From a virus (taxonomy: Duplodnaviria; Caudoviricetes), in the IMG/VR virus record IMGVR_UViG_3300011429_000003, positions 2,184 through 66,183 of that record: DNA of 64,000 nt; one strand, written 5' to 3'. Positions 1 to 64,000 of this stretch are shown in pieces; positions within the stretch are counted from its first letter, which is position 1; each line of letters opens with the position of its first letter. Position numbers and translations under genes: made by a program. Under the pieces are notes generated by a model. The model searched no databases. It was not told the DNA's origin and saw only the letters and a list, made by a program, of their open reading frames with translations.

Positions 1-944
1 GGTGCGTAGTTGCTGGTGATCTGGCTGAACCGCGTCAGCCGCACCACGGCCAACTGCCCGTCTATGGCCTCGCCGTTCTCCAGGAACGCCACCGTTTCAC
101 GCTTCAGTGTGTCGTACACGCGGCGCTGTCGCTCGGTCAGCCTGAAGTAGCGCTTGGTGTAACTCTTAGGTGGTAGGTCGAGCACATCGTCCTTGAGCAC
201 GCGCGTAGTTATGGGCTGCACCAGCTTGGTGAGCTCGTCCAGGTGTCGGTAGATGGGGCGTCCTTCTGCGTCTTCCGCCAGGCGCTCGTAGCGCTTGCCC
301 ACCAGCTTGTTGATGTGTTCCTCCCACTGGCCGAAGTAGTGCTTGAAGATGCTGTACTCCGAGAACCCGTGCAGCTTCCAGTAGCCCTCGTCCAGGAACT
401 TGATGATAGGATATAGGTTGAACGGGTTCTTGGTGATAGGCGTACCGGTGAGGGCGCGACGAAACGGCGCCTTTTTAGCCCACGGCACCAGTCTCTTGGT
501 GCGCTGGGCACCCGCGTTCTTGATGGCACTGGCCTCGTCCACCACCAACAGGAGCCTGCGGCGCTTGGCCATCTGGTCAGCTACCTTGAGACCGTGGTCC
601 GTCATGAACGAGTCGTACGACATGGCCAGCAGCGGGAAGTCCGCCGCCAGGGCGTCGGCCATCAGCGTGCGATGTTCCACGTTACTGGCACGCCCGCCGT
701 CATAGTAGTACGGTTGGGCCTCCGGTAGGTACAGGGGACACTCGTCGTTCGCCCACATGCGGTGCAGCCCGTTCTTCGTGATGACCAACGTAGCGTCGAT
801 GTCGCCGCGCGCGCGCAGCAGCGCAGCGGTCTCCAAGGCTAGGCGCGTCTTGCCGGTGCCCTGTTCCCAGAAGATACCCCGATACGGCACGTGGCCGTGG
901 CTGGCTAGCTCGGCCTGCTGGTGCTGCCACAGGGGTGGGGTCAT
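1..944 (-). CDS. SNF2/SF2-family helicase, N-terminal part (runs off window start)
   Basis: Hand translation from ATG 944: MTPPLWQHQQ...FWEQGTGKT (motif I)...LLLVVDEASAIKN (motif II)...RALTGTPITKNP (motif III); ATGA overlap with upstream ORF at 941-944; absent from ORF track because it is open at base 1. Confidence 0.85.
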   Translation of the reverse strand, partial: MTPPLWQHQQAELASHGHVPYRGIFWEQGTGKTRLALETAALLRARGDIDATLVITKNGLHRMWANDECPLYLPEAQPYYYDGGRASNVEHRTLMADALAADFPLLAMSYDSFMTDHGLKVADQMAKRRRLLLVVDEASAIKNAGAQRTKRLVPWAKKAPFRRALTGTPITKNPFNLYPIIKFLDEGYWKLHGFSEYSIFKHYFGQWEEHINKLVGKRYERLAEDAEGRPIYRHLDELTKLVQPITTRVLKDDVLDLPPKSYTKRYFRLTERQRRVYDTLKRETVAFLENGEAIDGQLAVVRLTRFSQITSNYA

Positions 945-1285
945 GGTTCCTTCACAGTTCTGCTCATGATCTCACCCGTGTTCTGTTCCACTTGCACGCA
1001 GCGGTCGTCCCACAACTCCACCATGCCGAAGTCCTTCACGTTGGTTACCTGCAGCTGCGGTAGGCCGTGGCGTTCCAGCCACGCGTGGATGGTAGCCACC
1101 ACTGCCTCGCGCTCATCCACGTGGCATACACGCGCGGTGAAGATGCGGACTTCGCGCCCCTGGTCTAGCCAGCGGCGCACGCGCGTCACCATCTTCGGTA
1201 TGGGGGCACCTATGTGGTTTATGCCCTGCCAGCCACCGTACTCAGCTAAGGTGCCGTCCAGGTCCACACCGATCCAGCCGCTCAA
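941..1285 (-). CDS. HAD-superfamily phosphatase-like protein
   Basis: N-terminal GVDLDGTL (DxDGT) motif, IFTAR motif II, late DD pair. Confidence 0.7.
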   Translation of the reverse strand: MSGWIGVDLDGTLAEYGGWQGINHIGAPIPKMVTRVRRWLDQGREVRIFTARVCHVDEREAVVATIHAWLERHGLPQLQVTNVKDFGMVELWDDRCVQVEQNTGEIMSRTVKEP

Positions 1286-1791
1286 TCTCTGCCTCCCTTG
1301 TATACGACTTCTGGTTCACAGATGTTCAGTTCAGGATTGTGCTTGCGCCACCAGCACCACGTGCCATCAGGCATCCAGAAGCCCCAGCTACGCAGGCGGC
1401 GGCTGCATAGTACGAGGGTCCAGCAGGGCTCGTGCTTGGGTGGATTGTTGATGAACTCGCCGCGCGCGAGTGGCAGTACCACGCGATGCTTCCACGTGGC
1501 GGGGCGATACGCCACTGACCACCGCTTGCGCATGACGCGTGCTCCGGGACCGACAGCCTCCCAGTAGAAGCCTTTCAGCACGACACTGACGAAATTCCAC
1601 GGGTGATCGTGTAGGGCACGCTCGTAGTCGCTGCGACACATCTTGTGGACCATGAGGCTGCCCAGGGGCGTGCGGACAAGCGTCCACCGAATGATATAGG
1701 GGTTCTCGCGTCCACCGATATAGAACTTCTGCATGAACGCCCAGGAGCTGAACTGCGTCGCCTTAGTTGTGTTCCTGACCTTGAACATCAC
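1282..1791 (-). CDS. Cupin-fold protein
   Basis: ALHDHPWNFVSVVLKGFYWE and WKHRV cupin metal motifs; overlaps with both neighbours. Confidence 0.6.
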   Translation of the reverse strand: MMFKVRNTTKATQFSSWAFMQKFYIGGRENPYIIRWTLVRTPLGSLMVHKMCRSDYERALHDHPWNFVSVVLKGFYWEAVGPGARVMRKRWSVAYRPATWKHRVVLPLARGEFINNPPKHEPCWTLVLCSRRLRSWGFWMPDGTWCWWRKHNPELNICEPEVVYKGGRD

Positions 1792-2243
1792 GCGCGCTCT
1801 CCCTTGAACATGCGGAGCAGCGCTTCCGCGTTACCCTGGGCGTCGTGTACGGGGTGATGATCGTGCTTGGTCACGCGCAGCCGCTTCCAGTGGCTGCTGG
1901 CTGTCCAGTCGCCCACCAGCCCGGCGTAGTAGTCGCCGATGCGGCGTGCACTGTGCCCGAAGGGATTGAACCCCAGGTGCTGCCAGAAGTAGCTGTTGAT
2001 CCACTGCCAGTCGTAGGCCGGATTGTCGCTGACGAAGACGGGGGCGCCTTTCACCGTGGTTTCTAGCCACAGTGAAAAAGCGCGCATCACCTTGAGCGGG
2101 TCGCGTCGTAGATCCTCCTCCGCCCCGTGGAACGTTGCGCCTGACGAGACGTGCACGGCACCGAACTCCCGCATGGTGTGCGGTGGTATAGGCGCCGGGC
2201 CAGCCTCGCAATCTACGACCACGACCCGCTCTAACTTGTTCAT
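1788..2243 (-). CDS. DEDDh 3'-5' exo(ribo)nuclease
   Basis: VVVDCEA (Exo I), SDNPAYDW (Exo II), HHPVHDA (Exo III with His). Confidence 0.75.
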   Translation of the reverse strand: MNKLERVVVVDCEAGPAPIPPHTMREFGAVHVSSGATFHGAEEDLRRDPLKVMRAFSLWLETTVKGAPVFVSDNPAYDWQWINSYFWQHLGFNPFGHSARRIGDYYAGLVGDWTASSHWKRLRVTKHDHHPVHDAQGNAEALLRMFKGERA

Positions 2244-2460
2244 GCGTTCGTCATCGCCGCGTAGTTGTACGTGGTGCCACCAGCGGGGGCTGCGGCGAAA
2301 AACACGTTGCCGAGACCTGCCGTCGTGGTGACACAGGTCAGGTCCAGTGCACCACCACTAGGGTGTTCCCAATGCTGCGTCTTACCGGCACCGCGTGGCC
2401 GGGCCTTCAGTCCCTCCTGGATCTTCTCCGTGATGGACTGACCCGTCTCACGTGCCTGCG

Positions 2461-2667
2461 CTACGCGAAAGGGCGGACGATCACGTTCATGCGTTCGGGG
2501 TCCACGTTGGCCAAGCTGTCCTTCTCCGCCATGGCCACGCGCATCGCGGCGGACTGCGGGTCTCGTGCGATGATAGCCTTGGGGCCGAGGACCAACTTCT
2601 CCACGGCGCCTTCCTCTGCCTGCTTCGGGGTCGGGGACTCGATGATCGCTACCTCGTAGAGAGGCAT
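2461..2667 (-). CDS. Small hypothetical protein ending IVRPFA; probable -1 frameshift extension to 2240
   Basis: Good SD (AGGAG); C CCT TTC heptamer at 2473-2467 two codons before stop; -1 frame is open to the TGA at 2242-2240. Confidence 0.7.
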   Translation of the reverse strand: MPLYEVAIIESPTPKQAEEGAVEKLVLGPKAIIARDPQSAAMRVAMAEKDSLANVDPERMNVIVRPFA

Positions 2668-2702
2668 CTTGGGTTCTCCTTCAAGTTCGTGTGGTACTGC
2701 TG

Positions 2703-2718
2703 TGCCAGGTAAGTGCCT
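2703..2718 (-). promoter_or_regulatory. Possible sigma54-type (-24/-12) promoter for the leftward arm, in the divergent intergenic gap
   Basis: AGGCACTTACCTGGCA = GG-N10-GC, about 36 nt upstream of ATG 2667. Confidence 0.3.
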
Positions 2719-2832
2719 GAATATATGCCTGAGCCGTGCGGAAGTGACAAGAACTTTTTGCTAGCGAAAAGCTAACATCGGGAGTATGCTGTACGGGTGA
2801 CAAGAAACCAACCACAACGGGAGGAGAAGCAC

Positions 2833-3408
2833 ATGCAAGTAGAGACGTACGAGGCCACCGAGACGACGGTGGACGGTGCCGAGTGCACGCAGGACGCCGT
2901 GCAGTTGATGCGAGAGCTGGAGCTGGACGGCCAACTGAAACGACTGGAGCAGAGCAACGGTGTGGCGAACCCGTACCGCAAGATGACGGCGGAGGAGGCG
3001 TTCGTGTACCAGCGCGTATGCCCGAAGCGCACGCGCCTCAACGAGTACGACAGTGGCTGGGTGCCGCTGCGCGTGTTGCAGGTGGCGGCACATGCGCGCA
3101 CCATGTTCACCACGCTGTTGGTGCTACACCCGGAGGACGTGCGCATAGATCCGGTGCTCGTAGGTACCAGCACCAAGTACAACGCGCTGCACACGCGTGA
3201 CGACGACCACATACTGGCACGCTGGGGCGAGGTGCTGTTGCCCCTAGCGGAGCTGAGGGCGAAGGCAATCGCGGACTGGCGCCACGAGTACGACGAGAAG
3301 GTAGCTGCGTTGGCCGCGCAGCTGGCTGGGCTGCAGCGCGTGGTGGTGCCGGAGGAGGCCATCATCAGGGGCGCCAGCATGCCCTACGCCAGCGGGCACG
3401 GCCTGTAG
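2833..3408 (+). CDS. Conserved phage hypothetical protein
   Basis: SD GAGGAG before ATG 2833; DPVLVG...LARWGE motif also seen in ORF 48889-49286. Confidence 0.7.
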   Translation: MQVETYEATETTVDGAECTQDAVQLMRELELDGQLKRLEQSNGVANPYRKMTAEEAFVYQRVCPKRTRLNEYDSGWVPLRVLQVAAHARTMFTTLLVLHPEDVRIDPVLVGTSTKYNALHTRDDDHILARWGEVLLPLAELRAKAIADWRHEYDEKVAALAAQLAGLQRVVVPEEAIIRGASMPYASGHGL

Positions 3409-3492
3409 CGCCAGGCGTGCGATACGCCCGGCGCGGTTGCGGTGCTGCACTGTGCGTGCTGCGCATCACTCCGCGTCGGGCCGTATCGTGCC

Positions 3493-3508
3493 TGGCACGT
3501 TTCTAGCT
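3493..3508 (+). promoter_or_regulatory. sigma54-type promoter
   Basis: TGGCACGTTTCTAGCT matches TGGCACG-N4-TTGCW at 15/16; intergenic, 27 nt upstream of ATG 3535, preceded by a hairpin at 3409-3433. Confidence 0.55.
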
Positions 3509-3534
3509 CCTGCAACGGGCAGGAGGTACGCACG

Positions 3535-3840
3535 ATGGAACAACACGCACAACTTACACCCGCCGTCGGTATGGGCGGCACCTACTGCATCGGCAGCGAT
3601 CGCTACGCTGTCACGGTGGTGCGCCTGCAGGGCACCACTATAGTGTGGACCCGCTGGGACAAGCACAAGCGCACTGACCGCAACGGCCAGAGCGAGGACC
3701 AGTGGTACGTGCACGTGCCCAACCCAGACGGCCACCTGCAGAAGTTCACGCTGCGCCGCGACGGTGCCTGGCGTGAGGCACGCGGCGCAGGGCGCCTGTA
3801 CCTGGGCGAGCGCGACACCTACCAGGACCCCAGCTTCTAG
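3535..3840 (+). CDS. Hypothetical phage protein
   Basis: AGGAGG SD; ends LYLGERDTYQDPSF. Confidence 0.65.
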   Translation: MEQHAQLTPAVGMGGTYCIGSDRYAVTVVRLQGTTIVWTRWDKHKRTDRNGQSEDQWYVHVPNPDGHLQKFTLRRDGAWREARGAGRLYLGERDTYQDPSF

Positions 3841-3842
3841 CC

Positions 3843-4085
3843 ATGAGAACACTCGTCACGCACACGCAAGCGATCAAGCAGCTGCTGCCGGTGTTGGGTG
3901 AGCTCGGCCTCACCTTCCGGGCCAACCAGCGCAAGGCCACCTTGCAGCTGGACCAGGAGCAACTGAAGCACACCAAGCTGCGACTGCTGACGCGCGCGTT
4001 CCTGCAGTACCTGGCGCCCGGCACCCACGTGGAGGTCTACGTGGGCAAGGGCTACGTAACGTACTGCTTTCTGAAGGAGGAGTGA
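3843..4085 (+). CDS. Hypothetical protein
   Basis: Tightly packed ORF, phage-like codon usage. Confidence 0.55.
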   Translation: MRTLVTHTQAIKQLLPVLGELGLTFRANQRKATLQLDQEQLKHTKLRLLTRAFLQYLAPGTHVEVYVGKGYVTYCFLKEE

Positions 4086-4732
4086 TGCAGCGCACCTGGG
4101 TATGCCCGCAGTGTGAGGACGCGGTACGCGCGCCCAGCGTACCGCGCAAGGACGACGTGCGCCGCTACTGCCTGCCGTGCAGCAAGCGCACCGGCAAGCT
4201 GGTGCAGCGCACTTGCCCAGCGCTGGAGAAGCGCAGGGCGGAGCGCGGCGCGGCGAACAAGGCGCGGCACAAGGCACGCGCGGAACGCGCGCGCGAGCGC
4301 GAGCTGAAGCACTACACGGTGGGCGGTGTCAACCTGAAGGCGGAGGCGGAGGCGCGCACGCTGTGGCGCCTGCTGAAGAACGTGGAGGGGTTTCACCCCG
4401 TGGCGGAACCCGCGATGCGTATACGGCGCAGCAGGCGCACCCGCTACGGGGGCAAGCTGGGCCACTACGACCCGCGCCGCCACGAGATCATGATCAGGGA
4501 CTACCCGGGCATCACGCCGCACGACGTGCGCGAGACGCTGGCGCACGAGCTGGTGCATGCACGCATAGATCGTGGCTTGCACGACGGCTGGCACGGCCCC
4601 ACGTTCAAGCGCACGTTGTGGCACTTGATGCGCGAGGCTTATGGTGCCACAGGCGAGGGTGTGATACGCAATCGGTTCCACGGACGGTACGCGGCTGCGC
4701 TACGCAACAAGGAGAAGGAGGGACAAGAGTGA
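4085..4732 (+). CDS. SprT-like zinc metalloprotease domain protein with N-terminal CxxC...CxxC
   Basis: TLAHELVHA (HExxH) and GWHGPTFK motif typical of SprT; CPQC/CLPC pairs. Confidence 0.7.
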   Translation: MQRTWVCPQCEDAVRAPSVPRKDDVRRYCLPCSKRTGKLVQRTCPALEKRRAERGAANKARHKARAERARERELKHYTVGGVNLKAEAEARTLWRLLKNVEGFHPVAEPAMRIRRSRRTRYGGKLGHYDPRRHEIMIRDYPGITPHDVRETLAHELVHARIDRGLHDGWHGPTFKRTLWHLMREAYGATGEGVIRNRFHGRYAAALRNKEKEGQE

Positions 4733-4857
4733 TCACTCTCATCGGCACACGCGGGTGCGCACGCCTGACCTGGAAGTTGGCGGAGCAGCGCGCGGCGGAG
4801 AAGATCCGCTGGCTGCTACAGCACGGGTTCTCCGTGGAGGTGGTGCGGCATGTTTGA
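4729..4857 (+). CDS. Small hypothetical protein
   Basis: GTGA overlap with upstream gene, SD GGAGG, overlaps next ATG. Confidence 0.45.
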   Translation: MITLIGTRGCARLTWKLAEQRAAEKIRWLLQHGFSVEVVRHV

Positions 4858-5905
4858 GCTGCGCACGGACGTCAGCTTCGACGTGGGTGACTACATCGTG
4901 ACGCCCTACCCGCGCACCACGTGCAAGGGCCACGGGCTGGTGGAGGACATACTGGCCGTGCTGGTCGGCACCAGCCAGCTACGCTGCGGCCCCGGCCCCG
5001 GTGTGGAGACGGCGGGTGCGCTGCGCGCGCTGGTCGCCGCGCACGTGGCGCAGGGCGCACCGATACCGATACTGGTGCCCAGTGGGCCGAAGAAACCGAA
5101 GCACGGCGCCACCGTAGACATGGCCGAGCTGAGCGCGCTGAAGGTGCTGGCTGGCCTGCACCAGCAGGTGAGCGACCTGTACCCGCCCAGCCTGGAGATG
5201 GCGCTGCGCCTGGAGGACGTGACCGGCTGGGTGCTGGAGGGGGCCGTGGCGCGCGGCAGCATACGGCGCTACCTGGCGGACATGGAGGCGCTCGTAGCGA
5301 CGCTGGGCATGGACTACCTGCACCCCGTGCGCGAGAGCGGCATGACGACGGAGGCTGCGTTCCGCACGGAGGTGGACGTGCTGGAACCGCTGCTGCTGGC
5401 GTACCTGCGCGAGACGGACGCGTGGGAGCGCGACGACTGCGACACGTACCGCGCGCTGTGCGCCGCAGGTTGGCGCGGCACCATACCGAAGGAGCAGCGC
5501 ATGTTCTACCGCGAGCGCTACCAGCGCCTCTACCCGCAGCTCAGCTGGGACCAGGCCACCGCGCTGATGGCGCGCTACTTCGCCACCACGCTCGCACGAG
5601 TTCGGCTCGGTGCGAGCGGAGCCTTAGCTCACTGGGACCAGTGCGTGCAGCTGAACTTCGCACCACCGGTGCCGGGCGCGCCGCGCATGGGCACGCGGCT
5701 GTACTACCGCACGGCACCGGTGGCGCACACCAAGCGGCATATCCCGTTCTGGCGCGCGCGCGGCTACCTGCACGTGGCCGGGGGCAGCGTGCGCATGGGC
5801 CTGGCCAGCTGGCAGGAGGAGCTCTCGCTGCGGCCCATGGTGCTCTCCCTCACGCGTGGGCCGCACGTGGTACACCTTGAGGCCAGCTACGCGGAGGCAC
5901 GATGA
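4850..5905 (+). CDS. Divergent PvcA/IsnA/DIT1 (isonitrile synthase-like) family protein
   Basis: GAPIPILVPSGPKK...VDMAELSALKVLAGLHQQVSDLYPP parallels PvcA GEPIEFVLPAFPAK...PDMAERLSLSFLNHLCQRIQLFYAP; late IPFW parallels TPWH. Confidence 0.6.
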   Translation: MFELRTDVSFDVGDYIVTPYPRTTCKGHGLVEDILAVLVGTSQLRCGPGPGVETAGALRALVAAHVAQGAPIPILVPSGPKKPKHGATVDMAELSALKVLAGLHQQVSDLYPPSLEMALRLEDVTGWVLEGAVARGSIRRYLADMEALVATLGMDYLHPVRESGMTTEAAFRTEVDVLEPLLLAYLRETDAWERDDCDTYRALCAAGWRGTIPKEQRMFYRERYQRLYPQLSWDQATALMARYFATTLARVRLGASGALAHWDQCVQLNFAPPVPGAPRMGTRLYYRTAPVAHTKRHIPFWRARGYLHVAGGSVRMGLASWQEELSLRPMVLSLTRGPHVVHLEASYAEAR

Positions 5906-6255
5906 GCGACGCCGCACTGGCGCTGAAACACTACGGCCAGCTGGTGCACGTGAGCGGCTGCGGCTGGACGTACCCCGGCTGCCCCAGCAAGCCGGGGCGC
6001 GGGTACTACGTGCCCGTGGTGGCGTGGAACGCAGCCGTTGTGAAGCGGCTGGTTGCCACTGGGCAGGCGGTGTGGTTCTGTATCGGGCCAGACACCGCGC
6101 ACGCCACGTACAAGCTGGCGGTGGAGGCGGCCATGACGTGGCAGGCGGGTAAGGTCTTACCTGATGATCCCAGATATCCTGGGCTCATCATGCGCGCCAA
6201 CGGGCGCGGTGCGCGGCGCGCACAGATAGTGGTGCGGCTGAAGGAGAACGCATGA
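5902..6255 (+). CDS. Hypothetical protein
   Basis: ATGA overlaps at both ends. Confidence 0.55.
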   Translation: MSDAALALKHYGQLVHVSGCGWTYPGCPSKPGRGYYVPVVAWNAAVVKRLVATGQAVWFCIGPDTAHATYKLAVEAAMTWQAGKVLPDDPRYPGLIMRANGRGARRAQIVVRLKENA

Positions 6256-6485
6256 AGCTAGAGCTGCTAGACGGCACCGCCATGGCAGCGCTGCTGCCCA
6301 GGTTGGTGCAGACGTGCTTCCGGCTGAAGCTGTACCGCACCGGGCAAGCGCTGCAGAAGGCGGTACAGGAGATCGGTTGGGAGCTGGCCGGGCAGCATGA
6401 CCCCACGCAACGCGCCAGCAGAGACAGATACCAGCGTGCGCAGGACAGAGCGTACGAGAAAGTGAGGCGCAGAAATGGCCGATGA
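6252..6485 (+). CDS. Hypothetical protein
   Basis: SD AAGGAG, ATGA overlap. Confidence 0.55.
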   Translation: MKLELLDGTAMAALLPRLVQTCFRLKLYRTGQALQKAVQEIGWELAGQHDPTQRASRDRYQRAQDRAYEKVRRRNGR

Positions 6486-6786
6486 ACTTTACCCGCAGAG
6501 CGAGAAGCTGCTCGCCAAGAAGGACGAGCACATGCACGTGCAGCAGTTCCTGGAGTGGCTGGACAGTGAGGGGATCACGCTGGCCAACTGGGAGAAGCAT
6601 AAGCACGACGAGAGCTGCGGCAAGTACCACGACCTGTGCAGCATGGAGAAGGGCCAGGACTACCTGATGCCGCACAACGAGGGAATGCGCGTGCTGTTGA
6701 TGCGCTACCTGGAGATAGACGAGAACGCGCTGGAAAACGAGCGGCGCGCCATGCTGGACGCGCTGCGGCAGGCCGACGGTGGCTAG
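6475..6786 (+). CDS. Hypothetical phage protein
   Basis: Operon packing, strong GC3 bias. Confidence 0.6.
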   Translation: MADELYPQSEKLLAKKDEHMHVQQFLEWLDSEGITLANWEKHKHDESCGKYHDLCSMEKGQDYLMPHNEGMRVLLMRYLEIDENALENERRAMLDALRQADGG

Positions 6787-7006
6787 GCTCAAGCCGAGCG
6801 CCCTGCGCGCCGCCCGGCTGCAGTGGCTGCGTGATCACCGCGAAGCCTGGGCTGGCTGGCAGGGCCACAACGACAGCCGCAAGAAAGCGCTGGTGCTCGC
6901 CATGAAGCGCGACGGTGTCGTGGCACCCAGCACGTACTGGCCGGACGTGGACATCACTGCTGCTATACAGCAGGTACAGCGGCAACTGCGAGAGGAGAAG
7001 AGATGA
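6779..7006 (+). CDS. Hypothetical protein
   Basis: Operon packing. Confidence 0.5.
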   Translation: MARLKPSALRAARLQWLRDHREAWAGWQGHNDSRKKALVLAMKRDGVVAPSTYWPDVDITAAIQQVQRQLREEKR

Positions 7007-7413
7007 AGCGCCGCGTGTGGGTCAACGACGACCCGGAGAGCAACTACAGCCGGTGCCCGCAGTGTGACAAGACCAACAGCGAGGACCTGCTGATCAAGGA
7101 GACCGGCACGCGCACCAGCGCCACGTGGTGCCCGCACCTCAAGGAGGAGGTAGACGGTGGCGACACGCAGACGTACCACGTGTACGAGGTGACGACGGTG
7201 AAGCGGGTCAACGTGTGCGTGTACGGTGACCCACACGTGGGCATACCGCACCAGGACTTCAAGGTGGAGCTACACCTGGACAGCGGCGACTACGACGACG
7301 AGCAACAGCTGAAGAACGTGTGCAACTTCATCCGCGTGAGTCTGCAGCAGCTGTACGAGGAACTGTACGACGCCAGGGTGCGCGTGACGTTCGACTACGA
7401 GGAAGACGCATAG
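7003..7413 (+). CDS. Hypothetical protein with CxxC
   Basis: SD GAGGAG, ATGA overlap, CPQC motif. Confidence 0.6.
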   Translation: MKRRVWVNDDPESNYSRCPQCDKTNSEDLLIKETGTRTSATWCPHLKEEVDGGDTQTYHVYEVTTVKRVNVCVYGDPHVGIPHQDFKVELHLDSGDYDDEQQLKNVCNFIRVSLQQLYEELYDARVRVTFDYEEDA

Positions 7414-7499
7414 CGAGGGACGCCTGATGGCCAGGCTACCCGTCTGTAAAACGGGGGCGGCGGTGCCGCGAGCAGGTTCGATTCCTGCCCCTCGCACCA
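7413..7499 (+). tRNA. trnY: tRNA-Tyr(GTA), long variable arm, CCA encoded
   Basis: Acceptor GCGAGGG/CCCTCGC, anticodon stem CCCGT-ctGTAaa-ACGGG, variable hairpin GCGGCGGTGCCGC, T arm GCAGG-TTCGATT-CCTGC, A73-CCA; position 8 is A rather than U. Confidence 0.9.
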
Positions 7500-7522
7500 C
7501 TTAACAGGGAGGAGAGACAGAG

Positions 7523-7969
7523 ATGTTCGAGTCAACGCAGACGGCAGTTATCAAGTATTGTGCGGAGGAGGTGAAGCGGCAGCAAGCCGGACCACTGGAA
7601 GTATACTGGATGCTGGACGCGTGGAACTACGCGGCCGAGTATGAGGGAGATCTGACGGTGGACTTCGTCGTAGAGGTGGCGCGCCGCGTGGAACCTGGCG
7701 ACAACGCGCGGGGGCTACGCAGGGTGCCGGTGTACGTAGGCAACTACGTAGCCACACCGGTGCCGGAGGTACGCGGCAAGCTGCAGACGCTGTGCGAGCA
7801 GTGGGAAGATACCGACATGGCGCCGGAGGAGTGGTACCGAGAGTTCCAGCTGATACACCCGTTCGTGGACGGTAACGGGCGCACGGGCAAGATCGTGATG
7901 AACTGGCTCATGGGCGACATGGAAGACCCGCAGATGCCGCCCAACTTCTTCAACGTGAGCAACCCATGA
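7523..7969 (+). CDS. Fic/Doc family protein
   Basis: IHPFVDGNGRTGK = Fic motif HPFxDGNGRxx(R to K). Confidence 0.9.
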   Translation: MFESTQTAVIKYCAEEVKRQQAGPLEVYWMLDAWNYAAEYEGDLTVDFVVEVARRVEPGDNARGLRRVPVYVGNYVATPVPEVRGKLQTLCEQWEDTDMAPEEWYREFQLIHPFVDGNGRTGKIVMNWLMGDMEDPQMPPNFFNVSNP

Positions 7970-8535
7970 AGAAGATACCGACGCTGTTCGTGCGCGACAT
8001 GGCCAACGATCCGAAGTTGGTGCTGAACTTCGTCAGTCCGGAGTGCCACTGGGTCGGGCTGGAGGAAGGCGTGGCCACGCGCAAGTACGACGGCACCTGC
8101 TGCATGGTACGGGGCATGCAGCTGTACAAGCGCTACGACGCCAAGCAGGGGCGGGTGCCGCCGGTCGGATTCGAACCGGCGCAGCCGGATCCGGATCCGA
8201 CGACCGGCCACTGGCCTGGGTGGCTGCTGGTGGGTGGGGGGCCGGAGGACAAGCACCACCGCGCCGCGTGGCAGTACGTGCTGGACAACCGCAGCACATT
8301 GGCCGACGACACGTACGAGCTGGTGGGCCACGCCTGGGGCAGGAACCCGGAGCAGGTGTACCACGCGCAGTTCCTGCGGCACGGCGCCACGCGCCTGCCG
8401 GACTGCCCCACCAGCTACGACGCGCTGCGCGAGTATCTCGCGGAGAACGTCATGGAGGGGATAGTGTGGCACCACCCCGACGGGCGCAGGGCCAAGGTGA
8501 AAGCGCGTGACTACGGGCTGCGGTGGCCGCGATGA
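7966..8535 (+). CDS. ATP-dependent RNA ligase-like nucleotidyltransferase
   Basis: ATRKYDGTCC (KxDG motif I), YELVG, EGIVW (motif IV), KVK (motif V). Confidence 0.7.
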   Translation: MKKIPTLFVRDMANDPKLVLNFVSPECHWVGLEEGVATRKYDGTCCMVRGMQLYKRYDAKQGRVPPVGFEPAQPDPDPTTGHWPGWLLVGGGPEDKHHRAAWQYVLDNRSTLADDTYELVGHAWGRNPEQVYHAQFLRHGATRLPDCPTSYDALREYLAENVMEGIVWHHPDGRRAKVKARDYGLRWPR

Positions 8536-8846
8536 GCGGCCACGAGCTGCGCGTCGCCATCACGACGATGACGGAGCGCATGGTAGAGCTGGTGTTCGCC
8601 GCCGTCAACTACGCGTGGATGCGCATCTGCATGGAGAAGGTACTGCTCAACCCGGACCACGAGCAGGAAGGCGCCAAGCTGGCGGTGATCGGCGCCGAGA
8701 CGCTGGACCTGAGGCGGCTGTGCGACGAGGTGATAGCGGAGCTGACGGCCAACCTGGGCGACCCGCCCGGCATGCCCACCTGTGCCGAGGTAGTACGTGC
8801 CGTGGAGGAGCACCTGCGCGCGCAGGTGGATGAGAAGCTGAGATGA
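8532..8846 (+). CDS. Hypothetical protein
   Basis: ATGA overlap. Confidence 0.5.
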   Translation: MSGHELRVAITTMTERMVELVFAAVNYAWMRICMEKVLLNPDHEQEGAKLAVIGAETLDLRRLCDEVIAELTANLGDPPGMPTCAEVVRAVEEHLRAQVDEKLR

Positions 8847-9097
8847 TCAGGCGCTGGAAACTGTGGCGTGAGCGCAGGCGCGCGCGGCGCATGGAGCAGC
8901 GGCGTGAGGACGAGCTGGAGGGGGCGCTGATGCTGTTGGGCATCTCCATCGTGGAGGAGGTGCTGGACGAGACCGGCGCGGCCAACAGCGTGACCGCCGC
9001 CATCATGCAGCAGGTGCGTGCCAAGGCGGCGGAGAAGACGCAGGCGCAGCGGCTGGTGGAGGAGCTGACCAAGCGTGACGGCGGACAATCAGGGTGA
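8843..9097 (+). CDS. Hypothetical protein
   Basis: ATGA overlap. Confidence 0.5.
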   Translation: MIRRWKLWRERRRARRMEQRREDELEGALMLLGISIVEEVLDETGAANSVTAAIMQQVRAKAAEKTQAQRLVEELTKRDGGQSG

Positions 9098-9401
9098 TCT
9101 CTTCGTGGCCCCCGCACCACAGCGTTGTGAACGCTGTGGCGTAGTGGGCGAGCACCGCTGCATGGAGGGCGACGTGGAGGAGCGGTTGGGCTTCAGGCCG
9201 TGCCAGCAGTACGTGGACGATCTGCGTGCCATGATCCGCTGGTACCGGCACTGGTACTACGACCTGAGCACCGGGCGGCTGAGCGACGCGGCGTTCGACA
9301 TTCTCTTCAGCGAGCTGGAGGAGATAGAGCAGCGCTGGCCGGAGTACGCGCACCCCGACAGCCCGACGCAGCACGTGCACCAGCCGTACCAGAAGCCATG
9401 A
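9075..9401 (+). CDS. Stand-alone NAD-dependent DNA ligase domain Ia-like protein
   Basis: WYYDLSTGRLSDAAFDILFSELEEIEQRWPEYAHPDSPTQHV matches LigA N-terminus (YY...SDAEYD.L..EL..LE..HPE...PDSPTQRV); no adenylation domain follows. Confidence 0.75.
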   Translation: MTADNQGDLFVAPAPQRCERCGVVGEHRCMEGDVEERLGFRPCQQYVDDLRAMIRWYRHWYYDLSTGRLSDAAFDILFSELEEIEQRWPEYAHPDSPTQHVHQPYQKP

Positions 9402-9610
9402 AGCGCTGGCACGAGGACGCACGGATAGCACGCAGGCGCAGGCGCGTGGGCAAGCTGTTCGGTGTGCCCACGCGGTGGTTGCAGCTGGGGCGCCTGCGCA
9501 AGAAGCACCCGCTGGACTGTGGCGACCCGCACTGCCCAGTGTGCCGCCACGCCAAGGTGCGCAGCGACGGACTACCCGCGCGCGACAGACGGCGCCTGCG
9601 TGACGAGTGA
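9398..9610 (+). CDS. Small basic protein with CxxxxCxxC
   Basis: ATGA overlap; HPLDCGDPHCPVC. Confidence 0.55.
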   Translation: MKRWHEDARIARRRRRVGKLFGVPTRWLQLGRLRKKHPLDCGDPHCPVCRHAKVRSDGLPARDRRRLRDE

Positions 9611-9611
9611 G

Positions 9612-9869
9612 ATGGCGTTGCAAGCTGTAGGCACGTGCTACGTGCTGCACCCCGGGTACGTGCGCAGCAGGCACGACGGCGACCTGCACTACGTGGGCGT
9701 GCCGCAGCTGCTGCACCTGTACAAGGTGCCCCGGCGCGCGTGGTGGCGCACCTGGGCGCCCGGGCTGTGGTGCGGCAGGTACGTGCGGCACGTGCACCTG
9801 TACCCACGGGCTGACGGGCGCTACTTTTTGCCACCTGCAACGTGCAAGAAGCCCGGCCCGATGGTCTAG
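9612..9869 (+). CDS. Conserved phage hypothetical protein
   Basis: YVLHPGYVRSRHDGDLHYVG motif. Confidence 0.6.
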   Translation: MALQAVGTCYVLHPGYVRSRHDGDLHYVGVPQLLHLYKVPRRAWWRTWAPGLWCGRYVRHVHLYPRADGRYFLPPATCKKPGPMV

Positions 9870-9905
9870 TGTTTCCTGTTCTGCCGCCACGTGGCGCGGC
9901 GTGGT

Positions 9906-9921
9906 TGGCACGCGGTGTGCA
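9906..9921 (+). promoter_or_regulatory. sigma54-type promoter
   Basis: TGGCACGCGGTGTGCA matches TGGCACG-N4-TTGCW at 15/16; intergenic, 53 nt upstream of ATG 9974. Confidence 0.55.
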
Positions 9922-9973
9922 TTAGTATAGGTTAACCAAGCAGGCAACGGTGCTCTTAAATAGGAGGAACAGC

Positions 9974-10435
9974 ATGTACTACACCAACGGTTACGAAGCC
10001 CTGAAGGCCCTGATGGCCAACAACCCCACGCGCATCGCGGCTGACGACCCCGCGTGGAACGGCGTAGAGGGCGAGGCCTACCTGGCGCAGGTAGGAGACG
10101 AGGAAGGCCACCTGATCATCGCCGACTACACCGGCACGCAGGTGCACGTGCAGGTCGTGGGTGCGGACGCCGTCGACAGCGACATGGAGTTCTACGTACT
10201 GCAGCAGGCGCCGCTGGCGGTTGCGCAGGCCCAGGTTAACGAGCTGGCCACCATGTTCGTGGACAGCGGTGTCTTGCCGGAGCGCCAGTTCAACGCCAAG
10301 TGGGGCGCGCGCTACGCGCTGCTGGCCGACCTGTACCACGCGCAGACCGGCGACTACAGCGACCACGTGGGCGATCACGGCGTGCTGCGCCACCACATGC
10401 GTGCGGCCCTGCTGCTGCTGGAGGTGGTGTCGTAA
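9974..10435 (+). CDS. Hypothetical protein
   Basis: SD AGGAGG. Confidence 0.65.
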   Translation: MYYTNGYEALKALMANNPTRIAADDPAWNGVEGEAYLAQVGDEEGHLIIADYTGTQVHVQVVGADAVDSDMEFYVLQQAPLAVAQAQVNELATMFVDSGVLPERQFNAKWGARYALLADLYHAQTGDYSDHVGDHGVLRHHMRAALLLLEVVS

Positions 10436-10896
10436 TGGCACACACGCACGTATACGCGCAGCACCCCACGTGGCCTGCCCACGCGTACTGCACCGTAGCG
10501 GGTTGCGGCATGGCCGCGCCCAAGGAACTGCTCGAGAGCGCCGGGCTGTGGCCGCGCCGCAGCACGGTGCGGGTCACCAGCGACTACCTGCGCGCGTGCC
10601 AGGTGGCGCGCCGCGACGGCCTAGCGGTCAGCTACACCACCGACCCCACCTGGCTGGTGCACATGGCCATCAACCGCCGCGCGGGGTGGCACGAGGACGG
10701 ACACAGTCGTGGTACGTCGCGCCTGAACCACCGGGGCACGGTGGTGCGCGCACTGCGCGGTGACGCAGAGAACCACCTGCGCCTGCGTGCACGTGAGATC
10801 AACACGCCGCGCCTCGTCGTGCGCCCCAGCACGTTGGGCGAGTGGGGCAAGCTGCTGTTGGCGCGTATCCCCGGGAGGTTCACCTATGAAGACTAA
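10435..10896 (+). CDS. Hypothetical protein
   Basis: TAATG coupling. Confidence 0.55.
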   Translation: MAHTHVYAQHPTWPAHAYCTVAGCGMAAPKELLESAGLWPRRSTVRVTSDYLRACQVARRDGLAVSYTTDPTWLVHMAINRRAGWHEDGHSRGTSRLNHRGTVVRALRGDAENHLRLRAREINTPRLVVRPSTLGEWGKLLLARIPGRFTYED

Positions 10897-11365
10897 CGAC
10901 GCCACCACGCCCAGCGGCAAGTATGCGGCGCGCATCAAGAACCCCGCGAAGCGGCGCTACGCGTGGGACTACCTGGAGTACCTGCGCTACGGGGGCGCTG
11001 AACCCACGGCGCAGGGGCGTGGGCTCACGTTCATGGCCATGCAGGCCGTGCGCCTGCAGCTGCACAAGTTGGAGGAGGGGACCCAGCCCTACGTGGCGGG
11101 CTACCCCAACGTGCAGGCGGCGCTCCGCTGCCTGTACGCGTGCAACCACATGCCGGTCAACGCGCACGACCGCGCACCGGTACCCGCCGCGTGGCTGGCA
11201 CGGTTCCAGCTGGCGGAGAGCGTAGGCAAGCTAGACGACGACACGCTGGAGCTGGTGTGCGACGGCGACGAGGAAGACATGAAGGCGTGGGTGCTGGCAC
11301 ATGGCCTGCCTGGGCTGGCGCTCAGCCAGCTGCTGGACGCCGCGTTCAACGGGGAGCTGTTCTAA
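10886..11365 (+). CDS. Hypothetical protein
   Basis: SD GGAGG. Confidence 0.55.
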   Translation: MKTNDATTPSGKYAARIKNPAKRRYAWDYLEYLRYGGAEPTAQGRGLTFMAMQAVRLQLHKLEEGTQPYVAGYPNVQAALRCLYACNHMPVNAHDRAPVPAAWLARFQLAESVGKLDDDTLELVCDGDEEDMKAWVLAHGLPGLALSQLLDAAFNGELF

Positions 11366-11366
11366 G

Positions 11367-11606
11367 ATGAACAACACCACGACGGAACGCCGCGCGCACA
11401 GCACCGGCCCACGCCACGACCCCGTGCTGATCACGGAGCTGACGCAGGCACTGCGTCAGTATCTGCGCAGCGGCGGCACTGGCTACGAACTCGCGGTCGA
11501 ACTCGTAGACCAGCTACCCTGGACCCACCCGCTGGTTGAGCCCCTGAACGTGTTCATCTACAAGGGCGAGGCCCGCTGGCTGACGCTGGCACTGGAGCAG
11601 GAATGA
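11367..11606 (+). CDS. Hypothetical protein
   Basis: Operon packing. Confidence 0.5.
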   Translation: MNNTTTERRAHSTGPRHDPVLITELTQALRQYLRSGGTGYELAVELVDQLPWTHPLVEPLNVFIYKGEARWLTLALEQE

Positions 11607-11631
11607 AGATCGTGTGGCGCAAGGAGGCAGC

Positions 11632-11856
11632 ATGAAGCTACCCTGGAGACGGAAGCACCTACACACCTGGGCCGTGCGGCACCTGAGCCTGGGGCACGGC
11701 GTGTACATACGGCAGCAGCAGTGCGCTACGTGCGGGGCGGTGCAGGGGCAGGGACTGGCGTTCGACGACTGCGCCGCGCAGGTGCTGTTCCACCTGGCCG
11801 ACCACTACCCGGGTGCGTTGGTAGGTGCCTTGGCGCGCAGGCTAAGGAAGTCATGA
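11632..11856 (+). CDS. Hypothetical protein
   Basis: SD AAGGAGG. Confidence 0.5.
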   Translation: MKLPWRRKHLHTWAVRHLSLGHGVYIRQQQCATCGAVQGQGLAFDDCAAQVLFHLADHYPGALVGALARRLRKS

Positions 11857-12047
11857 GCCGAGCACTTAGCGCTGCAGCCTGTAGGCGCAAGGCAGACCAG
11901 GAATGGGAACTGGCTGGCCTTGCGCATGCTGACAGGGACAAGGTTGATGCACAGCGGCACACGGAGCAGGCCCGAATGTGGGAAGCCAGAGCGAGAGACG
12001 TTATAAACCAAGAAGGAGAACAAGCTGATGAGTACGAAAAAGAATAA
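11853..12047 (+). CDS. Hypothetical protein
   Basis: ATGA overlap; start of lower-GC3 segment. Confidence 0.45.
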   Translation: MSRALSAAACRRKADQEWELAGLAHADRDKVDAQRHTEQARMWEARARDVINQEGEQADEYEKE

Positions 12048-12324
12048 GACCCCTGTCATAGTGACGACGGCCCATCGCGGAGTGTTTTTCGGGTATGCAA
12101 CAGCGCCTGATGACGCGGAATCTATCCGCATCGAGAACGCACGCATGGTCGTGTATTGGTCGCCGGACGTGCGCTCAGTTGTAGGACTCGCAGCGAACGG
12201 CCCGACGAAGGCGTGTCGCATTGGGCCAGCTGCACCGGCCATCGTGCTCCGCAATGTAACAGCAGTGATCGAGTGTAGTGACGAAGCAGCGAAGAAATTC
12301 GAGGCCCAGGTATGGAGCGCGTAG
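12028..12324 (+). CDS. Conserved phage hypothetical protein (VIVTTAHRGVFFG family)
   Basis: SD AAGGAG; motif family typically followed by a GSGDGSGY-repeat gene, as here. Confidence 0.7.
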   Translation: MSTKKNKTPVIVTTAHRGVFFGYATAPDDAESIRIENARMVVYWSPDVRSVVGLAANGPTKACRIGPAAPAIVLRNVTAVIECSDEAAKKFEAQVWSA

Positions 12325-12818
12325 CGTTTGAGGCTCCGTCTGAATATTCAGACGGTTCCGGTTACGGTTCCGGTGACGGTTCCGGTTACGGTTCCGGTGA
12401 CGGTTCCGGTTACGGTTCCGGTTACGGTTCCGGTTCCGGTTACGGTGACGGTTACGGTGACGGTTCCATCGCATACTGCGCCGCTCTCACCGACATCCCA
12501 GAGGCCTACATACACCGAGAGGCGGGCGCTGTCGTCGCACTGTGGAGATCAAACGTGGACGGAACGCCCGCGAACGGCGGTACGAATACCAAGGCAGTGC
12601 CAGGTCTAGTAGAGGAAACACCAGGACCGCTAGAACTGTGCAAGTCAGGCACACTGCACGCCACGTTTCGACCTGAGAAGTGGCAGGGCGGTCGCCTGTG
12701 GGTGGTCGCGCTATATGGCGACGTCGCGATTACGGAAGACAAGCTGGGCGCGCTCAAGCGTGTGATAATTGCGGAAGTTCCTGGCGGCAGCAACTTCTGT
12801 ACGAAAGCACCGACGTAG
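12312..12818 (+). CDS. Gly/Ser/Tyr/Asp-repeat phage protein
   Basis: (GSGDGSGY)n tract followed by globular domain. Confidence 0.65.
   Translation: MERVAFEAPSEYSDGSGYGSGDGSGYGSGDGSGYGSGYGSGSGYGDGYGDGSIAYCAALTDIPEAYIHREAGAVVALWRSNVDGTPANGGTNTKAVPGLVEETPGPLELCKSGTLHATFRPEKWQGGRLWVVALYGDVAITEDKLGALKRVIIAEVPGGSNFCTKAPT
12351..12467 (+). repeat. Tandem coding repeat of GGTTCC/GGTTAC/GGTGAC hexamers
   Basis: gacggttccggttacggttccggt units seen directly; encodes GSGY/GSGD. Confidence 0.9.
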
Positions 12819-12845
12819 ACGATCGTACGGCTAGGAGGAGAGACG

Positions 12846-13157
12846 ATGAGCAAGACGGAGTACGAGCGCTTCGCGGAGAAGACGGTGACGCACAAGGGCA
12901 AGCGGGTGAAGGGCGCGCTGCTGTTGGCCGAGGAGCACGCGGTGCTGGCGGCCACCGAGGCGCTGCTGGCAGTGATGATACTGAAGGGTGTCAGTCGCAG
13001 CGCGCTGGCGGAGAAGGTCGGCCACAGCAAGTCGGCCGTGAGCCAGCTGCTGAACGGGCGGGCCGGGGCGCAGCACAACGTCAGCCTGCGCACGCTGGCA
13101 CGCTACGCGCACGCGCTGGGCTGCCAGGTGGACATCAGCCTGCGGCGGGTGCGGTAA
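12846..13157 (+). CDS. XRE-family HTH DNA-binding protein
   Basis: VSRSALAEKVGHSKSAVSQLLNG...NVSLRTLARYAHALG. Confidence 0.85.
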   Translation: MSKTEYERFAEKTVTHKGKRVKGALLLAEEHAVLAATEALLAVMILKGVSRSALAEKVGHSKSAVSQLLNGRAGAQHNVSLRTLARYAHALGCQVDISLRRVR

Positions 13158-13333
13158 TGCTGGAGCTCTACCGGACAGTGCACCACTGGGACATCTCGCT
13201 GCTGCGGGTGTGGCCGCTAAAGCTGGGGTTCCACTGGGGGCAACAGTACGTGTTCTCAGAGAGCATCTCGTGCACCAGCTGGGCGCTCGGCCTGACGTGG
13301 GTGGTACGGTGGGAACTGCGGGTGGCCGCGTGA
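13157..13333 (+). CDS. Small hypothetical protein
   Basis: TAATG and GTGA couplings. Confidence 0.45.
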   Translation: MLELYRTVHHWDISLLRVWPLKLGFHWGQQYVFSESISCTSWALGLTWVVRWELRVAA

Positions 13334-13593
13334 AGGCGACGCTGCCGGACGGCACCATGGTGGAAGGCACTATGCAGGAGGTGGTGGATTTCATCCTGCT
13401 GCAGCAAGCGCAGCGCACACCACAGCAGTCGCTCCCCAAGCAGGTGCTGGCGCTGCTGCCGCTGACGACGAGCGAGCTGATCGCGGCACTGCAGCTGGAA
13501 CCGCGCAAGGTGTACAACGTGGTGTATCTGCTGAAGAGGACGGGGCGCATAGAGAAGGGTATCAACGGGCGTTACTACAGGAAGGATCAATAA
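13330..13593 (+). CDS. Winged-helix-like small protein
   Basis: LTTSELIAALQLEPRKVYNVVYLLKRTGRIEK...GRYY. Confidence 0.55.
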   Translation: MKATLPDGTMVEGTMQEVVDFILLQQAQRTPQQSLPKQVLALLPLTTSELIAALQLEPRKVYNVVYLLKRTGRIEKGINGRYYRKDQ

Positions 13594-13949
13594 TGAAGTG
13601 GCTGATCTGGTCTCTGGAGCACGGCGCGTGGTGGGCGCCGGACAGCCGTGGCTACACGCCGGACCGCGACAAGGCGGGCCGGTACGAGCTACGCGAGGCG
13701 ACGCACATAGCGGGCAACGCGAACATCATGCTGCACCGGACGCCTAACGAGGCCATCGTGCCGGAAGCGCACGACAAGCGCGTGCGGTACTACTGCGCGC
13801 GCTACGGCGTCGGCGACAGCGTGCTGTTCAGGGGGCGCACCGTCAACGGGCTGGACGGCGGCACCGTGGCCAGCGTCATGTTCAGCGCCGAGGGGCCGAG
13901 CTACCGGCTGGCAGAAGGCACGACGGTGACGGACGAGGAGGTGGAGTGA
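13593..13949 (+). CDS. Hypothetical phage protein
   Basis: WLIWSLEHGAWW...GYT...AGRY motif. Confidence 0.6.
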   Translation: MKWLIWSLEHGAWWAPDSRGYTPDRDKAGRYELREATHIAGNANIMLHRTPNEAIVPEAHDKRVRYYCARYGVGDSVLFRGRTVNGLDGGTVASVMFSAEGPSYRLAEGTTVTDEEVE

Positions 13950-14845
13950 TGCCCTACGGCGTAGGTGTGGCGGTGGGCAGGTTCCAGGTTGACGACCTAC
14001 ATGAGGGCCACCTGGCCATACTGGCGGCGGCAGCCGCACACCCCAAGATGATGGTCGTGCTTGGGCAGCACCCGTTCCTGGCGACGCGCGAGAATCCGCT
14101 AGATTTTCCCACGCGCCGCGCCATGGTGCAGGCCAGGTACCCTGAGGCGGTGGTGCTCTACCTGAACGACTGCCCCACCGACGCGGAGTGGAGCAAGAGG
14201 CTGGACGAGCTGGTGCACAGCGTGTACCCGGTGGACGAGGCCCGCCTGTACTGCGGGCGCGCGGGCTTCGCCCCGCACTACCAGGGCAAGCTGCGGGTGG
14301 TGGAACTGGACACCGTGGCGCTGCACACCGGCACGCAGCGGCGCGAGTACGTAGGCAGCGTGCCGCTCTCGTCACAGGATTTCCGCAGGGGCGTCATCTA
14401 CGCCACCCGCAACCAGTACACCCAGCTGAAGCCCACGGTGGACATAGCGGCCTACGGGCCGCGCGGCGTGCTGCTGGGGCGCAAGCACGGCGAGGTGCTG
14501 TGGCGTTTCCCGGGCGGTTTCGTGGACGCGGACGACACCGGGTACGAGGGCGCGGCCCGGCGCGAGCTCTACGAGGAGACCGGCCTGGCTGCGGAGCACG
14601 GCGTGGTGTACGTGGGCAGCTACCGCGTGGACGACTGGCGCCGCACGCACAGCTGCGGCATCTTCACGGTGCTGTACGCCGCGCAAGCGATGACCACCGG
14701 CGCCGTGGCCGGTGACGATCTACACGAGGTGCGCTGGCACGCGGCAGACGAGCTGCTGGCGGCCACGGCACCCGCACACAGGCCCCTGGCGCAGGGGTGG
14801 CTCGACTGGAGGAGGAAGAATGCAGCATCAGAATCTGATTCTTGA
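13949..14845 (+). CDS. nadM: Bifunctional NMN adenylyltransferase / ADP-ribose pyrophosphatase (NadM-Nudix)
   Basis: GRFQ...HEGH (HxGH), NPLDF..RRAM; C-terminal Nudix box FPGGFVD...AARRELYEETG. Confidence 0.92.
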   Translation: MPYGVGVAVGRFQVDDLHEGHLAILAAAAAHPKMMVVLGQHPFLATRENPLDFPTRRAMVQARYPEAVVLYLNDCPTDAEWSKRLDELVHSVYPVDEARLYCGRAGFAPHYQGKLRVVELDTVALHTGTQRREYVGSVPLSSQDFRRGVIYATRNQYTQLKPTVDIAAYGPRGVLLGRKHGEVLWRFPGGFVDADDTGYEGAARRELYEETGLAAEHGVVYVGSYRVDDWRRTHSCGIFTVLYAAQAMTTGAVAGDDLHEVRWHAADELLAATAPAHRPLAQGWLDWRRKNAASESDS

Positions 14846-16139
14846 CACGGACAGCTACAAGGTGACGCACGCGCGACAGTACCCGCCCGGCACGGAGCGG
14901 GTGTACAGCTACTACGAGAGCAGGGGCGGCGCGTTCGACGAGATCGTGTGGTTCGGCCTGCAGTACGTGCTCACGGAGCACCTGCTGCGGCCTGTCACGC
15001 AGGACGACATCGAGGAGGCAGACAGCCTCTTCAGTTCTCACTTCGGCGACCGGACGCTGTTCAACCGCGTCGGGTGGGAGCTGCTGGTGCAGCGCCACGG
15101 CGGGCGACTGCCCGTGAGAATACGAGCGCTCCCGGAAGGGACCGTCGTGACACCGGGGCAGGTGCTCATGACCGTGGAGAACACAGACGCAGAGTTCTTC
15201 TGGCTCACCAACTACCTGGAGACGCTGCTGTGCCAGGTGTGGTACCCGGCGACGGTCGCCAGCAACAGCCGGGCGATAGGGAAGATAATTCTGGACTCCC
15301 TGAAGGAGACAGGGAGTCCGGAACAGCTGCCCTACAAGCTGCACGACTTCGGGTTTCGCGGCAGCACCACGGCAGCGTCCGCGGGCATCGGCGGGTGCGC
15401 GCACCTGGTCAACTTCGAGGGCACCGACACCGTGCGCGCCTTGGTGGTAGCCCGGGACTACTACGGCGAGCCCGTGGCCGGGCACAGCATACCCGCCAGC
15501 GAGCACAGCACCATCACGGCCTGGGGCCGTGCGGGTGAGCTGGACGCGTACCGCAACATGCTGCGGCAGTACCCCACGGGGCTGGTGGCGTGTGTCAGCG
15601 ACAGCTACGACATCTACGCGGCCTGCGAGCTGTGGGGCACCACGCTGAAGGACGAGGTGCTGGCGCGCAGCGGCACGCTGGTCATCCGGCCGGACAGCGG
15701 CAACCCGCCGCAGGTAGTGGAGCGGGTGCTGCACACGCTGGGCAAGCACTTCGGGTTCACCGTGAACCCGCAGGGCTACGCCGAGCTGCCCCCGCAGGTG
15801 CGCGTCATCCAGGGGGACGGGGTGGACCGCGACACCATCCGCGAGATACTGCGCGTCATGCGGATGAACAGGTGGTCGGCCAACAACATCGCCTTCGGCT
15901 GCGGGGGCGGGCTGCTGCAGAAGCTGAACCGCGACACGTGCAAGTTCGCGTTCAAGGCCAGCGCCGTGCAGGTGGCCGGGCAGTGGCGCGACGTGCGCAA
16001 GCACCCAGTCACCGATCCCGGCAAGGCCAGCAAGGCGGGCCGCTTCGACGGGCTGCCCACGGTGTACGAGAACGGCGAGCTGATAGTCAGAGAGAAGCTC
16101 TCGGACATTCGCGCGCGGGCCAGCCTGCTGCAGACGTAG
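14820..16139 (+). CDS. nadV: Nicotinamide phosphoribosyltransferase
   Basis: LDTDSYKVTH, LHDFGFRG, GTDT, SIPASEHS, VSDSYD, IRPDSG, IQGDG, AFGCGGGLLQKLNRDT, KASKAGR. Confidence 0.97.
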   Translation: MQHQNLILDTDSYKVTHARQYPPGTERVYSYYESRGGAFDEIVWFGLQYVLTEHLLRPVTQDDIEEADSLFSSHFGDRTLFNRVGWELLVQRHGGRLPVRIRALPEGTVVTPGQVLMTVENTDAEFFWLTNYLETLLCQVWYPATVASNSRAIGKIILDSLKETGSPEQLPYKLHDFGFRGSTTAASAGIGGCAHLVNFEGTDTVRALVVARDYYGEPVAGHSIPASEHSTITAWGRAGELDAYRNMLRQYPTGLVACVSDSYDIYAACELWGTTLKDEVLARSGTLVIRPDSGNPPQVVERVLHTLGKHFGFTVNPQGYAELPPQVRVIQGDGVDRDTIREILRVMRMNRWSANNIAFGCGGGLLQKLNRDTCKFAFKASAVQVAGQWRDVRKHPVTDPGKASKAGRFDGLPTVYENGELIVREKLSDIRARASLLQT

Positions 16140-16700
16140 CCGAGTAACGAGGTCAGTCGGACGGCCGGATGGACGGAATCCGGCTGACCTCCTTCCGAGG
16201 TCGGACGGATTTCTGGCGATATGATAAGTGGTTGCAGCCCAGGTGGAGAGAGCAGTTAATCACGAATCCGTCCATCCGGCCGTCCGTCCTACCTCCTTCG
16301 TGACTTGCGTAGCTTTAGGAGACCCGCCGCCCAACCTGGCCCAAAATGCTCCCTTTCCCTATATACACTCTCTCTCTCTCATAAAGTAGAGAGAGATAGT
16401 GTAAGTAGTAGCGGGATCAACGTCCTAACCGACGTCCGACCTCGGAAAGGAGTTCGGACGGATTCTTCTATAATCATCGTATTGCAATGAGTTGGTCCGT
16501 CCAACCTCAAGTGTCCGAGGATGGACGGATCAACCTGAAATGGTGCAACGGCGTGTCGCTGCGCGTGTTCAGTCCGTCCATTCTCCTTGATGATATGCTA
16601 CGCATTAGGTAGCTGACAGGAACTTGGCTAGTGTCTGGCCTGACGGGGCGCCGGTGCATACCTGGGCTGATGCGCCGCGTCTGTCATCCCTCTCTCCCGC
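16140..16700. repeat. Non-coding region with nested inverted repeats and multiple GGACGGA/TCCGTCC copies (candidate origin or packaging region)
   Basis: GGACGGCCGGATGGACGGA (~16159-16177) inverted at ~16267-16285; TTCCGAGGTCGGACG (~16193-16207) inverted at ~16432-16446; CT/AG hairpin ~16364-16403; lower GC. Confidence 0.7.
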
Positions 16701-16716
16701 GCGCGCGTGAAAGTTC

Positions 16717-17241
16717 TTGCGCGCGTTGCTATGGCGACACTACGGTGCCGCCGTGATCTGTCCTTCCTTCACGCTGGAACAGCGCAAGACGTTTCTGCAG
16801 AAGTTGTCTGAGACAGGGCTGCAGGTGCGTGCATGCGAGGAAGTTGGCGTCAACCGCCGCGTGGTGTACTCTCTCCGCAAGGACGACAAGGAGTTCGAGC
16901 ACAACTACGAGACCGCGATGATCGTGTATCGCGAGAGGCTCGAGGAGGAGATACACCGCCGTGGTATGGAAGGCTGGCAAGAGCCTGTCTTCTACAGGGG
17001 CGAGGTCATAGGGGCGATCAGAAAGTTCGACAGCAATCTTCTCATGTTTCACGCCAAGCGTCACATCCCGGAGTACAGAGAGAAACAACAGGTAGATCTC
17101 ACGTTGTCCGGTGGCGTGCTGCTGGTGCATGCGGCGCACCCCACCGCTGCGGACTGGGAGAAGCACGCGCGCGCCGTGGAGAGTCAGATGCCACAGCTAC
17201 CGGGGCCTAACGGCAACGGCAACGGGAACGGAGGTGGATAG
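16717..17241 (+). CDS. terS: Terminase small subunit (start uncertain)
   Basis: N-terminal HTH (FLQKLSETGLQVRACEEVGVNRRVVYSLRKDDKEF), RRGMEGWQEPVFYRG...RKFDSNLLMFHAK; upstream of TerL. Confidence 0.8.
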   Translation: MRALLWRHYGAAVICPSFTLEQRKTFLQKLSETGLQVRACEEVGVNRRVVYSLRKDDKEFEHNYETAMIVYRERLEEEIHRRGMEGWQEPVFYRGEVIGAIRKFDSNLLMFHAKRHIPEYREKQQVDLTLSGGVLLVHAAHPTAADWEKHARAVESQMPQLPGPNGNGNGNGGG

Positions 17242-17600
17242 TGGGGACACACGCGCTACGGCCAGGTGAGGTGCGCATCAACCTGATGCAGCGCACGGAC
17301 AAGACGCTGTACTACGAGGTCAAGGTGCGTAGCGAGATCAAGCCTATGGTCAGCAAGGTAGGCATCACGGAGCACAGCGTTGGCGTGCGCGGCAACGCGC
17401 GCCGCGTGGTGCTGCTCGCCGCCGCCATGGCGGAGCAGCTGTGTGAGGAGTACGGCGACACGTTAGACCCCGCCGACGTAGCGCGCGAGGCTGCGGAGCT
17501 GATGCACCAGTACTCCGTGGAGAACCCGCATATCTTCTTCGGAGACGAGGCCCCGCGCGCGGCAGACAAGGCTATCGCGGCGCGGGTGCTGCGGCGATGA
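17241..17600 (+). CDS. Hypothetical protein
   Basis: SD GGAGG, coupling to TerS stop. Confidence 0.6.
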   Translation: MGTHALRPGEVRINLMQRTDKTLYYEVKVRSEIKPMVSKVGITEHSVGVRGNARRVVLLAAAMAEQLCEEYGDTLDPADVAREAAELMHQYSVENPHIFFGDEAPRAADKAIAARVLRR

Positions 17601-17758
17601 GGATCACGCGTAGGGAAGTGCTCTCGCTGACGACCAGCCTGCTCATCGTTCTGTTGTTGCTTACGCAGATAGTTCAGGATCGCAAGGCCGAGCGCGCCTA
17701 CGCCAAGTTCGCGGCTGAGATAGACTCGCTGCACGCCACAGTGAAAGCATGGGAGTGA
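17597..17758 (+). CDS. Small membrane protein
   Basis: Hand translation MRITRREVLSLTTSLLIVLLLLTQIVQDRK...; ATGA overlap. Confidence 0.5.
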   Translation: MRITRREVLSLTTSLLIVLLLLTQIVQDRKAERAYAKFAAEIDSLHATVKAWE

Positions 17759-17765
17759 GGGGCCT

Positions 17766-19262
17766 GTGCACGCGGCTGTCGCATGGCGAGAGACACCCGA
17801 CGGCCTGCGGCCCACGCTGCCAGCCGACAGCACGCGCGAGGTAGCCTGGGCACCACAGCCCGGCAGCCAGGAGCTGTTCCTAACCTGCCCGCTCAACGAG
17901 GCCCTGTACGAGGGGACACGCGGCCCTGGCAAGACGGACGCTCTGCTCATGGACTTCGCAAGAGAAGTAGGCCAGGGCTACGGCGCAGAGTGGCGCGGCG
18001 TGCTGTTCCGGCGCACGTACCCGGAGCTGCAGGACGTCATAGACAAGGCGCTCAAGTGGTACCCACGCATATTCCCCACCGCACAGTACAATCGCAGCGC
18101 GCACTGCTGGACGTTCGCCACGGGAGAGCAGCTGTTCTTCCGCCACTTCATGGACGAGCGAGACTACTGGAGCTACCACGGCCACGCCTATCCGTGGATC
18201 GGTTGGGAGGAGCTGTGCACGTGGCCCAGCGAGAAGTCGTATCTCTCCATGTTCAGCTGCAACCGCAGCAGTCATCCGAGAGTACCGAAGAGAGTACGCG
18301 CGACCGCGAACCCCTACGGCCCGGGGCACAACTGGGTGAAGCTGCGGTACCGACTACCGGTGTCGCAGGGGCGCATCGTGGGGGAGATCGTGCGCGACGC
18401 TGTCAGCAGAGACGGCAGCACGGCGCCTGCGCGCGTGGCCATACACGGCAACCTCCACGAGAACAAGGTGCTGCTGTCCGCAGATCCTGGCTACATAGAC
18501 AGGCTGCGCAGCAGCGCCAGCAACGAGAGCCAGCTGCGCGCGTGGCTGTACGGAGACTGGACCATCGTGGCGGGCGGCATGTTCGACGACGTGTGGGATC
18601 CGGCCAAGCACGTGGTGCCCAACTTCCCGCTCAGCAAGATACCGCAGGGCTGGTACGTGAACCGCAGCTACGACCACGGGCAGTCCGCACCGTTCAGCGT
18701 GGGTTGGTGGGCGGAGAGCAACGGCGAGCCGCTGGAGTGGAACGGGCGCACCTACGGTGGCCGCAGAGGCGACCTGTACCGCGTGGCCGAGTGGTACGGC
18801 TGGTACCCGGGGCGTCCTAACGAGGGGCTGCGCATGCTGGCCATAGACATCGGGCGCGGCATACTGGAGCGGGAGCGCGACTACGGTATCGCGGGGCGCG
18901 TGGCGGCTGGCCCTGCAGACACGCAGATCTTCGACGAGTACGAGCGCAACAAGTCCGTCGCCGGAGACATGAAGCGTGTCGGCGTGCGGTGGGACAAGGC
19001 AGACAAGGGACCAGGCACGCGGAAGCAGGGCTGGGAGCAGATGCGCAAGTACCTCAAGGCCGCGCTCAACCCCGCGCGCGAGGAGCCCGGCCTGTGGATA
19101 CTAGAGCGGTGCCAGCAGGGTTTCATCCGCACGATACCCGTGCTGCCCCGTGACGAGAGGGATCTGGACGACGTGGACGACAGTGCGGAGGACCACGTGG
19201 GTGACGAGGTGCGCTACCGCCTGCGGCACAAGAACCGCAAGGTGAGCGTCGGAGGCTTCTAA
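17766..19262 (+). CDS. terL: Terminase large subunit
   Basis: YEGTRGPGKT (Walker A), IGWEEL (Walker B), ATANP, RSYDHG nuclease Asp, EDHVGDEVRY. Confidence 0.93.
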   Translation: MHAAVAWRETPDGLRPTLPADSTREVAWAPQPGSQELFLTCPLNEALYEGTRGPGKTDALLMDFAREVGQGYGAEWRGVLFRRTYPELQDVIDKALKWYPRIFPTAQYNRSAHCWTFATGEQLFFRHFMDERDYWSYHGHAYPWIGWEELCTWPSEKSYLSMFSCNRSSHPRVPKRVRATANPYGPGHNWVKLRYRLPVSQGRIVGEIVRDAVSRDGSTAPARVAIHGNLHENKVLLSADPGYIDRLRSSASNESQLRAWLYGDWTIVAGGMFDDVWDPAKHVVPNFPLSKIPQGWYVNRSYDHGQSAPFSVGWWAESNGEPLEWNGRTYGGRRGDLYRVAEWYGWYPGRPNEGLRMLAIDIGRGILERERDYGIAGRVAAGPADTQIFDEYERNKSVAGDMKRVGVRWDKADKGPGTRKQGWEQMRKYLKAALNPAREEPGLWILERCQQGFIRTIPVLPRDERDLDDVDDSAEDHVGDEVRYRLRHKNRKVSVGGF

Positions 19263-20755
19263 TGGCAGATAAAGATAGTAAGGACATCGCCACTACCAGT
19301 GCCGCGTACGACATGATGCTGCCGCACTGGCAGAAGATCGCCACGGTGCTGGAAGGCACTGCGGCGCTGCGGGCAGCGGGACGTACCTACCTGCCGCAGC
19401 ACGCGGCGGAGGACAACGACGTGTACGACGAGCGTCTGGCGCGTGCCACGCTGTACAACCTCAGCAAGCTCACGCTGGACAGCTGGGTGGGCAGGCCGTT
19501 CAGCGATCCCGTCAAGTGGGACGAGCTACCTGCAGAGGTGGAGGAGATGCTGGACAACGTGGACCAGCAGGGCGACGCGGCGCAGGTGTTTCTGCGCAAC
19601 TGGTTCAAGGACGGGCTCGCCAAGGCGTTCTCGCACGTTCTGGTGGACATGCCACGCATCACCACGGTGGACCCAGACGTGCCGCCGCGCACTGCGGCCG
19701 ACGACGGCGACACACCGTACTGGGTGCTCATCTGCCCGGAGCAGGTGTTCTTCGCGCAGGCCACGTACGAGGGCGGGCGCGAGGTGCTGCAGGAAGTGCG
19801 CATCATGGAGCAGATCGTGGAGCGCAGGGGCTACGCCGAGGTGCACATACCCCAGATCCGCGTGATAACACCGGGGCACGTGCAGCTGTGGCAACCCAGC
19901 AAGCAGAAGAACGCCCAGGGCAAGGCGCGGTGGATCCTGAAGGAGGAGTACGACTTCGATCTGCAGGAGGTGCCTCTCGTTACGTTCTACAGCGACCGCC
20001 AGGGGTTCATGCTGGGGAAGAGCGCGATAGAGGATCTCGTAGATCTCAACATCGCGCACTGGCAGTCCATGGCGGATCAGACACACACGCTCACCGTGGC
20101 GCGGTTCCCCATTCTCGCGGGCAGCGGCGTGGAGGGTGACCTCGTCATCGGGCCAAACAAGTACCTCACGGCCATCGACCCCGCCGCGAAGTTCTACTAC
20201 GTGGAGCACACCGGCGCGGCCATCGCCGCAGGACGCACGGACCTGGAGGCGCTGGAGACACAGATGGCCGAGTACGGTGCGGAGTTCCTCAAGAAACGCC
20301 CCGGTAGCCCGACCGCCACGGCGCGCGCGCTGGACAGTGCGGAGGCTACTAGCCCCCTGCAGGATGCCACTATCCGTTTCATGGAGGCCACGCAGCAGGT
20401 CGTCTTCCTGACGGAGCGGTGGCTAGGCCTCGAAGAGAAGGGCACCGTGCTGTTGCCCACGGAGTTCGGCCCGGAGATCAGCGACCCCGGTGACATGGAC
20501 ATGCTGAAGACCGCGCGCACGCTGCGCGACATCAGTCGTGTCGCGTTTCTCAAGGAGCTGCAGCGCAGGGGCATCATGCACGAGGACTTCGATCCGGAGG
20601 AGGACGCCGCCTTGCTGCAGGACGAGGCGATGGAGCTGCCCATGCCGGACGACGACGAGCCTGACGATCCGGACGACGAGAAGAAACCTGGTGAGGAGGA
20701 CGACGATGAGAAGCCAGGAGACAAGCGAGTGCCTCCGGCGATTGCTGCGGGGTAG
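19262..20755 (+). CDS. Portal protein
   Basis: Position after TerL; YLPQ...E...Y..RLARATLYN, PLVTFYS, DLVDLNIAHWQ; acidic tail. Confidence 0.88.
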   Translation: MADKDSKDIATTSAAYDMMLPHWQKIATVLEGTAALRAAGRTYLPQHAAEDNDVYDERLARATLYNLSKLTLDSWVGRPFSDPVKWDELPAEVEEMLDNVDQQGDAAQVFLRNWFKDGLAKAFSHVLVDMPRITTVDPDVPPRTAADDGDTPYWVLICPEQVFFAQATYEGGREVLQEVRIMEQIVERRGYAEVHIPQIRVITPGHVQLWQPSKQKNAQGKARWILKEEYDFDLQEVPLVTFYSDRQGFMLGKSAIEDLVDLNIAHWQSMADQTHTLTVARFPILAGSGVEGDLVIGPNKYLTAIDPAAKFYYVEHTGAAIAAGRTDLEALETQMAEYGAEFLKKRPGSPTATARALDSAEATSPLQDATIRFMEATQQVVFLTERWLGLEEKGTVLLPTEFGPEISDPGDMDMLKTARTLRDISRVAFLKELQRRGIMHEDFDPEEDAALLQDEAMELPMPDDDEPDDPDDEKKPGEEDDDEKPGDKRVPPAIAAG

Positions 20756-20875
20756 GGAGCTGTACACCTGCATGGTGTACCGCTGGACACTGGTGCCGTG
20801 GCTGCTGTACGTGGAGCTGAGCTGTTTAGACGAGCTCGTGCTGGAAGGGTTGATAGATGGCTACAGGTGGCGACG

Positions 20876-21163
20876 ATGGCCAAGGCTGACGTTCCGCTGG
20901 CGCCCGTCATATCGCTAGACGAGCATCGGCCACACCTCAGTGGGAAGGCGCGCTGCATAGCGTGCGGCCACGAGGAGGTGTGCGTGGCACCCCTGGGTGT
21001 CACGTGGATGGAGTGCGGCAAGTGCCATACGGATCACATGACGTGGAGCGCGCAGGTCGAGCGAGACGAGCCGCACTGGCACTGCAACTGCGGCAACAAT
21101 CTGTTCTACGTGACACCGGAGGGTTGGTACTGCCCCATGTGTGGGGTGTACCACGATCTGTGA
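20876..21163 (+). CDS. Cys-rich (zinc ribbon) hypothetical protein
   Basis: CIAC, CGKC, CNC, CPMC. Confidence 0.6.
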   Translation: MAKADVPLAPVISLDEHRPHLSGKARCIACGHEEVCVAPLGVTWMECGKCHTDHMTWSAQVERDEPHWHCNCGNNLFYVTPEGWYCPMCGVYHDL

Positions 21164-21456
21164 TCCGCGTGCTGGGTGTAGGCACGGCGCGCCTCGTGGT
21201 AGACGCGCCCACCGTGTGGTTGCGGCCCGTGCGCCCGCACACGCGCGCGTGCGTGGACTGCCCCGGTGTGGTGGCGGGCCGGAACAAGCGCTGCCCCGCG
21301 TGCAAGCGTGCGCGCAAGAGGACGCAGAACGCGTCGTACTACCGGCAGCCGCAGTACATCAAGGAGTGCGAGGGGTGCCGTGCCACGTTGCACGACAACC
21401 GATTTCGGCTCTGTACACGTTGCAGGGGGGAAGACGATGCCGGAAGCACAACCTAG
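21160..21456 (+). CDS. Cys-rich hypothetical protein
   Basis: Four CxxC pairs; GTGA overlap. Confidence 0.5.
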   Translation: MIRVLGVGTARLVVDAPTVWLRPVRPHTRACVDCPGVVAGRNKRCPACKRARKRTQNASYYRQPQYIKECEGCRATLHDNRFRLCTRCRGEDDAGSTT

Positions 21457-21586
21457 AGAGTGGGTAGACGCGCTGGTCGCGCTGATCGCCATCGTACCCT
21501 GGGCAGCTGGCGTGTTCGGCGTGGTGTTCGTGGTGCGTTACGCGCTGGTGCCCCTCGTACGAGCATGGCGGGGCAGGGGCGAATGA
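21437..21586 (+). CDS. Small membrane protein
   Basis: Hydrophobic stretch ALVALIAIVPWAAGVFGVVFVV. Confidence 0.45.
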   Translation: MPEAQPREWVDALVALIAIVPWAAGVFGVVFVVRYALVPLVRAWRGRGE

Positions 21587-22761
21587 GTGCCAACAAGGCG
21601 CTCTACGACGACAGCCTGCGGCACGCCATAGCGCTGCGGCGCTACAGCACCGGCGAGGTGAAGCAGGTGCTGAAGCTGCTCGGCAGGAGCGAGGACGAGC
21701 TGATGGCGAAGCTGGTCAAGCTGGACCCGGCCAGGTTCAGCACCAAGCGGCAGCAGGCGCTGCTGGCCGACATACAGGCGGCGCGTGTGGAGGCTGTCCG
21801 CGAGCTCGGCAGGCGCAGCGGCAAGGAGATGACCAAGCTGGCCAAGGTGGAGCAGGACTTCAACATCACCAGTCTCAAGAGGAGCATTCCTGCTTCTCTT
21901 GAATACGCGCGCGTCAGCACCGACGTGTTGCGCGAGCTGGTCACCACGCGCCCGTTCGCGGGTGGCACCAACGCGGCGCGCACGCTCGGCCAGTGGTGGG
22001 AGGGCGTAGCCCGTGCCGATCAGCAGCGCATCACCGACGCGATACAGCTGGGCGTCACGCAGGGCGAGGACATACCCAGCATCACGCGCAGGGTGATGCA
22101 GGCCACCGACATGACGCGCAACAACGCTGAGGCGGTGACACGTACCGCTGTCAACCACGTGAGCAACGGTGTGCGCGAGCGCGTGATGGACGCTAACAGC
22201 GACATCGTCGCGTACGAGACGTGGGTGTCCACGCTGGACGGGCGCACCACTCTGATCTGTGCCAGCCGCGACGGACACAACACGCCGATAGGCGACCGCA
22301 AGCAGAGCGACATACCCACGCCCCACCTGGAGCCCGCAGGGGCTAGGCCGCCCGCGCACCCACAGTGCCGCAGCGTGATGGTGCCGGTGCTGGACGGAGA
22401 GGGGCTGGCGCGCAAGGCGGGCAACCGCCCCACGGTGGTGGACGCGCGCACGCGCAAGGAGCGTGAGCGTGACTTCCGTGCAGAGGCCAAGGAAGCGGCG
22501 GGCCGCAAGTGGAGCGACATGAGCGACACCGAGCGTAGGCGTGCCATCACGCGCGTGCGCGATACCTGGGCTGAGGAGGCCATAGGCACGGCCAGTACGC
22601 AGACCACGTACGACGAGTGGCTGCGCGGGCAGGACGCCGACTTCCAGAACGACGTACTTGGGCCTGCGCGCGCGGATATGTTCCGCAGTGGTACCAAGCT
22701 GGACCAGTTCCTGGACGACACGGGTAAGACGCTCACGCTAGACGAGCTGGAACGGAGGTAG
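21583..22761 (+). CDS. Head morphogenesis protein (SPP1 gp7/MuF-like)
   Basis: AEAVTRTAVNHVSN, WVSTLDGRTTLICASRDG, PPAHPQCRS. Confidence 0.88.
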   Translation: MSANKALYDDSLRHAIALRRYSTGEVKQVLKLLGRSEDELMAKLVKLDPARFSTKRQQALLADIQAARVEAVRELGRRSGKEMTKLAKVEQDFNITSLKRSIPASLEYARVSTDVLRELVTTRPFAGGTNAARTLGQWWEGVARADQQRITDAIQLGVTQGEDIPSITRRVMQATDMTRNNAEAVTRTAVNHVSNGVRERVMDANSDIVAYETWVSTLDGRTTLICASRDGHNTPIGDRKQSDIPTPHLEPAGARPPAHPQCRSVMVPVLDGEGLARKAGNRPTVVDARTRKERERDFRAEAKEAAGRKWSDMSDTERRRAITRVRDTWAEEAIGTASTQTTYDEWLRGQDADFQNDVLGPARADMFRSGTKLDQFLDDTGKTLTLDELERR

Positions 22762-22766
22762 ATGTT

Positions 22767-22880
22767 GTGCTCACTTCAACGACGTGGTGGATGGTCATAG
22801 TAGGTGGCCTGTGCCTGGGGTTCGGGTTCGCCGCAGGGCAGGCGCTGTTCTGGGGGATAGTGAACCTGTTTCGTAAATGA
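22767..22880 (+). CDS. Small membrane protein
   Basis: GTG start with GGAGG; one TM segment. Confidence 0.4.
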   Translation: MLTSTTWWMVIVGGLCLGFGFAAGQALFWGIVNLFRK

Positions 22881-23077
22881 GAGACCCGGAGCTGCTGCAC
22901 GATCGTTTCCTGGTGTGGGAGGTGCAGCCGCTGGGGTACAGCCGCATGCGGTTGTTGGTCGCGTACGCGATCTTCGTACTGTGCATGACCGTGTTCGGTG
23001 CGGCTGTGTTGTGTGACAACGTAAGTCACGAAGGTAAGACGGTAGTTCATCAGAAGAAGGAAAGGTGGAGGAGATAA
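22877..23077 (+). CDS. Small membrane protein
   Basis: ATGA overlap; one TM segment. Confidence 0.5.
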   Translation: MRDPELLHDRFLVWEVQPLGYSRMRLLVAYAIFVLCMTVFGAAVLCDNVSHEGKTVVHQKKERWRR

Positions 23078-23892
23078 TGTTCGACTTCAGCAAGAATCAG
23101 TCACTCAAGGCACTGGACAACGTGCCCAAGGATTTTCATGGCCTGTACGTGGAGCAGGACGGTGAGTTCAAGCTCAACACCGCCGACGAGAAAGTGAAGG
23201 GTGCGGTGGCTGCCATTCTGGGTCTCAACAGCGCGCTGAACAGCGAGCGTGCCAAGACCAGCGATCTCATGGGTAAGCTGGACAAGACGGACCTGACCCC
23301 GCTGGCGGAGTACGGAGATACGCCGGAGATGATCGTGGCCGCGTTCAACACGCGCCTGCAGGAGGCCACCAAGATCAACCAGAAGGACGCGGTGGAGAAG
23401 GCGGTCAAGGACAAGCAGCGTGAGCTGGAGACCCTGCACAAGGTGGAGAAGGAGAAGCTGGGTACCAACCTGCAGCAGCTCACCAAGCAGCTGTACGACC
23501 GCATCGTCGTGGCCGACGCCACCAGTGCCCTGGCCCAGGCGGGGGCCATCGCCCCGGAGCTGGTGCTGCCGCACATCGCGGGGCAGGTCAAGGTGGAGGA
23601 GAAGGACGGGCAGCTGGTGGCCCTGGTCATGGACGACGCCAAGCAGCCGCGCTTCTCCGGCGTGACGGGTAAGCACATGGCCATCAGCGAGCTGGTGGAG
23701 GAGATGAAGGGCACCGAGAAGTACAAGGTGTTCTTCAAGAGCGATCAGAAGTCCGGCGGCGGTACGCCCCCACAAGGTGGGGCGCGCAAGCCCGACGCCC
23801 AGCGCAGCAACGATCAGGCCCTGAGCGGTACGGACCGCATCAAGCTCGGCCTGGACAAGGGGCAGTTTCAGCGTGGTGAGGCGCGCCGATAG
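23077..23892 (+). CDS. Capsid scaffolding protein
   Basis: Charged coiled-coil ending in SGGG motif immediately upstream of capsid gene. Confidence 0.8.
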   Translation: MFDFSKNQSLKALDNVPKDFHGLYVEQDGEFKLNTADEKVKGAVAAILGLNSALNSERAKTSDLMGKLDKTDLTPLAEYGDTPEMIVAAFNTRLQEATKINQKDAVEKAVKDKQRELETLHKVEKEKLGTNLQQLTKQLYDRIVVADATSALAQAGAIAPELVLPHIAGQVKVEEKDGQLVALVMDDAKQPRFSGVTGKHMAISELVEEMKGTEKYKVFFKSDQKSGGGTPPQGGARKPDAQRSNDQALSGTDRIKLGLDKGQFQRGEARR

Positions 23893-24062
23893 CTGAGTTA
23901 GCTTTTTACCTCTTGCGCCCCGTGGCGCGCGGGGCGTAAGAGGTTCCACGTAACACCCACCCGACAGGGGGATCCGAGGGGTTGGGCTGTCTGGATCGGG
24001 GGATCCGTCGCCAGGCAGTAGTCAACCGAAACGGTTTCTCTCATCCTCAGGGAGGGTGCTTC

Positions 24063-25025
24063 ATGTCTTCCGTAACTCTGACGGAAAGCGCCAAACTCGC
24101 TCAGAACGACTTGGTAGCTGGCGTCATCGAGAACATCATCACGGTCAACCAGATGTTTCAGGTGCTGCCGTTCGACGGGATCGACGGCAACGCCCTCGCG
24201 TACAACCGCGAGAATGTACTGGGTGGCGTCGGTGTGGCGGGCGTGGGCGTAGTCTACGACGACGCCACCGACCGCAACCCGATCACCGGCGAGACAGCGG
24301 GTATCAAGGCTGCCGCCACGTTCACCACGGTGACCAGCACGCTGACGACCATCGTCGGCGACGCTGAGGTGAACGGTCTCATCCAGGCCACGCGCAGCGG
24401 CTGGGGCAACGACCAGACCGCCGTGCAGATCGCCAGCAAGGCGAAGCACTGCGGGCGGTTGTACCAGCACATGCTCATCAACGGTACCGGTGCGGCCGAC
24501 CAGTTCACGGGACTGATCCTCCTCGTGGCTGCCGGGCAGTCGCGCACCAGCGCCGCCAACGGTCAGCAGCTGACACTGACCATCCTGGACGAGATCATGG
24601 ATCTCGTCACGGCCAAGGACGGCCACGTCGACTACTTCACCATGCACAGCCGCGAGCGCCGGTTCTACCGGGGCTTGCTGCGCGCGCTCGGTGGGGCCAG
24701 CATCAACGAGGTCGTGACGCTGCCCAACGGCGAGGAGATCATCGCCTACAGCAGCGTGCCCATCTTCCGCAACGACTACATCCCCATCAACCAGACCCAG
24801 GGAGCCAGCGTGGTCGCCAGTACGGTGTTCGCGGGCTGCCTGGACGACGGTAGCCGCAGCAACGGCCTGGCCGGGCTCACGGCCGAGATGGCCAGCGGCA
24901 TCCAGGTGGTGGACGTCGGCGAGTCGGAGACCAAGGACGAGCGCATCTGGCGTGTCAAGTGGTACAGCGGTCTCGCGCTCTTCAGCGAGAAGGCTCTGGC
25001 CGCCGCGCCCGGCATCATTCCGTAA
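24063..25025 (+). CDS. Major capsid protein (HK97-type)
   Basis: MSSVTLTESAKL...GVIENI...LPF..I.GNA..YNRE; position and size. Confidence 0.9.
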   Translation: MSSVTLTESAKLAQNDLVAGVIENIITVNQMFQVLPFDGIDGNALAYNRENVLGGVGVAGVGVVYDDATDRNPITGETAGIKAAATFTTVTSTLTTIVGDAEVNGLIQATRSGWGNDQTAVQIASKAKHCGRLYQHMLINGTGAADQFTGLILLVAAGQSRTSAANGQQLTLTILDEIMDLVTAKDGHVDYFTMHSRERRFYRGLLRALGGASINEVVTLPNGEEIIAYSSVPIFRNDYIPINQTQGASVVASTVFAGCLDDGSRSNGLAGLTAEMASGIQVVDVGESETKDERIWRVKWYSGLALFSEKALAAAPGIIP

Positions 25026-25033
25026 CTCTGGAT

Positions 25034-25086
25034 CCGGGAGGGGGCGTGCGCGCCTGTGGGGGCGTAGGTGTGTCGCCCCCTCCCGG
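25034..25086 (+). other. Long GC-rich hairpin after capsid gene (mRNA stabiliser or attenuator, no U-tract)
   Basis: CCGGGAGGGGGCG/CGCCCCCTCCCGG 13-bp stem with inner pairing. Confidence 0.45.
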
Positions 25087-25107
25087 TGAAGGAAGGAGAA
25101 AAACGAA

Positions 25108-25584
25108 ATGGCTCGTCCCGTCATTCATCGGTCTTCAGTGACGATCAACGCGAACACGATCACGACCACCTATCAAGACGCCTACGTCATCAGCCTCATA
25201 CGAGACGAGAAGATGGCGGAGTGTGTGACCGTGTACTTTCAGTGGGTAGGCTTGACGGGCGGTGCGGCGGGCAGCACGCTGCAGACCAGGCTCGTCGGAC
25301 GTCGCAACCCCAGCGGGCCGGACCCCACTGCGGATGGTGACGGGTACAACCACTACCGCCAGTCTGCAGACATGCAGACCGGCGCGGCGGCTAGCTCGGA
25401 TCTCAACCTGTTCGCGGCGGCAGCTGCACCGGCGGACGGCAGCAAGTACGTCATTCCGCAGTTCTGCAGCGCGACCGTCGTGCACGTTCCCATTCTCGTA
25501 GCACCGTACCTGGCCGTGAAGATAAGGGCGCTGACCCAAGCATACACGACCGGTACGTTGCTCGTGGAGTGGATCGCTCAGTAG
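25108..25584 (+). CDS. Virion structural / decoration protein (putative)
   Basis: Beta-rich ORF directly after capsid, SD AAGGAG. Confidence 0.55.
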   Translation: MARPVIHRSSVTINANTITTTYQDAYVISLIRDEKMAECVTVYFQWVGLTGGAAGSTLQTRLVGRRNPSGPDPTADGDGYNHYRQSADMQTGAAASSDLNLFAAAAAPADGSKYVIPQFCSATVVHVPILVAPYLAVKIRALTQAYTTGTLLVEWIAQ

Positions 25585-25599
25585 GAGGAGGAACCTTAT

Positions 25600-26181
25600 A
25601 TGTCGGTGATCACAGCTAGGCTGATTCTAACTGGTGCCCGTGCGGGCACGACGTGCGTGCTGGGCAAGTGGCACTTCGTCGACGGCGTGGGCGTCGTAAC
25701 TGGGGATCAGCTGAGTGTCAAGAACACGTGCGAGTACATCGGCCGTGTGTTCAAGGCGTTCCCGGAGGGGAGCAGCGCCTTGGTGCACTACCAGGCGCTC
25801 GACGAGGAGGAGAAGGAAAATGGCAAGCGTCATCTTCAGGCAGCTGCCCAACCGGGGCAGGCAGACGGTGCTGCAGGCGCAGTTCAGCCCGCTGGGGCAG
25901 GGCCTGCCGCAGTACCCACAGACGACGGCGGCGGAGCAGACGACGCCGCGCCCGGGGGCGCGGGGGCTGTTCCCGGTGGGGCTGGACACGCGGACCCCGG
26001 GGTACACGGGGCGTCCCTCGAGACGGACCGGATCGTCGCGGCGGTGATGGCCCTGGACGCCAACAACGGCGAGCACTGGACGGACGAGGGGCTACCGCGC
26101 CTGGACGCGGTGGAGCAGCTGTACGGCAAGCCCCTCACGCGCGCGCAGGTGGACGCAGCGGTACCGGGCGTGCGGCGGTAG
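25600..26181 (+). CDS. Virion-associated protein with acidic Ala/Gly/Pro linker
   Basis: SD GGAGG; C-terminal HWTDEGLPRLDAVE...LTRAQV motif. Confidence 0.65.
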   Translation: MSVITARLILTGARAGTTCVLGKWHFVDGVGVVTGDQLSVKNTCEYIGRVFKAFPEGSSALVHYQALDEEEKENGKRHLQAAAQPGQADGAAGAVQPAGAGPAAVPTDDGGGADDAAPGGAGAVPGGAGHADPGVHGASLETDRIVAAVMALDANNGEHWTDEGLPRLDAVEQLYGKPLTRAQVDAAVPGVRR

Positions 26182-26184
26182 GCA

Positions 26185-26664
26185 GTGGCCAGCATCACGC
26201 GTGTCGCCACCACCACGCTCCTGGACGAGTGGCCCAACAAGGTGCCCGTGCAGGCGGCCCATCTGAACGTGGACAGCGGTGTGGACACACCCAACACCGC
26301 GAGCTACGTGCGCTGCCAGGAGGCGGCGGGTATCAACAAGCGGAACGAGTACGGTGGCTACGACTTCTCCGCCATACCTGCAGGCTCTGTCATCACGGCT
26401 ATCAAGGTGCGGCAGTACAGCAAGAACAACGAGGATCTCAGTACGCTGCAGCAGCCGGGTGTCGAGTTTTCCCTGAGGATCAACGGTGTAGCGCGCGCGC
26501 AGAAGAGCTTCTCCGTGAACACGGGTGGGGTGGACATGGCCCAGACGGCGATCTTCGACAGTACGGGCGGCATCACGCGCGACGAGCTCGCGACACCGAA
26601 CGCGTTCTCCGTGCGGAAGCATACGTTCTCGTCTGAAGTGGACCCGCCTATCCCGGACGGCTAG
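26185..26664 (+). CDS. Beta-rich structural protein, N-terminal part (possibly split)
   Basis: ORF in virion module; domain appears to continue in the +1 frame. Confidence 0.55.
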   Translation: MASITRVATTTLLDEWPNKVPVQAAHLNVDSGVDTPNTASYVRCQEAAGINKRNEYGGYDFSAIPAGSVITAIKVRQYSKNNEDLSTLQQPGVEFSLRINGVARAQKSFSVNTGGVDMAQTAIFDSTGGITRDELATPNAFSVRKHTFSSEVDPPIPDG

Positions 26665-26665
26665 C

Positions 26666-26935
26666 GTGGCGGGCCTGAACTGGTGGGACTACGAGATAGA
26701 GGTCATCGTAGAGTACACGCCACCCAGCAGTAACTTGACACAGGAGATATGCGTGGACGGTGTGTTCAGTACGATACAGGGGGCGGGCGCGCAGTTCAGG
26801 GCCGTGCAGGCTGCCAGTGCCAGCTACCAGACGGTGCACGCGCCCGCAGGTGCGTTCACACTGGGCGTACCCACCAACGCGCAGTTCCAGACGGTACATC
26901 CGGTGACCGGCACGATACCGGAGTGTGACGACTAG
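26666..26935 (+). CDS. Possible C-terminal part of preceding protein
   Basis: VAGLNWWDYEIEVIVEYTPP; no clear SD. Confidence 0.4.
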   Translation: MAGLNWWDYEIEVIVEYTPPSSNLTQEICVDGVFSTIQGAGAQFRAVQAASASYQTVHAPAGAFTLGVPTNAQFQTVHPVTGTIPECDD

Positions 26936-26936
26936 C

Positions 26937-27290
26937 ATGGCGCAGAAGGTGGACATCGAGGTGTTCAGCGGCAACACGGTGCTCATAGACGTGACGGTCA
27001 CGGACGGAGACAGCGTGACGCCAGCCATGAAGAATCTCACGGGGGCTACGCCCATCACCTTCGTGGTCGCGCCCGCGCAGGGTAAACCGCCCACGGTGAC
27101 CAAGCAGCTGGCGGCAGGTATCGTCGTGACGGACGCGCCCGGTGGTAAGTTCCGCGTGACGCTGGCCCCGGCGGACACCGAGCCGCTGAAGGGTGCGCTG
27201 TACCACGAGTGCCGCGTGGTTGACGCCACGGGTGCGGTGTCTACAGTTATGTACGGCGTGTTCACGGTGCAGAACAACAGTATCGTCTAA
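26937..27290 (+). CDS. BppU-like / Ig-fold virion protein
   Basis: SGNTVLIDVTVTD...GKFRVTLAPADT...LYHECRV. Confidence 0.6.
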   Translation: MAQKVDIEVFSGNTVLIDVTVTDGDSVTPAMKNLTGATPITFVVAPAQGKPPTVTKQLAAGIVVTDAPGGKFRVTLAPADTEPLKGALYHECRVVDATGAVSTVMYGVFTVQNNSIV

Positions 27291-27292
27291 CT

Positions 27293-27898
27293 ATGGCCTT
27301 CACACTAGAAGATGGTAACGGGGTCGTGGGTGCCAACGCCTACGCCACGCACACGGAGTTCAACGCGCATCACGTGGACCGTGCACAGATCACGACCAAC
27401 GAGTTCACCCAGGCCCAGATAGAACCAGCCATCGTCGCGGCCACTGACTACATAGACAAGCGGTTCGGGCGCCGGTTCCGTGGCTTTCGCAAGTCCGGCA
27501 CGCAGGGCCTGGAGTGGCCGCGCCTGGACGCCTACGACGACGACGACTTCCTGCTCAGCGGTGTACCCGCCGCGCTGAAGAAGGCGACGGTGGAGTACGC
27601 GTGGGTGGTGCTGCGGTTGGAACGCAACCTGGCACCGATACCCGGCAACGAGTTCGCGATCGTGGACCCCGACACAGGCGAGGCGACCAGCGAGGTAAGT
27701 GGCATAGTGACCGGCAAGACGGAGACGGTCGGCCCCATCACGGAGGCCACGCAGTACCAGAGCTTCGCTGGCAGTGGCGCACACCCGATGACCAGCACCG
27801 GCAACCTGATACAACGCATCCCGGAGTACCCGCAGGCGGATCTCTGGATGGAGGAACTGCTGTTGTCGGCGTTCGGCAGGAGCGTGCGCCGTGGCTAA
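27293..27898 (+). CDS. Head-tail adaptor protein
   Basis: EDGNGVVGANAYAT, ATDYID, QGLEWPR, VPAALKKATVEYA. Confidence 0.85.
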   Translation: MAFTLEDGNGVVGANAYATHTEFNAHHVDRAQITTNEFTQAQIEPAIVAATDYIDKRFGRRFRGFRKSGTQGLEWPRLDAYDDDDFLLSGVPAALKKATVEYAWVVLRLERNLAPIPGNEFAIVDPDTGEATSEVSGIVTGKTETVGPITEATQYQSFAGSGAHPMTSTGNLIQRIPEYPQADLWMEELLLSAFGRSVRRG

Positions 27899-28262
27899 CT
27901 TCGTCAAGCTGGCGGCCACCGCGCAGCGCCTGATAGACAAGAACGGGCGCACGGCCACCATAGTGAAGCAGGGCAGCACACCGGTGGACGCGACCAAGCC
28001 CTGGCGCGGACAGGACACCACGCATCTGGCCCAGGTCACCGGCAAGGCGGTGTTCGTGGAACCCAGCAAGCGGGTAGCCAACGTGGACCAGACGAAGCGC
28101 GCGGAGCAGGTGGCATACTTCGCGGCCAACGGCGACGCGGGCCAGGCGCTGGAGACGTTCGACCTGATCGTGGACGGCAGTGTCATCTGGAAGATACTGC
28201 GTGCTGAGCTGCTGCGACCCGCCGACAAGAAGCTGTTGTACATCTTCGAGGTGTCGAGATGA
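27891..28262 (+). CDS. Head closure / head-tail joining protein
   Basis: ATAQRLIDKNGR N-terminus; synteny. Confidence 0.8.
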   Translation: MANFVKLAATAQRLIDKNGRTATIVKQGSTPVDATKPWRGQDTTHLAQVTGKAVFVEPSKRVANVDQTKRAEQVAYFAANGDAGQALETFDLIVDGSVIWKILRAELLRPADKKLLYIFEVSR

Positions 28263-28693
28263 CCGTGACCGGCGTGACACAGGCGCAGGACGAGGGGCTG
28301 AAGGCGTTCCGCGACGCGTGGGAGCTGGGGGCGCCTAGCCAGGGCGTGCCACTGCTCTACGACGACGTGGCCAGTGCGCCGCCGACCAGCGGCCCCTGGG
28401 CGCGCGTGTCGTTCCGCAACGTGGCGGGCAGGCAGGCCACGCTGTCCGGTGAGACTGGCAGGCGCATGTTCCAGCACACGGGCGTGGCGAGCGTGCAGAT
28501 ATTCACGCCCACCGGAGACGGGCGTGTGCTGGCAGATCAGCTGGCGCAGATCGCTAAGAACTCGTTCGAGGGGACGACGACTGCACCTGGTGACGTTAGA
28601 TTCCGCAACGCGCGGATCCTTCATGTCGGACAAGAGGGAGCATGGTTTCAAACTAACGTACTCGCCGACTTCGAGTACGAAGAGGTGAGGTAA
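28259..28693 (+). CDS. Tail terminator protein
   Basis: PWARVSF, GVASVQIFTPTGDG, WFQTNV. Confidence 0.8.
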   Translation: MTVTGVTQAQDEGLKAFRDAWELGAPSQGVPLLYDDVASAPPTSGPWARVSFRNVAGRQATLSGETGRRMFQHTGVASVQIFTPTGDGRVLADQLAQIAKNSFEGTTTAPGDVRFRNARILHVGQEGAWFQTNVLADFEYEEVR

Positions 28694-28698
28694 CAGAG

Positions 28699-30516
28699 AT
28701 GGCTATCAAGCAGACGATAGACAGTAACGTGACCGGGTTGCGCTACGCGGAGGAGGCGAGTTTCAAGGTCTTGCCTGCCACGCCTAGCTGGAAGCCGCTG
28801 GAGCCGAACACGTACACGGACTTCGGTGGGCAGATCACCACCCTCGCGCGTAACCCCATCAATCCCAGTCGCCAGCGCAAGAAGGGCGTGACCACCGATC
28901 TGGAGAGCGGCGGCGGGTTCGACACGGACATCACGCAGACCAACCTGCAGGACAAGCTGCAGGGGTTGTTCTACGCCAACCTGCGGCGCAAGCCGGAGAC
29001 GTTCGAGCGTACCAGTGGGCAGGGTGTCGTCACCTTCGAGCACGTGCCCTGCACCAACGTGAACGGCACCACCGAGGTGTACACGTTCAGCAACCTGCAG
29101 CTCACGGTGGCGGTCGTAGCGGCTGGTGGTGCAGGCTACGTGGTGGGTGACGTGCTCACGCTCAGCGGTGGTACGTTCACCACGGCGGCGCAGGTCACCG
29201 TGCTGACGGCCCCGGCTGGCGTGGTGGCTACGGTCAGTATCACGCGCCCGGGGCGCTACACCGTGGCACCGGGCAACCCGGTGGCCACCACGGGCGGTAC
29301 CGGTGCGGGCTGCACCATCACGGCGACCATCACCACGGGGGCGGTCACGTTTCTCGTTGGCAACCTGGTCTTCATGAGCGGGTTCACCAACGCGGCCAAC
29401 AACGGCCTGAAGCGCGTGACGGCGGCTACCACCACCACCATCACGGTGGCGGAGAACGTGGTCAACGAGACGCCCAGCGTCACGGCTGCCGAGGTGACGG
29501 TGGTCGGGCACCAAGGTGCGGCGGGCGATCTGGACATAGACAACGCGGGCAGTCTGCCCGCGCTGACGACCACGGTGCTCAACCTCACCACACTGAACCT
29601 GACGGTGGGAGAGTGGATGTTCCTCGGCGGAGACCTGGCCGCCAACCAGTTCGACACCGCCGCGAACAACGGGTTCAAGCGCATCCGCACGATCGCGGCC
29701 AACCGCATCGAGTTCGACAAGAGCGCCAGCGCCATGGTGACGGAGGCCAACGCGGCCGACACCATCCAGATCTTCTTCGGGCGCGTGCTCAAGAACGAGC
29801 TGGGTACGGCCATCGTGCGCCGCACGTACAACCTGGAGCGCACGCTGGGTGCCCCAGACGACACGCTGCCCAGCAGCCCGCAGGCGGAGTACCTGGAAGG
29901 CCAGGTACTCAACGAGGCCACCATCAACATCCCCGTGGCCAACAAGGTCACGGTGGACTTGACCTACGTGGGGGCGGACCACACCACGCGCACGCACCTG
30001 GCGGGGCTGAAGAGCGGTACACGGCCCAACTTGGCGGAGGCCGACGCCTTCAACACCAGCAGCGACTTCAGCCGCATCAAGATGCACGTCGTGACGGCAG
30101 GTAGCCCGGCACCGAGCGCGCTGTTCGCGTTCCTGACGGAGCTCAGTTTCTCGTTCAACAACAACGCCACCCCGCTCAAGGCGGTGGGCATCCTGGGCGC
30201 GTTCGAGGTGAGCAGCGGTACGTTCGAGGTGCAGGGCAGCGTGACCGCCTACTTCTCCACGGTGGACGCGGTGGCGGCTGTGCGCAACAACAGCGACGTC
30301 ACCATCGACTGTCACATGGTGAAGGCCAACGCGGGTATCACCATCGACCTGCCGCTCGTCAGCCTGGGTAACGGGCGGCTGAACGTGGAGCAGGACCAGC
30401 CCATCACGCTGCCGCTGGACATGCCAGCTGCAACCGGGGCGAAGATCGACGCGAACCTGGACTACACGACGCTGATGATTTTCTGGGACTACCTGCCCAG
30501 CGCTGCGGACGTGTAG
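28699..30516 (+). CDS. Major tail tube protein with large internal beta-rich insertion
   Basis: DSNVTGLRYAEE, ARNPINPSRQRKKG, FEVQGSVTAYF; Thr/Gly/Val-rich insert. Confidence 0.85.
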   Translation: MAIKQTIDSNVTGLRYAEEASFKVLPATPSWKPLEPNTYTDFGGQITTLARNPINPSRQRKKGVTTDLESGGGFDTDITQTNLQDKLQGLFYANLRRKPETFERTSGQGVVTFEHVPCTNVNGTTEVYTFSNLQLTVAVVAAGGAGYVVGDVLTLSGGTFTTAAQVTVLTAPAGVVATVSITRPGRYTVAPGNPVATTGGTGAGCTITATITTGAVTFLVGNLVFMSGFTNAANNGLKRVTAATTTTITVAENVVNETPSVTAAEVTVVGHQGAAGDLDIDNAGSLPALTTTVLNLTTLNLTVGEWMFLGGDLAANQFDTAANNGFKRIRTIAANRIEFDKSASAMVTEANAADTIQIFFGRVLKNELGTAIVRRTYNLERTLGAPDDTLPSSPQAEYLEGQVLNEATINIPVANKVTVDLTYVGADHTTRTHLAGLKSGTRPNLAEADAFNTSSDFSRIKMHVVTAGSPAPSALFAFLTELSFSFNNNATPLKAVGILGAFEVSSGTFEVQGSVTAYFSTVDAVAAVRNNSDVTIDCHMVKANAGITIDLPLVSLGNGRLNVEQDQPITLPLDMPAATGAKIDANLDYTTLMIFWDYLPSAADV

Positions 30517-30541
30517 GCCCAGAGCAAAAAGGAGAACAGTC

Positions 30542-30787
30542 ATGGGTGCTTTCGGAAAAGGTATCAGGGACCTGACGAGTAAGTTGGGCGGCAGGAAGCC
30601 GACGCCTGCGGACAGCTTGGCCACGCCGTTGCCCAAGGTGAAGGGCGTGCTGCAGGGGCCGACACTGGCACCGAAGATGGTGTACGGAAACGCCAAGGCG
30701 CGCAACGCCATTCTCAGCCAGGCCGAGGCGGAGCTGAACAGTCAGACCAATCAGGCCATGAAGAAGAAGATCAAGGAACAGAAGTAG
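30542..30787 (+). CDS. Small basic hypothetical protein
   Basis: SD AAGGAG. Confidence 0.55.
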   Translation: MGAFGKGIRDLTSKLGGRKPTPADSLATPLPKVKGVLQGPTLAPKMVYGNAKARNAILSQAEAELNSQTNQAMKKKIKEQK

Positions 30788-30812
30788 ACGGCACAAGGAG
30801 GAGGAGCTAGCT

Positions 30813-31268
30813 ATGGGTAGCATGTACGAGATGTTCGACACGGACACCAAGTCCGAGAAGGACGGGGTCTGGGTTGACTATGGGGAGTTCCGCACGCAGC
30901 TCGCGCGCGCAGGCGGTGCGAACAAGTTGTTCCAGCGCACGCTGGAACTGAAGAGCAGGCCGTACCGGCGCGCCATTCAGACGGAGACCATCGACGTGGA
31001 GACGGCTAACCGTATTCTGCGCGAGACCTATGTCGTCGCCGTGGTGCGAGACTGGCAGGTCAAGGTGAACGGCGAGTGGCAGCAGGGCATCCACGCCGAG
31101 GACGGCAGCGTGCTGTCCTTCACCAAGGACAACGTCACGGCCACCTACGAGCGGTTGCCCGAACTGTTCGACGAGCACCGAGAGATGGCCAGTAAGACGG
31201 CGCTGTACCGCGCCACGCTGCGGGAGGAGGGCGCAAAAAACTCGTCGGGTGTCTCCTCTACACCTTAG
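30813..31268 (+). CDS. Tail assembly chaperone (gpG-like)
   Basis: Between tail tube and tape measure; A AAA AAC at 31235-31241. Confidence 0.85.
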   Translation: MGSMYEMFDTDTKSEKDGVWVDYGEFRTQLARAGGANKLFQRTLELKSRPYRRAIQTETIDVETANRILRETYVVAVVRDWQVKVNGEWQQGIHAEDGSVLSFTKDNVTATYERLPELFDEHREMASKTALYRATLREEGAKNSSGVSSTP

Positions 31269-31564
31269 AGCAGGCACCGGTCGAGGCCAAGATAATCCAG
31301 CAGTGCATGCGCGAGCGGCTGCCGTTGCCTGCCAAGATACGGGAGGCACCGAGTCTCTTCCAGGGGTTGGAGCTGTATTATGACGCGTTCCTGGAACTGA
31401 GCAGCTGTAGGTTCACGGGGTTCGCGCTAGGCCCCATACCATGGACCGCCATGCGCGACTACGCCGAAGCGTTCGAGCTGGACGAGGAGCAGAAGGACGA
31501 CTTGTTCTACTTCGTGCGTGCGATGGACGTAGCGTACCTGGAACACCAAGCGAGGAGGAAGTGA
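31235..31564 (+). CDS. -1 frameshifted tail chaperone extension (gpGT-like)
   Basis: -1 frame is open from the slippery site through GPIPWTAMRDYA to the stop at 31564. Confidence 0.8.
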   Translation, partial: KKLVGCLLYTLEQAPVEAKIIQQCMRERLPLPAKIREAPSLFQGLELYYDAFLELSSCRFTGFALGPIPWTAMRDYAEAFELDEEQKDDLFYFVRAMDVAYLEHQARRK

Positions 31565-31567
31565 ACC

Positions 31568-31987
31568 GTGGCTACGTCTAGGACTCTCGGACAGTTCGCG
31601 CGGCGCATGCGGTTGCGTGCGGACCAGGTTGTAGCCAACACCGAGAAGGCCGTGCGGCGCGCAGCCCTGGCCGCTGACCAGACCCTCGTGCTAGCCACCC
31701 CAGTTGACACTGGGCGCGCGCGCGGCGCGTGGCTGGCCAGCATCAACAGTATCCGCGAGCGGTTCGATGCCGCCACTGACAGGGCGGGGGCCACCACTAT
31801 AGCTGAAGCTCAGCAGGTCATAGACCAGTGGAAGCTGGGCGACGGTACCATCTTCATCTCCAACAGTGTTCCGTACATCGTGCCGCTGGACGAGGGGCAC
31901 AGCAAGCAGGCCCCCGGGGGCATGTCTGCTGCGGGCCTGGCCGCCGCGCGCGCGGAGCTGCGGAACGCGAAGCTGCTAGAGGGATAG
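31568..31987 (+). CDS. Tail completion protein (HK97 gp10-like)
   Basis: TPVDTGRARGAW, ISNSVPYIVPLDEGHSKQAPGGM. Confidence 0.8.
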   Translation: MATSRTLGQFARRMRLRADQVVANTEKAVRRAALAADQTLVLATPVDTGRARGAWLASINSIRERFDAATDRAGATTIAEAQQVIDQWKLGDGTIFISNSVPYIVPLDEGHSKQAPGGMSAAGLAAARAELRNAKLLEG

Positions 31988-31988
31988 G

Positions 31989-34142
31989 ATGCCGACAGAA
32001 CGCCTCATACTTGAGATAGACGAGAAGGGTGCGCGTGTAGTAGAGCGCAACGTAAGCCGGATAGGCGAGGGGGCCAAGAAGTCCGATGATGCGGTAAAAC
32101 TCCTCCGCCGCACACTGGGTCTCCTCGCCACCGGCGCTACCATACGCGCGCTGCTGCAGTACAGCGACGCGTTCACCCGTATCCAGAACCAGCTGCGCGG
32201 TGCCACCACCAGCAGCCAGCAGCTGACGGAAGTCACGCAGCGGTTGTTCGAGGTGGCGCAGCGCACGCGTCAAGACTTCGAGACCACCGTCGGCGTGTAC
32301 GACCGCATATCCAACGTGCAGAAGGATCTCGGTATCACGCAGGACCGCGCCATCAAGCTGCAGGAGCAGCTCAACCAGGCCGTGCTCGCCAGCGGCGGCA
32401 ACCTGCAGCAGGCGGCGGAACCGCTCAGCAGGTTCGTCACCGGGCTAGCCGACGGTAGCCTGAAGGGCATCGAGCTCACCCGGACGTTGAATCAACTTCC
32501 GGGTGTGGCGCGCGTGATCGCGGATCACCTCAAGGTGAACATCGGCGAGCTCGCGGCGCTGGCTGACCAGGGCAAGATCACGAGCCAGACCATCATCGCC
32601 GCGTTCGACAGTCAGGAGGAGAAGCTGCGCAAGCAGGCCGAGGAGACGGTGCCCACGCTGCGCGAGGCGTTCACCACGCTGAACAACGAGCTGATCAACC
32701 AGGCGGGTGCGCTCAACAAGAACACCGGCGCCGTGGACTTCCTGGCCAAGTCCATGATATCGCTGTCCAAGAACATGGGTACGGTCATCTCGGCGGCCAA
32801 GGCGCTGATACCCTTGCTGACAATCGTGTTCGCGCAGCAGCTGGTGGCTCTTGGCGTGAAGGCTGTCAACAGCACCACTTCTGCAATCAACGGCCTGACT
32901 GAAGGCATGAAGCTGCTCACGACGACAGGTATGGCCCAGATGTTGGCTAGCCTGAAGAGCCTGACTGCCGCGTTCAACCAGCTGTGGAAGGTGATACTGG
33001 CCAACCCGCTGGTGGCCGTAGGTGCGGTGGCCATCGGTGCGTTCATCCTGCAGGCGGACGCGCTCAAGCGCAAGGAAGCCGAGGTGGAGGCGCAGGAGGA
33101 GAAGGTACATAAGCAGATCCTCGAGCACATACGCGCGCGACGCGCGCAGGTGGTGGCCAACAAGGAGGCCAGCGAGAGCTTCACCAAGTTCATAGACGCG
33201 TTGAAGCAGGAGAACGAGCTGCTCAAGTTGAGCGAGAAGGATCGCGAGGTACGGCAGGCGCTGCTGGAAGCGGAGAAGGCCGTAGGTCACGATCTCACCG
33301 ATCAGCAGGAGCGCCAAGTTGCTGCGCTCGTCAGGCAGAAGCAGGCGCTCGAGGAGGCCAACATTCCGCTGGAGGAACGGCTGGGCCTGTTGGTCAAGCA
33401 GCGCGAGTTCCAGCAGCAGGCCGCCCAGCTGGAAGGTGCGTTGGCAAGTGGTAAAGACATCACCGATGTCCTAGCGCCGAAGCCTCGCATAGAGGCCGGA
33501 GACCTGAAGGGTCCGCTCGGCATAGACCAGACGGAAGTGGAGCAGACGGTGCTCACACTGGGCGAGCTCGGAGACGAGATGGCGTACCTCAACCACCTGT
33601 TCCGCCAGGGCGTCATTGATCAGGGAGAGTACGAGCGCCGCATGTCAGATCTGCGCCAGACCGCAGACGAGTTCACGGAGGGGCAGCGCCTGGCTGCAGC
33701 TGCCATCACGAGCGCGTTCGACAGTGCCATACAAGGGTTGACGGACAGCACGCGCACGTTCCGTGACTTCTTCATGGACATCGCCAACGACATCTTCAAT
33801 CTCACCAGTCGCATACTGCTGTCGCAGGGCCTGGCCGCGCTGGGGCTACCGGCCTTTCAGCACGGCGGCAGCTTCCAGGTGGGCGGTAGTGGTGGGCCTG
33901 ACAGCCAGATGGTCGCCTTCGCCGCCACACCCGGCGAGCGCGTGAACGTGAGCACGAGCACGCAGCAGCAGCAGGGCCAGCAGGGGCAGGCCGCGCCGGT
34001 GGTGGTGCCACCGCCACGGGTGGTCGTCAACTTCGACCCGCGCAGCATGCTGGACACCCTGAACACGTCTGCAGGGGACCGCACGCTGCTCAGCTTCGTG
34101 CAGCGCAACCCCGCGCAGATCAAGCGTGCGTTGGGGGGCTAG
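31989..34142 (+). CDS. Tape measure protein
   Basis: Helical Ala/Leu-rich; tape-measure N-domain; C-terminal FQHGGSF.VGG.GGPDSQ.V.F.ATPGERV. Confidence 0.9.
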   Translation: MPTERLILEIDEKGARVVERNVSRIGEGAKKSDDAVKLLRRTLGLLATGATIRALLQYSDAFTRIQNQLRGATTSSQQLTEVTQRLFEVAQRTRQDFETTVGVYDRISNVQKDLGITQDRAIKLQEQLNQAVLASGGNLQQAAEPLSRFVTGLADGSLKGIELTRTLNQLPGVARVIADHLKVNIGELAALADQGKITSQTIIAAFDSQEEKLRKQAEETVPTLREAFTTLNNELINQAGALNKNTGAVDFLAKSMISLSKNMGTVISAAKALIPLLTIVFAQQLVALGVKAVNSTTSAINGLTEGMKLLTTTGMAQMLASLKSLTAAFNQLWKVILANPLVAVGAVAIGAFILQADALKRKEAEVEAQEEKVHKQILEHIRARRAQVVANKEASESFTKFIDALKQENELLKLSEKDREVRQALLEAEKAVGHDLTDQQERQVAALVRQKQALEEANIPLEERLGLLVKQREFQQQAAQLEGALASGKDITDVLAPKPRIEAGDLKGPLGIDQTEVEQTVLTLGELGDEMAYLNHLFRQGVIDQGEYERRMSDLRQTADEFTEGQRLAAAAITSAFDSAIQGLTDSTRTFRDFFMDIANDIFNLTSRILLSQGLAALGLPAFQHGGSFQVGGSGGPDSQMVAFAATPGERVNVSTSTQQQQGQQGQAAPVVVPPPRVVVNFDPRSMLDTLNTSAGDRTLLSFVQRNPAQIKRALGG

Positions 34143-36560
34143 GTGGCTGACTGGTACATGAGCACCCTGGGTAGCGACGCGAACCCCGGCACCAAGGACA
34201 GCCCCAAGCTGACACTGACGAGCATCATGGGGCTCAGCGGCCTGGCCACCGGCGACAGGGTGAACGTGGTGCGCGACGGCATACACCGCTGGCCGCCGCA
34301 CACCGTGCGCGCCATAGCGAAGCCCGGTGTGGTGGGCAGCGATCTAGGTTTCGGGCGGGGGCTGCTGATACGCGGTGTGGATAGGTTCGACAATCCGGCG
34401 CCGGTGGTGTTCAAGGCACTGAGCGCCGACGGCAACGTGACACGCAGCCTGCTGGCCTACGAGGCAGACACCACCGGCTACTACGTGTTCCGTAACATCA
34501 TCTTCGACGCGACCGAGGTGACAGGACACACCGCCAGCGCGCGTTGTCTCTTCTGGGACGTGCCGGGCAACGTGAGCAGGCCCACCAAGTGGGAAGGCTG
34601 CGAGGTACTAGGTGGGCCGCTAGGTACGATCGCTGGAGGGCAGCGCTGGCTGATAGACGGCGGCGGGTTCTCTGGTAGTGTGACACGCCTCATGTCCGTC
34701 GTGACTGGGTGCTACTTCCAGAACGTCTCGTCTCTCGGCGACTTCTTCGGTGTTCATAGTCAGCAGTGGGATCACTTCGTGCGGTACCACGACTCCACCT
34801 CGTCACCTGCCAGCAACAACATCGCCATCGGCACGGGTACGGCGGCCATCACAGATCTGATTCAGGACTTCCACAGCTGGACGTACTATGCGAACGGTCC
34901 GACTAGTCTCAACCCGATCTTCTCCGCCGGTATCGTCGCTACTCGTCCGGACATCGGTACATGGTCGTTCTACAACACGCTGTTCTTCCACCAGCGTGCG
35001 ACCTCCGGTAATGTCGGCAATCCGTTCATGGACAACGCTATAGCGGAACCCACCAGCATCGTCGTCACGCGCAACATCGGCGGCAATGTGTTCCTGTACG
35101 GTACCAACGTCACGTCGTTCACCAACGCGGACGGGCACTACGAGAACCTGTGGGACGAGGATCGCGACGACACCACCGGCAACGACCCGTGGGCTACGGA
35201 CACGTTCGCGCTCAACCAGTACGAGGCCGACGTGTTCGCCAACCCCACCAAGCCCTACGCGTGGGATCCGCTGGGTAACGGTGCGACCATCCTGTTGCCC
35301 AAGGACCTGCGCCCCATCAAGTACAAGACCAGCGGGCTCGCTGGTGCCACGCCCGGCGCCCTGCCCGCCTTCACGCCGACGAGCCTGGACTGGCTGCGCG
35401 TGGAACCCGAGGTGCCGGTGAGCGAGCAGTGGAGCTGGCTGAGCAGCGTGGTCACGGCGGACAACGGCAGCGCCGAGCAGCGCATGGCCCTGCGCATGCA
35501 GCCGCGCCGCCGCGTGGAGTGTGAGGTGTTCGTCACCGATGAGAACCGCCGCCGCGAGGAGTATCGCCGCATCCACGACGCCAGCGTGGGCCGCATGAAC
35601 CTGCCCATGTATCAGTACGCCACGAACCTGACGCAGACCACACTGGCCGGTGCCACGAAGATATTCTTCAACCCAGCGCGTACCGACGTGCGCAACGACG
35701 AGTACGTCGTCGTGTTCCGCCCTGGCACCGAGGAGTCGTTCCTGTTCCAGGTGACCACGGTGGTCTCGGACGGGGCCAACCTCGCGCTCCCACTGGGCCA
35801 GGACGTGCGTACGACGGATGTGGTGGTGCCTACCGCCCTGGCCTTCCTGGAGAACGGGCTAGGGCCTGACATGCGCACCGTGACGGGGCGGCTACGCCTG
35901 TCGTTCCTGATCGGCGAGACGCGGCCCACCTTCCCGCGCCCAGGTAGCACGGCTGTGATCGCCACGTTCGACGGACTGAACGTACTGGACAAGCGGCCCG
36001 TCGTGGACGGTGACGTACCGGAGAAGTTCGACCGGAACCCCACCGCGCTGGACACGGAGACCGGTGTCTACGAGGAGCGTGTCACGTGGCTGCACCCGTT
36101 CGCTGCCGGTGTGCGCAGGTTCCACGCGGTGCGGCCAGACGACATGGACTATTGGCGCGATTTCCTGCACGCGGCGCGCGGCATGCGCGAACCTTTCCTG
36201 GCGCCGACGTTCCGGGAGGACTTTCTGCTCTCTGCGACACCCAGTAGTAGCAGCAGCACCATAGACGTGTTCACCGCGAACTACAGCACAGCCTACTTCG
36301 TGCGTGACACGTACAAGCGGCTGCGACTGGAGGCGCCGGACGGCAGCGTGCTGTACCGCAAGGTGACCGGTGTGCTGGTGCTCACGTCGACCACGCAGCG
36401 CCTGACGCTGAACACCGCGCTGCCCGGCACGGCCAACTGGGGCGTCGGGTTCAAGGTGGGCTACCTCAACCGGGTGCGCCTGGGCAACGACGTCGTTAAC
36501 TTGCTGCACGAGACCACCCGAACCCAGATAGAGCTGGCGCTCAGGACGACGGACACATGA
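34143..36560 (+). CDS. Minor tail protein with N-terminal beta-helix-like domain
   Basis: GSDANPGTKDSP start; C-terminal WSWLSSVVTADNGSAEQRMALRMQPRR, RGMREPFLAPTF. Confidence 0.7.
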   Translation: MADWYMSTLGSDANPGTKDSPKLTLTSIMGLSGLATGDRVNVVRDGIHRWPPHTVRAIAKPGVVGSDLGFGRGLLIRGVDRFDNPAPVVFKALSADGNVTRSLLAYEADTTGYYVFRNIIFDATEVTGHTASARCLFWDVPGNVSRPTKWEGCEVLGGPLGTIAGGQRWLIDGGGFSGSVTRLMSVVTGCYFQNVSSLGDFFGVHSQQWDHFVRYHDSTSSPASNNIAIGTGTAAITDLIQDFHSWTYYANGPTSLNPIFSAGIVATRPDIGTWSFYNTLFFHQRATSGNVGNPFMDNAIAEPTSIVVTRNIGGNVFLYGTNVTSFTNADGHYENLWDEDRDDTTGNDPWATDTFALNQYEADVFANPTKPYAWDPLGNGATILLPKDLRPIKYKTSGLAGATPGALPAFTPTSLDWLRVEPEVPVSEQWSWLSSVVTADNGSAEQRMALRMQPRRRVECEVFVTDENRRREEYRRIHDASVGRMNLPMYQYATNLTQTTLAGATKIFFNPARTDVRNDEYVVVFRPGTEESFLFQVTTVVSDGANLALPLGQDVRTTDVVVPTALAFLENGLGPDMRTVTGRLRLSFLIGETRPTFPRPGSTAVIATFDGLNVLDKRPVVDGDVPEKFDRNPTALDTETGVYEERVTWLHPFAAGVRRFHAVRPDDMDYWRDFLHAARGMREPFLAPTFREDFLLSATPSSSSSTIDVFTANYSTAYFVRDTYKRLRLEAPDGSVLYRKVTGVLVLTSTTQRLTLNTALPGTANWGVGFKVGYLNRVRLGNDVVNLLHETTRTQIELALRTTDT

Positions 36561-37369
36561 CATACGACAGCTTCGAGCTCAGCGCACACGACGGCGGTCC
36601 GGTGGAGGGCTATCACTTCAGCGGTACGGCTGGTGGCTGGCGCTACACCAACGCGCAACGTGACGTGACCATAGACGGTCTGGTGTACACGGCGGCGTTC
36701 ATCAAGCGCGCGGCCATCCGCGCCGGTACACACACGGACGACGCGCTGGAGCTGGAGGTGGAACTGCCGTTCGAGACCCCGCTCATACAGACATACGCGT
36801 TCTCGCCGTCACTGCCGGATCTGTCACTGACCGTGTACCGATACCACGAGGACAGCGACCCCGCCGTGGACTGGGTGGTCGTATGGCGTGGGCGCGTGAC
36901 CACTTTCAACGTGGCAGGCGAGGTGGCGAAGATCCGAGTGCCCAGCGTGTTCGAGCTGGCGTTGCGCGGCGCCGTGCCCAGCGCCTTCTACCACGGGCCG
37001 TGCAACCACGTGCTGTACGACGTGCGCTGCAAGGCGGTGGTGCAGCAGGCGGTGACCACCGTGACGAGCGTGACCGGGGGCGGCCTGACCATAGGTGTCA
37101 CCAACGACGGGTTCGCGGACAACTATCTCAAGGCAGGCACGCTGTACCTCCCGGCCAAGGGCGAGCGGCGCCTGATACAGAGCAACGTGGCGAACGTGCT
37201 GGGTATCAGCTTCGCGTTCTTTGACGTAGACAACGGAGACGAGGCGGTACTCGTCGTCGGGTGCGACCACGCATATCAGGGTGACTGCAAGGTCAAGCAC
37301 AACAACACCATCAACTTCGGTGGGTTCCCATACGTGCCTGCGGAGAATCCGTTCGAGGGGAGCCTCTAG
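36557..37369 (+). CDS. Tail hub / gpL-like (DUF2163-BR0599-type) protein
   Basis: PVEGYHF...WRYT, CNHVLYDVRC, GCDH...CKVKHNNTINFGGFPYVP. Confidence 0.85.
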   Translation: MTYDSFELSAHDGGPVEGYHFSGTAGGWRYTNAQRDVTIDGLVYTAAFIKRAAIRAGTHTDDALELEVELPFETPLIQTYAFSPSLPDLSLTVYRYHEDSDPAVDWVVVWRGRVTTFNVAGEVAKIRVPSVFELALRGAVPSAFYHGPCNHVLYDVRCKAVVQQAVTTVTSVTGGGLTIGVTNDGFADNYLKAGTLYLPAKGERRLIQSNVANVLGISFAFFDVDNGDEAVLVVGCDHAYQGDCKVKHNNTINFGGFPYVPAENPFEGSL

Positions 37370-37370
37370 C

Positions 37371-40300
37371 ATGGGTTGGTTCCTCATAGCGCTGGTCATC
37401 GCCAGCTTCATCTACACCCGGTTCTTCGCGCCGAAGCCCAACATAGAGGACGCACGCCCCGGTAAGCTGGACGATATCCGCTTCCCGCGCGCGACTGCGG
37501 GGGCACCCATACCGATGATCTACGGCAAGGTGCGGCTGCGCAGCCCGAACACCGCGTGGTTCGGGAACTTCAAGTCGAACCCGATGAAGAAGAACGATCA
37601 GGTTGTCGGTTATCAGTACTTCCTCAACATGGACCTGGCGCTGTGCCTGGGGCCGGACGTGACACTACACCAAGTCTTCGCTGGCAAGAAGTCTGCAACT
37701 GTACCTATCACGTTGAACGGCAACGGTGTCACGTTTCTGGTCAACGTGCCTAGCTTGTTCGGTGGTCCGAGCAAGGGCGGCGGGCTGCGCGGCACCATCC
37801 GATACTACAGCGGCGGGTTCACGCAGAGCAGGAACGTGCTCATCTCTGGCCTGGCTACCAACGGTGCGGACCTCCCCGGCTACGTGGGCGTGGCGCACGT
37901 GGTGTTCGAGAACAACGTAGAGACCAGGACCTTTCCGATCATCGGTACGATAACGACCACGAATCCGTTCTATATCGGTACGCAGGCCACCATGCAGCCG
38001 CTGAGCTTCGTGTTGTCCAGGTACCCGGACGGGCTCGGCCTGGGTGCGAATCGTCTCATCGGCGATGACCTGAACCCAGCGGAGATCATCTACAGTCTTC
38101 TCACCGATCAGTGGGGCGGCCTGGGCTTGGCAGCGGCTGAAGTGGAGAAGTCGTCGTTCACGGCTGTGGGTACCACGCTGAAGGCGGAGAGCAACGGCGC
38201 CAGTCTGATCGTGTCCAATCAGAACGACGCAACGGGTGTTCTGGAGGAGATCCTGACGCAGGTGGACGGTATTCTCTTCCAGGACCCGGCCACCGGCAAG
38301 ATCAACATGCGGTTGGTGCGAGAGGACTATGTCATAGGAACGCTACCGGTATTTGACGAGACGAACGTGGAGTCCGTTGACTCGTTCAGCCGCAGCAGCT
38401 GGTCCGAGACCAGCAACCAGATACGCCTCATCTACAACAGCAGGGCCAAGCGCTACAGCGAGGCGACGGCCATCGCGCAGGACGGCGCCAGCATCAGCGC
38501 GCAGGGGCGCGTGAACAGCGCCGAGCTGAACTACCCCGCCGTGACCACCGAGGCGCTGGCTACTGCGCTGGCCACGCGCGAGCTGGCGTACCGCAGCGTG
38601 CCTATGTTCCGCGCCACACTGCGCGTAACCCGTGCGGCCAGCGCCCTGCGCCCCGGCGACCCGTTCGTGTTCTCGTGGGCGCGGTTCGGTCTGTCGCAGG
38701 TGGTCATGCGCGTGCAGCGCTTCGACTTCGGAGAGCTGATCAACGGCAGCGTGGTGCTGGACTGCGTGCAGGACAAGTTCGCCGTGGCCGCCACCGTGTA
38801 CGCGGAACCGCCCGGTGGTCTGGACGATCCCGGCGAGATCACCGCGCTGGACATCGTCAAGTACAACGTGTTCGAGGCGCCCTACCACCTGCTCCAGCTG
38901 CCGTGGGTACAGTTCCCCATCGTGGCGGACAGCAGCTACATCTGGGCACTCGCGCGAGACCCGAGCAACCAGCACGACGGGTTTGACTTCGTCACGTCGC
39001 TGGACAACTTCGTTGAGGACATCGTCACTCAGTTGGACAGTGCCTTCTTCCTGCTGAGCGCGGAACTGATGACTGCCGTGCACAGGACACAGGCGCAGGA
39101 CGACGGCATACTTACCAAGATAGTGGTGCAGGCGCCGTACCCCAACGGGGATATCTTCGGTACGCAGAGTGCGGCCGACATCCGTACCGCCAAGGGCTTG
39201 TTCATCATGAACGGCGAGATCATGGGCTACGAGAGTCGTACGGACAACGGGAACGGCACGTACGACCTGAACTTGGTGCACCGCGCGCTGCTGGACACAA
39301 CCTTCCAGGATCACGCTGTCGGCGACGCGGTGTTCTTTCTGAACGAGACCACCAACCTCAGCAGCTACACCAACGCCGACACTGGCACCCTGTACTACCA
39401 GCTGCTGTCGTTCACGGCCACGCAGGCCCAGGTCTTGGGAGACTTCCCAACGCAGCAGCTGGTGCGGAACCAGCGCTACGACCGGCCCCTGCCGCCGGAC
39501 CTGATGGAGGTGGAGGGGTTGCGCGCACCCATAGAGGTGCTCAGCGTAACGGACGTGGACATCACGGCCTACCTGGAGCGCAACCGCGTCACGCCGGAGG
39601 AGGTCGTACTGTTGGCTGACAGTGCCGACACCCCTGAGGCCAGCACCACCTACACGGCGCGCCTGTACCTGGACGGTACGCTGCTGGCCACCAGCACCAG
39701 CCTGACGCACGCGGGGCTGCCGCACAACCTGGCGGGCCTCAGTGGCACGGGCCTGGGGCGCGTGGAGCTGGAGGCGGTGCGCGCGGTGGGTGCCAGCTGG
39801 ACGGTGGACTGGGCGGAGTTCTTCTACGCCAACTACCTGTCGCTGTCCGCGGAACGCCTGACCAACCCCGGGTTCGAGAGTGGTTTGACCGGCTGGACCA
39901 ACGTGAGCGGCACGTGGACCACGACCACCACCGTGTACCCGCTGGACGCGGTGCGCGTAGTGGGCGCCAGCAGCGACGACGACCATCTGCAGTCCACGGG
40001 CGGCGGTACCAACGAGCGGCGCCAGGACTACACCATACCCGGCGCGGACGACGGCAAGAGCGCGCTGCTCCGAGTGTACAAGGGCGGGCTGGGCAGCGCC
40101 ACGGGCCAGATCATCCTTGAGATACGCGACGGTGGTGGCCCGCTGAAGACCGTCACCACCACGCTGGCAGCCGCCACGACTGTCGGTAAGTGGGAGCTGA
40201 TAGAGATACCGTTCTCGCTGCGTACCGCCGCCACCATCGTGCGCGTGCGCGTGGTGGGTACGGGGGCGGGCAGCGTGTGGGACAACATCAGCTTGAAGAA

Positions 40301-41135
40301 CCATACGACCAGTCCCATCTCCACACTGACGTACGACACCGTGACAGGCGTGACACCGCAGGGTATCTGGGCACTGCGGAAGGCCCACAGCACCTACGCG
40401 GGCGCGGTGGTACGCCTGCGTGACACGTTCGACGACACGGAGCAGGACGTCGGGTTCGACACCGACGGCAACCTGGACGCGTTCTGGGTACGCGGGCAGG
40501 CGCGCGTGGTCACGTGGTACGACCAGAGCGGCAACGGCGTCAACCTGAACGCGGCAAGCCCCGCCAAGCAGCCCAGGCTGCTGTGGAATCTGACGGAGAC
40601 GGGCCGCCCCTATGTCGATTTCTTCGGTGGCTGTGCGCTGCGCGATCCCACCGCTGGCACCACGCGGCCCTACATGACCACGCGACCCAACGTGGTGATG
40701 GCCATCGGCCCGAAGCGTGACAGCAGCGCCGCCTTCGTGGTGACGATACCCCACCAGGACGCGAGCCACAGTAGTCCGTTCTACCGGTGGGGCCTAGCCA
40801 CCGCAGGCACCGACTATCGTTGGTCCGTGGACGGCACAGAGGAGAACGACGCGGGCAACACGGCCATCAACAGCGGCAAGCATGTCGTGCTGATAGACTA
40901 CCAGAACGGTAACTTCTACGAGTCCAACGACGCCACGGCTGCGGACACGTTCACGGCGGCGAACATCACCTACCCCAACAGCACGCGGCTGCGCATCGGA
41001 GAGGACGCTGCAGCTGGCAACCCGTGGACTGGCACGCTCAGCGAGCTGTGTATCTACGACGGCAACGTGGCCAACGGGGACAGGCAGACGATCATGGAAG
41101 GTGTCAGCGCGTACTGGTACAACTTCACGGCATAA
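37371..41135 (+). CDS. Tail tip / host-specificity protein with C-terminal carbohydrate-binding domains
   Basis: IPMIYGKVRL, NPAEIIY..LTD..GGLG; LTNPGFESGLTGW CBM-like; GIWALRK...VVRLR...VVTWYDQSGNG lectin-like. Confidence 0.85.
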   Translation: MGWFLIALVIASFIYTRFFAPKPNIEDARPGKLDDIRFPRATAGAPIPMIYGKVRLRSPNTAWFGNFKSNPMKKNDQVVGYQYFLNMDLALCLGPDVTLHQVFAGKKSATVPITLNGNGVTFLVNVPSLFGGPSKGGGLRGTIRYYSGGFTQSRNVLISGLATNGADLPGYVGVAHVVFENNVETRTFPIIGTITTTNPFYIGTQATMQPLSFVLSRYPDGLGLGANRLIGDDLNPAEIIYSLLTDQWGGLGLAAAEVEKSSFTAVGTTLKAESNGASLIVSNQNDATGVLEEILTQVDGILFQDPATGKINMRLVREDYVIGTLPVFDETNVESVDSFSRSSWSETSNQIRLIYNSRAKRYSEATAIAQDGASISAQGRVNSAELNYPAVTTEALATALATRELAYRSVPMFRATLRVTRAASALRPGDPFVFSWARFGLSQVVMRVQRFDFGELINGSVVLDCVQDKFAVAATVYAEPPGGLDDPGEITALDIVKYNVFEAPYHLLQLPWVQFPIVADSSYIWALARDPSNQHDGFDFVTSLDNFVEDIVTQLDSAFFLLSAELMTAVHRTQAQDDGILTKIVVQAPYPNGDIFGTQSAADIRTAKGLFIMNGEIMGYESRTDNGNGTYDLNLVHRALLDTTFQDHAVGDAVFFLNETTNLSSYTNADTGTLYYQLLSFTATQAQVLGDFPTQQLVRNQRYDRPLPPDLMEVEGLRAPIEVLSVTDVDITAYLERNRVTPEEVVLLADSADTPEASTTYTARLYLDGTLLATSTSLTHAGLPHNLAGLSGTGLGRVELEAVRAVGASWTVDWAEFFYANYLSLSAERLTNPGFESGLTGWTNVSGTWTTTTTVYPLDAVRVVGASSDDDHLQSTGGGTNERRQDYTIPGADDGKSALLRVYKGGLGSATGQIILEIRDGGGPLKTVTTTLAAATTVGKWELIEIPFSLRTAATIVRVRVVGTGAGSVWDNISLKNHTTSPISTLTYDTVTGVTPQGIWALRKAHSTYAGAVVRLRDTFDDTEQDVGFDTDGNLDAFWVRGQARVVTWYDQSGNGVNLNAASPAKQPRLLWNLTETGRPYVDFFGGCALRDPTAGTTRPYMTTRPNVVMAIGPKRDSSAAFVVTIPHQDASHSSPFYRWGLATAGTDYRWSVDGTEENDAGNTAINSGKHVVLIDYQNGNFYESNDATAADTFTAANITYPNSTRLRIGEDAAAGNPWTGTLSELCIYDGNVANGDRQTIMEGVSAYWYNFTA

Positions 41136-41202
41136 AGTTGTTGCCGTGCTATCTGAGCGGCACATAGGGTTCTCGTAGGAGGAGTAGAGGGAGCAAGGGC
41201 AC

Positions 41203-41583
41203 ATGAAGTTTCTCAAGGCAATCGGTAAAGGTGCGGGCGCGTTGGTGCAGCTGGCGACGCCCGTGGTGTTGAGCGCCATCTCGCCGGAGTCGTTGATCAA
41301 CGTGGCGGCGGGCGGTGTTGTCAAGCACACCATCAGAGACACGCGAGTCAACCAGAAGATCCCCGCGATGAGCGTGGCGGCCAGCGTGCTAGTGCGCTAC
41401 CTGCACGGGGCCGTGACCACCGGTGACTGGGTGGGCGGTATCGCGGGGGCCGTGCAGGGCGGCATGCAGCAGGCCGGTATCGGCTGGGCCATTCACCAGT
41501 CGGTCAAGATTCCTGCGGCCCAGCTGGTAAAGGATCCGGTACTGGCTGAGAAGGTTGGTCCGGGCGGAAAGTTCAGTCTGTGA
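41203..41583 (+). CDS. Hydrophobic protein, holin candidate
   Basis: Several Gly/Ala-rich hydrophobic segments near the lysis genes. Confidence 0.4.
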   Translation: MKFLKAIGKGAGALVQLATPVVLSAISPESLINVAAGGVVKHTIRDTRVNQKIPAMSVAASVLVRYLHGAVTTGDWVGGIAGAVQGGMQQAGIGWAIHQSVKIPAAQLVKDPVLAEKVGPGGKFSL

Positions 41584-42797
41584 TCATGCCGCCTGTTGCA
41601 GTATCTGCAGCCAGCGGCTACTTCCCATCGTTCGGGACGGCGCCCAGCCTAGCTGTGGGCGCCAACCCGACGCGGCGCCTGATGGTGCAGCACCGGCGCA
41701 GTCGCATACGGCAGGACGGTACCATCAAGGAGCTGGAGTTCTACGTCGGTACGCTGACCGGCTACACGTCGCTCGTCTTCTCGGCGTGGCGCTGGACCGG
41801 CAGCACGTACACGCGCGTGGGTTCGTGCGAGAACCTGATCTCCCGCCTCACGCCCAACGCCCTGAATCGTGTCAAGCTGGGGCAGTACATAGTTAACGCG
41901 AGTGAGGGCGACTACGGCGAGTTCGCGTTGGCGGGCACACCTGGCAGCGGCAACATACTGGTGGGTACGGCCAGCGGCACCGGCAAGAGCAACCTGTGGG
42001 ACGCGCAGGCAGCCACCGACACGTTCAACTGGGAGACCGCCGCCGCCGTAGCCGACACGCACGTTCAGTTCAAGGCGTACATGGACACGCCGCAGTTCGC
42101 CGCTATCGGTGACAGCTGGACAGCTGGCGTGTTCGGGCATCGCAGTTTCATAGAGGACCGCGACGTCAGCGAGGACCACACCCAGACGGACGTGACTGGC
42201 ACGTGGGAGCGGCAGTTCTTCCTGCGCAGTGGCTGGACCTACCAGAACGTAGGCGTAGGCGGAGAGGACAGCATCACAACCGCTGCCCGCCTGGCTGACG
42301 CCCTGGACACCGGAGCACAGGGCATCTTCGTGCACACCGGGTGGAACAACGTGCGCGGCGGTAGCCCAGACTTCAACGCCTACATGACATCCATCACCGG
42401 CATCAACAACGCGATCAAGGCAGCCGGGCGTATCCACCTGCACATGGAGCCCAGTCCGCTCACCGGCGAACCCAACGCCAACCACGTGACTATGGACACG
42501 TGGTTCACCAGCGCCAAGGGGGCCATCGTGGGTGGGGGCGGTTACGTAGTGCCCATGCGGTACCTCGTGGGGCAGCCGCGCGCGGGTGGTGCCACTGGCA
42601 ACCGCTGGGACATAACCACCGGCATGGCCGCTGGCGACAACATTCATCCGAACAACGCAGGCAAGCAGGCGATAGCGCAGGCCATGTACGAGCAGACACT
42701 GATGCTGCTGGGGCCTTCTGGCACAGCCAGCAACATGGGTATGCTGGCTATCTCGCAGACGCGCAGCACGCGCAGATTCAGGAAGGGGAGAGAGTGA
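41580..42797 (+). CDS. SGNH/GDSL hydrolase-domain protein
   Basis: IGDSWT (block I), GVGG (II), GWNN (III), DNIHPN (V). Confidence 0.85.
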   Translation: MIMPPVAVSAASGYFPSFGTAPSLAVGANPTRRLMVQHRRSRIRQDGTIKELEFYVGTLTGYTSLVFSAWRWTGSTYTRVGSCENLISRLTPNALNRVKLGQYIVNASEGDYGEFALAGTPGSGNILVGTASGTGKSNLWDAQAATDTFNWETAAAVADTHVQFKAYMDTPQFAAIGDSWTAGVFGHRSFIEDRDVSEDHTQTDVTGTWERQFFLRSGWTYQNVGVGGEDSITTAARLADALDTGAQGIFVHTGWNNVRGGSPDFNAYMTSITGINNAIKAAGRIHLHMEPSPLTGEPNANHVTMDTWFTSAKGAIVGGGGYVVPMRYLVGQPRAGGATGNRWDITTGMAAGDNIHPNNAGKQAIAQAMYEQTLMLLGPSGTASNMGMLAISQTRSTRRFRKGRE

Positions 42798-43345
42798 CGC
42801 TAGAACTCGGTGACTGGGGCGTGATCGGTGGGCTGCTCGTCGTCTTCGGCAAGCTGGCTCACTGGTACATAGGCCGCGAGGTGGGTAAGGCACAGGCAGA
42901 GACCCTGAACCTGCGTACCTATGTAGAGGGAGAGCTGAAACCGCTGCGGGCGCTGTATAACGTCATCTTCGAGGAGGGGATCCTCGGCCTGATACGCAAG
43001 AACTTGGCCGCACGCAACAGCCCGCTCAAGTTGACGCTGGACGTCAACGACATGTTGGACCGCGTGGGGCGCGACAGTGTTCCGCCTGAGTTCGTGGACT
43101 ACTACCGCGAGCTGGTCGCCAGTAGCGAGATAGACAGCAAGGGCAAGATCGTCGCAGCCGTGCTGGAGAAGTTCGGTGGTGCCGGTGTGGACGACGCACA
43201 GTCCAAGCTGTCGTTGGAGGCGGCCCGCATGGGCCTGAACGTGTTCGAGTCCATCGCGCTGTGGGTGCAGTTCGTACTGGAGGGCAAGCAGCGCGGCGCG
43301 GACGCCGTGCTCTCGGACCTGAATCTACTCAAGGAAGGGAACTAA
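42794..43345 (+). CDS. Membrane-anchored hypothetical protein (lysis region)
   Basis: N-terminal TM WGVIGGLLVVFGKLAHW. Confidence 0.55.
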   Translation: MTLELGDWGVIGGLLVVFGKLAHWYIGREVGKAQAETLNLRTYVEGELKPLRALYNVIFEEGILGLIRKNLAARNSPLKLTLDVNDMLDRVGRDSVPPEFVDYYRELVASSEIDSKGKIVAAVLEKFGGAGVDDAQSKLSLEAARMGLNVFESIALWVQFVLEGKQRGADAVLSDLNLLKEGN

Positions 43346-43348
43346 CAC

Positions 43349-43894
43349 ATGGCCAAGTTCGACGCGGCGTTGCAGCACCTGTTCGCGCTGGAGGGGGGCT
43401 GGGTCAAGCACCCAGCCGACCCGGGCGGCGAGACCTACCGGGGCATCAGTCGCAGGTATCACCCGGACTGGCCCGGCTGGCGCCACGTTGACGCCCAGGA
43501 CCGCAGCCCGCTGCAGCTGGACGCCCTGGCTGGCGACTTCTACCGTGGCCGGTACTGGGCGGTCCTCGGACCGGTGATGGAACAGGTAGCGGACAGCCTA
43601 GGAAGCGAGCTACTGGACCAGGCCGTGCACACCAACCCGGGGCGCGCCGTGGAGCACCTGCAGCGCGCGCTGAACGCCCTGAACCGACAGGGCAAGCTGT
43701 GGCCCGACGTCTCCGTCGACGGACGCCTGGGGCCAGGTACGGCAGCTGCCGCCGCGAAGGCAGAGCAGGAGGGGCGCACCAAGGCGGTGGTGGGCACCAT
43801 GAACGTGATCCAGGGGGCGTACCTCCTGGCACGCGTGGAGGAGACATCCAGCAAGGAGGAGTTCTGGCTGGGCTGGCTCCGGAGACTGTACTAA
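43349..43894 (+). CDS. Endolysin, glycoside hydrolase family 108 with peptidoglycan-binding domain
   Basis: LEGGWVKHPADPGGETYRGIS; LQRALN...DGRLGPGT; FWLGWL. Confidence 0.93.
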   Translation: MAKFDAALQHLFALEGGWVKHPADPGGETYRGISRRYHPDWPGWRHVDAQDRSPLQLDALAGDFYRGRYWAVLGPVMEQVADSLGSELLDQAVHTNPGRAVEHLQRALNALNRQGKLWPDVSVDGRLGPGTAAAAAKAEQEGRTKAVVGTMNVIQGAYLLARVEETSSKEEFWLGWLRRLY

Positions 43895-43911
43895 CCGAAG
43901 GAGAGAAGAAG

Positions 43912-44133
43912 ATGACTTTCACACCTGAGAGCAAGGCCCAGCTGGACGCAGCTGGCAAGGCGCTGTACGGAATGATCGACGGTCTCGGCAACGGGTTCAA
44001 CTACGAGGACGTGCAGGCCGCGTTCGGCGCGGCGATGGCCTCCAAGGAAGTCGTGGACGAGATCAAGGCGGACAAGGCGCGGGCGTTGGCCTGCATCGTG
44101 GCCGCCGCGCTCGGATCGTTCGGTACTTCCTAG
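43912..44133 (+). CDS. Small hypothetical protein
   Basis: SD AAGGAG. Confidence 0.55.
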   Translation: MTFTPESKAQLDAAGKALYGMIDGLGNGFNYEDVQAAFGAAMASKEVVDEIKADKARALACIVAAALGSFGTS

Positions 44134-44150
44134 GAGGGAGGTGATCAGAG

Positions 44151-44225
44151 GTGCCCAAGAAGAAACCCGCCAAGCCACCTAAGAAGAAGGGTGGCGGTAA
44201 GTCTAAGAAGCCCGCCTCGTACTGA
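44151..44225 (+). CDS. 24-aa Lys/Pro-rich micropeptide
   Basis: GGAGGTG 8 nt before GTG; MPKKKPAKPPKKKGGGKSKKPASY. Confidence 0.45.
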   Translation: MPKKKPAKPPKKKGGGKSKKPASY

Positions 44226-44280
44226 CGAGCCCTTGTTCGCGAGAGGCCCCTGGCGCATCCACTCTTCAACGCCGGGGGCC

Positions 44281-44463
44281 TCACTGTTGTTCCCACCCGC
44301 GCAGTCGCAGGTTGACCAGCGCCAGCTCCCAGTGCCAGGCAGGGCAGTAGAAGTGCCGCTGCCCGTTGGCCCGCTCCACCAACACGTCGTCTCCGTCCAG
44401 GAAGAACTTCAGCGGTTCTCCGCTGGACGACACCACGTGTCCTATCTCGCTACCGCGTACCAC
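44281..44463 (-). CDS. Small hypothetical protein
   Basis: GTG start overlapping upstream gene end. Confidence 0.35.
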   Translation of the reverse strand: MVRGSEIGHVVSSSGEPLKFFLDGDDVLVERANGQRHFYCPAWHWELALVNLRLRGWEQQ

Positions 44464-45197
44464 GGGTTCCACTGCTCCTCCTCCGGCGTCTCCGCCTGTG
44501 TCTTGTACAGATAGTACAGGCGCTCGTGTGTGTAGGCGCACGCCAGCAGCGCCGCCAGCTGGGCGCGCTGCCCTGCGGGGTCGTAGATACCGAACACGAC
44601 CGTCTTGCCACGACCCAGCATGGTAGTCATGCGCCCGCGCGCGCGATCCCATGCGGTCTGCGTGAATCGGCTGACGTCCAGCCCCACCTCTACCAACTGA
44701 TACGGCATGAGCTGCCCGAGGCCAGCCTGGGCCTTGCGCCGCAGCTCTGGTACGTTGTTCTCGTTAGTCCAGGTGGCGTAGTCGCCGAAGTTCACCAGGG
44801 CTCCGGCGGGACTGATCGCTGTCTGTATGTCGGCGCACAGCTGCGCCGCCGCCAGCTCCGTGCCGGGGGCCACCTCGAACGGTGTGTCTAGCATGATACC
44901 GTCCACACCGGTGCGGGCCACGTAGTGCTTGCAGCGTCGCGCCAGCTCCGCGCGTACCGTGGTGTCGGCTACGTCCAGGTAGACATCACCCGGTAGGTCG
45001 CGCGTGAGGCCGAGGTTGTACTTGTCGCGATAGGTGGGCTGCAGGTACTCGTAGAGTTTCGTGTCTGGGTGCTTGGTGCGTAGTTCCGCTACGTAGGGTT
45101 CCACCATGGCCATGATGAGCTGATAACGCCCAGCACGACGCACGGCCTGCTCTCTGCTGCTGGGTGGGTGTGGTAAGCTATCTGCAACGCGCAGCAC
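44442..45197 (-). CDS. Putative glycoside-hydrolase-like TIM-barrel protein
   Basis: YLDVADTTVR...GVDGIMLD, LVNFG pattern; strong SD. Confidence 0.4.
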   Translation of the reverse strand: MLRVADSLPHPPSSREQAVRRAGRYQLIMAMVEPYVAELRTKHPDTKLYEYLQPTYRDKYNLGLTRDLPGDVYLDVADTTVRAELARRCKHYVARTGVDGIMLDTPFEVAPGTELAAAQLCADIQTAISPAGALVNFGDYATWTNENNVPELRRKAQAGLGQLMPYQLVEVGLDVSRFTQTAWDRARGRMTTMLGRGKTVVFGIYDPAGQRAQLAALLACAYTHERLYYLYKTQAETPEEEQWNPWYAVAR

Positions 45198-45316
45198 GGC
45201 GCGCCTCCCTCTCTCCTCCTGGTGAAAGGGTTCGCGGTGCCCGCCTTGCCCGTCGGGCGACCGCTCTCCCCCCTTGACGCGCGGTGTTCCTTCTCACGGG
45301 GCCGCGCGCCTACGTG

Positions 45317-45535
45317 CTAGCCGCTGGTGCCGTCCGCATCTCCCGGTGGAGAAATGGAGTTCCAGTCTCGGCCGAAGTCGGACATGATCTCGATCATACA
45401 GCCCATGGCGAACCCGGGATGAAAGTGAGACCAAGCCCACAGCTCACAGGCGCTCATCTTCGCTTCCGCCTTCTGCACAGGCATGGCCATGGCGACCACC
45501 AGCAAGACGAGCAGTACACACAGGATCTTCTTCAT
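45317..45535 (-). CDS. Small secreted peptide
   Basis: MKKILCVLLVLLVVAMAMPVQKAEA signal peptide with AxA site; SD AGGAGG. Confidence 0.65.
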   Translation of the reverse strand: MKKILCVLLVLLVVAMAMPVQKAEAKMSACELWAWSHFHPGFAMGCMIEIMSDFGRDWNSISPPGDADGTSG

Positions 45536-46179
45536 CTCTGAACCTCCTGAGGTTCTACGTCCCAACTAACCACGCCGCCCTTGGGTTCATCTGGGAAGTG
45601 CGCGAAGGCGACGGCGCGCTGCTCCCCACCTACCTTCCACAGCTGGTGTTCTTCCGTAGCTGTGGCAGGACAGTCTATCATCTCGAACTTCATGGCTGGC
45701 TTCACGAAGAACACCTTGTCACTGCGGTAGCTGCCGCTCGTGGTGCGCAGCACGATAGTCTCCACCGTGGTGCCTAGTGGTATGCCGAAGGACCAGTACG
45801 TCCAGCTGCCCTCGCTGCGGACTTGCTTGAACGCCTGGAACATGCCGCCCTGTTCCATCACGTCCATGACGCCGCCGCAGCAGTCTCTCCGAGCCTCGTA
45901 GGTCGCCCACAGCGATACGTCGCGCATGGGCTGCGCCCAGTTGTTGGGCGCGGCTGCCAGTAGCAGGGGCAGCAGCAGCGCCACACAGGCAGCGACGCCG
46001 GGGCCGCCCCTGTCAGCCCCGGCGTCGTGTCTGTCTAGCGCTTGCGGAGCCACCAGAGCAGATCGACGAGATCGTTGCGCATTTCGGCTCACCTCCTTCC
46101 GCTTGAACCAACGGTGCAGCGGACCAGATACGGCTGCCGCTGCTATCAGCGCCAAGGCGAGCACGACGTCGTGTGTCAC
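45532..46179 (-). CDS. Membrane/exported hypothetical protein
   Basis: Two hydrophobic segments; ATGA overlap. Confidence 0.5.
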   Translation of the reverse strand: MTHDVVLALALIAAAAVSGPLHRWFKRKEVSRNAQRSRRSALVAPQALDRHDAGADRGGPGVAACVALLLPLLLAAAPNNWAQPMRDVSLWATYEARRDCCGGVMDVMEQGGMFQAFKQVRSEGSWTYWSFGIPLGTTVETIVLRTTSGSYRSDKVFFVKPAMKFEMIDCPATATEEHQLWKVGGEQRAVAFAHFPDEPKGGVVSWDVEPQEVQR

Positions 46180-46553
46180 GGGATCTCCTCCAGCATGAGG
46201 GGACGTACCTGTAGCGTGTCTGTCAGGTCGTGATAGCGGGCGCCGTAGTAGGCGGGGCCGGAGAGGCCGAACATGGTGATGGAGACGACGCGGCCCTTGT
46301 CGGTGCCAGCCGTGTCCGTGAACGCGAAGTGCAGATTACCTACGAAGACGGTGTCTACGTCCAGACAGAGCCTCTTCTTGGTAGGTGCCCACGCGCGGCA
46401 CACCTCCATGGGGGCTGCGTCTATGGCACCCCAGTGTACGCGGCGCCAGCCCGGTTCCACCGGGAACCCTGGCTTGCTGGGGTCTCTGCCCCCGAGCCAG
46501 ATCGCTATCATGATGAACGCGACGAGACCACCCACGATGGCGTAGCGTTTCAC
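46176..46553 (-). CDS. Membrane-anchored hypothetical protein
   Basis: N-terminal TM segment. Confidence 0.55.
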   Translation of the reverse strand: MKRYAIVGGLVAFIMIAIWLGGRDPSKPGFPVEPGWRRVHWGAIDAAPMEVCRAWAPTKKRLCLDVDTVFVGNLHFAFTDTAGTDKGRVVSITMFGLSGPAYYGARYHDLTDTLQVRPLMLEEIP

Positions 46554-46765
46554 AGCACCCTCCAGTACTCCACGAGACGTATGTCATCTTCACGCACGAG
46601 CTCTATGGCCCTGCGCTTACGCAGCGCCAGGAACTCCTGCAGCGGAAACGTGCGGTTGGGGTACAGCTTCGGTTCTCCCACGTAGGTGTCCACCAGATAC
46701 ACGCGCTTGTACTCGGTGCGCAGGCGGGCAGCCAGCACCTGCCCGGGCTTGATGTCCACGGCCAC
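46550..46765 (-). CDS. Small SH3-like hypothetical protein
   Basis: SD GAGG, GTGA overlap. Confidence 0.5.
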   Translation of the reverse strand: MAVDIKPGQVLAARLRTEYKRVYLVDTYVGEPKLYPNRTFPLQEFLALRKRRAIELVREDDIRLVEYWRVL

Positions 46766-46774
46766 AAGTATACC

Positions 46775-47467
46775 TCACGCCGGGGTGCCGCGCAGCAGGC
46801 GCCGGACGCCCAGCTGGGCCTGGGCCGCCAGGGCCACCAGCTCCGCGTCCTCAGCTGCTGGCGTGGTGAAGGGTTCCAGCGCCAGGGGGCCGCCCATGAG
46901 CCAGGCCGTCAGGGCCTCGTGCCTGGGGCGCGCCAGCGCCACGCTCATCAGGTCCAGCTTCGGGTCCAGGCACAGGGCCGTCACCCGGCTGCTCTTGGGA
47001 TCGTACAGCGCCGCGCGCGTGACGGCCTTGGGCGGCACCGTGCCGCGATAAGCGCAGTTGCCCAGGGCACGCACGCTGGCGTGCCACTGGTCGCCGAACA
47101 TGGGCAGCCGCTCGCGGAACCAGGCGGTGCGCCCAGCCACGTCCATGGCCAGCAGCGCGTCGGCGATCTGCTGCGCCGGGCTGCCGGGGGGCTCGTCGCG
47201 CTCGTGGTAGCGGAACGCCTGCTCCAGCGCGTTCTCGTCTGGCAGCAGGCGCGTGGGGTCTAGCTTGTCCGTGTCTATCTCCAGGATGCCCCACTGCGCG
47301 CCGCGCGCCGCGTCGGCGTAGTAGCCCGCGTACAGCTGCGTCAGGTAGACGCAGTCGGCACGCGACTCGGCCGCCTCCCAGTTGCCCGGTCGCTTGCCCC
47401 TAGGTTCTAACCCTAGACTGAGCGCGCGGAAGACGACCTCGTCGCTCGTGCCGTGATACAGCTTCAT
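46775..47467 (-). CDS. ADP-ribosyltransferase/Tpt1-fold-like protein
   Basis: KLYHGTS...LGLEPR...DCVYLT..YA.YYA...GILEID. Confidence 0.5.
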   Translation of the reverse strand: MKLYHGTSDEVVFRALSLGLEPRGKRPGNWEAAESRADCVYLTQLYAGYYADAARGAQWGILEIDTDKLDPTRLLPDENALEQAFRYHERDEPPGSPAQQIADALLAMDVAGRTAWFRERLPMFGDQWHASVRALGNCAYRGTVPPKAVTRAALYDPKSSRVTALCLDPKLDLMSVALARPRHEALTAWLMGGPLALEPFTTPAAEDAELVALAAQAQLGVRRLLRGTPA

Positions 47468-47694
47468 TTCCACTCCACGTTGTTCAGATCGATGGCCAAC
47501 GTGTCGCCGCGCTGCCCGAAGTCCTGGTCGTAGAAACCGACACGCTGCGTCTTCAGGTCCTTCACCCACGTGCCCCACCCCGCCTCACCGACGACGACGA
47601 TCTTACCTATACGTTCGGGCTTGGTGCTCTCGTGTTCTCCGCCGCACCTGCAGCCCAGCAACACTGCGACGAGTAGCAGTAACAGCCAGCGCAC
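47464..47694 (-). CDS. Lipoprotein
   Basis: MRWLLLLLVAVLLGC lipobox; SD AGGAGG. Confidence 0.7.
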   Translation of the reverse strand: MRWLLLLLVAVLLGCRCGGEHESTKPERIGKIVVVGEAGWGTWVKDLKTQRVGFYDQDFGQRGDTLAIDLNNVEWK

Positions 47695-47713
47695 GCTCGC
47701 CTCCTGCAGTTAA

Positions 47714-47747
47714 TGGTGGAGGCGGGGCCTAGCCTGGCCCCGCCCCC
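47714..47747 (-). ncRNA. Alanine-type minihelix RNA
   Basis: GGGGGCGGGGCC-AGGCTA-GGCCCCGCCTCC-A-CCA: 12-bp stem, G3.U70, A73, CCA. Confidence 0.6.
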
Positions 47748-47751
47748 GGGT

Positions 47752-47825
47752 TGTGTGTAACGGGATTTGAACCCGTGACCGACAGCTTACAAGGCTGTAG
47801 CTCTTACCAACTGAGCTATGCACAC
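47752..47825 (-). tRNA. trnT: tRNA-Thr(TGT), CCA not encoded
   Basis: GTGTGCA/TACACAC acceptor (C6-A67 mismatch), GCTC/GAGC D stem, ACAGC-ctTGTaa-GCTGT, ACGGG-TTCAAAT-CCCGT. Confidence 0.9.
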
Positions 47826-47836
47826 AGTAAATTCGC

Positions 47837-47990
47837 GTGCCCGGGGTGTCGCGTGCGCCATTTGTCCGTTGTTTACAATTCCGCTGACGCTCTACCACTG
47901 AGCTATCCCCTCATAAGATTTTGGCGAGGGGAGCGGGACTCGAACCCGCGACCTTCAGCATACGGACGAGCCACACACCCGTGGGGCCAC
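47837..47990 (-). ncRNA. Circularly permuted tRNA-like RNA (Y RNA/YrlA-like architecture)
   Basis: tRNA 3' half (47959-47922, ending TCCCCTC-G-CCA) precedes 5' half (47912-47883, GAGGGGA...TCAGC) across a 9-nt linker; flanks pair as a long terminal stem. Confidence 0.8.
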
Positions 47991-47994
47991 TACG

Positions 47995-48145
47995 ATTGAG
48001 TTTGATCCGCGAAACACCGACACTAACTTGCTGACACAGATGCCTGACACTAAGTTTGGCGGACATAGACTTTGGTGTAGGGCGGCCCGGCTACCCGGCA
48101 GCAGTTTCCTGCCGCCCCGAGTTGGCAGCCGGTACCGCCCCACTG
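47995..48145 (-). ncRNA. Structured non-coding RNA: GAAA-capped long hairpin plus repeated (A/T)GTGTC(A/G)G-like motifs
   Basis: GGGCGG/CCGCCC, CCGGCTGCC/GGTAGCCGG, GGCGGCAG-GAAA-CTGCTGCC; G.U wobbles only on the minus strand. Confidence 0.55.
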
Positions 48146-48149
48146 CATG

Positions 48150-48905
48150 CTACTTCACGGCGATGATGCTGTACAGCTTCTCGCCGATCTTCTCGTTCAC
48201 CGTCTCCTGCTCGTTGGCGCGGCAGCGTGCAGTACGCACCGCCTCTATCAGCTTGTCCACGCGCGCCAGCATGTCGCTCTTCTGGGCACTGGTGATCATG
48301 CCGCTCCACAGTTGCTTGTGGAACTTGCCCACGTTGATGTCCTCGGTCAACTTCTCCACCTGGGCCTTGTGCTCCTTGGTGGCCGGGGACAGCTCGAAGG
48401 GCTTGATGACCTTGCGCGTCTTGAACGTCTCCTCCGGGTTCTGGCTCTTCAGCACACCCTTGTGGGTGTGCGTCGTGTCAGGTACCCAGCCCACGCCCGT
48501 CTGGTGCGTGGGCGTGCTGTTCAGCGTGTCGCGCATGCGCGCGAGCGTGGACTCCAGGTTCAGGAGGAACGTGACCGGCAGCCCGGTGGCCAGCGTCTCG
48601 CCCTCGTACACGAGGTCGGCCTTGGCCTGCTGGTTGGTCAGCTCCTTCTGGTACACGGTGTCCACGTAGGCCACCAGGTACTCGCCCAGGTAGTCCAGGC
48701 GCTGCGGCACGGTGGTCTCCATGGCCTGCCTGTCGGCGACACCAGCTTCCTTGCTGTCCTCGTCGTTGAACGGCTGGTAGGTACGCTCGTGCCCCTTGAA
48801 CAAGTCCTGCCGCTGGTTGAAGTTGTGCCCAGTCTCCTGCAGCACCTTCTCGAAGGCGCCCTTGCGCGCGCCCTCTACCGCCAGCAGCTCATGCTGCTTC
48901 GCCAT
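48150..48905 (-). CDS. Conserved phage coiled-coil protein upstream of RNA array
   Basis: MAKQHELLAVEG...LFKGHERTYQP...LPVTFLLNLE...LSPATKEHKAQV...RCRANEQE. Confidence 0.75.
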   Translation of the reverse strand: MAKQHELLAVEGARKGAFEKVLQETGHNFNQRQDLFKGHERTYQPFNDEDSKEAGVADRQAMETTVPQRLDYLGEYLVAYVDTVYQKELTNQQAKADLVYEGETLATGLPVTFLLNLESTLARMRDTLNSTPTHQTGVGWVPDTTHTHKGVLKSQNPEETFKTRKVIKPFELSPATKEHKAQVEKLTEDINVGKFHKQLWSGMITSAQKSDMLARVDKLIEAVRTARCRANEQETVNEKIGEKLYSIIAVK

Positions 48906-49286
48906 CCTTTTCCTCCTTCTCGCCCTCTGTCAGTTTGAACCCAGGCTCGTCCCAGTGGGCGAAGACGACGGGATCCGCCTGGCCGTACCGGAGCACCATG
49001 AACGGGTCCGGTACCTTGATGTCCAGCTCGCTCGCGTAGAACGCGGTTTTCTCCTTGCCCAGCGCTGTCTGCAGTGCTGCGGCGCGGCGCACGGCGAAGA
49101 TCGGCACGTCCTTGGTGTACGCGGTACCGCCCAGGAAGCACCCGTCCTGCTCCCGCGCGCCGATGTTGTCCTTGGGCGCAGGCCCCACCGGCAGCCACGC
49201 CCACACGCCAGGCTTGCCCCAGCTGTTGCGGTCGCTGTCTTACTCTTGATCTTCTTGCGCTTGGCGCGCTCACGCAGGCCGATCAC
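48889..49286 (-). pseudogene. Hypothetical gene with apparent 1-nt frameshift near 49240 (paralog-like to 2833-3408)
   Basis: SD+GTG at 49286 reads VIGLRERAKRKKIKSK, then the conserved part (PDPFMVL...FAHWDEPGF) is in another frame. Confidence 0.45.
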
Positions 49287-49479
49287 CGGTGGCACCTCCC
49301 TCACCCGCCTGCTTGGCCTCCAGCTCAGCCACGCGGGCGGCGGTTACACGCTCGTCCTCCTCCAGCGTCGCGATCTTGGTCTGCGCCTCGGTGCGCAGGC
49401 GGTTGAGCCGCGTCTGGATCTTCTTGAGCATACTGCGCTGGGCTGTCAGGTCCAGCTTCTCCTTGTACGTCAGTGTCAT
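49270..49479 (-). CDS. Small coiled-coil protein
   Basis: SD GGAGGAG. Confidence 0.6.
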   Translation of the reverse strand: MTLTYKEKLDLTAQRSMLKKIQTRLNRLRTEAQTKIATLEEDERVTAARVAELEAKQAGEGGATGDRPA

Positions 49480-49521
49480 TCCTCTCCTCCTCCGTTATGG
49501 GCGGGGCGCGGGGCTCCGCTG

Positions 49522-49638
49522 CTACGCACCGACTGGCTGCGGTACCGGTTCCTGCGCAGGGGTTTCCTCGCGCTGCGGCGTGGTCGCCTCCTGCTGCCTC
49601 TTCTCTTCCTCGCGCAGGTGCTCGTTCTCTCCACACAT
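49522..49638 (-). CDS. 38-aa acidic peptide
   Basis: GAGGAGG SD; MCGENEHLREEEKRQQEATTPQREETPAQEPVPQPVGA. Confidence 0.45.
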   Translation of the reverse strand: MCGENEHLREEEKRQQEATTPQREETPAQEPVPQPVGA

Positions 49639-49668
49639 AGGGTTGTCCTCCTCTCTGGTGTTAGTAGG

Positions 49669-50919
49669 CTACTTCTTGCTCGGTATGCTCAGGTCCAGGC
49701 CCAGGTCGCGCGCGGCCTTCACGCTGAGCAGCTCCATCATCGTCTGCGCACCGTTGGCGGTGCCGCCCGGCTGATCGCCCATCACCACGCTGGGCACCCA
49801 CGCGCCCGTGTACTTGGGCGCGTTCTCCGCCCAGGCGCGCATCACGTTGGTGTACGCGGCCAGCTTCTGCTCCAGTGCGCCGTCGGCCTGCATGGCCAGG
49901 CGCTTGCGTTCCGCGTCGCCCTCGCCGCGCAGCACCTGCTCGGCCTTGTAGAACTCGGCTTCCTGCTTCTTGAGCGCAGCCACGTCGCGGGCCGATTCCG
50001 CCATCGTGACGTTCTTGGCCTTGATGGCTTCCTGCTCCCACTTCTGCCCCGCCGCCGTGGCCTTGCCCTGCTCGGCCACGGTGATGGCGTTCTGCTCCGC
50101 TTCCTTCGCCTTCGCGATGGCCGTCTGCACCTTCATGATGGCGTCCTGCTGGGCGTCTATCTGTGCCTGCACGCTCTCGTCGTACTCAACCCGGTTGATG
50201 GTGAGTGTGCCTGGCACCAGCTGTATGCCGAACTCGTCCAGCGGGCTCTTGGTCTGCCGCTCGTAGCCGCCCGGGGCGTTCGGGTTCGGGATCAGCTCCA
50301 CGATGTCTACGGTCTTCTCCTCGTTGGTCAGCGGGTCTATCCGTTTCTCGCTACGCACCTTGGTCTTGTAGACACCGAAGCGGGCCTGGTCCTCCACGGA
50401 CGAGAGCAGGTCGGCGCGCTTCTCGGCGTAGGACTCACGGCTGCTGTACAGTGGCCCGGTGTTGTAGCTGCTGCGCTCCAGCGTGCGCATCACCAGGTCG
50501 CGCTCGATGGCTTCCTGGCTACCGTACTTGCGGTGCAACGCGATGACTTTCTCGTCCTCCATCGGCATCTCCCAGCGCACGCTGGTGCCCATCTTGGCCT
50601 TGCCCGCGTCGTTGAACCGAATGTCCAGGGGCTCGTAGCTGTCCTTCGTGCGGCCCTGGTCGTCTTCAAATACGCAGTCTATCTGGCTGGCCTTCTGGTA
50701 GATGGTCACGTGGCCGTAGCCCTGCAGCTTGACACCTTCCGTCTTGTACACGTTGAGCGTGCCCTTCACTGGGGACTGTATCACCACGATCTCGCTGGCC
50801 CCGATGTTCTGGAACACGCTCTTCATGGAGAACATGAACAGAATGAAGAGAATCACCGAGACGCCCAGCACGGCGCGTTTCACTATCTTGTTATCCAACT
50901 TGAGGGCGGCATTAACCAC
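49669..50919 (-). CDS. SPFH/band-7 (prohibitin/flotillin-like) membrane protein
   Basis: N-terminal TM, IRFNDAGKA, Ala/Glu/Lys coiled coil, flotillin-like VPSVVMG tail. Confidence 0.85.
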   Translation of the reverse strand: MVNAALKLDNKIVKRAVLGVSVILFILFMFSMKSVFQNIGASEIVVIQSPVKGTLNVYKTEGVKLQGYGHVTIYQKASQIDCVFEDDQGRTKDSYEPLDIRFNDAGKAKMGTSVRWEMPMEDEKVIALHRKYGSQEAIERDLVMRTLERSSYNTGPLYSSRESYAEKRADLLSSVEDQARFGVYKTKVRSEKRIDPLTNEEKTVDIVELIPNPNAPGGYERQTKSPLDEFGIQLVPGTLTINRVEYDESVQAQIDAQQDAIMKVQTAIAKAKEAEQNAITVAEQGKATAAGQKWEQEAIKAKNVTMAESARDVAALKKQEAEFYKAEQVLRGEGDAERKRLAMQADGALEQKLAAYTNVMRAWAENAPKYTGAWVPSVVMGDQPGGTANGAQTMMELLSVKAARDLGLDLSIPSKK

Positions 50920-51255
50920 TTACTTTTCCTCCTTGGTCTGTGCTTCCATCTCCTGCACCAGCAGCTGCGCATCTCGCAGCGCGTACTGGGCCTTCGTCAC
51001 GTCACGCTGCGCGGCGTGCTCCTGATGCCACCCGGTACCCTTGGCCAGGGCCAGCTGGTCCTCGGCCGTGCGTAGTGTGGCCTCGCAGTTCTTCACGGCA
51101 GCGTGGGCCATCTTCAGCTTCGCGGCCCGCCACGCCTTGGGCCGGAAGTTGGGGAAGTACGGTATCGTCCGGTCGGCTGCTGGCCACACCACCTGCGTGA
51201 GCAGGATGAACGCGACAAGCACCATGACGATACCGTAGAAGATCACGATCGGCAT
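50920..51255 (-). CDS. Membrane-anchored hypothetical protein
   Basis: N-terminal TM then coiled coil. Confidence 0.6.
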   Translation of the reverse strand: MPIVIFYGIVMVLVAFILLTQVVWPAADRTIPYFPNFRPKAWRAAKLKMAHAAVKNCEATLRTAEDQLALAKGTGWHQEHAAQRDVTKAQYALRDAQLLVQEMEAQTKEEK

Positions 51256-51663
51256 CTACTTCAGCTCCCCCGCCGCCTTGTTCAGGTAGGCGATCACGCG
51301 TGACAGTTTCTCAGCCACGACGGGATCGTTCGTGTCGTCGAACAGCTGCTTGCCCGCGTAGGCTTTGGCGTCCTGGACCTTGAGCCACAGCTGGCCGCTG
51401 GCGTCCGCGCGGTGGTGTCCGTTGGTGCCGGGCGCAGGGCTACCGAAGTCCTGCGACAGGATCTCCGGTGCCACCTTGAGCACCTTGGCCACCGCCTTCA
51501 GCGTGTCGTGCCGGGGCTTGCCCTTGCCGCCGCGCCACGTGGCCACGGCGCTGGCCGCCATGCCCAGGCGTTCTGCGAGTGCGGTAGACGTGAACGAGTG
51601 CTCCGTCATCAGGCGGTCCAACGTGGTGTGGTCGAAGTGATTGAGCATACCTTTCTTGGCCAT
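51256..51663 (-). CDS. XRE-family HTH regulator
   Basis: FTSTALAERLGMAASAVATWRGGKGKPRHDTLKAVAKVL. Confidence 0.85.
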   Translation of the reverse strand: MAKKGMLNHFDHTTLDRLMTEHSFTSTALAERLGMAASAVATWRGGKGKPRHDTLKAVAKVLKVAPEILSQDFGSPAPGTNGHHRADASGQLWLKVQDAKAYAGKQLFDDTNDPVVAEKLSRVIAYLNKAAGELK

Positions 51664-51675
51664 GGTGCGTGCTCC

Positions 51676-52149
51676 TTATGCGTGCTTGCGCACGTGCTTG
51701 AGGCGCGCCCGCTCGATCTCGCTGTTCACCTTCGCAAGTTCGGACAGGTGCTTGTACTGGCCCTGCAGGCTCGTCAGTTTCCGCAGGGCTGTCTGCAGGA
51801 GCTGATCTCTCATCTCCTGGTCGGCCATCACGTCTGCGAAGTTGTGGTAGCCTTTCCTGTTCTCCAGGGACACGTAGGCCCTGACCTTCTTGCCGCCGAC
51901 CGTAGTCTGCAGGCTGCTGATGAGACGACGTGCCTGGGTGCGGCGGTACCTGCGCGCCGCCTGCTTGTCGTCCCACTCGAACAGCTTGGCGCACTCGCTG
52001 CGAGCGGCCTTGTGCGCGTATGCCACGACGTCGTCTGCATCCAGTACGTTGTCGTTCTCTGCACACAGCTCAGCCAGTTCCTTGCCCACACGCTCCGGAT
52101 CCATAGCCGGGTTGTGGATGCCGAATATCTCGGTGAACGTGTACTTCAT
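51676..52149 (-). CDS. Conserved phage hypothetical protein
   Basis: LFEWDDKQAARRYRRTQARRLI motif. Confidence 0.7.
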   Translation of the reverse strand: MKYTFTEIFGIHNPAMDPERVGKELAELCAENDNVLDADDVVAYAHKAARSECAKLFEWDDKQAARRYRRTQARRLISSLQTTVGGKKVRAYVSLENRKGYHNFADVMADQEMRDQLLQTALRKLTSLQGQYKHLSELAKVNSEIERARLKHVRKHA

Positions 52150-52174
52150 CGGTCGTGCCTCCTAGGGAACAAGA

Positions 52175-52190
52175 TGCCAACACAGTACCA
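52175..52190 (-). promoter_or_regulatory. Possible sigma54-type promoter
   Basis: TGGTACTGTGTTGGCA = GG-N10-GC in the 52150-52213 gap. Confidence 0.3.
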
Positions 52191-52213
52191 TGGGGCGTAA
52201 CGAGATGACAACA

Positions 52214-54445
52214 TTAAAATATTTCCCGTCCCAGGGCCTCCTCCTTGGCCCAACTGCTCTGGAACCCGTACAGCCCATCCCAGTACACGCGGAGCTCGTG
52301 CAGCGGTGGGAACTGCAGGCTGTAGCGCCGCGCGCCCTTGCTGCTGCGCACGCGCCTAGGGTAGCCGGTTGGGCACACGCTGCGCAGGAACATGGACAGC
52401 TTGACAGCGCTCCCGCGCCGTGGCACGTTGTACTGCACGCAGCTGCGCACGTAGTCGCCGACCAGCTCGTCTACCGGCACCTCGGTCTCGAACGTGTCGG
52501 CTTGCAGCTTCTCCAGCCACCACTCGTGCATCGGCCCCAGACTGTGCATCTTCTGCTCCATCAGGGCGGCGGTAGTGGGTACGTTGCGCACGTCGAAGCC
52601 CTGCAGGTCGTGCGTCATCAGCATGTGTAGCAGGTGCTCGCGCCCACCGCGTGCCATGTCCTTGGCGATGGCCTGGAAGTAGCGCGTGTCCTTCTGGTGG
52701 CTGTCGCCCACGTCCAGCACGAAGAACCGGCGCTCTGTAGCACCCATGGGCACTACCCACTCGCTGTTGCTGGCTAATATAAGGTGGATGAAGTTGGGGC
52801 TGACCTCCGCGTCCACGCCCTTGTGCTCTATCATCATGCTCTCCTCTGTGATCAGCGTCTTCAGCACGGACTCGTGCTTCTTGTCGCCAGCGAAGAACGC
52901 CTCGTCGCCGAACAGCACCACACAGTCGCGCAGGTGCGCGTTGAAGCTGCCCACCAGATGCTTGGCGTCGGCCACCGGCAGGAAGTGGCGCCCCCACAGG
53001 CTGCCGAAGTGTTTCGCGAAGAACGACTTGCCGGTACCGCTCTTGCCGCGCAGCACCACCGCCGTCTCGCCGGGGCTGTCGGGCTTCTGCACGGCGCGCG
53101 CCAGCCAGCCCAGCAGGTAGCTGTAGTACTCCTCCACTCCGCCGCAGATGTTGTCGCGCAGATGCGCCAGGTAGCCCGCGTGCTTGTCGCCGACGGCGGG
53201 CGTACACGAGAAGCCCTGCCACAGGTTGTACGCGTTGGGTACCTCTTGGTTGGGGCTGAACACGAGGTAGTCGTACTGGCGGCGCCCGGGGTGGCCCAGC
53301 CACCACGCGCCCAGCTGCACCTGCTTCTTGCCGATCGTCACGTACTCGCTGCTGTAGCGGTTGCGGAAATCTTGGAACGACTGCTTGGTCAGGCGGGGCC
53401 GGTTGAGCACGTTGTCGTACACCTCCTCCACCACCTTGCACTTGCCGCCCAGGTTGCCGATCACGACGAAGCGCTCGTTCAGCTTGCGCAGCTGCGGATC
53501 CTCCACCTCGTCCTTAGCACGTGCCATCTGCCGGGTGGCGTACTTGCGTGCGTTGCTGCCCTTGTCCAGTATGCTGCTGCTGATCTCGAAGTTGGGGTCG
53601 GTGAGTACCGCGTAGATCACCTCGTCCGGTACCTTGCAGCGCACCAGCTGGCACACCACGTCGAACACCCACGCGCTGCGGCTGTTGTCTCCCTGCTTGG
53701 GCGTGTCTGGGTCGTGCCCCTGCACGATCACCATCTTCACGCGGTCAGGTACGCCCCACTTGGCCAGCTCGTCCACGCTGCCCAGGTGTTTCACCTCGTC
53801 TGGCACCGTGACCTTGGCCGCCTCCGCACCGGCAGGCTGCAGCACGGCAGGCGTGAAGTTGGCCAGCGTGTACACCGCCTCAGGGTCGTGGTGGTGCACC
53901 TCGGCCATGGTGGCCACGCGGCCACGCTCCACCTTCTTGGCGTCCGGTATGTTCATGGTACCGGGCAGCCGCATGATGCGATCCACGTTGAAGCAGTGGT
54001 CGCCGCCCAGGAGGTTCTCCAGCTGCTTGTTGTACGCCTCCACCTTGGTGGGTGGGTCGGTGATCGCCTCTTTCAGTTGCCAGAACGCCTGATAGCCGCC
54101 GCCGCTGAAGATGATGAACGTGGGCGCCGGTACGAACTCCGTGAGCGCCTTCTTGATGCGCTCAAACTCCGTGGTCAGGTCCTCGCGCGCGCGCGCGTCC
54201 ACGTCTACGTGCAGGTACGCGGCGGCGGTGATGTCGTCCTTCTGGGCCTTCTTGGTCAGCGGGCGGCTGCTGCGGTTGACGTTGAAGTACAGGTTGCGCT
54301 TGCCGTTGTGCTTGGCTGCCCACGTGACGGCGTCCTGCATCTCAGAGAATGTCACCGTCTCCATGCCCTTGCGGTCTACCGTGATGGACGTGAGCACCCA
54401 CGGCCCGCCAGGGTGGAACGCCTGCAGGAAGCTAGCTGTGTTCAT
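52214..54445 (-). CDS. Primase-helicase (RepB-like primase plus SF3/D5-like P-loop)
   Basis: LHVDVD, FSGGGYQAFW, DRIMRLPGT; LRGKSGTGKS Walker A, FGDEAF Walker B, ILASN motif C. Confidence 0.9.
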   Translation of the reverse strand: MNTASFLQAFHPGGPWVLTSITVDRKGMETVTFSEMQDAVTWAAKHNGKRNLYFNVNRSSRPLTKKAQKDDITAAAYLHVDVDARAREDLTTEFERIKKALTEFVPAPTFIIFSGGGYQAFWQLKEAITDPPTKVEAYNKQLENLLGGDHCFNVDRIMRLPGTMNIPDAKKVERGRVATMAEVHHHDPEAVYTLANFTPAVLQPAGAEAAKVTVPDEVKHLGSVDELAKWGVPDRVKMVIVQGHDPDTPKQGDNSRSAWVFDVVCQLVRCKVPDEVIYAVLTDPNFEISSSILDKGSNARKYATRQMARAKDEVEDPQLRKLNERFVVIGNLGGKCKVVEEVYDNVLNRPRLTKQSFQDFRNRYSSEYVTIGKKQVQLGAWWLGHPGRRQYDYLVFSPNQEVPNAYNLWQGFSCTPAVGDKHAGYLAHLRDNICGGVEEYYSYLLGWLARAVQKPDSPGETAVVLRGKSGTGKSFFAKHFGSLWGRHFLPVADAKHLVGSFNAHLRDCVVLFGDEAFFAGDKKHESVLKTLITEESMMIEHKGVDAEVSPNFIHLILASNSEWVVPMGATERRFFVLDVGDSHQKDTRYFQAIAKDMARGGREHLLHMLMTHDLQGFDVRNVPTTAALMEQKMHSLGPMHEWWLEKLQADTFETEVPVDELVGDYVRSCVQYNVPRRGSAVKLSMFLRSVCPTGYPRRVRSSKGARRYSLQFPPLHELRVYWDGLYGFQSSWAKEEALGREIF

Positions 54446-54755
54446 TCCAGTACCTGAGCAGCTCCGTGGGGTTGGCGTCGCCACGCTCCATCAGCACGAC
54501 CCACATCCGACTGCGCCGCATCTCCGCGGCGATCTCCTTCTGCGCCTTGCCGCTGCGTTTCCGCAGCACTACACACTTCTCGCAAGGCGTAGGTACGATC
54601 TCACTGACTGGCTTCGTTATCTCCCGCGTCCCGCGCTCCCATGCGACGTATCTACTGACGGGGATCCTGTAGCGGCGAGCAGCCCGCGTCTGAGACTCGC
54701 CTCTTCGTCTGCGCTCAAGCAGTAGGCACTCTGCCTGCGTGAGTGTGAAAGCCAT
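54432..54755 (-). CDS. Tandem HTH DNA-binding protein
   Basis: SQTRAARRYRIPVSRYVAWERG and AQKEIAAEMRRSRMWVVLMERG. Confidence 0.7.
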   Translation of the reverse strand: MAFTLTQAECLLLERRRRGESQTRAARRYRIPVSRYVAWERGTREITKPVSEIVPTPCEKCVVLRKRSGKAQKEIAAEMRRSRMWVVLMERGDANPTELLRYWNEHS

Positions 54756-55138
54756 GCGACCAGTTCCTCCTCGTCTATCCCGTGGCCCCAATACTTATCT
54801 GCCAGATCCATGGCGAGCGACGCGCGCGACATCGTACCGATCTTCAGTGCTGCGACGGCACCATCTATCAGTATCCACTCGTTGTGACACTGGACCATGA
54901 ACCATGCCTGTCCACCGGCGCGTCTCCAGTTGAGCAACCAGTAGCGCTGCTGCGGTGTGAAATCAAACTTGACGTGTGTGGAAGCTGTACGTGGCCAGCT
55001 GCGTAGCCACTTGAGCTCGAGCCAACCGTGGCGGTATGCTACGTCCGGCGTACCTGGCTGTGCAAGATTCTCCACTGGAAACGCGCTAAGTGGTCGCAGC
55101 ATCTGTACCACCTGGCTGCGCATCGCCTTCTCGCTCAT
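54617..55138 (-). CDS. PD-(D/E)XK nuclease (Holliday junction resolvase / VRR-NUC-like)
   Basis: VENLAQPGTPDV...WLELK...FTPQQRYWL. Confidence 0.75.
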   Translation of the reverse strand: MSEKAMRSQVVQMLRPLSAFPVENLAQPGTPDVAYRHGWLELKWLRSWPRTASTHVKFDFTPQQRYWLLNWRRAGGQAWFMVQCHNEWILIDGAVAALKIGTMSRASLAMDLADKYWGHGIDEEELVAWLSHSRRQSAYCLSADEEASLRRGLLAATGSPSVDTSHGSAGRGR

Positions 55139-55356
55139 GTCTTCCTCGGCTTTCTGACGACCCCCGGTATCATCGCTATCGCGTTCAGCAGGTAGTCGTC
55201 TGTCACGTGTGCTGTCTCCAGGCCCAGGAACTTCAGCTCCTGCTTTATGGACACTATCACCAGACGCTCCTGCTCCTCTCGTGGCAGGTGTTTCCACAGG
55301 AACCGTGGAGGCTTGTCGCCGTACTTGGCCAGCGCGCTCTTCAGGTTCTCGTCCAC
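55135..55356 (-). CDS. Hypothetical protein
   Basis: Operon packing. Confidence 0.5.
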   Translation of the reverse strand: MDENLKSALAKYGDKPPRFLWKHLPREEQERLVIVSIKQELKFLGLETAHVTDDYLLNAIAMIPGVVRKPRKT

Positions 55357-55359
55357 GGT

Positions 55360-57276
55360 TCACGTCGCGGTCTTCGTGGCGCCCCAGTTGGCACCGAAGG
55401 TCAGGTCCACCCTACTGGGCACCTGTAGCTTGACACAGTTTCGCATGATGTCGGCCATCTCCTCTCCCTGTGTGCGCTCGCGCACGCTGGCGTTGAGCTC
55501 GTCGTGCACCTGCAGCTGTACCGGGATGCCCGCCTTGTGCACCTCTATCAGCGCCTTCTTGGTCTGGTCCGCGCTGCTCGGCTGGATGAGGAAGTTCAGC
55601 GCCTTGTGTGTCCAGTCGCGCGTGCCGTCGTGGCGCAGCGGGAACCGGCACCGGCGCCCCAGCACCGTGATGATATAGCCGCGCTGCTCCGCCTTGCGCA
55701 TGCACAGCTGCGACAGCTCCTTGACGAACGGCACCGCGTCGTTGAACTTGTCCAGCAGCTTCTGAGCCTCGTCGCCGGCGACCTCTATCTGGCGGCCCTC
55801 GTAGTTGGTGATCCACTTGGTGGGTAGGTTCACACTGCGCGCTAGCTTGGCGCTGCCCATGCCGTAGCATAGGCCGAGGAAGATGTTCTTGCACGGGTCA
55901 CGGTGCCGCTTCTTGGTGGGCTTGTCCCAGCTGTCCCAGGCTTCCTGGCCGTAGATGAAGATCGTCATCATGTTGTGGTTGTCCGCCGTTGGGTCGTTGC
56001 GATACCTGTCGGCCATCTCCTTGGCACCTCGCAGGCCGCACAGCTCCGCGAAGTGAGTGAGCATGCGCGGTTCCTGCTGGCTGTAGTCGGCGCTGGCCCA
56101 GGTGCAGCCCTCGTCCGCCACGTAGATGGCGCGCCACATGGGGCCGAACTCGTCGCGGATCGGTTGCTGCTGCAGGTTGGGGTTGGCCATGCTGAGGCGC
56201 GCCCGTGCGCCCACCAGCGCGCCGTACTCACGCTCTCCGCGTAGCTGGTTGAACGTGGCATGTATCCTGTCGCCGACGAGATGCGCGCGCACGCTGGCCA
56301 CGAACGTCGTGCGCAGCTTGTTCACCTTGCGCGCGCGTAGTATGGCCGCCGCCGCCTTGCTGCCCCCGCTCGCGTTGAGCAGCGCCTTGTCTACCTTGGG
56401 CTGCCCACTGGGCGTGCGGCCCAGGGTCACGCCGTCGGCCAGCAGCGCCTTCACCACGAGATCCTTCTTCCACACGCCGTCCACAGGTACGTCTATCGCG
56501 GTGGCGGTGCGCACCGCCTGCAGCGCCAGCTTCTCCTCCTGCAGCGCCCAGTCCTCAACTTGCTGCAGCGCGTCCAGGTCTACACGAATACCCCTACGTG
56601 TCATCGCGAGCAGTACCGGCTGCAGCTGGCTCTCCAGATCGTAGATCTGAAGTAGATCTTGCTGCTCTAGCTCCCGCTCCTGCCTGCGGCTGATGAGCAG
56701 CGGTAGGCGCGCGTCGTGCTCCGCGTAGGGGCCGACGTACTTGCTGTGGAGCTGGTGGAACTGCCCCTTGGGCACGCCCGCGTTGGCGCGTGCGCGCTCT
56801 AGGAGATCGGTGTTCTTGCCGGGGTAGCCCCAGCGCCGCGCCACTGCGTCCAGGCTGTAGCTGTCCTGGAGCTCGTCCAGCAGCGGATCCGCCAACATGG
56901 TGTCCCGCTGCCACTTGATGCTAGGAAACGTGACTCCAGCCTCGGCCAGGTAGTCCAGGTCGTAGTTGAGATTGTGCCCGACGACGGTGCCTGTGTAGTT
57001 GCTTGCCTCGGTACGTAGATAGGACAGTACGGATCCGACTGTGAGGTTGCCACCGCCCTCGTGGCGCATCGGCAGGTAGTAGGCGGGTCCGTCCTCCAGC
57101 GCGAAGCTGACACCGATCAGGTGGCCGCCGCTGCGCACGCTGGGGCCGGTTTCCTTCAGGTGTGGATCGTACGTCTCCACATCTACGCCCACGCGGGCGG
57201 CGCCGCGCCAGCTGGGCAGCTGTGCGATGTCCGGCGGTGTCCAGTCGCTGGCTACGTCGAACAGCGGCAGCTGCAC
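55360..57276 (-). CDS. polA: DNA polymerase I-like (family A) with 3'-5' exonuclease
   Basis: DVETYD, HNLNYD, YAEHD exonuclease motifs; ADYSQQEPR (A), CKNIFLGLCYG (B), QVHDE (C). Confidence 0.96.
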   Translation of the reverse strand: MQLPLFDVASDWTPPDIAQLPSWRGAARVGVDVETYDPHLKETGPSVRSGGHLIGVSFALEDGPAYYLPMRHEGGGNLTVGSVLSYLRTEASNYTGTVVGHNLNYDLDYLAEAGVTFPSIKWQRDTMLADPLLDELQDSYSLDAVARRWGYPGKNTDLLERARANAGVPKGQFHQLHSKYVGPYAEHDARLPLLISRRQERELEQQDLLQIYDLESQLQPVLLAMTRRGIRVDLDALQQVEDWALQEEKLALQAVRTATAIDVPVDGVWKKDLVVKALLADGVTLGRTPSGQPKVDKALLNASGGSKAAAAILRARKVNKLRTTFVASVRAHLVGDRIHATFNQLRGEREYGALVGARARLSMANPNLQQQPIRDEFGPMWRAIYVADEGCTWASADYSQQEPRMLTHFAELCGLRGAKEMADRYRNDPTADNHNMMTIFIYGQEAWDSWDKPTKKRHRDPCKNIFLGLCYGMGSAKLARSVNLPTKWITNYEGRQIEVAGDEAQKLLDKFNDAVPFVKELSQLCMRKAEQRGYIITVLGRRCRFPLRHDGTRDWTHKALNFLIQPSSADQTKKALIEVHKAGIPVQLQVHDELNASVRERTQGEEMADIMRNCVKLQVPSRVDLTFGANWGATKTAT

Positions 57277-57277
57277 C

Positions 57278-57394
57278 TCAGTGCCCCCACGCCATACGTG
57301 TCACCCAGATGAACACCCACCACGCGCCCAGGGCTAAGGCCAGCGTGAACGCGATCAGGAGCAGCGCCTTGACGATGGTGAAGAAGTCTCTCAC
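57278..57394 (-). CDS. Small membrane protein
   Basis: GTGA overlap; one TM segment. Confidence 0.45.
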   Translation of the reverse strand: MRDFFTIVKALLLIAFTLALALGAWWVFIWVTRMAWGH

Positions 57395-57783
57395 GTGCCC
57401 ACCTGCCGTGCGCGCACTTCTGCTTCCACCAGCATCAGGTAGCGGCGCAGATCGCGGATATCGTCTATCAAGCCTTCCTCGCGCGGATCCGCCTGTATGT
57501 GGGCGAGGATATCCCACATCACGACAGCAGTGCCTTGCTGCGTGTCGTCGTCAGAGCCAGCTGCTTCCTCTTCCTTGACCTGTTTCTCGATGCGATCCCA
57601 CTTACGCGCGAGCATCATGAAGGCACCGACGCCCCCACGTTTCTTCCAGCTATCGCCGTAGCTTTCCTCCGCCTTGCGCAGGCCCGCTACGTCTCCAGCA
57701 GCGACAGTGTCCAGCGTCTTGTGTAGGCTGGCCAGGTCTTCCGCCGCGAGCACCTCCAGGAAGTCCAGGTACGTCTTGATCAT
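57391..57783 (-). CDS. MazG-like nucleotide pyrophosphohydrolase (modification-associated)
   Basis: SYGDSWKKRGGVGAFMMLARKWDRIE...DDIRDLRRYL. Confidence 0.65.
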   Translation of the reverse strand: MIKTYLDFLEVLAAEDLASLHKTLDTVAAGDVAGLRKAEESYGDSWKKRGGVGAFMMLARKWDRIEKQVKEEEAAGSDDDTQQGTAVVMWDILAHIQADPREEGLIDDIRDLRRYLMLVEAEVRARQVGT

Positions 57784-57956
57784 AGCGGTTCTATCCCTTC
57801 CGGTAGCGGCACGTTCTCCGTCCAGCCTAGCATCTCATCCGGCACGTCGTCGCCGAACTTGTCGCGGAACTTCTCCTGTGCTTCCGCCAACGTGTCGGCC
57901 TCGAAGTACAGCGGATCGTTCTCTCCGTCTACGGAGTTGATGACCTTGTAGATCAC
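57780..57956 (-). CDS. Small acidic hypothetical protein
   Basis: GTGA/ATGA overlaps, SD AGGAGG. Confidence 0.55.
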   Translation of the reverse strand: MIYKVINSVDGENDPLYFEADTLAEAQEKFRDKFGDDVPDEMLGWTENVPLPEGIEPL

Positions 57957-58453
57957 AGCAGCGCCTCCTGTTTCGTGTTGAGGTGGACCTGGCGCACAGG
58001 CTCCGGTACCCAGCTGCTGTTGAGCAGCTCGTCGCACTTGGCCTTCACTTCCAGCAGCAGATCGTTGCCGAACTTCTCCTCGCGCAGGCAGAACAGGTAT
58101 AGCTCCAGCAGATCTAGCCCACGTAGCCAGTCGCGCTCCGCGTCGGACAGACTGTGTATGTGCACGCCCATCTCAGCAGCCGTCACGCGTTCCGCCTTCT
58201 CCAGCATGCTGGTCAGGTCGGGCCAACGTTCCTTCGTGTGGCGGGGCACGTCTCCCACTTGGTACTCTGGGAGATCATGCTCCAGGCACGACATCACCAG
58301 CTGATGAGACGGTGGGTTCTTGCCGGGCCACAGATGGTACAGCAGGACTGCCATGCCCCAGCTGTGCTGCGCGATGCTGTACGGCAGGTGGTGCGGGCGC
58401 GTGTGCAGCCGCTCCACGTGGCCTGCGTCAATCAGCTTCGGTACGTGCGTCAT
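57953..58453 (-). CDS. HD-domain 5'-deoxynucleotidase (YfbR-like)
   Basis: RLHT...SIAQHSW...LEHDLPEYQVGDVP. Confidence 0.85.
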   Translation of the reverse strand: MTHVPKLIDAGHVERLHTRPHHLPYSIAQHSWGMAVLLYHLWPGKNPPSHQLVMSCLEHDLPEYQVGDVPRHTKERWPDLTSMLEKAERVTAAEMGVHIHSLSDAERDWLRGLDLLELYLFCLREEKFGNDLLLEVKAKCDELLNSSWVPEPVRQVHLNTKQEALL

Positions 58454-59450
58454 GCTTCTGTCTCCTCCGTTGTAGCCACTCTATCACGGCCCGACGCCAG
58501 TCTGTAGCGCCGATACCACCGGCCCGCACCAGCGCGAGCTCGTAGTCATGCTGCTTGTGTGCGTCGTGTGCGAGCACCATAGGCAGCGCCACGCGCCTGA
58601 AGAACGGTTCCTGGTAGCCCATGGCCTTGGCGCCCACGTCCAGGAACGTAGCTAGCTCCTGCTCCCAGCGTTCGGCGTTCACCATGAACAGATCGTAGGG
58701 CTGCACGTTGTCGTAGGGGTTCTCCCACTGCACCACTCGGTGCAGCTGGTGGACCTTGTCGGCGAGCGGGCGTAGGGGCTCGAACACGTCCACGTAGGCG
58801 TGCCAGTTGTCGCTGACCTGCCAGTACGTGCCTACGTTGCGCCCCAGGCGGGCCGCAACGTACTCCTGCAGATAGCTGAAGTGTACCGCGTTGGCGCCGT
58901 AGCAGCCCCAGATGATGTCGTTGCTACGGTTGAACACGGTCATGTCCAGCATGCCTGCCGCGTTCACCTGGAAGTGGGCCACCAGATTGCAGGGTACGTC
59001 CTTGCCGTCTCGCCCCAGATCCGTGGTGTGTTGCCACATCTGCAGCACGGCGCGCCTGTCTTCCGGATACTTGCGCAGCTGCTCCACGATCTTGTTGAGC
59101 TGATCCAGTGGCGGTGCGCAGCCGCCGCGCCACCGGTAGCCGTAGGCGCCGTGGAACGTCTTGCCGTCGTCGCTGAACTGCGCCATGCGCCCCACGAAAC
59201 GTGTCAGGCTCTTCACGTCGTTGCGCCCGCCCAGCATCCACAACGACTCGTAGAAGTGGAAGAACGGGTTGGCGTCTCTCTCCGGCCAGAAGAGAACACG
59301 TTCCCTTGGGAACGCGTATCGCGTGGTCACCGGTTCCGGTGCCACCAGCGCCTTGCCGTTGCGCGTGTCGCGTGGCTGGCCCCACTGGCCCAGAAGCCTG
59401 ATGGCTTCTGGGAGGGCCTCGTGTACGTTGCGTACAGGTAGTACGATCAT
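58428..59450 (-). CDS. Thymidylate synthase-fold dUMP hydroxymethylase (predicted)
   Basis: DANPFFH, YGYRWR, DRRAVLQMW, KDVPCN (catalytic Cys), FNRSNDIIWGCYGAN (Asn at the dUMP-specificity position), SDNWHAY. Confidence 0.8.
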   Translation of the reverse strand: MIVLPVRNVHEALPEAIRLLGQWGQPRDTRNGKALVAPEPVTTRYAFPRERVLFWPERDANPFFHFYESLWMLGGRNDVKSLTRFVGRMAQFSDDGKTFHGAYGYRWRGGCAPPLDQLNKIVEQLRKYPEDRRAVLQMWQHTTDLGRDGKDVPCNLVAHFQVNAAGMLDMTVFNRSNDIIWGCYGANAVHFSYLQEYVAARLGRNVGTYWQVSDNWHAYVDVFEPLRPLADKVHQLHRVVQWENPYDNVQPYDLFMVNAERWEQELATFLDVGAKAMGYQEPFFRRVALPMVLAHDAHKQHDYELALVRAGGIGATDWRRAVIEWLQRRRQKHDARTEAD

Positions 59451-60409
59451 ACCGACACCTTCGCCACAGCTGCATGCAGTTGTTCCTTCAGCAGCGTCTG
59501 GTAGTGCTCACGCCAGCGCACCTGATCCACGGCGATCCGTTCCGCGTTGGCCAGCGCGCGTGCGACGTCATCGTGGCTACGCACGATCCACTCTGGCTCC
59601 ATGCTGAGGCCCGCGCGCTTGAAGGTACCGGTGCAGCGCGCGTCCACCAGGATGGCCATGCCCGCCGACAGCGCCTCGTAGAAGCGGTTCGCCAGGCTGC
59701 AGTAGGCCGTGTCGCTCCAGTCATCGTGCGTGTATATAGTGGCGCGGTACCTGGTCAGCGCGGCTATCAGTGGGTTCAGTTGGCCCACGTAGTTGGCGTT
59801 CGGCAGGAACTCCTTGAATTTCTGCACGGACTGCGGCGCGGTGCTTACAGTAACCGGGAACTGACCGTGTAGCAGCTGGCGCAGGCGCCCTTCTCTGCCC
59901 TTGCGCAGCGCGCCCCAGTACAGCACGCCAGGCTCTCTGTCCACGTGTGTCATGCCGTCGCGCGGTTCGTATGTCAGCTGGTTCCAGTTCACGTAGCTGT
60001 CCAGCGGATAGCGGGCGGGGCGCAGCTGGCCGGGCACCGTACTCCACAGGCTGTAGCCGTAGTAGTCGCCAGCCTCGGCCCGGTGCTTGCCCCAGCGCCG
60101 CTGCTGATGCGACTTGGACTGGCTGGGTGGTCGCATCTTGTAGTCGTTGTTGACGAACACCGCGTTGCGCGCCAACCACAGCCCCTCTGCGCTGAACCGA
60201 CGCACCGCCTCCGGGGCGAAGCCGGTGGGGCTGTTCACCAGCACGAACAGATCTAGCGCCTGCAGCTGCTCGTCGGTGCAGCGCGCTACGTCCTCCTCCG
60301 TGTGTACCAGCGGCGCGCCAAGCTGCTGCGCCACGTAGTTGGCGATGCGCACGCTGGCCACCATGCTACCGGGAGAACACTTGGTCAGATGACAGACAAG
60401 GGCGTTCAC
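59447..60409 (-). CDS. GT-B glycosyltransferase, T4 beta-glucosyltransferase-like
   Basis: YWGALRKGRE and ATIYTHDD...LANRFYEALSAGMAILVD parallel BGT YGGSFRSGQRE and LIIGDKNY...TLRVWETMASDAVMLID. Confidence 0.65.
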   Translation of the reverse strand: MNALVCHLTKCSPGSMVASVRIANYVAQQLGAPLVHTEEDVARCTDEQLQALDLFVLVNSPTGFAPEAVRRFSAEGLWLARNAVFVNNDYKMRPPSQSKSHQQRRWGKHRAEAGDYYGYSLWSTVPGQLRPARYPLDSYVNWNQLTYEPRDGMTHVDREPGVLYWGALRKGREGRLRQLLHGQFPVTVSTAPQSVQKFKEFLPNANYVGQLNPLIAALTRYRATIYTHDDWSDTAYCSLANRFYEALSAGMAILVDARCTGTFKRAGLSMEPEWIVRSHDDVARALANAERIAVDQVRWREHYQTLLKEQLHAAVAKVSV

Positions 60410-61413
60410 AGTTTCATCTCCTCCGCGTACAGGTTGCCCACCAGCTGGTGGTCGTGTTGCTTCAGTAGCTCGTCGCCAGCTTCTACGACACGCTGCTCGT
60501 GTTCACCGTAGTAGCTGCCGTGCCGTAGCACACCGGCTAGCTGCTCGGCGCCGGACACGGTGACCACGTGCTTGCCACGCACCAGTTCACCGGGTACGGT
60601 GAACCAGTCCTCGTGCATGATGTTCACGGCACGCGCGTCCATGGCTTCCAGTAGCGGGTACTGCGTGCCGCCGCCGTCGTCCGGGAAACGGGTCATGTCC
60701 ACGCAGTACGCGGCGCGCGCACAGATAGCTGGCGCCGCCTCGAACGTCATCGGGAACGCCTTGTGCTGGCCCTGCTTGAAGACGTCCGGGTACCGCTGGG
60801 CTAGCTGATAGCTGTAGATGCGGTGCTCCGCGCCCAGTATCTCGACGCGCCGCTCCGGTGGCAGCAGGCGGTTGGCCTCCAGCAGCAGGTGCGTGCGCTT
60901 CACGCTCTTCACGTGTGTCACGGACACCGCCACCTTGTCGCGCAATACACCGCTAGGCGCGCTGCGCATGTACGGGTGCGGCAGCCAAAGTGCTTCCGGG
61001 AAGTAGCGTCGCATGGACTGCCTGATGAGAATGGGGCGCGTGGGCAGCTTGGTGTCGGGCTTGATGTGATCGTGCACCTTGAACTCCATGGCGTCGTGTA
61101 CCACCAGGCGTGCGCCCGCCGCTAGCAGCTGCGGTACCAGCGTGTACTGCGGCTGGTCCTTGGCTGCGGCAGCCGCCGTGATGATGGCCGGTGTGTGCTT
61201 GACCAGTTGCAGTAGATCGCGCGCGGAGAAGTTGCGATACCACGTGTGCGCGAACCTACCGAAAGGGCGCAGCTTGTCCTCCGTGCGAATGCGTGCGCGG
61301 TATATCATCGGCTGATGCCCCGCTGCCTGCAGCGCCGCGTGCAGGTGTGCCGTGTACGTGGTGGTGCCGCCGCCGAGCCCGGGGCGCAGGAACAGGATAG
61401 CTACCTCACTCAT
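60406..61413 (-). CDS. GT-B glycosyltransferase
   Basis: GLGGGTTTYTAHL N-terminal loop; DMTRFPDDGGGTQYPLLEAMD (GT-B E motif). Confidence 0.7.
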   Translation of the reverse strand: MSEVAILFLRPGLGGGTTTYTAHLHAALQAAGHQPMIYRARIRTEDKLRPFGRFAHTWYRNFSARDLLQLVKHTPAIITAAAAAKDQPQYTLVPQLLAAGARLVVHDAMEFKVHDHIKPDTKLPTRPILIRQSMRRYFPEALWLPHPYMRSAPSGVLRDKVAVSVTHVKSVKRTHLLLEANRLLPPERRVEILGAEHRIYSYQLAQRYPDVFKQGQHKAFPMTFEAAPAICARAAYCVDMTRFPDDGGGTQYPLLEAMDARAVNIMHEDWFTVPGELVRGKHVVTVSGAEQLAGVLRHGSYYGEHEQRVVEAGDELLKQHDHQLVGNLYAEEMKL

Positions 61414-62230
61414 AGCGGCGCTTCAGCTTTCTGCCTTGCATGGCACGCACGTACTTGTCGAACTCGCATAGGGTGTGCTCCACCTCTCGCAGCTCCCAGG
61501 GGCGTTCCGGCCACGGCCACAGCTGCGTGTGCCTGCTGTCGGCCAGCAGGCTCTGCATCAGCGGTACGGCGGTGGCTGGTTTGCACCAACCGTGCACGTG
61601 CTCCAGCCCACGCCGCGCGCCTGGCCCCAGGTTGGCCCAGGTGTTCACGTCCGGTGCGTCTTCCAGTACGCACGTATGCCGCAGGTCGGTGACCACCTCG
61701 TATGCCATGAACGGCCCCAACCCGGGGGCGCCCATCAGCAGCTCGTGCGCGTGCTGCAGCGTCTTGGGCTTCGCGGCGATGAACTTGGCGCTGGTCTCCT
61801 CGAAGCGCTCCATGCACCAGCAGATGCTGTCCAGCTTGTTGACGTCTCGCACGCCCGGCCTGGGCAGTATCATGTAGGCACCGGTGACCAGCGGGCGGAG
61901 GCCCCTAACTGCGGCGCGCACCAGCTGCTCGTCCCAGCCGTAGTTCAGCAGCACGTTCTTGATCTTCTCGCCCGTCTCTATGCGCGTGAACCAGCGGAAC
62001 GCGACGGTAGCCCACAGCACCGCGTCGTACTCCCAGTGTAGGGGCTCACGTATGTTGTCGCGGAACCAGGCTGTGGTCTTGTCGTCCTCCCTGAAGACGT
62101 GGCAGAATCGCCACTGCTGCAGTACGGGGTCTTCCGTCCAGGGCTTGGGCTGGCCCGCGTCACGCCGCAGCTTAATGTGATAGCGTTCGCGTGCGTAGGC
62201 GAAGAACGCCTCGGTGCCTTGTGGTTTCAT
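61406..62230 (-). CDS. 5-hmdU DNA kinase family (aGPT-Pplase1 helical family)
   Basis: PWTEDPVLQQWRFCHVFREDDKTT, VTGAYMI, GPFMAYEVVTDL, GPGARRGL, EVEHTLCEFDKY. Confidence 0.85.
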   Translation of the reverse strand: MKPQGTEAFFAYARERYHIKLRRDAGQPKPWTEDPVLQQWRFCHVFREDDKTTAWFRDNIREPLHWEYDAVLWATVAFRWFTRIETGEKIKNVLLNYGWDEQLVRAAVRGLRPLVTGAYMILPRPGVRDVNKLDSICWCMERFEETSAKFIAAKPKTLQHAHELLMGAPGLGPFMAYEVVTDLRHTCVLEDAPDVNTWANLGPGARRGLEHVHGWCKPATAVPLMQSLLADSRHTQLWPWPERPWELREVEHTLCEFDKYVRAMQGRKLKRRYE

Positions 62231-62439
62231 ATCTCCCGCTTGTGTAGCTGCGCGCGCAGTATCTGCACGAAGCGCAGCATCCCGACACGATGGTTGGGGT
62301 CCAACTCGAAGGTACTGAATATCTCCTGTGCCGCCTTGAGCGCCTCGTACGTTTTCCTGACAGCGTGCTGACGACCCAGCACGTAGGCGTAGGTGAGGGC
62401 AGCCACGAGAAGAACGAGAAGAATCAGGTCTGCTATCAT
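62227..62439 (-). CDS. Small membrane protein
   Basis: N-terminal TM; ATGA overlaps. Confidence 0.55.
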   Translation of the reverse strand: MIADLILLVLLVAALTYAYVLGRQHAVRKTYEALKAAQEIFSTFELDPNHRVGMLRFVQILRAQLHKREI

Positions 62440-62930
62440 CTCTTGACCTCCGCGCAGAACTCTATCAGTGCACGCCGCAGGCGGGCGTGTGCCTGCGTGT
62501 CGTTCCACACGCGGCACCTGCCGCTGGGGTGGGGCAGCGTCATGCAGTCTATGCCGTCCACCACGTACACGGTGCCCCACTGCCGGGGCGCGTCTGTGAA
62601 GGCGCGCTCCACCTTGCGCCCCAGCAGCACCAGCCGCGCGTTCTCCGGTGCGCCGTACTGCATGTGCTGGTCGGCCGCGTAGCTCAGCATCTCCTCGGCG
62701 TGCTTGGTGGCCAGGGCTGCGTTCCACGCACCACTTGTGGCACACGGAGGCAGCAGGTTGAACATATAGCTCACGCGGTCACCGCCAACTGCAAGCCAGC
62801 GCGTGCGCGTACTGCTGACAACCCGCAGCGCCGGGCTCAGCATGGGCTTCCAGTCCGCAGCCAGCCGGGCCTCCGCACGTGCGGACAGCTTCGGGTTGTG
62901 TATCCGCTCACCTACGGCTATCACGATCAA
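62436..62930 (-). CDS. Uracil-DNA glycosylase-superfamily-like protein
   Basis: VLLGRKV..AF and LPHPSGRCRVWN motif-B-like. Confidence 0.55.
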   Translation of the reverse strand: MIVIAVGERIHNPKLSARAEARLAADWKPMLSPALRVVSSTRTRWLAVGGDRVSYMFNLLPPCATSGAWNAALATKHAEEMLSYAADQHMQYGAPENARLVLLGRKVERAFTDAPRQWGTVYVVDGIDCMTLPHPSGRCRVWNDTQAHARLRRALIEFCAEVKR

Positions 62931-63093
62931 GGAGTTCCTCCCTGCGGCTGACGTGCCACCCACTGCAGAACTCACACTTGTACGCCACGTAACGGTTGTC
63001 GAACATCCTCCGCTTGCCCACCGCGTGGCCCGCCGCACCGTTGCGCGTGGTGAACTTCTTCTTGCCGTGACACACTTTCCGTTTCTTGCTCAT
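62908..63093 (-). CDS. Small basic zinc-finger-like protein
   Basis: CHGKKKF...YKCEFCSGWHVS. Confidence 0.6.
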   Translation of the reverse strand: MSKKRKVCHGKKKFTTRNGAAGHAVGKRRMFDNRYVAYKCEFCSGWHVSRREELLDRDSRR

Positions 63094-64000
63094 GGTAGTA
63101 CCGCCAACTGTTCGCACGCGCGCGTGACCGCCGTGTACAACCAGCGCCACCTGTCCTTGCCGAAACGTCTGCTCTCGTCTACGATCACTACGTTCCCCCA
63201 CTGACTACCCTGGGCCTTGTGGCACGTGAGCGCGTACCCGAACTGAAAGTGTTCGGCGTCGCGGGCCAGTGCCCAGGGGACCTCGTCGCCCATGAACGGC
63301 GCCTTGTGTGCCAGCACGGTGGGGCCGTCGTGCAGCTCCAACACTATGCCCAGCTCGCCCATGTCGCGGGCGTCGTCCACGCTGTACACCATGCCGTTCA
63401 GAATTCCGTACTCGTGATTGTTGCGCGTACACACCACCTTGTCGCCCGGCATGGGCAGCGGGTCGGTCATCTGCAGCAGATGACGAAGCCGCGTGTTGCA
63501 GTAGTTGCGCGTGTTGTTAGTGCCTACGATGACCTGGTCTGCCGCCTTGGCCAGCTCCTCGCTGGTGGGGCCATGCTGGTGGGCACCGCGCACCACGCAG
63601 GGGCTGTCGGCGGGGAGCCTGCGCTCCTCCCTTATAATGGTGGCCAGGTGCAGTATGGGGTTGTCGTGTGCCTGGCGGTGCACCTCGGTGAGCAGGGTGT
63701 CCGGGTCGCCCCGCATGAAGGCACCCTCACCGTACACGGGCGGCAGCTGGAACGGATCGCCGAGCACGAGCACCTTGCACCCGAACGACAGGATGTCGGC
63801 GGCCATCTGGTCGTTGACCATGCTGGCCTCGTCTATCACCAGGAGGTCGGCTTCCAGTAGCGGAGACATCAGATTCAAACTGAAGCTGGGCTTGCGCAAG
63901 TTCTCCTTCTCCAGGTCTATCGCGGTGCGCAGCTTCGCCAGATCTGGCGCGCTCACGTCCGCCTGGCTCAGCATCACTTCCAGCTGCTTCTGTAGTTCCT
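63090..64000 (-). CDS. SF1B RecD/Dda-like helicase, C-terminal part (runs off window end)
   Basis: IDEASMV, LGDPFQLPPV, LTEVHRQA, YALTCHKAQGSQW, WLYTAVTRA. Confidence 0.93.
   Translation of the reverse strand, partial: ELQKQLEVMLSQADVSAPDLAKLRTAIDLEKENLRKPSFSLNLMSPLLEADLLVIDEASMVNDQMAADILSFGCKVLVLGDPFQLPPVYGEGAFMRGDPDTLLTEVHRQAHDNPILHLATIIREERRLPADSPCVVRGAHQHGPTSEELAKAADQVIVGTNNTRNYCNTRLRHLLQMTDPLPMPGDKVVCTRNNHEYGILNGMVYSVDDARDMGELGIVLELHDGPTVLAHKAPFMGDEVPWALARDAEHFQFGYALTCHKAQGSQWGNVVIVDESRRFGKDRWRWLYTAVTRACEQLAVLP

Follow-up and report, generated by a model that had tools for sequence, protein, structure and literature searches.

A predicted kinase-less pathway for glycosylation of 5-hydroxymethyluracil in the DNA of an uncultured phage

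The replication module of an uncultured phage (Caudoviricetes; IMG/VR record IMGVR_UViG_3300011429_000003) probably encodes a kinase-less pathway that glycosylates 5-hydroxymethyluracil (5hmU) in DNA. The genome is complete (66,183 bp, with a DTR of 123 bp). Coordinates refer to the window, the whole 64,000-nt stretch analysed (positions 2,184 to 66,183 of the record). Neither this phage nor any close relative is in culture. The most likely product would be a glycosylated 5hmU, whether base-J-like, of mixed alpha and beta linkage, or bearing a disaccharide. An earlier note on this DNA had proposed a thymine-replacement cluster in which glycosyltransferases (GTs) stand in for the kinase/amino-acid-transferase branch. 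This part of its interpretation stands, with sugar-modified 5hmU as the likeliest outcome, whereas its DNA kinase and phosphate link do not.

The operon and its accessory genes

The genes had been described as one overlapping operon adjoining PolA. All of the ORFs are indeed present on the minus strand with tight overlaps, mostly of 4 nt (ATGA/GTGA type), the overlap being 8 nt between the aGPT-Pplase1-type gene (Pplase1) and GT1 and 26 nt between the thymidylate synthase (TS) and HD genes. PolA (55360..57276; this and all features below on the minus strand) is a family-A DNA polymerase with a 3'-5' exonuclease (PF00476, E 2e-49; PF01612). The gene block is headed by a Dda-like SF1 helicase gene, which spans the contig's terminal repeat: its C-terminal part lies at 63090..63977 (phrog_325, E 4e-67) and its Walker A part at genome bases ~282-305. 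Two small genes had been overlooked. One encodes a hydrophobic, membrane-like protein of 70 aa (62227..62439), with a frame favoured by GC3 and a 4-nt overlap with both neighbours, and the other an acidic protein of 58 aa (57780..57956), which overlaps the stop codon of the HD gene (GTGA). Neither protein had a family match.

The UDG-like call for the 164-aa product of 62436..62930 was weakly borne out. PF03167 was matched by 27 of 50 homologues (best E 1e-6), and the family profile reached E. coli MUG with E 0.017, the alignment falling on the PHPSG/PNPSG motif. Residues E8, R9, N58, P62, G104, P133, H134 and P135 are invariant. The gene has a TTG start at 62930 with a GGGAGG RBS 7 nt upstream; alignments with the 242 homologues retrieved at E<=1e-3 begin at residue 38-39 of the longer ORF. 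At 57953..58453, a YfbR-like HD-domain 5'-deoxynucleotidase was recovered (PF12917, E 1.5e-8; phrog_6047, E 2e-34), as previously called. The 130-aa product of 57391..57783 (p130), earlier read as a MazG-like pyrophosphatase, could not be confirmed as such: it had no match in Pfam, NCBIfam or the PDB, and MazG, dCTPase-type included, was matched nowhere in the genome. Homologues of p130 were found in 43 related loci, where they usually separate the TS/HD genes from PolA; their conserved core is SYGDSWKKRGGVGAFMMLARKWDR.

The PF18723 protein

The product of 61406..62230 had been assigned to the 5-hmdU DNA kinase family. Its sole family match is PF18723 ('HMUDK_hel', E 2e-43), whose Pfam name reads '5-hmdU DNA kinase, helical domain'. 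It contains no P-loop or Walker A motif, and its structure neighbours (Atlas) are HhH-GPD glycosylases (TM ~0.5). The protein is Pplase1, an aGPT-Pplase1-type paralogue of the amino-acid:DNA transferases (ADDTs) with a helix-hairpin-helix DNA-glycosylase-like fold, not a kinase. With PF18723 as its only family, Walker A absent and the P-loop kinase 5-HMUDK forming a separate family (PF18748), the kinase identity is ruled out. In M6-type phages, the two are separate genes (PAE1 Orf49 for PF18723 and Orf47 for PF18748; PMC9476957).

A search of the complete genome for PF18748 found nothing, even with the threshold relaxed to E<=10, and the only Walker A motifs found belong to the terminase, primase-helicase and Dda helicase. 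The earlier note had also suggested a whole-genome search for ADDT (aGPT-Pplase2, PF18724), and the complete 66,183-bp sequence contained none. Its remark that no transferase-type gene is visible thus holds for ADDT, but the protein taken for a kinase is an ADDT paralogue of clade 1, with an invariant Leu-Cys-Glu motif. TAGT (PF20691), Nmad5 and Tet_JBP (PF12851) were likewise absent from the complete genome, as were PLP and radical-SAM tailoring enzymes here, and a pooled Pfam scan of the 40 non-structural ORFs turned up no kinase or NDP-sugar gene.

Within the Leu-Cys-Glu motif, C255 and E256 were invariant in 32/32 homologues. An hhalign comparison with the ADDT profile, weak in itself (E 5e-4, probability 31%), placed the motif opposite the catalytic Cys region. 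Because the Cys-Glu pair resembles the ADDT catalytic pair, Pplase1 probably acts on 5hmU in DNA. It is the constant partner of the TS gene regardless of the downstream chemistry, co-occurring with TS in ADDT loci (25/26), GT1 loci (39/79) and GT2 loci (40/68), and it is often translationally coupled to a GT. This invariant tie to the GT slot, together with the catalytic-looking Cys-Glu, counts against the favoured reading, since plain O-glycosylation of 5hmU needs no such enzyme.

Pplase1 might also catalyse group transfer or processing and so alter the outcome, though this is rather unlikely; the pathway would then end in something other than a simple base-J-like O-glycoside. Through attack at C6, Cys255 would turn 5hmU or glycosyl-hmU into a species with an exocyclic methylene. 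From there, either unglycosylated 5hmU would end up as thymine, or a sugar would be joined by a non-glycosidic bond and later lengthened by the GTs. In PhiW-14, 5hmU is turned into thymine post-replicatively. The invariant motif, its position in the ADDT alignment, the co-occurrence with TS and the coupling to a GT all favour such a role, as does the C6-thiol mechanism of clade-2 enzymes, whose intermediate is converted to thymidine with borohydride (PMC8989533). However, hydroxide or an alkoxide would have to serve as leaving group if there is no kinase, a chemically demanding step, and the ADDT match between profiles is a weak one. There is also the case of M6 gp55, which we take, by gene order alone, to be the Pplase1 of that phage. 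It was dispensable for in vitro reconstitution of the first transfer step (PMC8989533).

The acceptor base and its glycosyltransferases

The TS homologue (58428..59450; PF00303, E 2e-21; phrog_5131, E 3e-123) carries Asn at the dUMP-specificity site, in agreement with the earlier reading. This residue, N187, aligns (HMMER) with the specificity Asn of canonical TS (N177, E. coli numbering) and with the Asp of the CMP hydroxymethylase MilA. The enzyme keeps D178, the D169 equivalent, and therefore lacks the 5-hydroxy-dCMP synthase signature. Its full-length identity to the TS of the M6-like phage PAE1 is 54%. Judged by its sequence, the homologue is of the uracil type, a predicted dUMP hydroxymethylase. 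A cytosine pathway, in which it would make 5-hm-dCMP or 5-hydroxy-dCMP for glycosylation by the GTs as in T4 or RB69, seems very unlikely. MilA is its best PDB sequence match (E 8e-20) and both GTs resemble T4 enzymes acting on 5hmC, but the specificity residue is Asn rather than Asp, Asp169 is kept, unlike in 5hodCMP synthases, and the PAE1 relative comes from a thymidine-hypermodifying phage. The lack of a dCTPase-type MazG match in the genome and the presence of Pplase1, a thymidine-pathway partner, point the same way.

Both GT-B calls agree with the structure predictions. GT1 (60406..61413; AF2 pLDDT 95.3) is GT4/T4-AGT-like and predicted to be retaining. Its nearest structure is T4 AGT (1y8z; VIA Z 25.0, rmsd 3.6 over 322 aligned residues), with HepE scoring equally well; its likeness to AGT is no higher than to ordinary GT4 enzymes, which also counts against the favoured reading. 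The family, with 224 relatives in IMG/VR, has the conserved motif DGGGTQYxxLEAMDAG. GT2 (59447..60409; AF2 pLDDT 94.5) is T4-BGT-like, as called, and predicted to be inverting. Here T4 BGT is clearly ahead in structure searches (Z 19.2-19.7, next fold 15.5), and hhalign to T4 b-gt (82%, E 1e-5) covers the donor-binding domain, pairing YxGxxRxGxRE and NRFYE/LRVWE. The database gene call for GT2 begins 15 codons later (305 aa).

In IMG/VR, the GT1-family loci (n=79) contain Pplase1 in 39 cases and TS in 37, with neither P-loop kinase nor ADDT (0/79 each). The GT2-family loci (n=68) are similar (Pplase1 40/68, TS 38/68, ADDT 0/68), with a kinase in five. The P-loop kinase follows ADDT (24/26 full-flank ADDT loci), not the GTs. 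The commonest gene order is Pplase1-GT-TS-(HD)-p130-PolA, with GT1 or GT2 filling the same slot. In GT loci lacking TS and Pplase1, Tet_JBP was the commonest recognised neighbour (12 and 7 of 73 ORFs scanned), and ParB and TAGT were also found. Both families thus neighbour one or the other of two independent routes to 5-hydroxymethylpyrimidine in DNA, a context which suggests that they are glycosyltransferases of this base and do not need a kinase.

That both GTs instead modify non-DNA acceptors (host envelope glycans or phage/host proteins), their place in the replication module being coincidental, is highly improbable. Cell-envelope biosynthesis often uses GT4-like folds, and some homologues carry the JGI annotation cell-wall glycosyltransferase, but in ~80 phage loci both families keep a fixed place between Pplase1 and TS, they adjoin Tet/JBP dioxygenases elsewhere, and the nearest fold to GT2 is, by a clear margin, T4 BGT. 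Least credible is a route in which a DNA kinase would phosphorylate 5hmU, with the sugar attached through the phosphate or displacing it: the Pfam label of the 61406-62230 product and a P-loop 5-HMUDK-like gene near GT2 in five distant GT2-family loci favour it, but the sequence already contradicts it, given that the PF18723 protein without a P-loop is a separate gene in M6-type cassettes, that PF18748 is missing, that Walker A motifs are confined to the three proteins named above and that no GT1-family locus has a kinase. With the DNA kinase absent from cluster and genome, a sugar joined via kinase-added phosphate is without basis, and since the 61406-62230 product is not a kinase, the cluster gives no reason to posit a new phosphate-linked sugar chemistry.

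For the favoured kinase-less pathway, we infer the enzymatic steps, sugar and linkage from the gene identities, folds, absences and co-occurrence observed directly. By analogy with the respective families, the TS homologue would convert dUMP to 5-hm-dUMP before replication, while the HD nucleotidase, and perhaps p130, would deplete the competing dTMP/dTTP pool. Host kinases would then yield hm-dUTP, and the phage PolA would insert 5hmU instead of T. After replication, the two GTs would draw on NDP-sugars of the host, of which UDP-glucose is the simplest choice, as no sugar-nucleotide gene appeared among the 40 non-structural ORFs of the genome. Fold and context, which alone guide the assignment of acceptor, donor sugar, anomeric outcome and order of action, suggest a retaining step by GT1 and an inverting step by GT2. 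Both may act on 5hmU in different sequence contexts, giving alpha and beta linkages as in T4, or one sugar may be placed on the other to form a disaccharide, as in T2/T6.

Related systems

The cassettes of M6/YuA/PAE1 and PaMx11 (Mesyanzhinovviridae; Pseudomonas), with which those of ViI, PhiW-14 and SP10 are grouped as thymidine hypermodification cassettes, share the position in the replication module beside PolA, the TS homologue (the 54% match), the HD 5'-deoxynucleotidase and Pplase1 (PF18723). They follow a common logic of 5hmU incorporation and subsequent modification on DNA (PMC8989533; PMC9476957). Unlike them, this phage lacks PF18748, PF18724, the PLP and radical-SAM tailoring enzymes and Nmad5, and has two GT-B enzymes between Pplase1 and TS. 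The pairing of one AGT-like and one BGT-like GT-B enzyme is shared with T4 glucosylation, as are a TS-fold hydroxymethylase (gp42 dCMP hydroxymethylase in T4) supplying the acceptor base before replication and, in GT2, the UDP-sugar-binding motifs of BGT. However, sequence identity to the T4 enzymes is ~10%, the base here is predicted to be uracil rather than cytosine, there is no dCTPase, and the HhH Pplase1 has no T4 counterpart.

The earlier note had regarded this chemistry as not known from phages. As a prediction, it is less unprecedented: TS, aG/PT-PPlase1, deoxynucleotidase and glucosyltransferase genes beside PolA have been described in pelagiphages (PMC9599517), and a preprint by Pyle et al. 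mentions ThyS-associated GT contigs (10.1101/2023.12.21.572611). We found no paper measuring the product of the TS, Pplase1 and glucosyltransferase set. PhiJL001 (Keylargovirus, an alphaproteobacterial phage) and HTVC023P-type pelagiphages have the same kinase-less architecture (PMC9599517), in the order gp18, gp19 (Pplase1), GT, TS, HD, PolA. They use TAGT (PF20691, GT-A-like), often with Nmad5, whereas this phage has neither and carries two GT-B enzymes from families that fill the same slot singly in other loci. Kinetoplastid base J (JBP1/2 and JGT) is alike in the predicted end product, glycosylated 5-hydroxymethyluracil in DNA. Here, however, 5hmU would come from a nucleotide-level TS homologue rather than from T oxidised in DNA by Tet/JBP enzymes, PF12851 being absent, and the transferases belong to GT-B, in contrast to the GT-A-like JGT (10.1101/2023.12.21.572611).

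Organization of the cassette

The gene cluster is real and coherent, and it is best predicted to provide a sugar-decorated replacement for thymine. Comparative genomic context carries most of the argument. The window (G+C content of 64%) spans bases 2184–66183 of a 66,183-bp IMG/VR virus record, which is rated 100% complete and ends in a direct terminal repeat of 123 bp. Among cultured phages, those nearest to the region belong to the Mesyanzhinovviridae: PAE1 (Yuavirus), Ab18 and Epa5, which infect Pseudomonas, and PhiJL001, an alphaproteobacterial phage. Their similarity is just ~70% nucleotide identity across the thymidylate synthase (TS) homologue and PF18723 genes.

The genes form a minus-strand string, which was called from frame-specific GC3 and start/stop overlaps. 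A Dda-like helicase (63090–63977), whose gene wraps around the contig end, is followed by the UDG-like protein, a 70-aa hydrophobic protein (62227–62439), the PF18723 protein, the GT-B glycosyltransferases GT1 and GT2, the TS homologue, an HD nucleotidase, a 58-aa protein (57780–57956) and a 130-aa protein, the last separated by a 114-nt gap from PolA (55360–57276). Most junctions of the operon have a 4-nt overlap; the overlapping-gene operon next to PolA described in the earlier note is therefore real. When the map is read as a circle, the block extends upstream of the window start (genome bases 388–3127, locus L197) with genes for a 488-aa SNF2-family helicase and for two proteins that match the Pam3 gp33-like and gp34-like families. 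This stretch ties the phage to the Pam3/M6 group.

Glycosyltransferases and their genomic neighbourhoods

GT1 (60406–61413) and GT2 (59447–60409) gave no significant match in Pfam or PHROG and none by sequence among PDB chains; matches came from folds only. Both folds were predicted with high confidence (pLDDT 95.3 for GT1 and 94.5 for GT2), and each protein has tens of metagenomic homologues. The best matches of GT2 were four T4 beta-glucosyltransferase (BGT) entries (Z 19.2–19.7), the next fold scoring 15.5, and its family profile matched the T4 b-gt sequence in the donor domain (hhalign probability 82%). The alignment places YWGALRKG-RE on IYGGSFRSGQRE and NRFYE on LRVWE, so that the RxGxRE and R..E UDP-glucose-binding motifs are aligned. 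With both fold and profile pointing to T4 BGT, the initial description of this enzyme as BGT-like was right. The invariant D74 is only a candidate for the equivalent of the catalytic Asp of BGT, D100.

For GT1, the best VIA-align match was T4 alpha-glucosyltransferase on HMU-DNA (1y8z; Z 25.0, 322 of 335 residues, rmsd 3.6), a top score shared with Anabaena HepE, with other GT4 enzymes scoring close behind. The GT1 profile aligned with the T4 a-gt sequence at an hhalign probability of only 14%. The conserved motif D-GGGTQYxxL-E is GT4-like, and the predicted fold is that of a GT-B/GT4-type enzyme. In tblastn searches of 50,697 cultured phage records, GT1 had no match and GT2 had weak matches only, in T5-like and Cronobacter S13-like phages. 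The closest metagenomic relatives (Logan/JGI) were 58–60% identical for GT2 and 49% identical for GT1, the latter on a 63-kb contig.

The GT1 family has 224 relatives in IMG/VR. In the best 79 loci, covering up to ±10 kb, aGPT-Pplase1 (the PF18723 protein; hereafter Pplase1) was found in 39, TS in 37 and a TAGT glycosyltransferase in 9, while neither the amino-acid:DNA transferase ADDT (aGPT-Pplase2) nor a P-loop 5-hmdU DNA kinase was retrieved (0/79). The two reference loci, L001 and L003, are left out of these counts. The 68 loci of the GT2 family contained Pplase1 (40/68), TS (38/68) and, in five cases, a P-loop kinase; ADDT and GT1 were both absent (0/68). The prevailing arrangement is Pplase1-GT-TS-(HD)-p130-PolA, all on one strand, p130 being the 130-aa protein, with either GT1 or GT2 in the glycosyltransferase slot. 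Both families occur together in the present phage and in no other sampled locus. Pairs of a GT-B enzyme with TAGT recur in relatives, and two-glycosyltransferase versions are thus common. Among the 26 ADDT loci with full flanks, 24 encoded the P-loop kinase and 25 encoded Pplase1 together with TS. The kinase therefore tracks ADDT and Pplase1 tracks the hydroxymethylase.

Where glycosyltransferase loci contained no TS or Pplase1, the commonest neighbour family was Tet_JBP (12 and 7 of the 73 ORFs scanned for GT1 and GT2, respectively); ParB, TAGT and radical-SAM/SPASM proteins were also found. Each glycosyltransferase family adjoins either of two independent sources of 5-hydroxymethylpyrimidine in DNA, a TS-type or a Tet/JBP-type one, which fits DNA glycosyltransferases that need just a hydroxymethyl group. 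This context suggests that the acceptor of both enzymes is a hydroxymethylpyrimidine in DNA, and the two GT-B families, with 224 and 68 relatives in IMG/VR, can be classed as probable glycosyltransferases of 5hm-pyrimidines in DNA.

Five distant GT2 loci (L135, L136, L146, L181 and L184) encode a P-loop kinase-like gene (phmmer E 1e-4 to 1e-12) alongside Pplase1 and GT2, with no ADDT in the available locus sequence. It is in these loci, not in the present phage, that a real kinase-plus-glycosyltransferase chemistry should be sought. One GT1-family locus, L019 (IMGVR_UViG_3300033148_005555), contains Pplase1, GT1, M6-type radical-SAM and PLP enzymes and TS, with no ADDT or kinase, and resembles a cross between the sugar branch and the amino-acid branch.

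The PF18723 protein

The protein encoded at 61406–62230 (274 aa) had been assigned to the 5-hmdU DNA kinase family. Its sole Pfam match is PF18723, "5-hmdU DNA kinase, helical domain" (E 2e-43, model positions 5–276 of 281), and it contains no Walker A motif. PF18748, the P-loop 5-hmdU DNA kinase, had no match anywhere in the complete genome at a threshold as lax as E<=10; PAE1 Orf47, used as the positive control, was matched (HMUDK_HMUD1) at E 8e-18. The Walker A motifs of the genome belong to the terminase, the primase-helicase and the Dda helicase, with no Walker A kinase ORF among them. When 40 non-structural ORFs (window 2363–17600 and 41203–55363) were pooled and scanned against Pfam, with matches read for the pool as a whole, neither a kinase nor a sugar-nucleotide enzyme was detected. 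In PAE1, Orf49 represents the PF18723 family, and Orf47, encoded by a distinct gene, is the true P-loop kinase. The published M6/SN1 cassette, in which the PF18723-type gene is named aGPT-Pplase1, has the order hydroxymethylase, Nmad5, aGPT-Pplase1, nucleotide kinase, rSAM, PLP enzyme and aGPT-Pplase2 (PMC9476957). Phosphorylation of 5-hmdU has been shown for P-loop proteins, M6 gp54 and others (PMC8989533). With no Walker A motif, no PF18748 in the genome and a separate kinase gene in PAE1, the kinase reading is rejected. The Pfam name probably stems from fused forms, since the ESM Atlas holds a cluster of 577-aa proteins containing both PF18723 and PF18748; the label "HMUDK_hel" leads annotators to call a kinase where none exists. 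The sugar-modified 5hmU proposed in the earlier note stands as the best prediction for the cluster, but the feature that had suggested new chemistry, a DNA kinase feeding the glycosyltransferases, is an annotation artefact that comes from how the Pfam family is named.

A whole-genome HMM search for aGPT-Pplase2 agreed with the initial impression that an amino-acid:DNA transferase is missing: PF18724, the ADDT family, had no match at E<=1, the positive control PAE1 Orf43 being retrieved at E 1e-46. The transferase proper is absent and a distant paralogue of it, the PF18723 protein, is present. The Atlas model of this protein (pLDDT 0.88) has a TM of 0.93 to a PF18723 cluster, followed by HhH-GPD DNA glycosylases (TM ~0.5), and its language-model features place it next to aGPT-Pplase3/ADDT clusters. 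The full-length PF18723 match and the HhH glycosylase-like helical fold, with no kinase domain, are those of aGPT-Pplase clade 1. Residues L254, C255, E256 and K259 are invariant across 32 aligned homologues. Profile–profile comparison of PF18723 with 25 ADDT proteins aligned 110 columns (E 5e-4, probability 31%) and placed the G-x-G-P-F hairpin on GFGPW and E-x-x-L-C-E on E-T-V-L-C-K. Single-sequence hhalign between the PF18723 profile and the PAE1 ADDT recovered the Cys motif only (probability 2.6%), and the profile matched no PDB sequence, although the ADDT structures 25qc (YuA type) and 8z2m (PaMx11 gp46) were included. The profile link is suggestive, an indication rather than proof. The essential Cys of ADDT, located in the aligned Cys region, attacks C6 of phosphorylated 5hmU (PMC8989533; PMC13458397).

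In the IMG/VR loci, Pplase1 follows the hydroxymethylase gene rather than the kinase or ADDT, which narrows the options for its function. This fidelity and the invariant Cys-Glu pair suggest catalysis on 5hmU in DNA. In vitro, the first transfer step did not require M6 gp55 (PMC8989533), which we take, from gene order alone, as the Pplase1 counterpart. One specific catalytic reading seems unlikely: with no kinase present, the Cys-Glu pair would convert 5hmU, or a glycoside of it, to an exocyclic methylene, and together with the glycosyltransferases this would yield either a non-glycosidic sugar link or a programmed partition of 5hmU between thymine and glycosyl-hmU. If true, this would be the first reaction assigned to clade-1 Pplases, which were named in 2013 and for which we found no report of function.

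Predicted hydroxymethylation, proposed pathway and additional genes

The TS homologue (58428–59450) matched PF00303 and phrog_5131. In HMMER alignments, its N187 aligns with the canonical TS specificity Asn (6auj; N177 in E. coli numbering) and with the Asp of the CMP hydroxymethylase MilA, confirming the Asn that had been noticed at the dUMP-specificity site. Its D178 corresponds to Asp169. TS homologues producing 5-hydroxy-dCMP carry D169N (2026; PMC13326640), and as Asp169 is retained here, a 5-hydroxy-dCMP synthase is rejected. Given N187, the conserved Asp169 and 54% full-length identity to the PAE1 enzyme, the protein is best read as a putative dUMP hydroxymethylase.

The UDG-like protein (62436–62930; TTG start, GGGAGG RBS) matched PF03167 at only E 0.03 by its own sequence. 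Of 50 homologues, 27 matched (best 1e-6), the family profile matched MUG at E 0.017, and E8, R9 and a PHP motif are invariant; the earlier UDG-like call is supported only at the family level, as a putative superfamily assignment. The HD nucleotidase (57953–58453) was correctly recognized and is YfbR-like.

The 130-aa protein (57391–57783) belongs to a conserved family with a near-invariant core, SYGDSWKKRGGVGAFMMLARKWDR; in 43 related loci its members usually lie immediately upstream of PolA. In most sampled TS/Pplase1 cassettes it sits between the TS/HD genes and PolA. Its previous reading as a MazG-like pyrophosphatase found no support: the protein and a 19-member profile matched nothing in Pfam, NCBIfam or PDB sequences, PF03819 (MazG) is absent from the genome, and the syntenic DUF3310 protein of PAE1 does not favour it. 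The single lead is a hint of DUF1599 in the Atlas (25% share). The protein is a candidate nucleotide-pool or polymerase accessory factor.

From family knowledge, hm-dUMP would be synthesized, the thymidine pool would be depleted and PolA would incorporate 5hmU. GT1, as a retaining enzyme, and GT2, as an inverting one, would glycosylate the DNA using host NDP-sugars. The product would be either monoglycosyl-hmU in a mixture of alpha and beta forms, as T4 has, or a disaccharide like that of T2/T6. The 5-HMUDK/ADDT pathway of M6, PaMx11, ViI and PhiW-14 shares the predicted TS-fold dUMP hydroxymethylase with this phage, whereas its kinase (PF18748) and transferase (PF18724) are both missing here. 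The base J pathway uses a Tet/JBP thymine dioxygenase and a GT-A JGT; here both glycosyltransferases are GT-B, and Tet_JBP (PF12851), TAGT, Nmad5 and dCMP deaminase are all absent from the genome. PhiJL001 has the same kinase-less cassette layout, but with a TAGT glycosyltransferase. In metaviromes, thousands of GT-A and GT-B contigs are associated with 5mYOX or ThyS (Pyle et al. preprint, 10.1101/2023.12.21.572611). Among the papers searched, we found none measuring glycosylated 5hmU made by such a cassette. What remains unusual is the pairing of AGT-like and BGT-like enzymes in one 5hmU cassette, together with the unexplained role of Pplase1. Should the prediction be correct, the DNA of this phage would contain glycosylated 5-hydroxymethyluracil produced by relatives of the two T4 glucosyltransferases, a thymine counterpart to the cytosine glucosylation of T-even phages and a base-J-like DNA reached by a route other than the kinetoplastid one.

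Additional genes were observed among the pooled ORFs (2363–17600 and 41203–55363), which encode a nicotinamide phosphoribosyltransferase (NAPRTase and NAMPT_N), a Fic/DOC protein, an RNA ligase 1 family protein, a GDSL lipase, an SprT-like protein and a GH108 endolysin. An SPFH/Band-7 protein of 416 aa (49669–50919) is encoded in the early region, adjoining RNA genes that had been remarked on separately.
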